A stretch of 39,786 nt of DNA from Sulfurimonadaceae bacterium (GTDB lineage Bacteria; Campylobacterota; Campylobacteria; Campylobacterales; Sulfurimonadaceae), in assembly GCA_041548245.1 (NCBI GenBank), contig JBFESZ010000007.1, positions 1 through 39,786 of the forward strand, in the 5' to 3' direction. The notes beneath the pieces are model-generated. The model searched no databases. It worked only from the letters and a program-made list of their open reading frames with translations, and was not told the DNA's origin. Each line of letters begins with the position of its first letter. Positions within the stretch are counted from its first letter, which is position 1. Of this stretch, positions 1 through 39,786 are shown in pieces. The translations under genes and the position numbers were made by a program.

Positions 1-43
1 AAATAAAAAAGCTTCTTTACAAGCTCCGATATTTTCGCTTCGT

Positions 44-1405
44 TTATAGAAGCATCACACTGGCCAATCCTAAAAAACTAAAAAATCCGACAATATCTGT
101 GACCGTCGTCAATAATACTGAAGAACCGATAGCAGGATCAATATTGGCCTCTTTGAGCAAGATCGGGATGACAGCACCAAACAAACCAGCAGAAAAAAGG
201 TTTATCACCATTGACAGGGCTATGACAAGCCCCAGCATGGGCATGGAAAACCATACATAAGCTATGCCTCCAATAACAACAGCAAAGAGCAAGCCATTCA
301 TCAATGCCAAATAGACCTCTTTAAAGATAGTCTCTTTGGCATCACCACCGCTAATCTCACCCAGTGCCATCTGGCGCACGGTAACTGTTAAAGTCTGCGT
401 TCCGGCATTTCCACCCATAGAGGCGACAATAGGCATTAATATGGCCAAGGCTACAAGTGACTGAAGTGTCGCATCAAACAGACTGATAACAACAGATGCA
501 GCAATGGCTGTCACTAGGTTTATTCCCAACCAAAAAGCCCGATGCTTTCCGATATAAAACAGACTCTCCACCTGCTCTGCCTCTTCACTGACCCCTGCAA
601 GGTGGTACAGTTGTCCCGTTGCACGTTCTTCTATAATATCATAGATATCATCAGAAGTGATACGTCCCATAAGTTTGCCATCCATATCGACAACAGGGAC
701 AACACCCATATCATACTTCGAAGCGGTCTCAACCACATCATGAATATCATCCGTGGCCTTAACACAGATAGAATTGACACCCTCTTTTACAAGTTCGTCA
801 TAACGCTCTTTTGGTCCAAGTAGAATCAGATCTTCCAAGGGGATGGAACCTAAAAAAACGCCTGCCTCATTGATGACATAAACCTGGGATATATTATCCA
901 GCTCTTTTGCTGCTTTCAAACGCTTAAGCCTGCGAATCGAATCCCCGATCTGTTCATCCACTGTAGCACTGAAAAGCTCGGTCTGCATATAAGCACCGGC
1001 CTCATACTCACCGTAGGCGATCAATGTCTCAAGTGTTTGTCTGTCTTCGGCAGGAAGGCTCTGCATCACTTCATCGACCACGGCTTCATCAACGGCCTCG
1101 AAATTTCGAATCAGTTCTGCCGCATCATCCGTGTCAAGGATATTTGTAAGATCCGCTATCTCTTCAGGGCTGAAGTATTCAAGTACTTCTTCATGACAGT
1201 GTTTTGGAAGTTCAATTAGGACAAGGGCTTTCAGCTCTTCAGGAAGTTCTGAAAGTTTATTAAGATAAAGCGATTCATCGTGTTCACGCAGTTCAAGCAG
1301 CTGTTCCGAGATATCATAGGGATGGATATTTGTATCGATATTATCATTATAATATTGAACACTCGCATCGATTGCTTCGATAAGCTCAGGCACGGATCTT
1401 CGCAT
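44..1405 (-). CDS. mgtE: Magnesium transporter MgtE
   Basis: Acidic N-domain, tandem CBS domains, TM region with MPIVASMGGNAGTQ and TTVTDIVGF motifs. Start moved to ATG 1405 because AAGGAG lies just upstream (1413-1418); the ORF track starts at 1435. Confidence 0.95.
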   Translation of the reverse strand: MRRSVPELIEAIDASVQYYNDNIDTNIHPYDISEQLLELREHDESLYLNKLSELPEELKALVLIELPKHCHEEVLEYFSPEEIADLTNILDTDDAAELIRNFEAVDEAVVDEVMQSLPAEDRQTLETLIAYGEYEAGAYMQTELFSATVDEQIGDSIRRLKRLKAAKELDNISQVYVINEAGVFLGSIPLEDLILLGPKERYDELVKEGVNSICVKATDDIHDVVETASKYDMGVVPVVDMDGKLMGRITSDDIYDIIEERATGQLYHLAGVSEEAEQVESLFYIGKHRAFWLGINLVTAIAASVVISLFDATLQSLVALAILMPIVASMGGNAGTQTLTVTVRQMALGEISGGDAKETIFKEVYLALMNGLLFAVVIGGIAYVWFSMPMLGLVIALSMVINLFSAGLFGAVIPILLKEANIDPAIGSSVLLTTVTDIVGFFSFLGLASVMLL

Positions 1406-1618
1406 CGTGTCTCTCCTTCTTTTTAAAACCTTCATTATGAATCGCCGTAATAAATAAAATTATACACCCTTTTGAGCTTTTTTCACGGATGATTCAACAT
1501 CAATATAAATAACCTTTATAATAGTTTTAAAACAAAAACTTTCATTTTGATTCATACCAGGCTCTTTCAGGTACTTCAGATCAAAACGTTTTGTAAAAAA
1601 TGGGAAAAAGGTGTATAG

Positions 1619-1639
1619 TTACACTCTATATCAGTGTAA
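1619..1639. promoter_or_regulatory. Perfect 7-bp inverted repeat TTACACT-N7-AGTGTAA, candidate operator
   Basis: Read directly from the sequence; abuts a -10-like TATAGT (1614-1619) upstream of the peptidase gene. Confidence 0.4.
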
Positions 1640-1688
1640 AAAGAATAGTTTTCATTTTCATACCTTACTTTATACAAGGATGCACACG

Positions 1689-2756
1689 TTGAACGATACA
1701 CTAAAACCCTATCGGGGATTTCTGGATATCCTCAAACACCTCATTCGCAGACCTTCCGTCGTGGGGGCTGAACATCCGTTCTTTCTTTCACTCAAGCGGG
1801 AACTTGACGAAATCGGTATCAGAACAACACTGTATGAAGGCCTGTTAGTCGCTGAAGGAAAACATCCTCAGAGGGGAATGCTCTCAGCTCATATAGACAG
1901 ACACGGCTTGATTTGCACCGGCCCCAATGAGTTTCAATATGCAGCGTTTATGACACAAAACCGTGCTGACCTTACAGGCGATTCAATTGCCGAACAGACC
2001 TATATGTCGATTGTCGAGCGTTTTAAACAACAATCTGTTCAAGCTTATGAACCATGGTCCGGCACCTATTTAGGCTTGGGTATGATTGACAATGCCTACA
2101 TCTGTGAACGACGAAAGAACCTGGTATTTGAGGTCAAAGGTCTTGAACACCTGTTACCGGGTACTCCGGTAGCCTTTGTTGATTCGCTTTCCAATAAGAA
2201 TGGCCTTTTATCAGCACAGCTTGATAATGTACTCAGTGCCGCTGTAATCATCTACCTTTACAAAAACGGTTATCAGGGGACTGCCTTCTTCACTGCACAA
2301 GAAGAAGCAGGTAAAAGCTGGCGATTTCTTTTAGAGTGGTTTCGTCGTTTTGATCATACGACAGAGCGCTTGCTCGTTCTTGACACAAGTCCCTATCCTA
2401 CTCGTGAAGAAGCTGAATATCAGCATTTGGTTCTACGTCATCGCGACGCTAATGCGGAGTTTCATTCTCCTTTGAACAAGGAGATAGAAGACGCCTGTTC
2501 TAAGCTGGACATCACCTATAGTTATAAGGATAGTTATTTAAAAGAGGAGAACAAAAAACGTATAGCGGAAGGGAAAAAAGAGAACTCTATTGGAAGTACC
2601 GAGATGGGACGTATCATAGCCGCGAGCAATGGCTCAATACAAGGGACCACACTGCAGATCCCCACAACAGGTTATCATACGACAGCAGAAACCGCTTCTG
2701 TCGAATCCATAGCTAAAATGCTGGCGCTGCTGAAGCATATGTATATAAATCCTTAG
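1689..2756 (+). CDS. M42/M20-clan zinc metallopeptidase
   Basis: Metal-ligand pattern SAHIDRHG, AQLDN, QEEAG, VLDTSP, GYHT. TTG 1689 follows AAGGA by 8 nt; ATG 1680 is an alternative start. Confidence 0.8.
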   Translation: MNDTLKPYRGFLDILKHLIRRPSVVGAEHPFFLSLKRELDEIGIRTTLYEGLLVAEGKHPQRGMLSAHIDRHGLICTGPNEFQYAAFMTQNRADLTGDSIAEQTYMSIVERFKQQSVQAYEPWSGTYLGLGMIDNAYICERRKNLVFEVKGLEHLLPGTPVAFVDSLSNKNGLLSAQLDNVLSAAVIIYLYKNGYQGTAFFTAQEEAGKSWRFLLEWFRRFDHTTERLLVLDTSPYPTREEAEYQHLVLRHRDANAEFHSPLNKEIEDACSKLDITYSYKDSYLKEENKKRIAEGKKENSIGSTEMGRIIAASNGSIQGTTLQIPTTGYHTTAETASVESIAKMLALLKHMYINP

Positions 2757-2830
2757 AAAATTCCAAATAAACACCCATTTTTCAGACCTTCTGAGGATTA
2801 TTTCACTATAATCATCCAAAGGAAATTTAT

Positions 2831-3991
2831 TTGATGGAACTTTTGACAGAAAAGACAAGAAACTGCTTAGAGAACTATTGGGATATTTTTATCGGTGTCT
2901 TCTCCATCGTTATAGGCATTATATCTCACAAGAACGGATTCGATCATGCCGCGACACTCTTTGCCGCTGCCGGTATTGCTTCCTTGTCCGTTACAGTTTC
3001 CGAGGTAGCCGAAATACTCTCCGAACGACTGCAGGAACCTTATGCAAGTTTCGTGCTGACCTTCAGCGCTGTTATTGTTGAGATCATTCTTCTTTATGTC
3101 ATTTTGCGTGAAGCACTTCATACTCCGGAAGTCATCGAGACAGTCAAAGGCGGTATCATCTCTGCAGTGATCGTTGATATGAATGTTTTACTTGGACTGG
3201 CTGTGTTTATCGGTGGACTCAAGTTTGTAGAACAAGAGCACAACAAAGAGACCTCAAGTACCTATACAACAATACTACTTGTAACTTCTGCTGCTCTTTT
3301 GGTCCCGGGTATCCTTGATCAGACAGCACATGGTCACCACACTATTAAAGAAGTCAGCTTTCTCATTTCTATAGCACTGATGGTATTTTATATTGTCATA
3401 TTTGTCTTTCAGACACGCACACATACACATTTTTTTCAAGCAACCGCCCGCAGCCGTATTTTTCGAATCAAAAGAAAAATGAAAGCGTCCGCCGAAGAGG
3501 ATGAAGAGAGTGACACAGGCCTGTATCTTTTTGACCGTTTCAACAACTATGGTAACTTTTTTGTCATCTTTGTCTTAATTGCTCTTATTGCCTTAGGGGC
3601 AGAAGTTTTTGCGACAGATGGTATAAAGATGGCTAAAGAGTTTGGAATATCTGCCGGTCTGGCCGGTCTTATCATTGCTGTCATCAGTGTCTCGCCCGAG
3701 ATCTTTACGGCGATCAAAGCTGCCCGTAACGATCAGATCCAACGCGTTGTGAACATTGCCATGGGAGCGTCAACCGTTTCAATTCTCTTGACTGTACCGA
3801 TCCTTATGGGACTGGCGTATCTCTCTGGTATCAACCTCATGCTTGATTTCAATCCCCTCCAAATCGGTGCATTAATGATTACCGTCATATTGGCATGGAA
3901 AACGACAGGAGATGGGCAGACAAACTATTTTGAAGGGATCTCTCATCTGATGTTCTTCGTCTGCTATGCCATCATTGCAGCCTATTATTAG
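2831..3991 (+). CDS. chaA: Ca2+(Na+)/H+ antiporter, ChaA/CAX family
   Basis: About 10-11 hydrophobic segments, two alpha-repeats (TFSAVIVE; ISVSPE...N), central acidic loop AEEDEESD, C-terminal TNYFEG..HL. TATAAT at 2807-2812 and AAAGGA SD upstream. Confidence 0.85.
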   Translation: MMELLTEKTRNCLENYWDIFIGVFSIVIGIISHKNGFDHAATLFAAAGIASLSVTVSEVAEILSERLQEPYASFVLTFSAVIVEIILLYVILREALHTPEVIETVKGGIISAVIVDMNVLLGLAVFIGGLKFVEQEHNKETSSTYTTILLVTSAALLVPGILDQTAHGHHTIKEVSFLISIALMVFYIVIFVFQTRTHTHFFQATARSRIFRIKRKMKASAEEDEESDTGLYLFDRFNNYGNFFVIFVLIALIALGAEVFATDGIKMAKEFGISAGLAGLIIAVISVSPEIFTAIKAARNDQIQRVVNIAMGASTVSILLTVPILMGLAYLSGINLMLDFNPLQIGALMITVILAWKTTGDGQTNYFEGISHLMFFVCYAIIAAYY

Positions 3992-4117
3992 CAAACGACG
4001 CAGATAGCATCTACCCAAGAAACACTTCTCTTCATTCATGACTATGGGAACTATATCTTACCTCGCGCAGAAATCTTTGTCTATCTAAATAACTGTCTGT
4101 TATCTATGCCCGTAATA

Positions 4118-4600
4118 TCAGATAAGTTTGATAACGGGTTTTTGAAGTAAAAGATTGTTTGGATACATGACAATATTATTGTCATTATCACGCAACTCTA
4201 TTTGAAAGAGCGTGATCTCTTTGATCCATCCTTCGATACTGTCATCGCCGTCAACGATCCTGATCTTGTCCCCAATGCGCGCAGGAAAGGTAAAAAATAT
4301 GATAATGCTGGCTGTAATATTACTCAGTATGGACCACTGCGCAAACAGAGCGACACCGATAATCGCGAAAAGCGATGAAGCAAATACTGAGACACCTTTA
4401 ACATCCACACTCCAGATAAAAGCCAAGGCGACCGAGGCAGCAAATACAAAAAGAATATCAAAGACTTTTTCGACATAAAACAGTCGTTTATCCGAGACAT
4501 TTTTTCGTTTGGCAATCTTGTTAAGTAGACGCTTGAACAGCCTTGCACTGATATAGGTTAGAAGGATAGCTGCTATACTCCATGCGATACTGTAAGTCAT
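4118..4600 (-). CDS. Small MscS-family mechanosensitive channel (TM helices plus beta domain, no C-terminal domain)
   Basis: ALFAQWSILSN, FPARIGDKIRI and YPNNLL motifs; AAGGAG SD. Confidence 0.88.
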   Translation of the reverse strand: MTYSIAWSIAAILLTYISARLFKRLLNKIAKRKNVSDKRLFYVEKVFDILFVFAASVALAFIWSVDVKGVSVFASSLFAIIGVALFAQWSILSNITASIIIFFTFPARIGDKIRIVDGDDSIEGWIKEITLFQIELRDNDNNIVMYPNNLLLQKPVIKLI

Positions 4601-4634
4601 ACAGCAGCTCCTTTTATCTTATCTATTATGTATA

Positions 4635-5012
4635 TCATCGTTCAACTTTCTCCGGACTGAATTTCATCGTAATATATCGGAATATAAAGAGGACAAGAAT
4701 AATACCAAGGATTGCGGCTATCTTCTGAAAATCAAATTTGTCATTGACGATAAGTAGTATGTCTCGTATAAAAAAAACAATAGTAGAATCAATCATCAAT
4801 CGCAATTTTATACGATTTTCATCACTAAAAAGAAATTCAACAAGCATACGGACTAGTTCTAAAATAATAATGAACTCTAGAAGTGCGACTGCCAACTTTG
4901 AGAATGTATTAATGCTTCCGAGATCCTTGACCAGTATAAAAAGTATAAGCGTTATAAAAAATTTAATAAAAACAGGAGCTTTCTTGAGTGTAAAGTATTG
5001 TTTCATTCTCAT
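4635..5012 (-). CDS. PsiE-family membrane protein
   Basis: Four hydrophobic helices, LEFIIILELVRM and IDSTIVFFIRDIL resemble PsiE-family signatures. Start may be ATG 5006. Confidence 0.7.
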   Translation of the reverse strand: MRMKQYFTLKKAPVFIKFFITLILFILVKDLGSINTFSKLAVALLEFIIILELVRMLVEFLFSDENRIKLRLMIDSTIVFFIRDILLIVNDKFDFQKIAAILGIILVLFIFRYITMKFSPEKVER

Positions 5013-5077
5013 CCCTTATGATTTGAGAAATTATACTCTATTTCGATACAATATATGATGCTATCAATGGGGGCAAA

Positions 5078-5872
5078 ATGGAACACTTGGAAAACATAAT
5101 CGATGATCTTCATTTGGAAGACCTTCGCAATGAGCAGCACCCTTCTATCTTTGATGAGAATGATGAATACGATATGCTCATAGTCCGTCTTCCCGTTATA
5201 TCCGAGACATTGGAAGTCAGGTCTTTGGGCTTTGTTATCACTTCCGAACATAGCTATACCTATAACCGGAACGAAAAAAAGTTTACTGAGCTTAAGGGTC
5301 GCTTTGAGGGTCCACACGTAGTTATTGACAAACTGGCGGACCGTATGCTTGGCTCCTTCGTTAAATATCAGGACCTTACGGTTGATATGGAAGAGACCTT
5401 ATACCTAGGCAAGCATATCGAAAGTTTCATGACCGACTGGCTGGGCCTAAAACGGGACATACTGCGAATTGAACGGGTGCTCCTACACGCCTCTTATACG
5501 CTGACACAATTTATAGAATCTTTTGAAAAGACGGACGGTTTTCCGATCAACCATTATATAGACCTGCATGAGCACATCGACCGTACCAAACGTGCTGCAG
5601 GGCTGCAACTGTCCAAACTTGACTATCTATACAGCTTTTACAGCGCACGGACTAACGAGAAAATGAACCGTCTGATCTATTTTTTAACTATCATATCAGC
5701 CGTATTTCTACCTCTTAATCTGGTTGTCGGTTTTTTTGGGATGAATACAAGCGGACTCCCTTTTGCAAGTGGAAGTTCAGGAACACTTAGTGCAATATTG
5801 CTTATGATCTCATTGGTCGTGACAACATCTGCCGTTGTCTATATCTGGCACCGTAGAACAGAGAAGTCTTAA
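5078..5872 (+). CDS. CorA-family divalent cation transporter (short form)
   Basis: Two C-terminal TM helices with FLPLNLVVGFFGMNT (GMN signature). Confidence 0.92.
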   Translation: MEHLENIIDDLHLEDLRNEQHPSIFDENDEYDMLIVRLPVISETLEVRSLGFVITSEHSYTYNRNEKKFTELKGRFEGPHVVIDKLADRMLGSFVKYQDLTVDMEETLYLGKHIESFMTDWLGLKRDILRIERVLLHASYTLTQFIESFEKTDGFPINHYIDLHEHIDRTKRAAGLQLSKLDYLYSFYSARTNEKMNRLIYFLTIISAVFLPLNLVVGFFGMNTSGLPFASGSSGTLSAILLMISLVVTTSAVVYIWHRRTEKS

Positions 5873-5922
5873 AGCTCTTCATGTAATTTCAAAACAGAAG
5901 GACTTATCTGGAATCGACCCCG

Positions 5923-6849
5923 TTATGCGCCAATCTTATCTCTTGGACCGCGTTTACGTTTTGAAGGTTTATCCGGATTGACGTTTCGCTCTATATAATC
6001 CATAATCTTACCGGCAATGTCTATCCCCGTAGCCTTCTCAATGCCCTCAAGTCCAGGAGATGAGTTAACTTCCATAACTAAGGGACCACGTTTTGACGGG
6101 ATCATATCAACACCACAAACACCCAGCCCCATAGCTTTCGCAGCTGCGATAGCCGTCGACTTTTCCTTTCGAGAGAGCTTATGAAGGGTCGCACTACCAC
6201 CCTGATGAAGGTTAGAACGGAAGTCCCCTTCAGCTCCCTGGCGTTTCATCGCACCAACCACTTCACCGTCAACGACAATTGCACGGATATCCGAACCGCC
6301 TGCTTCTTCGATGAACTCTTGTACCAGTAAGTTGACATCCATACCATAAAATGCGTCCAAAACCGACTTAGCCGCTTTTTGTGTCTCCACAAGGACAACA
6401 CCAACGCCTTGCGTTCCCTCAAGAATCTTTAGAACCAGAGGAGTCCCTCCGCTTAACTTGATAATATCTTTGGCACTGGACTTATTTGACGCAAAAACAG
6501 TCTTTGGCATATCAACACCATATTTCGAAAGGATCTGTAAAGAGCGTAGCTTATCACGTGAACGAGATATTGCCAAAGAACCTGCGACACTAAAAGCACC
6601 CATCACCTCAAGATGACGTACCATGGCTGTACCATAAAAAGTACGACTCGCCCCGATACGCGGTATAATAGCATCGGGGACGGGGATCGCTTCTCCATTA
6701 TAATGGATGGTTAACTCTCCCTTCATAATCTCTACACTGAATTTCAAATAATCCAAAACCCGTACATCCCAGTCTCTTGCTTTGGCCGCTTCCAATAACC
6801 TATGAGTCGAATACAGTGATGATTTTCTTGATAAAATATAAACTCTCAT
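5923..6849 (-). CDS. rimK: RimK-family ATP-grasp alpha-L-glutamate ligase
   Basis: LYSTHRL, IPRIGAS, GTQGVGV, QEFIEEAGGSDIR, FRSNLHQGG, EVNSSPGLEGIE. Confidence 0.95.
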   Translation of the reverse strand: MRVYILSRKSSLYSTHRLLEAAKARDWDVRVLDYLKFSVEIMKGELTIHYNGEAIPVPDAIIPRIGASRTFYGTAMVRHLEVMGAFSVAGSLAISRSRDKLRSLQILSKYGVDMPKTVFASNKSSAKDIIKLSGGTPLVLKILEGTQGVGVVLVETQKAAKSVLDAFYGMDVNLLVQEFIEEAGGSDIRAIVVDGEVVGAMKRQGAEGDFRSNLHQGGSATLHKLSRKEKSTAIAAAKAMGLGVCGVDMIPSKRGPLVMEVNSSPGLEGIEKATGIDIAGKIMDYIERNVNPDKPSKRKRGPRDKIGA

Positions 6850-6851
6850 TT

Positions 6852-7280
6852 TTAATCCTTGTTCGTTTCTAAATGCTGATACTTTAAGGAGACATCAACA
6901 ATAAAACGTCCCTCTAAATACTTTCTGCCAATAAGCATAGGATATTTCATATCTTTGCGATCTGTCAATGAGAGTTCCGACTTGTATCTTTTCCCAAACA
7001 GTTCTATTATCGTCTTGACAAAAATCCTCTCCTGAATTGTTCCATTGGAGCTCTTCACTTTTTTGATCTTATGCACGGGCATGACAATGTGTTCTTTACA
7101 ATAATCCGGGTGTGAATCATCCAAAAGTTTAAAATGCACCGTGCCGTCTTCATTTAAATGAATGTCATCGCAATGGATGGCATTGCCATAAGCCCCTGTG
7201 TCAATTTTTGCATCAATATTAAAAAACTTTAGTTCAGGCAGTGATATATACTCATTTCTGCCTATAATTATCTTTTCTAT
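6852..7280 (-). CDS. RimK-associated retropepsin-like protease (RimB/Zn_protease family), apparent ATA start
   Basis: Frame is open upstream of the tracked GTG 7139 and reads IEKIIIGRNEYISLPELKFFNIDAKIDTGAYGNAIH; C-terminus has LTDRKDMKYPMLIGR. No in-frame ATG/GTG/TTG upstream; ATA 7280 is 7 nt after AAGGA. Confidence 0.85.
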   Translation of the reverse strand: MEKIIIGRNEYISLPELKFFNIDAKIDTGAYGNAIHCDDIHLNEDGTVHFKLLDDSHPDYCKEHIVMPVHKIKKVKSSNGTIQERIFVKTIIELFGKRYKSELSLTDRKDMKYPMLIGRKYLEGRFIVDVSLKYQHLETNKD

Positions 7281-7371
7281 AACATTGTCCTTTGAATTAC
7301 AATCATGATATATTATACTAAAATAAAAGTATTTGTACCGCTACATATAGAAAAAAGATTGGAAAATAGAT

Positions 7372-8418
7372 TTGCCATACAGTACATTAGAAATTTTTGG
7401 GACAAAAATCCCTAGAGGTTGCGTCAAAAACATCAGTATAGACCTGCCAAAACTCTATAACCTTCCTGCTTCCATTCCCGTTCATGTCATCCGGGGAAAA
7501 AGAAAAGGGCCTACTCTTTTTGTAAGTGCCGCGATTCACGGGGATGAATTAAACGGGATAGAGATCATACGCCGATTGAAAAAGCTCACTGTACTTAAAA
7601 AGCTTAAAGGAACACTGATTCTGGTCCCTGTCGTCAATGTCTACGGTCTGAGCTCACTCTCACGCTATCTACCTGACAGAAGGGACTTAAACAGAAGCTT
7701 TCCCGGTTCAACAAGAGGCTCTCTCGCCGCGCGCATCGCCAAGGTTTTTTTAGATGAGATTGTGATGAAATCTGATTATGGTATTGATCTTCATACCGGT
7801 GCTATTCATCGAAGCAACCTTCCTCAGATTCGTACCAACACTAAGGACCCCAAGACGTTGGAGCTTGCAAAGTCCTTTGAAGCCCCTGTCATCTTACACT
7901 CCGAAGTCAGAGACGGGTCACTAAGAGCAATAGCACAAGAAGCCGGTGTGTCCATATTATTATATGAGGCTGGAGAAGCGCTACGTTTTGATGAGACCTC
8001 AATCAAGATCGGTGTCAAAGGCATTGTCAATATCCTAAAAAGCCTTGAGATGCTGCCTATGACAAAGAAAAAACGCTATAAAAACCCTTTGGTATTAAAA
8101 GAAAGCTCTTGGATCAGAGCAACTGAAAGCGGTATTCTACGTACGCTCAAAGGGCTTGGAGACTCTGTTTTAAAAGGCGAAACAATCGCCTTCATCGATC
8201 AGCCGCTTGGGGAAGAGAGCTTTGAGCTCACATGCTCCTTTGACGGTGTCATTATCGGAAAAAGTCAGATTCCTCTAGTACAGGAAGGTGACGCTGTATT
8301 TCATATTGCCCGTTCACAAAACCTTGATCTAGCCGAAGATCGTATCGAGTATTTTCAAGAGAGTGCTATTGAAAGCAGTGATATCCATGGTTTTCATGAT
8401 GAACATATCATAGAGTAA
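7372..8418 (+). CDS. Succinylglutamate desuccinylase/aspartoacylase (AstE/AspA, M14-like) family protein
   Basis: AAIHGDELNG, DLNRSFPG, IDLHTG, YEAGE motifs; C-terminal barrel-sandwich hybrid domain. Confidence 0.92.
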   Translation: MPYSTLEIFGTKIPRGCVKNISIDLPKLYNLPASIPVHVIRGKRKGPTLFVSAAIHGDELNGIEIIRRLKKLTVLKKLKGTLILVPVVNVYGLSSLSRYLPDRRDLNRSFPGSTRGSLAARIAKVFLDEIVMKSDYGIDLHTGAIHRSNLPQIRTNTKDPKTLELAKSFEAPVILHSEVRDGSLRAIAQEAGVSILLYEAGEALRFDETSIKIGVKGIVNILKSLEMLPMTKKKRYKNPLVLKESSWIRATESGILRTLKGLGDSVLKGETIAFIDQPLGEESFELTCSFDGVIIGKSQIPLVQEGDAVFHIARSQNLDLAEDRIEYFQESAIESSDIHGFHDEHIIE

Positions 8419-8461
8419 TTTTTTACTCTAGTAGCAGCTTCATAACTCTGAACCACGAAAC

Positions 8462-9565
8462 TTATAGGTCAAAAATACAACTTTTTATTTTATGAGCCTC
8501 CGCGACAGCGCTATTGTAAAGCTTGCCGTCAAAGGTGTTTAAGGCACTCACCATAACCGGCATCTTTTTGAATATCTCTTGTGCCCCATATTTTGCCAAA
8601 GCCTTCACATAGGGCAAGGTGGCATTTGTCAAAGCATAGGTCGATGTCCGCGGATAAGCTCCTGGCATATTGGCCACGCAATAATGAACCACACCCTCTT
8701 CAATAAAAGTAGGACTTGTGTGCGTTGTGGCGTGCGAAGATTCAAAACATCCTCCCTGATCGATGGACACATCAACCAAAACAGCACCTTTTTTCATATC
8801 TTTAAGCATCTCTCTGCTAATCAACTTTGGAGCTTTTGCACCGGGAATAAGTACCGTGCCTATGACGATATCACAGCTTGGTAATAGATCAGAGATGCTC
8901 GCGGATGAACTGTATAGGGTTGATACATTTACACCCAGAACATCATTCAGATAATGCAGCCGCGCGGTATTCACATCACAAACAGTCACGTCAGCCCCCA
9001 GACCTGCTGCAACTTCTGCCGCGGCCTTTCCAGCCACGCCACCTCCAAGTATCATGACTTTGGCCCGATGTGTTCCTACAACACCGCCTATCAACACTCC
9101 GCTTCCGCCGTGATATCGCCCAAGATGCACGGCACCCATCAGTGATGCCATCTTGCCTGCCACCTCACTCATCGGCTCCAAAAGAGGCAAACGGCCTTCT
9201 GCATCTAAAGTCTCGTAGGCAAAAGCACGTACTCTTTTTTCAAGCAGAAAGTGTGTTAATTTTTCATCCGCTGCAAGATGCAAATAAGTAAAAAGTATAT
9301 GTCCCTCTTTAAAAAGCTCGTACTCACTTTCGATGGGTTCTTTTACCTTAACGATCATCTCACATCGATTAAAAAGCTCATTAACATCCCTTAGGATGAG
9401 TGCCCCGGCACTGCGATACTCCTCATCACTAAAACCGCTTCCTTCGCCAGCTTCTGACTCTACATACACACTATGGCCAGCTTCACACAACTCTTGTACC
9501 CCGGATGGTGTTACTGCCACACGATACTCATCTGCTTTAATCTCTTTAGGCACTGCAATCTTCAT
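8462..9565 (-). CDS. ald: Alanine dehydrogenase
   Basis: MKIAVPKEIK..EYRVA, VKVKEP, FTYLHLAA, PMSEVAG, GGGVAG, IDQGGCFE, YCVANMPG. Start ATG 9565 with AAGGAG SD. Confidence 0.96.
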   Translation of the reverse strand: MKIAVPKEIKADEYRVAVTPSGVQELCEAGHSVYVESEAGEGSGFSDEEYRSAGALILRDVNELFNRCEMIVKVKEPIESEYELFKEGHILFTYLHLAADEKLTHFLLEKRVRAFAYETLDAEGRLPLLEPMSEVAGKMASLMGAVHLGRYHGGSGVLIGGVVGTHRAKVMILGGGVAGKAAAEVAAGLGADVTVCDVNTARLHYLNDVLGVNVSTLYSSSASISDLLPSCDIVIGTVLIPGAKAPKLISREMLKDMKKGAVLVDVSIDQGGCFESSHATTHTSPTFIEEGVVHYCVANMPGAYPRTSTYALTNATLPYVKALAKYGAQEIFKKMPVMVSALNTFDGKLYNSAVAEAHKIKSCIFDL

Positions 9566-9795
9566 AGACTCGCTCCTTATTTCAATACAATCAACACCTT
9601 TGTACCTGATATTGGCCAATGTTAATGCATCTTTTGTTAATTTAAAATATGTTTTTGATATTAGATAAGAGCAAAAAAAGAAGTTACTATCCATTGCATT
9701 GATAAAAAAATTATTATATTTTATGATAAACTATCTACTCAATGCTATAAAATATATACAGTTAAGTGATACAAAAATTTCATACAAGGAAGAAG

Positions 9796-10722
9796 ATGAG
9801 AACGCTGTTAATAAACCTACCTTTATTACTGCTTTTAATCTTTTTTCCAGGATGTCAAGACAAGAGTGATCACAAGAACACTTATGAGCCAAAATATTCT
9901 GAACAACCTGTCTTAAAAAAGAAGAAGTTATATGTCCTTGGTGTTCATCCCCTGCACAATCCTAGTCGTCTCTTTGAAGTCTATCAGCCCATGATCCATT
10001 ATATCAATGAACATTTGGAAACGAGTGAACTTCGCCTGGAAGCATCACGAGATTATGCTACTTTTGAGAAAAAACTCTTTTCCGGCTATTTTCACTTTGC
10101 TTTACCAAACCCCTATCAGACTATTATCGCGATACAAAATGGATACAAAGTTTTTGGAAAAATGGGTGATGATGAGAGTTTCCGCGGTATCATCTTGCTA
10201 AGAAAAGACAGCAAAATAAATACAGTCAAGGACCTCCGAGGAGAAACCGTCAGCTATCCGGCTCCGACAGCTTTGGCTGCGACTATCATGCCACAATGGT
10301 TTTTCTACCAGCATGGACTCAATATTAATCAGGATATAACCAATAGCTATGTCGGTTCTCAAGAGTCATCCATTATGAATGTCTATCTGGGCAAATCAGC
10401 AGCCGCTTCAACCTGGCTTCCGCCATGGCGTGCCTTCGTCAAACAAAAGCCTCAAATCGCAGATGAGCTACAGATTAAATGGCAGACAGACCCTCTGCCG
10501 AACAATGCCCTAGTCGCAAGAGAAGACATTCCGAAAGAGCTTGTCGACAAGGTAGGTCAGCTTGTATTCTCACTGCATACCAATGAACGAGGTAGAAAAA
10601 TTTTAAAGGCAATGGAGTTAAGCAGATATGAACCGGCTGATGAGAGTGTCTATGAAAGTGTAAAGGTATTTATTCAACAGTTTGAAGACAAGGTTCGTAT
10701 AATAAGGACAGATAATGAATAA
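9796..10722 (+). CDS. PhnD/SsuA-like periplasmic substrate-binding lipoprotein (no transporter nearby)
   Basis: Lipobox-like FFPGC, GVHPLHNP, NPYQ, YVGSQESSIMNV, PLPNNALVAR. Start ATG 9796 after AAGGA. Confidence 0.85.
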   Translation: MRTLLINLPLLLLLIFFPGCQDKSDHKNTYEPKYSEQPVLKKKKLYVLGVHPLHNPSRLFEVYQPMIHYINEHLETSELRLEASRDYATFEKKLFSGYFHFALPNPYQTIIAIQNGYKVFGKMGDDESFRGIILLRKDSKINTVKDLRGETVSYPAPTALAATIMPQWFFYQHGLNINQDITNSYVGSQESSIMNVYLGKSAAASTWLPPWRAFVKQKPQIADELQIKWQTDPLPNNALVAREDIPKELVDKVGQLVFSLHTNERGRKILKAMELSRYEPADESVYESVKVFIQQFEDKVRIIRTDNE

Positions 10723-12604
10723 TATTTTACACCGGCTGCGTCCAAAAAGCTTTAAATCTCAACTTGTCTTGGGAATGGGATCAATTCTAACATTTTTGAT
10801 CCTTACTTTCAACTACATAACAGTCACAGAGGAGCGTGACTTTTTACATGAACAGGGTCTCAAGCAGGCTGCTAACCGTAGTCTTGCATTAGCCGCAGCA
10901 GCCAAAGTATGGCTCTTAAGCAATGATTATGTCGGACTGGAAGAGATTGCCCATAACTTTGCTGTCTATGATGACCTAGAGTTTATCGCTATCATCAATA
11001 TGGATGGAAAGGTCCTCGAACACACCGATCACTCTCTTATCGGCCAGTATATCGCTGATGAAAAACGCATTGCATACCTCAAAGAGATGAGACATACTGA
11101 TGACAAACCGACTGAATATAAGATACTTATTGACAATAAACAGCATATCGAAATCATGAGAATGGTCCATGATGGTAAAAACCACATCGGTATGATTAAC
11201 CTACGCCTAAATCAAATAAACCGTCAAAAAAACATTGATGAGATCATCATGAAAGGTATTGTTTTCACTCTTATATCTGTTTTTGTCGCAATACTCTTCT
11301 CTTTTTTTATTGTCAACAACCTTTCAAAAGAGCTGATCGCGTTGATTGCAATGATGAAAAGAGTCAGGCATGGTGATAAAAGTGTGCAGGCAAACGAGAG
11401 TACGACAAAGGAAATAGCACTGCTTTCACGTGAATTCAACAGTATGATTAGCGCACTTAAAAAGAGTGAAGAGTCTTATGAACGCCTGCGCGAACGTCTG
11501 GAACTTGCCTTTGAAGGAACACAAGACGGTCTTTGGGACTGGAACCTGAGTGAAGATAGCGTATATTTTTCTCCTATATGGAAAAAAATGCTAGGTTATG
11601 AAGACCATGAAATTCCCAACAAGTTTTCCAGCTGGCAAGAGCGGGTCCATCCTGATGACTTGGATAATGCCATGAAAGACGTCCAAGATCACATTGACGG
11701 TAAAACTCAAATGTATAAAAACATCCATCGTCTAAAGCATAAAGATGGCCACTGGATATGGAATCTGGCCCGCGCCAAAGCAATTTATAATCAAGATAGA
11801 AAAGCTATTCGTATGGTCGGAACCAATGCCGACATCACTGAACTCAAACGATTAGAAAAGGCATTAGACGATCAAGAAGAACTGATGATAGCACAATCTC
11901 GCCATGCCGCGATGGGAGAGATGATATCTATGATAGCACACCAATGGAGACAACCTATTACTGTTATCACCATGGGTGCGAACAACATGCTTGTCGATAT
12001 TGAACTTGGCAACACCTCAGAGGAGAAGTTGCGCCATGAGGCTAACAGTATCGTAGCCCAAGCACAATATCTTTCTAAGACTATCGATGACTTCAGAGAC
12101 TTTTTCCGTCCAAACAAAAACAAAGAAGAGGTCAAAGTCCAAGATGTCTTCAATGAAGCGGTCAATATCATTGGAAAAAGTTTTGAACATGATAATATTT
12201 CGCTCTCTATCAACGGGAATGAGATCGGAACCATAAAAACTTACTCTCGAGAACTTCTGCAGGTCTTTTTAAACCTTTTAAAGAATTCCAAAGAGGCACT
12301 TGTCGAACATACCAAAGAGCATCGTTACATCGATGTTCTCATCCGCAGTGATGAGGACAGTGTTATCACTACCATCTGTGACAATGGTGGCGGAATCGAA
12401 AAAACGACACTTGAAAAGATATTCGACCCCTATTTCTCTACAAAAAATGAACAAATCGGCACAGGCCTTGGGCTTTATATGTCCAAAACTATCATTGAGA
12501 AACATATGCATGGACGTATTACCGTAACAACGAAAGAAGATACGACCTGTTTTGAAATAAGCATTCCTAAAACCTCACGAGAAGAGGAGAAGAAAGATGC
12601 ATGA
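10715..12604 (+). CDS. Membrane sensor histidine kinase (periplasmic domain, HAMP, PAS/PAC, HisKA, HATPase)
   Basis: Two TM helices, DGLWDW PAS start, VHPDD, IAHQWRQP H-box, NLLKNS, DNGGGI, GTGLGLY. Confidence 0.95.
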   Translation: MNNILHRLRPKSFKSQLVLGMGSILTFLILTFNYITVTEERDFLHEQGLKQAANRSLALAAAAKVWLLSNDYVGLEEIAHNFAVYDDLEFIAIINMDGKVLEHTDHSLIGQYIADEKRIAYLKEMRHTDDKPTEYKILIDNKQHIEIMRMVHDGKNHIGMINLRLNQINRQKNIDEIIMKGIVFTLISVFVAILFSFFIVNNLSKELIALIAMMKRVRHGDKSVQANESTTKEIALLSREFNSMISALKKSEESYERLRERLELAFEGTQDGLWDWNLSEDSVYFSPIWKKMLGYEDHEIPNKFSSWQERVHPDDLDNAMKDVQDHIDGKTQMYKNIHRLKHKDGHWIWNLARAKAIYNQDRKAIRMVGTNADITELKRLEKALDDQEELMIAQSRHAAMGEMISMIAHQWRQPITVITMGANNMLVDIELGNTSEEKLRHEANSIVAQAQYLSKTIDDFRDFFRPNKNKEEVKVQDVFNEAVNIIGKSFEHDNISLSINGNEIGTIKTYSRELLQVFLNLLKNSKEALVEHTKEHRYIDVLIRSDEDSVITTICDNGGGIEKTTLEKIFDPYFSTKNEQIGTGLGLYMSKTIIEKHMHGRITVTTKEDTTCFEISIPKTSREEEKKDA

Positions 12605-13019
12605 TATCAAACAATTGAAAGAACAAATCCAAACTCTCAGAGAAAGAGTGAAACAATGTAAGATACTCGTTGTTGATGACGAGGATGAAATACGTGAAAA
12701 GACAGGCGCCTTCATGGAAAGATTTTTCGACATAGTCCATTGTGCCGAAGATGGCAAGGTCGCCCTAGATATGTTTAATCAGGATCCAACGTTTGATATT
12801 GTCATCACTGACCTTCAAATGCCCAATATGCCAGGCGAAAAGCTCATCAAAGCGCTTAAAATCATCGAGCCTGAGCTTTTTATTGTCATCATGACCGGTA
12901 CACCGCCTGACGTAGATGACGAGTATACACATCTGTATGATCTCTGCCTTGCTAAGCCTGTCGGAGTGGATGATATGTTAAAGATGATGGAGATGCTTGT
13001 TGAGAGAAAAAAACTTTGA
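12597..13019 (+). CDS. Single-domain response regulator (REC)
   Basis: ILVVDDE, ITDLQMP, MTG, AKP; overlaps the kinase stop codon. Confidence 0.92.
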   Translation: MHDIKQLKEQIQTLRERVKQCKILVVDDEDEIREKTGAFMERFFDIVHCAEDGKVALDMFNQDPTFDIVITDLQMPNMPGEKLIKALKIIEPELFIVIMTGTPPDVDDEYTHLYDLCLAKPVGVDDMLKMMEMLVERKKL

Positions 13020-13043
13020 TCGCTTGTTCTTCAGCCCTTTAAA

Positions 13044-13052
13044 TGTTAAAAT
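13044..13052 (+). promoter_or_regulatory. Extended -10 element TGtTAAAAT
   Basis: Close to TGnTATAAT, about 60 nt upstream of the REC-PilZ gene. Confidence 0.4.
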
Positions 13053-13111
13053 CCGAAATATATGACACCGTGCCAGCGTATAAAATCAAGAGTATATCTG
13101 AGGACCGATAG

Positions 13112-14626
13112 ATGTTGACTGCCGACACCATAAAAGAACTTCAAGAGCTATCTTCCGGACTTACTCTTTTATACGTTGAAGACAATGATGGCTTAAGAGA
13201 AAATGCACTTAAACTTCTTCAAACCCTCTTTACCAATGTCCTATCCGCATCAGATGGACAAAAGGGGTATGAGCTTTTTAAAAAACATCGCCCGCAGATC
13301 GTGCTCACTGATATACGTATGCCAAAACTTGATGGTATGCAGATGCTTAAACAGATAAAACAGTTACAGCCTTCAACAAAGTTTATCATCACTTCTGCCT
13401 ATGATGAGAAAGACTATCTTTTCCAAGCCATTGACCTGGGTGTCTTTCATTATATGAAAAAACCTTTCACTGTCGATACACTGCTGCAAACACTTACCAA
13501 CTGTATCCATTCAATCAGTGCTGATGAAAACAGTTCGCTCTTTAACACTTACATGGAAGATATGCTTAACTATCAACGTGACCTGCTCGCTTTGGTCTCA
13601 AAAGGAAAACCTCTGTTTGTAAACCAGATGTTTCTTGACTTTTTCAATGTTGAAAACGTCAATGCATTTGACGACAAATACACGGACTTCGGTTCATTGC
13701 TACTTGAACACAAAGGTTTTTTATACAATCATGATCAGATATCGTGGTTTGATGAGTCAAGCAGCAAACCCGGTAAGCTCTTTCACGTCAAGATCAAAGA
13801 TCAAAACGATGACAACAGGCACTTTATCTTAAAGATGCATGCTTTGCCAAAGAAAGAGAATATTTATATCATGTCCCTTAATGATATTACGGACCTTGAT
13901 CTTTTAGCTCTGTTTGACAGCAAAGCTGTTGAAAACGATGACAAGATAAAAAGCCGACGTACCATTGTCAATTTATTAGAGATCATTCAAAAAAACAGCA
14001 CAGAGATAAAGATACACAACTTTTATAAAGGCCTGACTATCACCAATATCGGTCTTGTCGAAAAGATTAACAATGAAGACATTATTGTCAAGACCACCTT
14101 CATGCAGCAAAAAGCTGCACAAAACCAAAAAAGTATTTTAATCTCTTCTGAGATTTTTCCTTCCGCTATCCTTTGTGAACCGATCAAAAAGATCGATTTT
14201 GAAAACCAGACGATCAGCTTCAAAGAGGTACGCTTTTTAGCACGGAATCCGACACAACGAAGATCCGTAAGAGTAGCTCCCGAAGAACACCACAGCATTT
14301 CTTTCTTCTTTGAGAAGAGAAAGTTCTACGGTGACATACGTATACATGACATCTCTATTGAAGCAATGAAGCTAGAGATGAGCGCTCTTCCGGCAGGCTT
14401 GAAAGAGAAAACTGCTGTTTCCATCGATATGGTTTTGGAGCATGATCGAAAACCTCTGATTATAAATACTCCAGCAAGCGTGTTTAGGATTGAAGAGATG
14501 TCCAGGTCATTTTTTGTCGTTGTAAGCCTGGAATTAACTAGCAATCAAAAAAAACAGCTTATCGACTATGTCGCTAAACGACAGATGAACTTAATTCGCG
14601 AATTTAAAGGATTACAATTTGGCTAA
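13112..14626 (+). CDS. Response regulator: REC, PAS-like and C-terminal PilZ-like domain
   Basis: YVEDN, TDIRMP, TSAY, KP in REC. LFVNQMFLDFF is PAS-like. RRSVR (RxxxR) and DISIEA (D/NxSxxG variant) near the C-terminus. Confidence 0.82.
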   Translation: MLTADTIKELQELSSGLTLLYVEDNDGLRENALKLLQTLFTNVLSASDGQKGYELFKKHRPQIVLTDIRMPKLDGMQMLKQIKQLQPSTKFIITSAYDEKDYLFQAIDLGVFHYMKKPFTVDTLLQTLTNCIHSISADENSSLFNTYMEDMLNYQRDLLALVSKGKPLFVNQMFLDFFNVENVNAFDDKYTDFGSLLLEHKGFLYNHDQISWFDESSSKPGKLFHVKIKDQNDDNRHFILKMHALPKKENIYIMSLNDITDLDLLALFDSKAVENDDKIKSRRTIVNLLEIIQKNSTEIKIHNFYKGLTITNIGLVEKINNEDIIVKTTFMQQKAAQNQKSILISSEIFPSAILCEPIKKIDFENQTISFKEVRFLARNPTQRRSVRVAPEEHHSISFFFEKRKFYGDIRIHDISIEAMKLEMSALPAGLKEKTAVSIDMVLEHDRKPLIINTPASVFRIEEMSRSFFVVVSLELTSNQKKQLIDYVAKRQMNLIREFKGLQFG

Positions 14627-15380
14627 AAGTAAAATATTGTTTGATAACGGTAAACACAAATGTATTATGTTCAGTATTGATGATGAGTCCCAGGAAGAGA
14701 GTTTTCTCTCAGTTAATCAATATCTACTCATACAAAATGGCGCAGGTATACTGATTGATCCGGGAAGTTCGGCGATCTTTCATGAACTTTGCGATGCTAT
14801 AGCAGAGTATATCCCTATTGAGAATATAAAACTTGTCTTCTTCTCACATCAGGACCCGGATGTCGCAGGCTCCATCTCAGAGTGGTCGGTATCAACTTCA
14901 GCTACCTTGGTTCTGCCAAGCATTTGGACAAGATTTATGACACATTATGGGGTTTTGGATCTTCAAAGAGTCTTTTCCATCCCTGATAAAGGAACAAAAG
15001 TGCCCTTTGGAGAGGGATTCATCAAACTAATACCTGCACATTTTCTACACAGTCCAGGTAACTTTAGTCTTTATGACTCTCAATCAAAAATCTTGTTCTC
15101 AGGCGATATTGGAGCAGCTGTTGTCCCCCCATTGGCTGTCTACAAAGAGATTGATAGCTTTGAGACCCATTTGTCCTATCTTGAGAGCTTTCATAAACGC
15201 TATATGGCTAGTAACAAGTTCTGTAGAGCCTGGGTTCAAAACATCTCCGTACTTTCCTTGGATATGATCGCCCCTCAGCATGGGGCCGTCTTTAGAGATG
15301 AAAATGTGAAAAAATTCTTGAACTGGTTCAATGAATTAGAGTGTGGTTCAGACATCATAGATACTCTCTACTTCGAGTAG
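14619..15380 (+). CDS. Oxygen-binding di-iron protein (ODP), stand-alone MBL/FprA-like fold
   Basis: NQYLL, IDPG, SHQDPD, AHFLHSPGNF, SGDIG, APQHG; no flavodoxin domain. Confidence 0.88.
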   Translation: MAKSKILFDNGKHKCIMFSIDDESQEESFLSVNQYLLIQNGAGILIDPGSSAIFHELCDAIAEYIPIENIKLVFFSHQDPDVAGSISEWSVSTSATLVLPSIWTRFMTHYGVLDLQRVFSIPDKGTKVPFGEGFIKLIPAHFLHSPGNFSLYDSQSKILFSGDIGAAVVPPLAVYKEIDSFETHLSYLESFHKRYMASNKFCRAWVQNISVLSLDMIAPQHGAVFRDENVKKFLNWFNELECGSDIIDTLYFE

Positions 15381-15488
15381 AGATCCTCTTGCCTTGTAAA
15401 ATAATATCCACCAACACATAGTGAGACAGCCTGTTGCATTGGAATGGTTTATAGGGCAAAGCCCAATACCTCTTTTGATAATCAACTG

Positions 15489-17573
15489 TTAAAAAGTTTC
15501 TACCTCATCATTGTCTTTATCTAATGTAATTGTAAAACATGCCCCATCTACCGTATTATGGCATGTAAGTACTCCTTTACAATGCTCCTGTATGATAGAC
15601 TTTGACATATACAGTCCCAGACCGGTCCCATTCATCGACTTGGTAGAGAAATACGGCTCGAATATCTTGTCAATGATATCATCAGAAATTCCGCCCGCAT
15701 TGTCCTCAATACTGATTCTCACCTTCTCATCAGCCTCCTCAGAGACTTTGATGATAATCTTGGGTTCTCTTACATTGTTTTCTACCAGCGCATCATAGGC
15801 ATTTTTTAAAATATTCACCACCACCTGCATCAGTTCATTTTCAAAACTTGACACCATCACCCTGCTATCGAGGTCTGTTTCAACAATGATATTCTCTTTT
15901 TTAAAAAGCCCTTCTGTCAGGTTTAAGGAAGACTCGATCATCTTTTTGGGACTGAACATCTCTTTTTGTTTATTGACCTTGAAAAAGTTCCTGAAGTCCT
16001 CAATAGTCTCGGAAAGGTGCTGAGAGAAACCATTTAACTTCTCAAGCTGTTCGTTGAAGAACACCTTCTCATATTTATCCATACCGATCTTCATCTGGAG
16101 CGTACCCACGGTTGCTGTTATGGCCGAGAGAGGCTGTCTCCACTGATGGGCAATCATGGCTATCATCTCTCCCATCTGCGCATGTTTTGTCTGTATCAGA
16201 AGTTGTTTTTCCTGTTCCTTCTTTTCGGTGATATCAGTATTAAATCCAATAAACCTTATTGCTTCTCCTTTGGAGTCAAACAGTGCTTTTCCCCGTCCCT
16301 CGATCCAACGCCAATTGCCGTCCTTGCTTTTCATACGAAAAACATTCAAATAGGTGATCTCCCCTTTACTTTGTAGATAAGCCTGAACTTTATCGTAGGC
16401 ACTCTCTTTATCATCAGGATGAAGCAGAGCCTTCCATGCATCAACAGTCTGTGGCAACTCTGATCCACTGTAGCCCAGCATCGTCTCAAAATGCTCTGAA
16501 TGGAACATTGTGTCATTAAGCATATCCCAATCAAAAAGCCCGTCTTGTGTTCCGTCCATTGCCAGCTTAAAGCGTTCTTCATTGAAACGTAATTTAGCCT
16601 GAATCGAAAGAAGTCTGAGTATGACAATGATTATAATAAGGATTAAAAATAAGAAAACCAATATCTCTGTACTATATTGTAGTAATATATGCTCAATATT
16701 CATATCATAAGGAGGCAAGCCAAGCATCCTTGCCGTATGTTCTACGGGAGCATAATTGTGAGGAAGTGAAAAACCATATATCGAGCTGTTTCTATCTTGA
16801 TCTGGGTGAAATTCCAGCAATATCCTAAGCAATTCATGTATACTCTTTTCATCCATATTTGGTAAGACTGCAACCGGCCATTCAGGGTATAGACGTGTTG
16901 ACAGAAGATAAGGATAGTTCAAAAGCTGTTGTGAATTGATAAGCTTGATATCATCTTTTTTCAACCTTCCCTTTGCTAGTTCAGATTCAATCATTCCGGT
17001 ACGAACAAACCCTGCTTCATATTTTCCCTGCATAACAGAACGGATGATTTCAATTTGGCTCTTCATCACAGTGATATTTTCTCTTACATCTATACCATGC
17101 TCCAAAGCCTCAAACACCTGAGATTGATATGCTCCCAACGAATTAATATCCATAGCTGCTATAGAAGCCTTTTTAAGGTCTTTGATTGTATTGAGAGCTT
17201 TGTTAGAAGCTTGTGTAAAGATGACCCCGCCAAAGCTCTCTGTTAAAATATCATTTTGAATCTTTTCTGTCGTTGCTATTGTTCTTATGGAGATATTGTT
17301 GTTATGAATAATCTCATAATGAGACGGGTTGGTAGTGAGCATGTCCAGCCTATTCTCCTGAACTGCCTTATCAAACTCTTCATAGCCTAAAATGATTAAT
17401 TCGACTTTACTCTCTCGTAGATGAGCGTTTAGATAATCAACTACAGGCTGATACTGCTGCTGGACATAATCCTTTGAACTATAAGACAATACCCCAAAGC
17501 GTAAGTTTTTTGCAGCAAAGAGCAGTGAGTTTGAGCCCAACACAAAAATAATGAATAATATCAAAAGTCTCAA
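15489..17573 (-). CDS. Sensor histidine kinase with fused N-terminal PhnD-like domain, TM, PAS/PAC, HisKA, HATPase
   Basis: Signal peptide, TNPSHY, FGGVIF, SLGAY, AGFVRTG, STRLYPEWP; then DGLFDW, IAHQWRQP, DNAGGI, GTGLGLY. Confidence 0.93.
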   Translation of the reverse strand: MRLLILFIIFVLGSNSLLFAAKNLRFGVLSYSSKDYVQQQYQPVVDYLNAHLRESKVELIILGYEEFDKAVQENRLDMLTTNPSHYEIIHNNNISIRTIATTEKIQNDILTESFGGVIFTQASNKALNTIKDLKKASIAAMDINSLGAYQSQVFEALEHGIDVRENITVMKSQIEIIRSVMQGKYEAGFVRTGMIESELAKGRLKKDDIKLINSQQLLNYPYLLSTRLYPEWPVAVLPNMDEKSIHELLRILLEFHPDQDRNSSIYGFSLPHNYAPVEHTARMLGLPPYDMNIEHILLQYSTEILVFLFLILIIIIVILRLLSIQAKLRFNEERFKLAMDGTQDGLFDWDMLNDTMFHSEHFETMLGYSGSELPQTVDAWKALLHPDDKESAYDKVQAYLQSKGEITYLNVFRMKSKDGNWRWIEGRGKALFDSKGEAIRFIGFNTDITEKKEQEKQLLIQTKHAQMGEMIAMIAHQWRQPLSAITATVGTLQMKIGMDKYEKVFFNEQLEKLNGFSQHLSETIEDFRNFFKVNKQKEMFSPKKMIESSLNLTEGLFKKENIIVETDLDSRVMVSSFENELMQVVVNILKNAYDALVENNVREPKIIIKVSEEADEKVRISIEDNAGGISDDIIDKIFEPYFSTKSMNGTGLGLYMSKSIIQEHCKGVLTCHNTVDGACFTITLDKDNDEVETF

Positions 17574-17875
17574 TTTTCACCTCTCATTTGGCTATAATGT
17601 AGCCTAAAAACTCTTAAAGTATTTGGTGACTTCACTGCATAAATATTATCTTATCTATCTTTAAACGAAGAAGCGATGTTTAGGCATAGATAATCCTGTT
17701 CAAAATAAGTATTTTAAACCAGAAAGGTTTTCGGCATAGCAAATCTGCCATATTTTAAAGCGACTTTGTTCACCTTCATCCTCCCCTATTCTTGGTCACA
17801 TAAGCCAAAAGTGTTTTACATTGATTTAACCTTTCTCATCCTATAATGACTAAAGTTCAATGTAAAGGATTGTTC

Positions 17876-18814
17876 ATGGGGAGTAAGCGTGATATGGTTG
17901 CGCATGATACTGACATCGATGCCAATACCCACTCTGATAGAAGAAAGCAATCATATGAGCAAGATGCCGAAGAGAAGCGTCATAATAAAAAAGGCAAATC
18001 CAAGCGTGTCCCGGTATGGATAAAAGAAGAGGTGCTTGAGTATGAAAAGGAGTTGAAAAAACTCCAGATAGAGCTTCTTAAGATGCAAAACCACATCAAA
18101 GACAAAGGTCTGAAAGTCATGATGATCTTTGAGGGTCGAGACGCGGCAGGTAAAGGCGGTACCATCAAACGTATTACCGAGCATCTTAATCCGCGCGGCG
18201 CAAGAGTCGTTGCCCTTGACAAGCCATCTGACACAGAAAAGACCCAGTGGTACTTTCAGCGTTACACCCACCATCTTCCTGCAGCAGGTGAAATTGTCCT
18301 ATTTGACAGGAGCTGGTATAACCGCGCCGGGGTTGAACCGGTAATGAACTTCTGTACCCAGGAAGAGCATAAAGAGTTTTTGCATGAAGTCCCCGAATTT
18401 GAGCGTATGCTTGCCAATTCTGACATCATCATCTATAAGTTTTATTTCTCCGTCTCAAAAAAAGAGCAGGCAAACCGTTTTAACAAACGTAAGACGGATC
18501 CTCTCAAACAGTATAAACTCTCCCCTGTCGATGAAAAATCTCAGGGGATGTGGGACAAATACACCATCGCAAAATACTCTATGCTTCTTGCTTCGCATAC
18601 AACCCATGCCCCATGGACTGTCATACGCTCAGACAATAAGAAGAAGGCACGTATCAATGCTATCAAGCATATTTTAGCTCGAATAGAGTATCCTAACAAA
18701 ATCAAAGCAAAGCATTTGAAAATTGACCAAGAGATCTTGATTCCGGGTGAACAGGAGATCAAGATCATGGAAAACAGTATGTCTTTAAAAAAATATGAGA
18801 ACAAGGAGGGCTAA
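17876..18814 (+). CDS. ppk2: Polyphosphate kinase 2
   Basis: FEGRDAAGKGG Walker A, LNPRGARVVAL, FDRSWYNR. Start ATG 17876 after AAAGGA; TATAAT at 17842-17847. Confidence 0.96.
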   Translation: MGSKRDMVAHDTDIDANTHSDRRKQSYEQDAEEKRHNKKGKSKRVPVWIKEEVLEYEKELKKLQIELLKMQNHIKDKGLKVMMIFEGRDAAGKGGTIKRITEHLNPRGARVVALDKPSDTEKTQWYFQRYTHHLPAAGEIVLFDRSWYNRAGVEPVMNFCTQEEHKEFLHEVPEFERMLANSDIIIYKFYFSVSKKEQANRFNKRKTDPLKQYKLSPVDEKSQGMWDKYTIAKYSMLLASHTTHAPWTVIRSDNKKKARINAIKHILARIEYPNKIKAKHLKIDQEILIPGEQEIKIMENSMSLKKYENKEG

Positions 18815-18816
18815 GG

Positions 18817-18921
18817 ATGAAAAAAACAGTTTTTATTTTGTTTGTGGCTATTGCCTTAGGTGCCGTTTTTAGCGGCTGCGAACGAAACGACTATCAACAT
18901 CCTCTACACCGAAGTAGATAG
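18817..18921 (+). CDS. Putative 34-aa lipoprotein MKKTVFILFVAIALGAVFSGCERNDYQHPLHRSR
   Basis: AAGGAGG (18803-18809) 7 nt before ATG; basic n-region, hydrophobic h-region, lipobox FSGC. Below the ORF-track length cutoff. Confidence 0.75.
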   Translation: MKKTVFILFVAIALGAVFSGCERNDYQHPLHRSR

Positions 18922-18941
18922 GGCCAGGCAGGCCTTATCTA
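18915..18941. terminator. 11-bp stem-loop between convergent genes
   Basis: TAGATAGGGCC-aggca-GGCCTTATCTA with one G-U pair on the + strand; no clear U tract. Confidence 0.4.
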
Positions 18942-20408
18942 TACAAAAGAGAGTATCTCTTTTTCTATATCCTCTTTATCAATAATCGTCGTCTGTGTCA
19001 CTTCTTTATCAAACAGTTCATTGATCATTGCCGGAATACTTACACCAGCTTTAGCAGCAATAGACTTCAATGCATCGATATCATGAGCATCTACTTCGCC
19101 GGTCAAAGCGTTGGCAATGGTCGGAGAAAACTTTGTCCATTCTGCTGTTGAGTAAGCGATTGTCTTAATACCTTTTTTGGCACAGGTATCATTGGCTTTG
19201 AAACAGGTCGCTGTATGCGGATCCATCAAATAACCGTTCTCGAACGCAGATTTGATATATGCTTTACCCTCATCTCCTGTACAGAAATCAGCAGAGAAAA
19301 CACTCTGAAGAGTATACAGTTCATCAGATGTCAACTCATAGACATTTTTTTCCTGCAGGTCAGCCATCAACTCTTTTGTACGGCTGGAGCCAAACATATC
19401 GAATAAGACACGCTCGACATTGGACGACTTCAAGATGTCCATCGCTGGTGAAGTTGTCGAAACGACACTCGAGTCTCGGAGGTCATATTTTCCGTTATTG
19501 ATCAAACGCGTCAAGACATTGTTCTCGTTTGATGCGATGATGATCTTTTCAACAGGCAGTCCCATCTTCATCGCATAATACCCGCCAAGCGCATTACCGA
19601 AATTTCCGCTTGGAACGTTCAGATAGACCTTTTCACCCATTTTGATTTCGTTTTGACGTACAAGTTCAAGATAAGAGTGGATGTGATAAATGATCTGAAA
19701 GATGATACGCCCAAAATTCACAGAGTTCGCAGCTGATAAAGAGATATGATCTTCCTTCAACTTAGCCTTAAAGCTTTCCGATGCCAACAGTGACTTCAAT
19801 GCATTTTGTGCATCATCAAAATCGCCCTTGATACCAATCACCTTAAGATTAGCCGCATCTTCGGTGACCATCTGAAGACGCTGTACATCCGATGTTCCAC
19901 CATCAGGATAAAGACAGGCAACCTGTACGTTCGAACGGTTTTTAAAAGTCTCTAAAGCAGCCGGGCCGGTATCACCACTTGTCGCGGCAAGAATAAGGTA
20001 TTTCTCATTTTTTTTCTGTGCGATCGATGAGAGGACAACACCAAATGGCTGCAGTGCCATATCTTTGAATGCACGTGTCGGCCCGTGATACAGTTCACTG
20101 ACATACATCTCATCGCTCACTTTAACGACAGGTACCGGATTGCTGGCGTCGTCAAAGTTGTCATAAAGGTCCAATGCCTCGTACAGAACATCTTTATCGA
20201 TATCAATACCAAATGCACGCAGCATATCCATCGCCATTACCTTATAGCTTGAATCACGATGTTTCTCTAAAAACACCTGTCCGAGATCAGGAAGCTTCAA
20301 AGGTACATACAGACCCCCGTAAGAAGCTATGGGGCTCAAAATAGCTTGCGAAAAACTAACATTATAAGGTAAAACACCATCATTACCGCGAGTTTCAATA
20401 AATTTCAT
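18939..20408 (-). CDS. thrC: Threonine synthase
   Basis: MKFIETRG, ELYHGPTRAFKDMAL (PLP lysine), ATSGDTG, ANSVNFGRI, VPSGNFGN. TATAAT on the minus strand at 20435-20440 argues against the tracked TTG 20435 start. Confidence 0.96.
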   Translation of the reverse strand: MKFIETRGNDGVLPYNVSFSQAILSPIASYGGLYVPLKLPDLGQVFLEKHRDSSYKVMAMDMLRAFGIDIDKDVLYEALDLYDNFDDASNPVPVVKVSDEMYVSELYHGPTRAFKDMALQPFGVVLSSIAQKKNEKYLILAATSGDTGPAALETFKNRSNVQVACLYPDGGTSDVQRLQMVTEDAANLKVIGIKGDFDDAQNALKSLLASESFKAKLKEDHISLSAANSVNFGRIIFQIIYHIHSYLELVRQNEIKMGEKVYLNVPSGNFGNALGGYYAMKMGLPVEKIIIASNENNVLTRLINNGKYDLRDSSVVSTTSPAMDILKSSNVERVLFDMFGSSRTKELMADLQEKNVYELTSDELYTLQSVFSADFCTGDEGKAYIKSAFENGYLMDPHTATCFKANDTCAKKGIKTIAYSTAEWTKFSPTIANALTGEVDAHDIDALKSIAAKAGVSIPAMINELFDKEVTQTTIIDKEDIEKEILSFV

Positions 20409-20464
20409 ATTCATCCATCTAACATTTTTTTGCAATTATAACGTAACTCAAACACTACCCGAGA

Positions 20465-22411
20465 TTAATGCTCAAGATACCTCTGTTTAGCCGTGTCATT
20501 TAGACCGGTCAGTTTTCTTGCGACCTTATGCATCGCCTCTTTTGCCTTATAGTCATCCTCAACACTGCTGATCAAACCCGTACCCATCCATAAAGCGTAG
20601 ATAGTGTTGTAGTTGATGGATTCAACGACCAACAGCCAATTGAGTGTTTTAATATAAGGATCGTATATCGAACCTTCAAACGTCTCCAGGACACTATACG
20701 GCTGCAAGACATCCCTGTTTTTACCGATACTATAGGGAACATATATAAGCATGGCAAAAATCAGAAGTTTTGTTGCCGTCTTAGCCAAAAACATCATGAT
20801 CGATGTGCTTTTATGAAAGGCTAAAAACAGCATCAAGACAATAACACTGACCAGGTTCAGCAAACCGGCGACCAATGATAAAAAGATAGCAAACGGAGGG
20901 ATATAGAGCATCTTAATGGCAGTATCTCCAAATTCTGCCAACTTATACTCAAAATCTTTTTCCTCAGGAAAAGCCTGATCATAATATTTTTCACGTAACA
21001 TGGGCTTATAGAGACGGTCATAAAATCCTGTAAGATCACCCTCCAATATCATTTGATACATGATTTGACTATATTTTTTCTGTTCATACTGAGCCATGAT
21101 CTCTTTTTTATACAGGGCTGCAAACTCATTGAATGAGAGTCCTATCTTAATGTTCTTCATCCCTGTTTTGTTTTCAAACTCTTTTTGAAACTTATGTTTC
21201 TTCTCCTGGAACAACTCGTCGACACGCTTCATATAACCGGCGATATACTCTTTTTTAGAGTAATTAAAACTTGATTTGACAGCCATTCCTTCTTGGCGTA
21301 GTTGATCGATCACTTTTTGACGGACAAGAGGATGTTTAAAGTACTGTTTTTGTGAGAGGTTCAGCGGCAGTCCATTGTATTTTCTGTCCCAATCCGCCTT
21401 TGTCTCCTCTTCTATCACCTGCAGTACACGTCTTGTCGAAGGACATGCAGTACCTTCGCACCAACGCTGAGGGTCAATATCACCTTGGTTGAAATATTTC
21501 ATCATCACGGTATCGTATTCGTTTTTACTCATTGTCGAACTATCTTGGGAAAAATACTCAATCAACTCAAGGTTCAAATCTTTTGACTTAGAAAGGTTCG
21601 CATTTAAAATATTGGTGTATTGTCGAACGTTGATACGGTACTTCGTATACTCACGCTTGATTGCCTTTGTAAACTTGATGTATTTCTCATTAAGCTGTAC
21701 GGGAGAATCTATACGTGAGAACTCTTGATTGATCTTGTCTATCCCATCACTGTAAATATCCCAATTCTCCTGAATACGCAATGCCATATCCTCAAAACGG
21801 TATCGTGCTTTGTCATAGTCTTCTTGAAAATATTTATGGATATAGATATCGAAGAAGCTCTCTTTACCGCGTTGAACAAACTTTTTTATCAATTCTTTAT
21901 CGATCTGTGTCAACAAGAACAGGTTCGATATCATGACCTTGTCATAAATAGAAAGGTTCGCAAGGTTCTCTTTCGGAATGAAAGTGGAATAACCCAGTTT
22001 TCCCGTAAGCATGCCATATTTAAAGAGTTCAATATAATAGGACTCATAGCGTTTGTCTTTATTTTGCTGAACAATCTCATAAACTGCCTTGCTTAGACCT
22101 TTATGTACGCCGACATAGGTAGAAACACTAAGTATCACGACAACCATGATCATAACACCCTGATGAAACTCCAAAAACTTTTTTGCCAGCAAATAATACA
22201 AAGGGATTAGTAACAGTGTTATCCCTACAGAACTGACGCGGTTGCCAAATGACTCCAAGCGTTCCAATAGTGTCTTATCCACATGGGTAGACGTAACGAC
22301 ATCGATGACAAAACCATTATAATAGGACTCAAATCCAAGGTAAACAAGCTTGGCTATGATCAGTGAGACCATAAAGTAAAATCCCATCTTAGGAAGTTGC
22401 AGTGTTCGCAT
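20465..22411 (-). CDS. Hypothetical polytopic membrane protein, 648 aa
   Basis: Three N-terminal hydrophobic helices, a large K/E/Y-rich helical soluble region with a CEGTAC cysteine pair, and two to three C-terminal helices. TAATG-coupled to the upstream lipoprotein gene. Confidence 0.8.
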   Translation of the reverse strand: MRTLQLPKMGFYFMVSLIIAKLVYLGFESYYNGFVIDVVTSTHVDKTLLERLESFGNRVSSVGITLLLIPLYYLLAKKFLEFHQGVMIMVVVILSVSTYVGVHKGLSKAVYEIVQQNKDKRYESYYIELFKYGMLTGKLGYSTFIPKENLANLSIYDKVMISNLFLLTQIDKELIKKFVQRGKESFFDIYIHKYFQEDYDKARYRFEDMALRIQENWDIYSDGIDKINQEFSRIDSPVQLNEKYIKFTKAIKREYTKYRINVRQYTNILNANLSKSKDLNLELIEYFSQDSSTMSKNEYDTVMMKYFNQGDIDPQRWCEGTACPSTRRVLQVIEEETKADWDRKYNGLPLNLSQKQYFKHPLVRQKVIDQLRQEGMAVKSSFNYSKKEYIAGYMKRVDELFQEKKHKFQKEFENKTGMKNIKIGLSFNEFAALYKKEIMAQYEQKKYSQIMYQMILEGDLTGFYDRLYKPMLREKYYDQAFPEEKDFEYKLAEFGDTAIKMLYIPPFAIFLSLVAGLLNLVSVIVLMLFLAFHKSTSIMMFLAKTATKLLIFAMLIYVPYSIGKNRDVLQPYSVLETFEGSIYDPYIKTLNWLLVVESINYNTIYALWMGTGLISSVEDDYKAKEAMHKVARKLTGLNDTAKQRYLEH

Positions 22412-23394
22412 TAAATCCCCTCGCTAAAATCGATAAACTCTTCATGTTCGGGAAGCTGTGTTGTCGTTTTAAAGTCTCTTTTGAGATCTTTTATCTCGAT
22501 CTCGTGTTTTTTGACCTTTATATTCCCCTGCGCGTCGAACTCTGCATTCTCACTGAAAATAAAGATCTTGTATTCTCCCGTTATGGTTTTGTATTTACCC
22601 GTTCGATAGATGTCTTCGGTATGTGCGACAGCATAATGCATGTCCGCATCGTCCGGAAGGTACAACACCGATGTTGTAGGAATATTAAAATCTTCACGCT
22701 GAGCACGCAAACGCGTAAAAAGCTCCGTATTCAGCAAAGCAATTGTCTTAAGCAGCTCTTCATTACTCGTATCTGACTTTCGCTCGCTTAATACCGGAGC
22801 AACAATATCGTAGACATAGTCAGTATCAATCACTTCGACCTCGACGCGTCCGTCGAAGGCTGCCACCACATCATTCTCATCAACTTTACGACCTTTAGGT
22901 GTATACACGCTTCGCGTCTTAAGAACAAATCCGCTGGCTTGAACATTATTGATATCTTCAATTATGCCGCTTTTTTTCTCTAGTTCATCAGTGTATATCG
23001 GTGTCTTCACCGCATCCAGGAACACCACTTCATACTTTTTAATATGTGAGCTTGAGGCATCACCATCTACCACAAATCCGCTACTTTTGAGATGGATACT
23101 CTTAATGATATAAGGCTTGTCAAAACGGTATTCGATAAAGGGAAGTTCTTGTTCATCAAAAACGAATTCACCATTGAAGGAGGTACCCTTTAATTCACGC
23201 ATATTGTTAAGACCGATCTTTGGCGTAACCTTCTTGTAGGCTTTGTGTAGAACTTCTTTTCGAACAGGAAGGGATTGTTTAAACAGATCGATCTCCGACG
23301 AGACAAGAACAGGATCCGTTTCAATAGCAGCCTCTTTTTTACTGCAGCCGAATATAAAGACTAAAACGAAAAGAAGAGTTATTATTTGTTTCAT
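22411..23394 (-). CDS. Hypothetical lipoprotein, possible discoidin/galactose-binding-like domain
   Basis: MKQIITLLFVLVFIFGC signal and lipobox from ATG 23394 (AGAGG SD). FIEYRFDKPYIIKSIHL...IKKYEVVF resembles the F5/8-type-C strand pattern (by eye). Confidence 0.75.
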   Translation of the reverse strand: MKQIITLLFVLVFIFGCSKKEAAIETDPVLVSSEIDLFKQSLPVRKEVLHKAYKKVTPKIGLNNMRELKGTSFNGEFVFDEQELPFIEYRFDKPYIIKSIHLKSSGFVVDGDASSSHIKKYEVVFLDAVKTPIYTDELEKKSGIIEDINNVQASGFVLKTRSVYTPKGRKVDENDVVAAFDGRVEVEVIDTDYVYDIVAPVLSERKSDTSNEELLKTIALLNTELFTRLRAQREDFNIPTTSVLYLPDDADMHYAVAHTEDIYRTGKYKTITGEYKIFIFSENAEFDAQGNIKVKKHEIEIKDLKRDFKTTTQLPEHEEFIDFSEGI

Positions 23395-23616
23395 CAGACC
23401 TCTTTCATCATAAAATTGTTCCAAGAATAATTAAATATACCTAACAGCTAGATAATGGCAGATTATGTTTGTATAAAAGTATCAATTTCTTTTCTTTTTT
23501 TCACACCTTTCCTCTTCGATTCACTCATAATAAACCCTCGTGAGCAAAACTATATAATTTTTTTTAAGTATTAATTTAAATTATAAGAGTACAATGAACT
23601 GATGTAGGAGAATCTC

Positions 23617-24597
23617 ATGCATGTACTAATTACAGGAGGGGCCGGTTTTATCGGCTCACATTTAGCCGAGTTTCATTTAAAACGCGGAGACCGTGTTCAT
23701 GTTGTAGACGACCTATCGACAGGCCGACTCGAAAATATCACTGCTTTAATGGATCATGACGACTTTATATTTGACAAGGCCGACATCCTAATATGGGGCG
23801 AATTTGAAAAAGCAATAGCCTGGGCAGACAGGATTTACCATATGGCCGCCGTCGTTGGCCTTTTCAAAGTACTCGCCGAACCGATCTCCGTTTTAGCAAC
23901 CAATATCTCTGGGTGCGAACGGCTTTTACGTTTTTTACATAAAAGTCATTGGAACACGAAGGTGATTCTAGCCTCCTCATCAGAAGTGTACGGCAACCGA
24001 CCTGGCCGCGTCGCTCTAAATGAGAAAATGGAACTCTTGGTCAGTCCGGACATGAACACGCGTTGGAACTACTCCTTGAGTAAACTTGCCGATGAAGCAC
24101 TTGGACTCTCCTATGCGCGCCAATATGGAATGGATATCACCATCGTGCGTTTTTTCAATGTCGTAGGCCCGAACCAGACAGGTAAATATGGCATGGTTGT
24201 TCCACGTTTTGTCAAACAGGCCGTCCACGGTGAAGCAATTACCGTTTTTGGAGACGGCAAGCAGGTACGTGCCTTTATGGACGTTCGAGATGCCGTTGAC
24301 ATCCTGGACAGGCTTTCAATAAGCCCAAAAAGCAAAGGTGAAGTTGTCAATGTCGGATGCAGTGGAGAGATCACCATTGAAGGACTTGCCAAGCTGGTCA
24401 AAGAGCATGCCAAAAGTGACTCTCCTATTACCTTTACACCTTATAAAGAAGCCTATGGTGATACGTTTGATGAGATATATCACCGTAAAGCGGACCTGAC
24501 AAAACTGAAAGAGCTCATTCCATACGAGCCTAAATGGTCACTTGAAAAGACCCTAGATGACCTCATCTTACGCCAAACTATCACAAAGGATTCATAA
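23617..24597 (+). CDS. NAD-dependent NDP-sugar epimerase/dehydratase/decarboxylase (extended SDR)
   Basis: TGGAGFIG, SSSEVYG, RWNYSLSK (YxxxK), RFFNVVGP, VFGDGKQVR; AGGAG SD. Confidence 0.93.
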   Translation: MHVLITGGAGFIGSHLAEFHLKRGDRVHVVDDLSTGRLENITALMDHDDFIFDKADILIWGEFEKAIAWADRIYHMAAVVGLFKVLAEPISVLATNISGCERLLRFLHKSHWNTKVILASSSEVYGNRPGRVALNEKMELLVSPDMNTRWNYSLSKLADEALGLSYARQYGMDITIVRFFNVVGPNQTGKYGMVVPRFVKQAVHGEAITVFGDGKQVRAFMDVRDAVDILDRLSISPKSKGEVVNVGCSGEITIEGLAKLVKEHAKSDSPITFTPYKEAYGDTFDEIYHRKADLTKLKELIPYEPKWSLEKTLDDLILRQTITKDS

Positions 24598-25985
24598 TGG
24601 CAGCCACACCCTATTTTGTTTTAAGCCCAAACCTCGTCTTAAGTATCATAGGGATGCTTCATGGTCCGGACAAGACTGTGCCAACCCCGGCTGAAGATTG
24701 GCATGAAGCAACAGTTGACGTGGTTATTCCGGCATTGAACGAAGAGAGAAATATCGTTCTTTGTCTCGAATCTGTCATGCGTCAGACATTGAAGCCTACT
24801 CGTATTATTTTAATCGACGACGGCAGTAATGATAAAACTGTTGAGTATGCGCAAACCTTTTGCGATGATAATCAAATGGCTATTACGATTATTCATAGAG
24901 ACCATCCCATAGGTAAGACACCCACAATCAAGCGTCAGGCCAGAGAGTTTGATTCCGATGTTGAGTTTATTCTTGATGCAGACACCTATCTTGAATCTAA
25001 TGATTACATCGAACGTACCGTCAAGGAACTTTATCAAGCTGTCGGTATAGCAAGTGCTTGTGGAACGATAATGCCACTACGTGACAAAGACCGGAAACAG
25101 AGGCTTGAAACGGATTCAATCAAAAATTTCAGGCATAAATATCCCTATGCCCACATGCTGCCAAAACAGGATTTTTTCCATATTCTGATGCGTCGTATGA
25201 GTAATATATACCGTGATGTCCTTTATGTCTTTTTACAAAAATTTGTCTATCACGGACAAATGGTCTTCTTTGGCTCCATCACAAACCCGGTAGGATGTGC
25301 AGTCGCCTATAGACGAAAATACATCAAAGAGCTTTTTGAGCAGTATGAACCGATATTCGGTGATGATTTGACAAATTCCGAAGATATTTTCATAGGGTTT
25401 GCCCTGCTCAAGCACGGATACAGAAACATCCAGCTTATGGATGTGTATGCACGTTCTCAGGAACCTGAAGCGGAATATCTGCCTAAGGAGATATATATGT
25501 GGTCCTCCTCCTTTATGCAAAGCTGCTATTATTTTGATGATCTGGTACGCAGTCCGATCAAATCTTTCCGACGATATCTCTATCATCGAAAGGTAGAAAA
25601 GGAGCATGGAAAAGATATCCAGAAGATGCGCAAGATCAAAGAACCCTATCGCGAGGCTTTTGGTGATAATGTGACGCTTCAGTATGGACGGCCTATGGGA
25701 TGGGTAATCTTCGTGTCACTTTTGGAAAAGACGCTTTACCCAACTACCCTGTTAATGTTTATTATGTTTCAAGCATGGGAAATTCTGGGTCTTACCGTAG
25801 CACTTGAGACACTAATTTCTGTTACCATACTTACTGCCATCAGTAAAGGGAATCGTCTTGTTTATTTTGTTAAAGGAATTGTCGCGACACCTATGCGGTA
25901 TTTAAGTATTCTATTCGACCTTTACACCATGACTCGATTTGCCATTGATATCTGGTTTACGAAAAAGAAAGGATGGAGAAAATGA
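24597..25985 (+). CDS. Membrane GT2 glycosyltransferase, processive-synthase-like
   Basis: VVIPALNEE, IDDGSND, GK, LDADT (DxD), GCAVAYRR, SED, EIYMW at the QxxRW position, C-terminal TM helices. Confidence 0.9.
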   Translation: MAATPYFVLSPNLVLSIIGMLHGPDKTVPTPAEDWHEATVDVVIPALNEERNIVLCLESVMRQTLKPTRIILIDDGSNDKTVEYAQTFCDDNQMAITIIHRDHPIGKTPTIKRQAREFDSDVEFILDADTYLESNDYIERTVKELYQAVGIASACGTIMPLRDKDRKQRLETDSIKNFRHKYPYAHMLPKQDFFHILMRRMSNIYRDVLYVFLQKFVYHGQMVFFGSITNPVGCAVAYRRKYIKELFEQYEPIFGDDLTNSEDIFIGFALLKHGYRNIQLMDVYARSQEPEAEYLPKEIYMWSSSFMQSCYYFDDLVRSPIKSFRRYLYHRKVEKEHGKDIQKMRKIKEPYREAFGDNVTLQYGRPMGWVIFVSLLEKTLYPTTLLMFIMFQAWEILGLTVALETLISVTILTAISKGNRLVYFVKGIVATPMRYLSILFDLYTMTRFAIDIWFTKKKGWRK

Positions 25986-27784
25986 GACTACTACTTATAT
26001 TATTCATCATAGCATCGATTCTGTCTGCAGCTGAAAATGATATACCAGAAGCTGGATTAAAAGCAGAGATGCAAGGGGAATGGACTAGTGCTGTACAAGT
26101 CTATGAAGAGATTGTGACTTCTGATCCAACACGCATTGATCTTTTTCTCAGACTCAGTGATATCTATAGTAAACTCAATGATTATTCACGTGCAAACGAG
26201 TCATTACAAAAAGCGATAGAGCATAATCCGAACAATGCTGCTTTATATGCAAAACAATCACAGATACTGGCTGTCAACAGACAACCTAATGCAGCACTCT
26301 CTGCTATAAAAAAGGCTGTTGCCCTTGAACCAGACAATATCCAATACCTTCGTTCCCAGGCAACGATTGCCAATTGGAACAATGACTATGATCTCGCAGT
26401 ACAAAGTTACAAAACTATTTATGCTATAAACAAAGATCATCAAGTCCTTATGCAGATTGCCCTTTCAAACTCCTGGAGCGGCCACCTTGACATCGCAGCA
26501 AAAAGTTTTGAAGAGTACCTGGCCATTCATCCTGAAGAAAAAAATGCGTATGTCCATTATGCCAGAACAGAGATATGGCGAGGAAATTATCCTCAAGCGG
26601 AAAAGATTCTTGACACCTATGTCAAAAAGTTTGGAGGCAATGATGAAATTCGAAAAATACGTGCCGATCTCTACGCTAGAGCAGAGTGGCCTGATGCTTC
26701 TCATGAACTGTATACACCACTGATTGATAAAGAGCCGAATGATTATATGCTTAACTATACACGGACCTTGGCTCTTTTTCATGATCAAAAGCCTCTAGAG
26801 GCGATAGAAAGTCTGAAAAAAGTCGAGAGTCTCCAACCTCAGAGTAAAGACAGTATGGATCTTCGCAAGTTTATCCTAACAAAATATCGTTCTAATATTG
26901 AGGGAAGTGGATTCTATTCTAAAGATAACGATGATATTGAACATACCATATTATCACTTTATGGGCACTACTATATCAATCCAAAGACCTCTATCTTTGC
27001 AGGCACAGAGTATGACAGACTTCGAACACGTCCTTCAAGTACCTATATTAATATTGATGGGAGCCGTTCAAGTTCTGTAACACGTGGAGGTATTGGTGTG
27101 TCGCATCGTGCAAATGAAAACCTTGGATTTGACCTTTTACTCGGTCAAGAGGATGCAGATTATGATTCGACAATCCTTGTACGTGCCAATGCAAGGATTG
27201 ATATCAACGATAAGAGCACCTTATTTCTTAATGCTTCACATGGGTTTTATATGATTTCACCCCGTTCAGTCTCTTTAGGCGTTAAACGCTTACATTCTAG
27301 TGCTTTACTCGAGTTAAGGCCAAATCTAAGCGATACAGTCTTGCTACAAGGGGAGTATGACCTTTTCTCTCAGAACAACACACGATGGAGCGGTATGATT
27401 GCACCAAGGCATGCCGTTGTAAGAAGAGAGTCCTGGAGTATGGACCTTGGAGTAAAGGCATGGCTGTTTGGGTATGACAAAAATCTAAACCAGGGGTACT
27501 ATGACCCTAAACTTTTTGAAAGTTATATGGGAACAGCATACCTAAACTATCGTTTTTCTCAAGACAATGAACTTTTTATGATGGCGGGATTTGGTATCAT
27601 TAAAGATGATACCCTAGGCTCTTATCGACCCGGTGGTAATATCGATCTTATCGGTACGATTGGGATATATCAAGATTGGCAACTACAAGCGCGTACTGGA
27701 TATATGAACAATCAACGTGATGTTTGGAATGATGATTTTTATGACATCTATTATGTAGGATTATCCATCCTACGCAGATTTTGA
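25982..27784 (+). CDS. TPR-repeat plus outer-membrane beta-barrel protein (PgaA/BcsC/NfrA/YaiO-like architecture)
   Basis: Sec signal peptide, roughly 8 TPR-like repeats (P.N turns; NWNNDYDLA, SWSGHLDIA, IWRGNYPQA), alternating aromatic beta-strands, terminal YVGLSILRRF with C-terminal Phe. ATGA overlap with the GT2 stop. Confidence 0.85.
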   Translation: MRLLLILFIIASILSAAENDIPEAGLKAEMQGEWTSAVQVYEEIVTSDPTRIDLFLRLSDIYSKLNDYSRANESLQKAIEHNPNNAALYAKQSQILAVNRQPNAALSAIKKAVALEPDNIQYLRSQATIANWNNDYDLAVQSYKTIYAINKDHQVLMQIALSNSWSGHLDIAAKSFEEYLAIHPEEKNAYVHYARTEIWRGNYPQAEKILDTYVKKFGGNDEIRKIRADLYARAEWPDASHELYTPLIDKEPNDYMLNYTRTLALFHDQKPLEAIESLKKVESLQPQSKDSMDLRKFILTKYRSNIEGSGFYSKDNDDIEHTILSLYGHYYINPKTSIFAGTEYDRLRTRPSSTYINIDGSRSSSVTRGGIGVSHRANENLGFDLLLGQEDADYDSTILVRANARIDINDKSTLFLNASHGFYMISPRSVSLGVKRLHSSALLELRPNLSDTVLLQGEYDLFSQNNTRWSGMIAPRHAVVRRESWSMDLGVKAWLFGYDKNLNQGYYDPKLFESYMGTAYLNYRFSQDNELFMMAGFGIIKDDTLGSYRPGGNIDLIGTIGIYQDWQLQARTGYMNNQRDVWNDDFYDIYYVGLSILRRF

Positions 27785-27872
27785 CAGGAGTCATCATGAC
27801 GAAGGTTCTTGACTAGATGAAAATGTGTTTAATTTCAAAACAATTTTAATGATGAATGAAGGTAAGACGTAT

Positions 27873-28193
27873 TTATGCATTATCAAATGAAAGCGATGCT
27901 AATACCCAATCACGATATTCAGAAGAGACATCAGATATAGGCGTAGCGACAATCTCAGGAAGATCGTAAGGGTGAATTTCTTTAATACGTCTTTCAACGA
28001 CCTTGAACTTTGAAGCATCTGTTTTGATCAGAAGAAGAAGTTCACTCTCCTCACAAAACTCTCCTTCATAGATGTAATACGATTTTACCTTTGGAATCTG
28101 ATTTACACAGGCACATAGACCTTCTGTAACAAGAGCCCGCGCTATCTTTTGGGCCACTTCATCATCCGGTACCGTACAAAAGATAACTAGCAT
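27873..28193 (-). CDS. cutA: Divalent-cation tolerance protein CutA
   Basis: CTVPD, LCACVN, EESELLLLIKT, HPYDLPEI. Confidence 0.93.
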   Translation of the reverse strand: MLVIFCTVPDDEVAQKIARALVTEGLCACVNQIPKVKSYYIYEGEFCEESELLLLIKTDASKFKVVERRIKEIHPYDLPEIVATPISDVSSEYRDWVLASLSFDNA

Positions 28194-29044
28194 TAGAGAG
28201 TAATCTGTGTCCCAATACCTTCAGAGGTAAAGAGTTCTAGGAGTATTGAGTGCTCTACACGTCCGTCAATAATGTGTGCTTTTTGCACGCCCCCTTCTAT
28301 CGCTTCCAGACAGGCATCGACTTTAGGTACCATCCCCCCTATTATAGTCCCATCTGCTTTGAGCTTCTCTACTTCTTCTTCACTGAGTGTAGATAGAAGC
28401 TTTTTCTCCTGGTCAAGAACACCCGGAGTATCCGTTAAGAAGATGACCTTGTTGGCACCGATTGCTTTTGCTACTTGAGACGCAGCAAGATCCGCATTAA
28501 TGTTATAACCAGGATGCCCCAGGTGTTCACCTGCTGCGATCGGAGCAATTACAGGAATAAACTTCTCATTGATAAGGTTATGGATAACATCCGCTTTGAC
28601 CTCTGTGATGGTTCCCGTCAATCCCCATTTCGCATGCTCTTTGGGTTCGGCGAGGATAAAATGGGCATCCTTGCCACTGACTCCGATAGCTTTCGCACTA
28701 TGACCGTTTAACAAAGAGACGATACTGCTGTTAATCTCTCCACTTAGGATCATTTCGACAATACGCATAACCTCCGGCGTCGTCACTCGCTGACCATCTA
28801 TAAATTCTGTTTTGATATTAAGTTGATCCAGCATATCAGTAATCTTCTTGCCCCCGCCATGTACGATAACCGGTTTGATACCTACCAGATATAGAAGAAG
28901 GACATCTTGAGCAAAACTTTCAATCAGTTTAGGATCAGTTTGAGCCGAGCCCCCATATTTGATTACAACGATCTCTTTATTAAACGCTTTGATAAACGGT
29001 AGAGCGTCAAGAAGAATTTTTACTTTATCAATTTTTGCTTGCAT
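28193..29044 (-). CDS. argB: Acetylglutamate kinase
   Basis: VIKYGGSA, VHGGG, NINAD, LTDTPGV, GGMVPK. Confidence 0.97.
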   Translation of the reverse strand: MQAKIDKVKILLDALPFIKAFNKEIVVIKYGGSAQTDPKLIESFAQDVLLLYLVGIKPVIVHGGGKKITDMLDQLNIKTEFIDGQRVTTPEVMRIVEMILSGEINSSIVSLLNGHSAKAIGVSGKDAHFILAEPKEHAKWGLTGTITEVKADVIHNLINEKFIPVIAPIAAGEHLGHPGYNINADLAASQVAKAIGANKVIFLTDTPGVLDQEKKLLSTLSEEEVEKLKADGTIIGGMVPKVDACLEAIEGGVQKAHIIDGRVEHSILLELFTSEGIGTQITL

Positions 29045-29065
29045 TTGGCTTCTTTAGAGTAGTAA

Positions 29066-29983
29066 TTATTTATTCGAAATTCTAACATATTCCTGGACAG
29101 ATTGATGCACGCTTTCTTCAACATCAAGCTCCAGTTCAAGGTAGGACAGAGGAAGATCAAATCCCTGCATCTTCACAGCGTCTTTACGTGTTACCAAGAG
29201 GCTCTTTGCTTCATTTGACTTTAATATCTCTTGCAACTCATCTTTCTTAAAACTATAATGATCAGGGAAATATACCTTCTTGACAACATCCGGGGTCAAA
29301 TAACAATCCAGTCGCTGAGGCTTAGAGATGGCTGTTACTAATACCATACGCAATGTTGACTGAGAGAGTGTAACCTTTCGTATAAACTCTCGGCCCTCTT
29401 CTATCTCTAAAGCTTTTTTAGCACTCCACAAACGTTCTCTGTAAGGCCCAGAGGGAAGACAAAAAGGGTTTTTTTGCTTAGTCTTTATCAACAGGTCAAG
29501 TTTTTTAATGAAATGCTTACTGTAAGCATCGTCAAGAAACACAACTTCAACCCCCAAAGACCTTGCCTTGATGATTCCCTCTTCTCGATTCTCTGCAACA
29601 ATGACAACCGCCTCTGGTAGAAGGTTTGCATATAGCATCGCCTCATCACCACTGCTTTTCACATCACACAAGACATTCTGGCCGTCTGAAACCAGCTGCA
29701 TTCCTCTTGATGCACGTCCATATCCTCTAAGGACAATCGCCGGTCGTGAATAACGCTGAGCCAAGGCAACCGTCAGAGGGGTCTTTCCACTTCCCCCGAC
29801 AATAAGGTTTCCAACACTCACAACAGCAACTCCATAATCCTTTATCTTGGCACTTTTAAACTTAAACCAAACAATAAGACAATACAGTAAAGAGAGCGGG
29901 AGTAGGAGAAAGGAAACAAACCATTCGAAGAGACCGGGTGAAAATAGATATTTCTCACCCCAAAAGACTAAAGATTTTTTCAA
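29066..29983 (-). CDS. lpxK: Tetraacyldisaccharide 4'-kinase
   Basis: VGNLIVGGSGKTP, RGYGR, GDEA, LDD, LPSGPYRE, FPDHY, TRKDAVK. TTG 29983 follows AAAGG; ATG 30001 is an alternative. Confidence 0.95.
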   Translation of the reverse strand: MKKSLVFWGEKYLFSPGLFEWFVSFLLLPLSLLYCLIVWFKFKSAKIKDYGVAVVSVGNLIVGGSGKTPLTVALAQRYSRPAIVLRGYGRASRGMQLVSDGQNVLCDVKSSGDEAMLYANLLPEAVVIVAENREEGIIKARSLGVEVVFLDDAYSKHFIKKLDLLIKTKQKNPFCLPSGPYRERLWSAKKALEIEEGREFIRKVTLSQSTLRMVLVTAISKPQRLDCYLTPDVVKKVYFPDHYSFKKDELQEILKSNEAKSLLVTRKDAVKMQGFDLPLSYLELELDVEESVHQSVQEYVRISNK

Positions 29984-29991
29984 GAGAACCT

Positions 29992-31113
29992 TTATACCCA
30001 ATGTTTGGTAATATCAATGATCGTCTCGCATACATAATCTACCTCAGCATCGCTCATATCAGCATAAATTGGGATAGAAAGAACCTGCTGGAAACTGCGA
30101 AGCGCCATCGGAAAATCATTAACACGAAGAGAGTATTTACTCTTATAATAGGTCAAAAGATGTAACGGAATATAGTGTAGTCCCGTCTCAATACCCTTCT
30201 CAAGAAGTTCTCTTGCAAAAGAGTCACGGTTTTTCTTCACCTTGATGATAAACAACGAGAAAGTATGATCCGACACCGCTTCAGGCAGTGTAATATGCGG
30301 TGTGTCTTTAAGTTTTTCCATATAACGTGCTGCGATCTCTTGCTGACGCTTGACAACAGCATCTTGCTTCGACATCTGGCCCAAAATATAAGCCGCATCC
30401 AGTTCACTCATATCATACTTATTCCCTATGTCAATGACATCATATACATAGCTGAGACTGTCATCAGGCGTGACCATGGCATGATTACGAAGAAGTTGCG
30501 CACGTTCAAGTAACTCTTCATCATCCGTTACCATCATACCACCATTACAGACATTTCCCTTTAGATGGGGATTAAAACTAAAGGTAGTAATATCTGCGCC
30601 AGTCGCACCTATCATCTTCCCTTTATAGTTTGTTCCCAAAGCTTCGCTTGCATCTTCGACAATACGGATATTATAGATTTTTGCGATGTTATACAAACGT
30701 TCAAGATCAATCGGACAACCCGCGATATGACTTACAATCACTGCTTTTAACTTTTTAGACTGATTGTCCGCTAGGATTGTCTCAAGTTTGTCTAGATCAA
30801 TATTAAAAGTTTTCTCCTCGGCATCGACAAATATTGGTTCCGCATCAAAATGACGTACGACCTCAGGTACAGAGGGGAATGAGTTCACCGAACATAAAAC
30901 CTTATCACCACGCTTTAGATTGACGGCTAACATCGCCAGATGCAAAGCAGAAGTCCCGTCTGAAGTCGCAACGGCATATTTAGCCCCTGTATACTTTACA
31001 AAAGCCTCTTCGAGTTCGCGTACTTTTGAAGTCGTTTGTGTCAAAACCTCTTCAATCTGACTCTTCTCTTTATTGTCAATCCTCGGTCTATAAAACGGTA
31101 CTTTTTTTGACAT
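29992..31113 (-). CDS. DegT/DnrJ/EryC1/StrS-family PLP aminotransferase-like protein
   Basis: ELEEAF..Y.G, GTSALHLA, EDASEALG, FSF...GGM, LHYIPLH, SIPIY; catalytic-lysine region is atypical. Confidence 0.9.
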   Translation of the reverse strand: MSKKVPFYRPRIDNKEKSQIEEVLTQTTSKVRELEEAFVKYTGAKYAVATSDGTSALHLAMLAVNLKRGDKVLCSVNSFPSVPEVVRHFDAEPIFVDAEEKTFNIDLDKLETILADNQSKKLKAVIVSHIAGCPIDLERLYNIAKIYNIRIVEDASEALGTNYKGKMIGATGADITTFSFNPHLKGNVCNGGMMVTDDEELLERAQLLRNHAMVTPDDSLSYVYDVIDIGNKYDMSELDAAYILGQMSKQDAVVKRQQEIAARYMEKLKDTPHITLPEAVSDHTFSLFIIKVKKNRDSFARELLEKGIETGLHYIPLHLLTYYKSKYSLRVNDFPMALRSFQQVLSIPIYADMSDAEVDYVCETIIDITKHWV

Positions 31114-31147
31114 TATCTCTTGTCCCCTTTTTATCTTTTTTAATGAT

Positions 31148-31184
31148 GACTCTTAAAATCTATTTTTTATAGACTTTAAGAGTC
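31148..31184 (-). repeat. Intercistronic 16-bp inverted repeat (stem-loop)
   Basis: Minus-strand RNA GACUCUUAAAGUCUAU-AAAAA-AUAGAUUUUAAGAGUC, fully paired with one G-U. Confidence 0.75.
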
Positions 31185-31205
31185 GCCCTATTGTATAACT
31201 TACGG

Positions 31206-32006
31206 CTACAGGCCCACATCTCTTGGATAGTTGAAATCATGGTTGATAGAACGACTACTCAGCTTGGCGATTAAAGGCATACGTCTTTTAAACTGGTTTT
31301 GATAAATCCGCCTGATAACCATACTCACCAGTTCTTGCTCAAAGCCTTCTGCCAAAAGTTCACGTTCTGAAGCCCTCTCTTCAATATAACGGTAAAGCAC
31401 TCTATCAAGCGTTTCATAAGTATAACCCAACTCATTTTCATCATTTTGACCTTCCCATAAATCAGCAGAAGGCGCCTTATTGACAATACTATCAGGCACA
31501 CCGAGGTGACGGGCCAGTTCAAACACTTCTGTCTTGTAAAGATCTCCTATCGGATTGATTGCAGACGCAAGATCACCAAAAAGTGTCCCGTATCCAAGCA
31601 TCAACTCGCTTTTATTGCTCGTTCCAAGGACAAGGGCACTTTCTCTGGCCGAGACATCATACAGGTTTATCATTCGAAAGCGGGCAGAGAGATTGCCGAT
31701 ACGTAAAGAATCAAGACCCTCTATACCGTAAGCCTTTAGAAGTTCAGAGATGTCACGTGTCTCATGTCTTATCCCAAACTTTTCACACAGCTCATCCGCA
31801 TCATCCAGGCTGCTTTGTGATGAGAACTGTGAAGGCATCTTTACACACAACAGATTCTTCCCAAAAGCTCGATATGCCATCACGGCTACGACAGCAGAAT
31901 CCAAACCGCCGCTTAACCCAAGTACGACACGTTTTAGACCTGTCTTTTCAACCTCGTCTTTTAAAAAAGCGACCAGATACTCTGCAATCTGTGAATATTT
32001 TCCCAT
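31206..32006 (-). CDS. nadE: NH3-dependent NAD+ synthetase
   Basis: GLSGGLDSAV, GNLSARFRM, GTSNKSE, GYGTLFGD, PSADLWEGQNDE. Confidence 0.97.
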   Translation of the reverse strand: MGKYSQIAEYLVAFLKDEVEKTGLKRVVLGLSGGLDSAVVAVMAYRAFGKNLLCVKMPSQFSSQSSLDDADELCEKFGIRHETRDISELLKAYGIEGLDSLRIGNLSARFRMINLYDVSARESALVLGTSNKSELMLGYGTLFGDLASAINPIGDLYKTEVFELARHLGVPDSIVNKAPSADLWEGQNDENELGYTYETLDRVLYRYIEERASERELLAEGFEQELVSMVIRRIYQNQFKRRMPLIAKLSSRSINHDFNYPRDVGL

Positions 32007-32074
32007 TGAGCTTTTAACCTAAATTCAAGTTTAATTGAAACTATTATATCTAATTTTTTTTATTAATATACTAC

Positions 32075-32094
32075 TGAATAAATTAATTTATTCA
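32075..32094. promoter_or_regulatory. Perfect 20-bp palindrome TGAATAAATTAATTTATTCA
   Basis: Lies between a minus-strand TATAAT (32043-32048, nadE side) and a plus-strand TGaTACAAT (32131-32139). Confidence 0.5.
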
Positions 32095-32162
32095 TTTTAT
32101 CTTTACCTAAAACTGCTCTACAGAGACAAATGATACAATCTATATAAAAAAGTGACTTCATC

Positions 32163-32423
32163 ATGTCAGAGTTTTCCAAAAGGATCAAAAGAGCCAAGGA
32201 AGAAGGAAACACCCTGTTTTACAATACTTCCGGGTCTAAAACAGCATATCAACTAGGTATCAAGCACATAAGCTCGGCCGAGTTTTTGGGTTTTGCAGAC
32301 ACCTTGCCCAATGGCGACTTGCGTATTAAAAAGGCATTTATATTAGTCGACTTTGAAAGTCTCAATGTAATACAAATAAAAAAAGGCTCAACAATCATAC
32401 CCGTCAGGTTAGAGAACGCATAA
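32163..32423 (+). CDS. Hypothetical protein, 86 aa
   Basis: Fills an otherwise empty gap with no overlap; extended -10 upstream; no clear SD and no recognisable motif. Confidence 0.55.
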   Translation: MSEFSKRIKRAKEEGNTLFYNTSGSKTAYQLGIKHISSAEFLGFADTLPNGDLRIKKAFILVDFESLNVIQIKKGSTIIPVRLENA

Positions 32424-32428
32424 ATATT

Positions 32429-33247
32429 TTATCTGCACTCTATCTCGGTATTCATACGTTTTAACTCGCTACAACTAAAACCGGCATCTTTTCTCGCTTT
32501 GATGTTTAAATCTTTTTTACGTGGAAAACTCCCCGGGTAATGCTGTTCAATGATGTCAAAGTAAATCTCATACTCTACGCCAATGAGCTCACATGCATAT
32601 TTAAACCAGACATCTCCCTTGTAGACATGATCACACTCCTCTTCAAGGATGACTTCCAAGACCTTGATAATCTTTTCTGCCTTCTCATCCGATTCAAAGT
32701 TCTTAAGCTTTTCTATCATCACAGGTGTAGCATCAAGTCCATTGGCTTCGAGGTACCTCGGTACAACCGCCATGCGTTCATGCAGGCTCAGTGTTCTTTG
32801 TGAGGCTTCAAAAAGGCCGTTATGTACCGGAAGATCTCCGTAAAATGAATTGACATCATTCAAAAGCTCTTCCAACATCTCAAAATGACGCACCTCATCA
32901 TGAGCCACGCTTAACCAGTCATCATAATACTTTTTAGGCAGGTTCTTAAAACGATAAGCACTATCAAGAGCCAAATCGACAGCGGAGTACTCTATATGCG
33001 CAATGGCATGCAAAAAGATGGCTTTCCCTCTATCAGTGCTGAGTTTTTTACGCTTTAACACAACCGTCGGCGAGACCAATTGACAATATCCGGCATATGA
33101 AGGTTCCTCAAATTCGGATGAGGCCTGAGTATGCTCGAATGTAATCTGCTCTTGAAGATAAGCATCATAAAAACGTTTAAATGCATCACACTTTTCTGAA
33201 GGTTTTTTGATACGTAAAATATGCTCAAGCGTTGTAAAAAATTCCAT
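32429..33247 (-). CDS. Ferritin-like DUF455 family protein
   Basis: HAIAHIEYSAVDLALD, DEVRHF, VPRYLEANGLD, EECDHV..G..WF, RKDAGF. Confidence 0.92.
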   Translation of the reverse strand: MEFFTTLEHILRIKKPSEKCDAFKRFYDAYLQEQITFEHTQASSEFEEPSYAGYCQLVSPTVVLKRKKLSTDRGKAIFLHAIAHIEYSAVDLALDSAYRFKNLPKKYYDDWLSVAHDEVRHFEMLEELLNDVNSFYGDLPVHNGLFEASQRTLSLHERMAVVPRYLEANGLDATPVMIEKLKNFESDEKAEKIIKVLEVILEEECDHVYKGDVWFKYACELIGVEYEIYFDIIEQHYPGSFPRKKDLNIKARKDAGFSCSELKRMNTEIECR

Positions 33248-33292
33248 GGACGCATTATGCTAGAATTCGGATAAAAAAGAGTTAATGTATAC

Positions 33293-33886
33293 ATGCAAAT
33301 CAAAGTTCAACCGATGGGTCCATACCAGACCAACTGTTATATTGTCACTGTAGATGGAAAAGATATCATTATAGACCCAGGTGTGGGTGCAACCGAATGG
33401 GTCATGAAAAACGTGACGAATCCTATAGCCATTTTAAACACACATGGTCATTTTGATCATGTCTGGTCAAACCAGGAATTAAAAGAAGCCTTGGACATTC
33501 CATTATATACGCCAAAAGGTGATGTTATGTTACTGCAAAGTTCTGCGATGATGCCAGACCTGCCACCTTCATTCCCCGATGTTGAGATCGATGGGGACAA
33601 AGAACTTCAGATCGATGGTGTCACCGTTAAGTTTCGACACTACCCCGGCCATTGCCCCGGATGTTCAACTATTGAAATCGAAGATGCTATGTTTAGTGGG
33701 GACTTTATCTTTGAAAACTCTATCGGACGATGTGATTTTCCATTCTCTTCACCTGAGCAGATGAAAAAGAGTCTAACACGCTTCAAAAGCATTGAATATG
33801 ATAAGACAGTCTATCCTGGTCATGGGGGGCCAACAAGTATAAAAGCTGAACAGAGAAATGCAGACTACTGGATAAGCGTTTTATAA
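33293..33886 (+). CDS. MBL-fold metallo-hydrolase (glyoxalase II-like, YcbL/GloC type)
   Basis: TNCYI, IDPG, THGHFDH, PGHCPG, FSGDFIF, YPGHG. Confidence 0.93.
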   Translation: MQIKVQPMGPYQTNCYIVTVDGKDIIIDPGVGATEWVMKNVTNPIAILNTHGHFDHVWSNQELKEALDIPLYTPKGDVMLLQSSAMMPDLPPSFPDVEIDGDKELQIDGVTVKFRHYPGHCPGCSTIEIEDAMFSGDFIFENSIGRCDFPFSSPEQMKKSLTRFKSIEYDKTVYPGHGGPTSIKAEQRNADYWISVL

Positions 33887-33915
33887 ACCTATGTTCTATG
33901 CTTATGTAAGGAGCT

Positions 33916-34386
33916 CTAGCTTCCCTTACTGGCATTCATAAGATCAAGCTTTAAAACATGTTTCTCAAGTACAACAGTCTTAAAAAGCCCTTCAAAGACT
34001 TTGATGTCCAAAACCATCCCAACCACATCGACTTCTCGTTTACGACCATCTTTGTGACGTACCTTAGCCTTAAAGATCACTTCATCACCTGAACGTACCG
34101 GAGCCAAAAAATTTGTCGTCGCCGCTGAGAGCACTACATTCGGATCGTTTACGGCTGCCATGGCTGCGAAATCCGCTGCTGAAAAGATAAAACCTCCATG
34201 TACCAGTCCGAGTGCGTCCGCACGCATTTGATCATTCGTCATCAAACTGACCTTAGCCGAACCGTCTTTTAGCTCCTCAAGATTACCGCTGTAATGGCTG
34301 TCAATCAGTTCATGCGTACGCAAAGCATCGACCCCGTCTAGATTGATTTCCTCTTGAACTTCGTTTTCTGTTAACTCTTCTGCCAT
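33916..34386 (-). CDS. Hotdog-fold PaaI-like thioesterase family protein
   Basis: GLVHGGFIFSAADFAAMAAVN and FLAPVRSGD; directly downstream of cmoB. Confidence 0.88.
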   Translation of the reverse strand: MAEELTENEVQEEINLDGVDALRTHELIDSHYSGNLEELKDGSAKVSLMTNDQMRADALGLVHGGFIFSAADFAAMAAVNDPNVVLSAATTNFLAPVRSGDEVIFKAKVRHKDGRKREVDVVGMVLDIKVFEGLFKTVVLEKHVLKLDLMNASKGS

Positions 34387-34389
34387 CTT

Positions 34390-35292
34390 TTATTTCCTTA
34401 TTGCTTTAATATATACACGTTGTGGTGCAGGATAGCCTTCTACCGTTTTTGACGGATTATCGGCATCTAAAAAACTTCCCAGACTCTCACCTTCAATCCA
34501 TGGTGTAGAGCGCTGTTCATCTTCTGTCGTCACGGTAATATCCAATACCTCAATATCGATAAAGCCTGCCCGGCTACACCAGTTTTTAAGTGCCTTGACA
34601 GTCGGGACAAAATAGATATTTGGTATTTTGGAGTAGGTCGTTTCCGGACTCAGACATATATCGGCATCTCCCTCAATCATAAAAGTGTCTAAGAAAAGTT
34701 CTGCCCCTTTCTCCATCCCTTTTGCCAAGGCCTTTAATGTTCCAATAGGATCAGGACGGTGATACAAAACACCCAGACAAAAGACGGTATCGAACTTGTG
34801 CTCATAAAAAGGAAAATGTTCAACACCTAAAAGCTCGTATTCAATATCGCTATGAACAAAATGGTTGATAAAATCAAACTGTGTCTTGTAGAGTGCAGAA
34901 GGATCAAATCCCACAAGTTTGGCCGGTTCATGGTTAAGCATTCTGAACATATAATACCCGTTATTGCACCCGACATCTGCGACACGCTTGCCCTTGAGGT
35001 CAAAATGGGGTTCTAAAAGATTATATTTCAAGAAACTCTGCCACTCCGTGTCTATAAAGAGACCGAAAAGGTCAAAAGGACCCTTGCGCCATGGCATCAT
35101 CATCTTGGCAGTCGTCTCTATCTGCTCTTTTTGGGCTTTGCTTAAAGGAATTTTACTCTGAATCTTGATGGTATCTGAAAAGCTGCATTCCGTCTCAAAG
35201 TTCTCAAGTTCATCAAGTGCTTGACGCAGTGGTAAAATGTTTTTCCACGTCATCCATTTGCATCTTTCCTGACGAATTTCTTCTAGATTCAC
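34390..35292 (-). CDS. cmoB: tRNA U34 carboxymethyltransferase CmoB
   Basis: [44 protein letters not shown] start with AAGGA SD. Confidence 0.96.
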
Positions 35293-35368
35293 ACATCTTC
35301 CTTAAATTTAATGCCTAATCTTACCTTTTCTTTGCTAAAATGATTCCAAACCCACCTTAAGAGAGTTC

Positions 35369-36256
35369 ATGCGTTTAGAAAAAAAAGCGACCATCGTTTC
35401 AAGTACCACCGCAACTATCCTGATCATTATCAAACTTTTCATCGGGATAATGAGTGGATCGGTAGCCGTATTAGCTTCTGCCATTGACTCTTTTTTAGAC
35501 CTTGCCGTTTCAAACTTCAACTACTTTGCCCTGCATAATTCCGAGAAAGAACCTGATGAACGCTTTAACTATGGACGGGGGAAAATAGAAGCCCTCGCTT
35601 CAGTAATAGAAGGAATAGTAGTGACCCTATCAGGCCTATACATTCTCTATAGTGCCATCGACAAGCTTTTGCATGAACAAAAGACCACCTATCTTGATGA
35701 ATCTATCATGGTTATGGGAGTTTCATTTATTATTACAGGTGTATTAGTACTCTTTTTAAACCGCGTGGCAAAGATAACCAACTCACTTGTCATCCGTTCT
35801 GATGCCCTACATTACAAGACGGACCTCTTTACGAATGCTGCGATCCTTGTCTCCTTGGTGATTATACATTTTACACAGATGCATATGATCGATGCTATCC
35901 TGGGGATATTAATTGCCCTGTATATTATCTATGCTGCCTATGATCTTATCAAAGAGGGGATTTTGATACTAATGGATATCGCCCTGCCTGATGAGCTTGT
36001 TGAGAATATCAAGAATACCATTATGAAACACCCTGATATTGTCGACTATCACTTCTTACAGACCAGAGGAGCCGGAAGGGATGCCTTTGTCAGTGTCCAT
36101 CTTGTCTTTAATATGTCAACTTCCCTGTATGAAGCCCATAAGGTTTGTGATACAATTGAACATGAAATTTCAAAACTCGATGAGACATTACAATGGAGTA
36201 TCGTAATCCACCCGGATCCCTACGATGATTCCGGTCGAAAAAAAGGAAAGATATGA
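35369..36256 (+). CDS. fieF: Cation diffusion facilitator, FieF/YiiP-like
   Basis: ASAIDSFLD (TM2), YGRGKIE, SDALHYKTD (TM5), C-terminal HLVF and IHPDP. Confidence 0.88.
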   Translation: MRLEKKATIVSSTTATILIIIKLFIGIMSGSVAVLASAIDSFLDLAVSNFNYFALHNSEKEPDERFNYGRGKIEALASVIEGIVVTLSGLYILYSAIDKLLHEQKTTYLDESIMVMGVSFIITGVLVLFLNRVAKITNSLVIRSDALHYKTDLFTNAAILVSLVIIHFTQMHMIDAILGILIALYIIYAAYDLIKEGILILMDIALPDELVENIKNTIMKHPDIVDYHFLQTRGAGRDAFVSVHLVFNMSTSLYEAHKVCDTIEHEISKLDETLQWSIVIHPDPYDDSGRKKGKI

Positions 36257-36807
36257 TAAAAATGGCACTACTTGCTTCTTTAATGCTTAGCTCAGCGCTT
36301 TTTTCCAAAGAGATTTCTCAAGAGATAATCGATACGGGGGACAGGCTTTCAAAAGAACTTCTAGAACAACTCAGTAGCAAGCTAAAAAATGAAATCAAGA
36401 CCAATGGTCTATTACAGGCTGCCAAGTTTTGTAACAGCAACGCACTCACCCTGACGGAAGAGATCAATTTGCGACAGGTCGAAGGCATTAGTGTCAAACG
36501 TATCTCCCTCAAAGAGCGTAACAATGCCAATGCGCCAAAACCCGATGAAGCCCTGGTATTAAAATCCATGCAAGAGATGCTGAAAAAAAACTCATTGCCT
36601 GCATATGTTATTAAAGAAGAAGACAGGACATATAAATATTACAAGCCTTTAGTGATTCAGAAGGAACTATGCCTCAAATGCCATGGCAATGTTGATAAAA
36701 ATCCCGAACTCGCTCAGTTCATTAAAGAGTATTATCCTGATGACAAAGCGATTGGGTATAAGATGGGAGACCTACGTGGTGCTGTACTCGTAGAGATCAG
36801 ACAATAA
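36253..36807 (+). CDS. Secreted c-type heme protein, DUF3365-like
   Basis: Signal peptide, SLKERN..NAP, YYKPL, CLKCH heme motif, GYKMGDLRGA. Confidence 0.9.
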   Translation: MIKMALLASLMLSSALFSKEISQEIIDTGDRLSKELLEQLSSKLKNEIKTNGLLQAAKFCNSNALTLTEEINLRQVEGISVKRISLKERNNANAPKPDEALVLKSMQEMLKKNSLPAYVIKEEDRTYKYYKPLVIQKELCLKCHGNVDKNPELAQFIKEYYPDDKAIGYKMGDLRGAVLVEIRQ

Positions 36808-36835
36808 TCAGGAAGCCTCTGTTTGACTTCTTGAT
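36807..36835. terminator. Weak stem-loop between convergent genes
   Basis: ATCAGGAAG...CTTCTTGAT, 9 bp with one G-U pair; no U tract. Confidence 0.3.
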
Positions 36836-38404
36836 CTAATGGGCGTACTCCACTGCCCTGCTTTCACGGATAACACTCACTTTGATATCACCAGGAAAGT
36901 TCATCTTTGACGCTATCTCTTTAGCAATCTCTTTGGCCAAAAGCGCCGACTCATCATCATTAAGTAATTCAGCATTGACAATGACACGTACTTCGCGTCC
37001 TGCATTAATAGCATAAGCCTGTTTGACACCATGCTTTTCAGAAGCGATCTCTTCGATCTCGGTGACACGTTTAAGATAGGACTCCAAAACTTCTCTACGA
37101 GCGCCTGGACGGGCGGCAGAAAGAGCATCGGCTGCACAGACTGCAGCACACTCTATACTCTCTATCTCAGCGAGTCCATGATGAGCAGGAATTGCATTGA
37201 GTACCACAGCATGTTCATTATACAGTTGCGCCAACTCCAGTCCAAGATTAACATGACTGCCCCCTTTTTCATGGGTCATCGCCTTACCGATATCATGTAA
37301 TAATCCTGCTCTTTTGGCAAGAATCTCATCACCGCCTAATTCAGCGGTGATAATCCCCGCAAGATTAGCCACCTCAAGAGTATGCGCCAAGGCATTTTGT
37401 CCATACGAAGCTCGATATCTCAGACGCCCTATCAGCTTTAATAACTCCGGATGAATACCTTTGATATTCAGCTCTCTGGCAATCCGTTCACCCTCTTCAA
37501 GCACAGATTCCTCAAACTCAGAAGTAACTTTTTCAAATATCTCTTCAATACGGGCTGGTTGAATACGGCCATCTTCTATCAACAATTCGATTGTGCGTGT
37601 CGCAATCGCTCGTCTGTAAAGATTAAAACTGCTGAGTATAATAGCATTAGGTGTTTCATCAATGATGATGTCAACACCTAAAAGCATCTCCAGTGTCTTT
37701 ATATTACGGCCATCTTTACCAATGATACGCCCCTTAAGCTCATCATCACTGAGATAGACTTCATTCATCAGTCGTTCTGATGCAAACTCTCCGGCAAAGC
37801 GTGACGTAGCCTGCGCAATGATATAGTTTGCTTTTCGCTGCCCCTCTTCTTTCGCCTGTTGCTCATACCGACGGACAATATGGGCAATATCAGCACGAGA
37901 CTCCTCTTCAACTTGTTTAAGCAGAAGTTTCTTTGCCTCTTCACGGGTTAAACCCGCACCGCTTTCTATGATCTTTACCGCTTCATTCGCACGGTTTATG
38001 TAATCTTCTTTTTGCTTCTCCATAGAACGCTTTGCACGTTCAAGCTGCATATTCAAGTTTTCTGTCTTAGACGCTTCATGCTTGATCCGACGAAGTTCTT
38101 CTGCTTTAAAATCATCAAAAGCCGCTTCTTTGTCTTCAAGTTCCTGATACTGTCCTTTTAACTCTGCACGTGCATTTTCTATCGCTTCGTCAAACTTCTT
38201 TTGCGCCTTTGCCTCTACTTCCTGAGCTCTAAAACTCGCTTTATGTAAGAGAAGTTCAGCTTCCGCGTCAATCGCTTTGGCTCTGGCTTTGGCCTGTTCA
38301 ACAAATACATCAAATTGCGCGCTGCTTAATTTTTTGGAGATCAAAAATCCGATTACTCCGCTGACGGTAGCGATACCACCGCCTAAGAGAATCTGATTTA
38401 ACAT
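36836..38404 (-). CDS. rny: Ribonuclease Y
   Basis: N-terminal TM, coiled coil, KH (KGRIIGKDGRNI), HD domain (LLHDIGK), ADALSAARPGAR. Confidence 0.97.
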   Translation of the reverse strand: MLNQILLGGGIATVSGVIGFLISKKLSSAQFDVFVEQAKARAKAIDAEAELLLHKASFRAQEVEAKAQKKFDEAIENARAELKGQYQELEDKEAAFDDFKAEELRRIKHEASKTENLNMQLERAKRSMEKQKEDYINRANEAVKIIESGAGLTREEAKKLLLKQVEEESRADIAHIVRRYEQQAKEEGQRKANYIIAQATSRFAGEFASERLMNEVYLSDDELKGRIIGKDGRNIKTLEMLLGVDIIIDETPNAIILSSFNLYRRAIATRTIELLIEDGRIQPARIEEIFEKVTSEFEESVLEEGERIARELNIKGIHPELLKLIGRLRYRASYGQNALAHTLEVANLAGIITAELGGDEILAKRAGLLHDIGKAMTHEKGGSHVNLGLELAQLYNEHAVVLNAIPAHHGLAEIESIECAAVCAADALSAARPGARREVLESYLKRVTEIEEIASEKHGVKQAYAINAGREVRVIVNAELLNDDESALLAKEIAKEIASKMNFPGDIKVSVIRESRAVEYAH

Positions 38405-38960
38405 TTGGTTTCCTATATTTTATCGTTTTGGGCGTTATATAAATATCAGCCTGGACATCATAATCATCTGTGACCTTTGTATCACAGATGCATTCATCAA
38501 GCTGAACAAAAATGATGACGGGTTGACTGGTAAGTCTAGAGAAAAATCTATCATACATTCCCTTACCGAAACCGATTCGCCTTGCCTCTGTGTCTACCCC
38601 AACAACAGGTACAATAGCAACATCAACTTTTTCAATATTCAACAATGTCATGTTAGGCTCACTAACACCGAAGTTCCCACGGTTTAGAGGCCTACGATAT
38701 GGTACCATCTTAAAACTTTCATCGACCATAAATGGAACATAACATTTTCTTATCTTTCGTTTTTGTTTTTCCAATGAGTTTCTGATATCGATTTCAAAGC
38801 CAAAAGGCATATAAAAGAGTATTGAGCTCGGATTCAGGTCACTTAGAAGCTGATCTAAAACAACGTTGACTTTATGACTCTTGCTTTTTTGACCTTGCGA
38901 TGCAGCCTGTTTTAGTTTTTTTGCACATAGTTTTCGAAATGCCGCCTTATCTATACTCAC
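38310..38960 (-). CDS. 5-formyltetrahydrofolate cyclo-ligase family protein
   Basis: FYMPFGFEID, FGVSEP, IVPVVGVD, RIGFGKGMYDRF. GTG 38960 follows AAGG and lies downstream of a minus-strand TATAAT (38976-38981). Confidence 0.92.
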   Translation of the reverse strand: MSIDKAAFRKLCAKKLKQAASQGQKSKSHKVNVVLDQLLSDLNPSSILFYMPFGFEIDIRNSLEKQKRKIRKCYVPFMVDESFKMVPYRRPLNRGNFGVSEPNMTLLNIEKVDVAIVPVVGVDTEARRIGFGKGMYDRFFSRLTSQPVIIFVQLDECICDTKVTDDYDVQADIYITPKTIKYRKPNVKSDSLRRWYRYRQRSNRIFDLQKIKQRAI

Positions 38961-39055
38961 ATTAAGCCTTGAATGATTATAATTCTTCATCTATGTGCAC
39001 CAAGCACATACAACACAATAAATATTACCCATAATATATCCAAAGGAATTTATAA

Positions 39056-39601
39056 ATGTCATTAAAATCCATGACTATTGCTATAAGCATGATTTTACTT
39101 CTTGGAGGATGTGGCGATTCATCAAAGAACGAATCCCTTGTCTCAACTTCATCCTATGAATTGGTTGACCTGCAAAAAAACATATATAAGGTTACAAAAA
39201 CCGGCAATAACTTTGATGTACAGGGATTAGAAAACAAGCTTGTAATTTTTGATATCTTTGCAACATGGTGTCCTCCTTGCCGTGCATCAGCACCTAACTT
39301 GGCAGCATTACAAAAGAACTATAAAGACACAGTTAAGGTTATCGGTATTTTGATAGAAGAAGAGAAGTCAGATGCCTATGTCCAACGTTTTGTAGACACA
39401 TATGGAGCAGACTACAGTATCTCCAATACCAAAGACAACAAAGCTCTATCACGTGCACTTGGCACTACAACCGGTATCGGACAAGGTTTTCCTATCCCTT
39501 TGATGGTAATGTTCTACAAAGGCAAATATATCAACCACTATATCGGTGTTGTCCCTGAAGAGATGATAGAGAGTGATATCAAAAGAGCTTTGGGTCAGTA
39601 A
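39056..39601 (+). CDS. TlpA-like thioredoxin lipoprotein
   Basis: Lipobox LGGC, FATWCPPC, cis-proline loop FPIP. Confidence 0.92.
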   Translation: MSLKSMTIAISMILLLGGCGDSSKNESLVSTSSYELVDLQKNIYKVTKTGNNFDVQGLENKLVIFDIFATWCPPCRASAPNLAALQKNYKDTVKVIGILIEEEKSDAYVQRFVDTYGADYSISNTKDNKALSRALGTTTGIGQGFPIPLMVMFYKGKYINHYIGVVPEEMIESDIKRALGQ

Positions 39602-39607
39602 CACAAT

Positions 39608-39786
39608 ATGATTGGATTTTTTAAAAAAGGCCTTAGCCGTACAGTCGAAGCCATTAAGACAGTCATCCCTAAAAAAAAGATAAAGATCTCCAAAGATGAA
39701 CTTGAAGACCTGTTACTCGAGTGTGATGTTCATTACGATCTAATTGAGAAAATACTGGGCGAGATCCCTTATGATGAAGTCAAGCG
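39608..39786 (+). CDS. ftsY: Signal recognition particle receptor FtsY, 5' part (runs off the window)
   Basis: Translates as MIGFFKKGLSRTVEAIK...ELEDLLLECDVHYDLIEKIL, matching the FtsY KxGLxxT and LEExLLxxDV patterns. Confidence 0.88.
   Translation, partial: MIGFFKKGLSRTVEAIKTVIPKKKIKISKDELEDLLLECDVHYDLIEKILGEIPYDEVK

Follow-up and report, generated by a model that had tools for sequence, protein, structure and literature searches.

A three-gene operon in a Sulfurimonadaceae bacterium can be read, with a probability of about 0.5, as the core of a so far undescribed system for synthase-dependent glycan secretion. In this system UDP-GlcNAc would be converted by way of UDP-GlcNAcA to UDP-N-acetylxylosamine (UDP-XylNAc), and from this a partly deacetylated beta-1,4 N-acetylxylosamine polymer would be made and secreted; the chemistry, throughout, is what we infer. 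The computational tools yielded a recurrent three-gene core, a PgaA-type TPR-barrel, the fold of the family 2 glycosyltransferase (GT2), decarboxylase residues in the SDR, and recurring accessory genes. The operon lies in a window of 39,786 nucleotides, the whole stretch of DNA that was analysed, and has the following layout.

22411-23424, minus strand: 337-aa gene with no Pfam match, flanking the insertion site on the left; outside the system
23617-24597, plus strand: extended SDR, 326 aa; Pfam epimerase/SDR
24597-25985, plus strand: membrane GT2, 462 aa; Pfam GT2
25982-27784, plus strand: TPR/barrel export protein, 600 aa; Pfam TPR
25982-26893, plus strand: signal-like hydrophobic N-terminal segment (recognized by eye) and predicted periplasmic TPR region
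26894-27784, plus strand: predicted 16-stranded outer-membrane beta-barrel of the PgaA/BcsC/PelB type, ending in RRF
27785-27872: position of the dehydrogenase gene in the same-genus genomes G015 and G009; here 88 bp of spacer sequence that holds an RBS-like site and a mini-ORF of 6 codons
27873-28193, minus strand: cutA, flanking the insertion site on the right; outside the system

The open reading frames and the letters agree with the sequence-only reading that three same-strand genes are joined by TAATG (24595-24599) and ATGA (25982-25985) overlaps; an alternative in-frame ATG for the third gene is found at 25973. Where this site is empty in genomes of the same genus, the 337-aa flanking gene lies near cutA/argB and no operon separates them. 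Neither GC nor GC3 sets the operon apart, so composition gives no sign of recent transfer. Rfam returned no match, and no clear promoter or terminator stood out above chance.

The conserved core and its export protein

A genome scan with a single GT2 protein as query gave no match, and the relatives were found with an alignment-based query. Gene neighbourhoods were scored by tblastn for the best 80 of 271 GTDB matches and the best 80 of 339 metagenome matches, two sets with few contigs in common. Among loci with enough flanking sequence, the SDR lay immediately upstream of the GT2 in 72/76 from GTDB and 51/56 from metagenomes, and the barrel gene lay downstream in 68/68 and 32/33, respectively. 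The complete core was intact in 62 of the 66 assessable GTDB loci, which represent several phyla. The linkage is not due to chance, and the conserved co-occurrence on which the sequence-only reading depended was borne out. Across 64 loci, the pairwise identities of the core genes rise and fall together (rho 0.83 and 0.86). The system is not confined to Campylobacterota, most of the retrieved loci being from other phyla. Distant GT2 relatives are present in archaea, and no GT2 relative was found in the viral contigs or plasmids searched. Among cultured strains, forms with three genes (L074), four (L036), five (L060) and six (L030) occur; at 21/57 GTDB loci accessory genes are absent, leaving the three-gene form.

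The product of the third gene is predicted to consist of a TPR scaffold and a PgaA-type outer-membrane barrel. The AlphaFold2 model of the barrel has 16 strands and a pLDDT of 95.1, with VIA Z-scores of 28.1 to 4y25, which we take to be a PgaA-type barrel structure, 25.9 to BcsC, 23.6 to PelB and 18.1 to the next match. The earlier proposal of a C-terminal beta-barrel of the polysaccharide-exporter type is therefore upheld by the model. The barrel profile matches E. coli PgaA, the NCBIfam PgaA model matches the third protein below its cut-off, and the barrel family carries conserved basic residues.

The closest resemblance in the export protein, by structure and by profile, is to E. coli PgaABCD, which likewise has a small GT2 with a gating-loop-like Trp at its end and a CE4-type deacetylase, as in many relatives of the operon. 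Unlike PgaABCD, the operon has no PgaD-like subunit, its QxxRW motif is without Arg, and its GT2 is about 18% identical in the alignment. It has, in addition, a dedicated decarboxylase; the hydrolase of its relatives is a GH10, and their porin can contain the deacetylase as a fused domain. Orthologue cut-offs for PgaC and PgaA were not reached (TIGR03937, 45.6 vs 422.3 bits; TIGR03939, 66.2 vs 366.65), and there was no PgaD match. The Bcs, Pel and Nfr systems likewise combine a synthase, a TPR-barrel and, often, a periplasmic hydrolase, but the operon is without the BcsB-like partner and PilZ domain of Bcs. Orthology of the GT2 to BcsA or NfrB was rejected for this 462-aa protein without a c-di-GMP domain, since its profile scores them very weakly (6.2 and 3.4 bits); NfrA has no match to the barrel profile.

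The glycosyltransferase and its membrane part

The GT2 has the motifs D74D75, D127xD129, S261ED and E298IYMW, the last corresponding to QxxRW without its Arg, and a C-terminal WRK at the gating-loop position. Among 159 operon GT2s, the full QxxRW motif is absent: Gln is found in 151, Trp in 158 and Arg in none. In Xenopus HAS1 this Arg is reported to be essential (PMC11750622). The synthase-type features D, DxD, xED and acceptor Trp are all present.

The structure model indicates a truncated hyaluronan-synthase/PcManGT-like fold. In VIA comparisons the mannosyltransferase PcManGT, presumably a non-processive transferase, ranks first (Z 25.4), and hyaluronan synthase (HAS) follows with Z 23.7. 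The GT2 shares its GT-A fold with interface helices with class I HAS and PcManGT (Z 22-25; 15-18% identity). Of HAS it has only the stretch that starts at the helix 2 hinge and runs up to the gating loop; the model covers HAS1 residues 63-491, and helices 1, 5 and 6 are missing. A hydropathy scan, which undercounts (NfrB gives 2), found one helix in the GT2 compared to 5 in PgaC and 8 in BcsA. Neither a PgaD-like gene nor a conserved small membrane gene was found in 61 loci. The homodimer prediction score of 0.00 weighs neither way. The Atlas neighbours of the GT2 are HAS-, chitin-synthase- and YaiP-like. For the processive GT2 that had been proposed, the HAS-like fold is favourable; processivity itself was only assumed, given the motif without Arg, the few helices and PcManGT as the top match. 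These features and the lack of a PgaD-like partner we count against the main reading.

They also lend themselves to a different explanation, that the GT2 is not a translocating polymerase and forms short oligomers or makes single transfers to lipid or protein, the barrel exporting the product of unlinked enzymes. PcManGT has a similarly small membrane part, and the distant relatives in archaea, which have no outer membrane, point in the same direction. We consider this unlikely. A PgaA-type TPR-barrel gene follows the GT2 in all of the GTDB loci with enough flank, the acceptor Trp is nearly invariant, the WRK lies where HAS has its gating loop, and the Atlas neighbours include polymer synthases of the HAS and chitin-synthase types. 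In addition, the fusion of CE4 within the TPR region and the endo-type GH10 of some relatives imply a chain in the periplasm.

The predicted decarboxylase and the missing dehydrogenase

The SDR is a predicted UDP-hexuronate decarboxylase, probably acting on UDP-GlcNAcA in the manner of UDP-N-acetylxylosamine synthase (UXNAcS). Human UXS1 is its best PDB match, and S121/E123, Y152-x3-K156 and R290 align with the UXS1 catalytic motifs; R290 is kept in 141/141 operon SDRs. The full set of S/T-S-E, YxxxK and late Arg, which we take to be the functional residues of UDP-hexuronate decarboxylases (UXS/ArnA/UXNAcS), is thus present. Identity is 38% to Bacillus UXNAcS orthologues, compared to 34% to UXS-labelled proteins. 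Like these orthologues, the SDR has a C-terminal insertion and the motifs HxAAxxG and RWxY. The orthologues, which are plasmid-borne, were chosen by visual comparison with the first part of the published gene and stand in for that enzyme. The SDR groups with them in the tree with support of 85-93. Monophyly of the operon SDRs with UXS-labelled proteins was rejected (p-AU 0.031), but monophyly with ArnA, which uses UDP-GlcA, was not (p-AU 0.465); both the ArnA result and the support of 85-93 are counted against the main reading. Motifs and tree position excluded an epimerase (PelX/WbpP/TviC) and a 4,6-dehydratase.

In pairing a dehydrogenase with an SDR of this family, relatives of the operon resemble Bacillus UGlcNAcDH/UXNAcS and Streptomyces IdnS2/IdnS3, although the SDR is no closer to Bacillus UXNAcS than the 38% given above. 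The parts of the reports available to us describe the UDP-XylNAc pathway of these organisms, in which XylNAc serves small-molecule glycosides, and contain no description of a secreted polymer (PMC5078965, PMC11284099).

A decarboxylase of this type needs an oxidised UDP-sugar, and the dehydrogenase that would supply it is missing from the window. The operon is therefore not a self-sufficient minimal system, contrary to the earlier view that it makes its own precursor. No TviB/WbpA-like dehydrogenase was found in the window or in its 96%-complete, 165-contig assembly; the three dehydrogenases of this genome are all Ugd-type, which is again counted against the main reading. In G015 and G009 a 420-aa TviB-like dehydrogenase gene directly follows the barrel gene and is the only dehydrogenase found in these incomplete assemblies. 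One contig of run X1, possibly the source sample, bridges the junction without a dehydrogenase gene. The most likely ancestor of the window copy is a four-gene form, from which the dehydrogenase step was lost, so this copy may be precursor-starved or use another dehydrogenase.

There is an appreciable chance, well short of even, that this copy is non-productive through deletion of the dehydrogenase, or that the gene lies in an unassembled gap; either would be compatible with the other alternatives. Both same-genus operons have the gene, and the GT2 frame is broken in two members of the same family (G056 and G312). On the other side, all three frames of the window are intact, and dN/dS relative to G015, an average over a long history, is 0.03 for the GT2 and 0.07 for the TPR region, near the 0.02 of argB (the dS of the SDR was saturated). 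The 21/57 loci without an accessory gene are likewise three-gene, and these too we count against the main reading.

TviB was the best equivalog model in 8/8 scans of operon dehydrogenases (seven scans of six proteins, plus one). Scores with NF011729 (TviB) were 379-553 bits, below the cut-off of 592, so these proteins are called TviB-like and their substrate is a prediction. In the dehydrogenase tree, 22/22 operon members fell in the TviB branch and none with Ugd, with at least three label changes. Within the family of the window, a TviB-like gene was present in 14/15 other GT2-bearing genomes compared to 128/337 others; TviB-like genes are common, however, and related genomes do not count as independent cases. 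A dehydrogenase match was missing in 9/50 genomes searched. In two Thiobacillus genomes the dehydrogenase adjoins another epimerase-like gene, and GlmS is found at 3/57 GTDB loci.

Accessory enzymes and the predicted polymer

The accessory genes of relatives encode a predicted TviB-type UDP-GlcNAc dehydrogenase, a CE4 deacetylase and a GH10 hydrolase. The operon had been described as having no deacetylase, hydrolase, co-polymerase, Wzx/Wzy or c-di-GMP module. For the window copy this agrees with the family scans, which gave no match to any of these families, PilZ/GGDEF included, among the three proteins and the 35 other window ORFs scanned. It does not hold for the relatives, with CE4 at 32/57 and GH10 at 23/57 GTDB loci. 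CE4 is sometimes fused inside the porin, within the TPR region. Its motifs are mostly retained (TFDD in 48/51), in a comparison that does not tell N- from O-deacetylases.

The closest solved relatives of the operon GH10s are xylanases. The acid/base Glu is present in all 28 proteins covered there and the nucleophile motif in 29/29; other xylanase active-site motifs are also retained. The Asn preceding the acid/base Glu is replaced in all 28 assessable proteins, by Ala in 25 and Ser in 3. One report describes this Asn as bonding to the C-2 hydroxyl in subsite -1, where N127S opens space (PMC8056907). Ala or Ser is also found in 84/120 of the nearest GH10 homologues, counted regardless of genomic context, and the GH10 evidence comes almost entirely from related betaproteobacteria, perhaps from one or two events. 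Xylose isomerase was found in 0/5 GH10-bearing genomes and 5/14 controls.

The grouping of the SDR with UXNAcS, the TviB-branch dehydrogenases, the GH10s without the Asn that binds the 2-hydroxyl, and GlmS at a few loci together point to a xylosamine polymer. The same machine could be supplied with UDP-xylose, or a related pentose, from UDP-GlcA to make a bacterial xylan, perhaps O-acetylated. UXS1 as the best PDB match, the ArnA clade, the action of GH10 and some CE4 enzymes on xylan, and the exclusively Ugd-type dehydrogenases of the window genome are consistent with this. We regard a xylan as rather improbable in view of the TviB-branch dehydrogenases, the GlmS loci and the altered GH10s just named, the rejected UXS-labelled clade, and the TviB-like gene as the only dehydrogenase found in the incomplete G009 and G015 assemblies.

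A heteropolymer of XylNAc with GlcNAc or GlcNAcA, similar to hyaluronan, or a polymer based on uronic acid would agree with the HAS-like fold, the joint production of UDP-GlcNAc, UDP-GlcNAcA and UDP-XylNAc by the pathway, the epimerase-like gene in Thiobacillus, and the basic residues of the barrel family. It is, if anything, the more doubtful of the two, as the dedicated decarboxylase would drain the uronate donor and the GH10s retain the other xylanase active-site motifs.

For the N-acetylxylosamine polymer, the following mechanism is proposed. A TviB-type dehydrogenase would oxidise UDP-GlcNAc to UDP-GlcNAcA, which the SDR would decarboxylate to UDP-XylNAc. The GT2 would polymerise XylNAc, probably in beta-1,4 linkage, passing the chain across the inner membrane. 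Where present, CE4 may partly de-N-acetylate the chain and the altered GH10 may trim it in the periplasm, and the TPR region would direct it towards the barrel. What is secreted would be a pentosamine polymer resembling chitin, with a putative role in adhesion or biofilms. The literature searches found neither such a polymer nor such a system.

More broadly, and at slightly less than even odds, several phyla, including many sulfur oxidisers, may secrete poly-beta-1,4-N-acetylxylosamine or its deacetylated form, using a GT2 without co-polymerase, c-di-GMP module or QxxRW Arg, and a GH10 turned xylosaminidase. If so, one more system would join the short list of synthase-dependent exopolysaccharides, and its GT2 would be a test of how small the membrane scaffold of a translocating synthase can be. 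Annotated 'xylanases' in bacteria without xylose isomerase would acquire a purpose, and GH10 a new specificity. A monomer otherwise known, from the portions of the literature available, in small-molecule glycosides would form a natural polymer of a new kind, intermediate between chitosan and xylan, an analogue of chitin and chitosan without C6.

The operon and its conserved linkage

Three forward-strand genes make up the operon, each supported by an open reading frame and a family match:

23617–24597, + strand, extended SDR gene
24597–25985, + strand, GT2 gene
25982–27784, + strand, TPR protein gene

They overlap at TAATG (24595–24599, SDR/GT2) and ATGA (25982–25985, GT2/TPR), as first read from the sequence. 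With the NCBIfam system models, no operon protein rose above the cut-off of any named system; the PgaC and PgaA models gave 45.6 bits (cut-off 422) and 66.2 bits (cut-off 367). A scan of 35 further ORFs in the window turned up no deacetylase, hydrolase, Wzx/Wzy or c-di-GMP module. Elsewhere in the window, 20465–23424 (− strand) encodes a 648-aa membrane protein and a 337-aa lipoprotein-like protein, both without a Pfam match, a gene pair kept in most of the genus. Positions 44–9694 hold a RimK-like ligase, Zn protease, aspartoacylase-like protein and alanine dehydrogenase cluster with MgtE, CorA, MscS and Na/Ca transporters, and 9766–17573 two PAS histidine kinases, one fused to a phosphonate-binding domain and the other next to one, along with response regulators and an ODP-family protein.

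Relatives of the GT2 numbered 1683 among 4543 candidates, and the best 120 of the 1683 all had at least 61% identity. A scan built on an alignment gave 271 confirmed stretches in GTDB and 339 in metagenomes, the best 80 of each providing the linkage counts. The sequence-only reading had proposed scoring how often the two partner genes flank the GT2, and among loci with enough flank the linkage is strong: the SDR lies directly upstream in 72/76 GTDB and 51/56 metagenome loci, the barrel downstream in 68/68 and 32/33, and both are present in 62/66 and 27/28. All four GTDB genomes without an adjacent SDR have a same-family SDR elsewhere (41–44%). By record title the hosts are Sulfurimonadaceae, Thiobacillus, Sulfuriferula, Halothiobacillus, Thermodesulfovibrionales, deltaproteobacteria, Acidobacteriota and Poribacteria; the abundance of sulfur oxidisers may come from sampling of nearest relatives. 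The system is real and widespread. Distribution of the GT2 within the window's family is patchy, with 16 of 353 genomes carrying it; a phylum sample of 400 included 366 genomes from other families, and a search of these gave no match. In 16 same-genus genomes the site is empty in 12, carries the operon in two and is undetermined in two. The operon is an accessory island with a fixed position.

Proposed precursor and product

In the pathway to which we assign a probability of about one half, UDP-GlcNAc would be oxidised and then decarboxylated to UDP-N-acetylxylosamine (UDP-XylNAc), from which the GT2 would polymerise XylNAc; the polymer, optionally deacetylated and trimmed, would leave through the TPR-barrel.

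The best solved relative of the SDR is human UDP-glucuronate decarboxylase. The SDR keeps the catalytic S/T-S-E motif and YxxxK, as well as the late Arg that is absent from the epimerase match 6wjb, presumably PelX; R290 occurs in 141/141 operon SDRs. The SDR is likely a decarboxylase. Among plasmid sequences, the closest relatives often form a pair with a nucleotide-sugar dehydrogenase. The Bacillus proteins in this group agree by eye with the first ~400 bases of the UDP-XylNAc synthase (UXNAcS) gene printed in the supplement of PMC5078965. The window SDR and these Bacillus proteins share HxAAxxG, RWxY and a C-terminal insertion, all lacking in proteins labelled UDP-glucuronate decarboxylase (UXS); ArnA has the last two. 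Quick trees with few references group the operon SDRs with those Bacillus sequences at support values of 93 and 85, reject a clade with three UXS-labelled proteins (p-AU 0.031) and do not reject one with ArnA (p-AU 0.465). The substrate is probably N-acetylated, a conclusion that goes beyond what the SDR alone can show. A Bacillus UXNAcS-like pair lies downstream of four glycosyltransferase genes in L219:1–7954. On a Legionella adelaidensis replicon (L220:6768–15030), genes for a dehydrogenase and an SDR of this family (44%) precede those for a YaiO barrel, a HEAT protein and a GT2 of unrelated type; this set may be another secretion system that draws on the same precursor.

Accessory genes vary across the 57 long-flanked GTDB loci, of which 32 have a CE4 deacetylase, 23 a GH10 hydrolase, 12 a dehydrogenase, 3 GlmS and 21 none of these. 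A heteropolymer is the least likely of the products considered. The dehydrogenase gene follows the barrel, precedes the SDR or lies between SDR and GT2. A tree assigns all 22 dehydrogenases placed in it to the TviB branch, apart from Ugd, with three or more label changes; their scores stay below the TviB model cut-off. A TviB-like gene occurs in 14 of the 15 other GT2-bearing family genomes (directly after the barrel in 10) vs 128/337 others, kin that are not independent. A search of 50 genomes, covering 50 of the 59 loci without a nearby gene, gave a match elsewhere in 41, eight at only 36–41% identity, with no background control.

The operon GH10 is similar to true xylanases, with both catalytic Glu residues preserved. 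Xylan made from UDP-GlcA is an unlikely product, slightly less so than a heteropolymer. The Asn preceding the acid/base is Ala in 25/28 and Ser in 3/28. According to PMC8056907, this Asn is highly conserved and binds the C-2 hydroxyl at subsite −1, where N127S creates space. Such a replacement would be expected if that subsite took a xylose with a 2-acetamido or 2-amino group. Asn is present in 36 of the 120 nearest homologues, with only three label changes on the tree, so the replacement would go back to no more than one or two events, in betaproteobacteria that are related to each other. A separate Asn→Ser clade (P0286, P0322, P0330, P0338, P0343, P0361, P0389) nests among Asn-keeping xylanases. 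Xylose isomerase, the one route looked for, is absent from five GH10-bearing genomes. GH10 is the sole basis on which we infer a β-1,4 linkage.

Predicted synthase and exporter

The GT2 has D74D75, D127xD129 and S261ED. Its QxxRW position reads Q/E-x-Y-L/M-W, with Gln in 151/159, Trp in 158/159 and Arg in none of 159; according to PMC11750622, this Arg is essential in HAS1. The model (pLDDT 77.7) matches PcManGT best (Z 25.4), then Chlorella virus HAS (23.7), Xenopus HAS1 (22) and BcsA (20); Foldseek ranks HAS first. Residues 4–462 align to HAS1 63–491, which by the numbering in that paper run from the helix 2 hinge to the gating-loop Trp. With this range, helices 1, 5 and 6 are missing. The family's terminal WRK sits at the start of the HAS gating loop. 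Inspection of 61 loci revealed no conserved gene for a small membrane protein. We therefore infer processive translocation from the accompanying proteins rather than from the GT2 itself. A non-processive or oligomer-forming GT2 is improbable, though less so than either alternative product. Full-length relatives P0172 and P0174 (~31–32% identity) come from haloarchaea and a cluster labelled Aenigmarchaeota/Nanohaloarchaeota; several archaeal relatives share the Arg-less motif.

The C-terminal β-barrel proposed earlier is upheld in the predicted structure: the last 315 residues model as 16 strands (pLDDT 95.1). Among 48,161 chains the best match was 4y25 (Z 28.1, rmsd 2.2, 278 aligned), followed by BcsC (25.9) and PelB (23.6), the next falling to 18.1; Foldseek was concordant. 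We take 4y25 to be PgaA, a name that fits the residue range. Run against a 15-protein set, the barrel profile detected E. coli PgaA (E 5e-11) and gave a weak hit to BcsC and no hit to NfrA. Several family members have a ~1000-aa porin with CE4 fused inside its TPR region (in Sulfurimonadaceae, mid-TPR in L002:11389–14400, L004, L006, L184 and L187). A 322-aa barrel-only form without TPRs (L014:11386–12354) and a TPR-barrel fused to AMIN (L015:11389–13698) also occur.

The window's copy and its standing

In the same-genus genomes G015 and G009 the gene order is barrel, dehydrogenase, cutA, argB; each operon is broken across contigs, and the GT2 of G009 did not assemble. In the window 88 bp separate barrel from cutA with no dehydrogenase between, and a contig of sequencing run X1, possibly the source sample, spans the same junction. 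Just past the barrel stop, where the relatives' dehydrogenase starts, 27785–27815 holds an RBS-like site and a 6-codon ORF without sequence match to that gene. The window's assembly, 96% complete in 165 contigs, encodes three dehydrogenases of Ugd type; neither a TviB-like gene nor an operon-type CE4 or GH10 turned up in it. With the barrel-linked dehydrogenase of its relatives missing, the claim of a self-sufficient minimal system lacks support. The simplest reading is a four-gene form minus its dehydrogenase, a candidate loss. The reading frames are unbroken, and comparison with G015 shows purifying selection (dN/dS 0.03 for the GT2 and 0.07 for the TPR part). The copy may be idle, or served by Ugd, or its dehydrogenase may lie in an assembly gap.

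The system would work like Pga, yet is no member of it, and belongs to neither Bcs nor Nfr. A full-text literature search, with most subscription papers and bioRxiv supplements outside its scope, gave no description of the operon or of a xylosamine polysaccharide, and the main text of an operon survey (PMC7112194), in the part available, does not mention Thiobacillus, Sulfuri- or xylan. The system is apparently uncharacterised so far. Its interest lies in a predicted new polymer and an unusually small synthase, and not in the three-gene layout of the window's copy.
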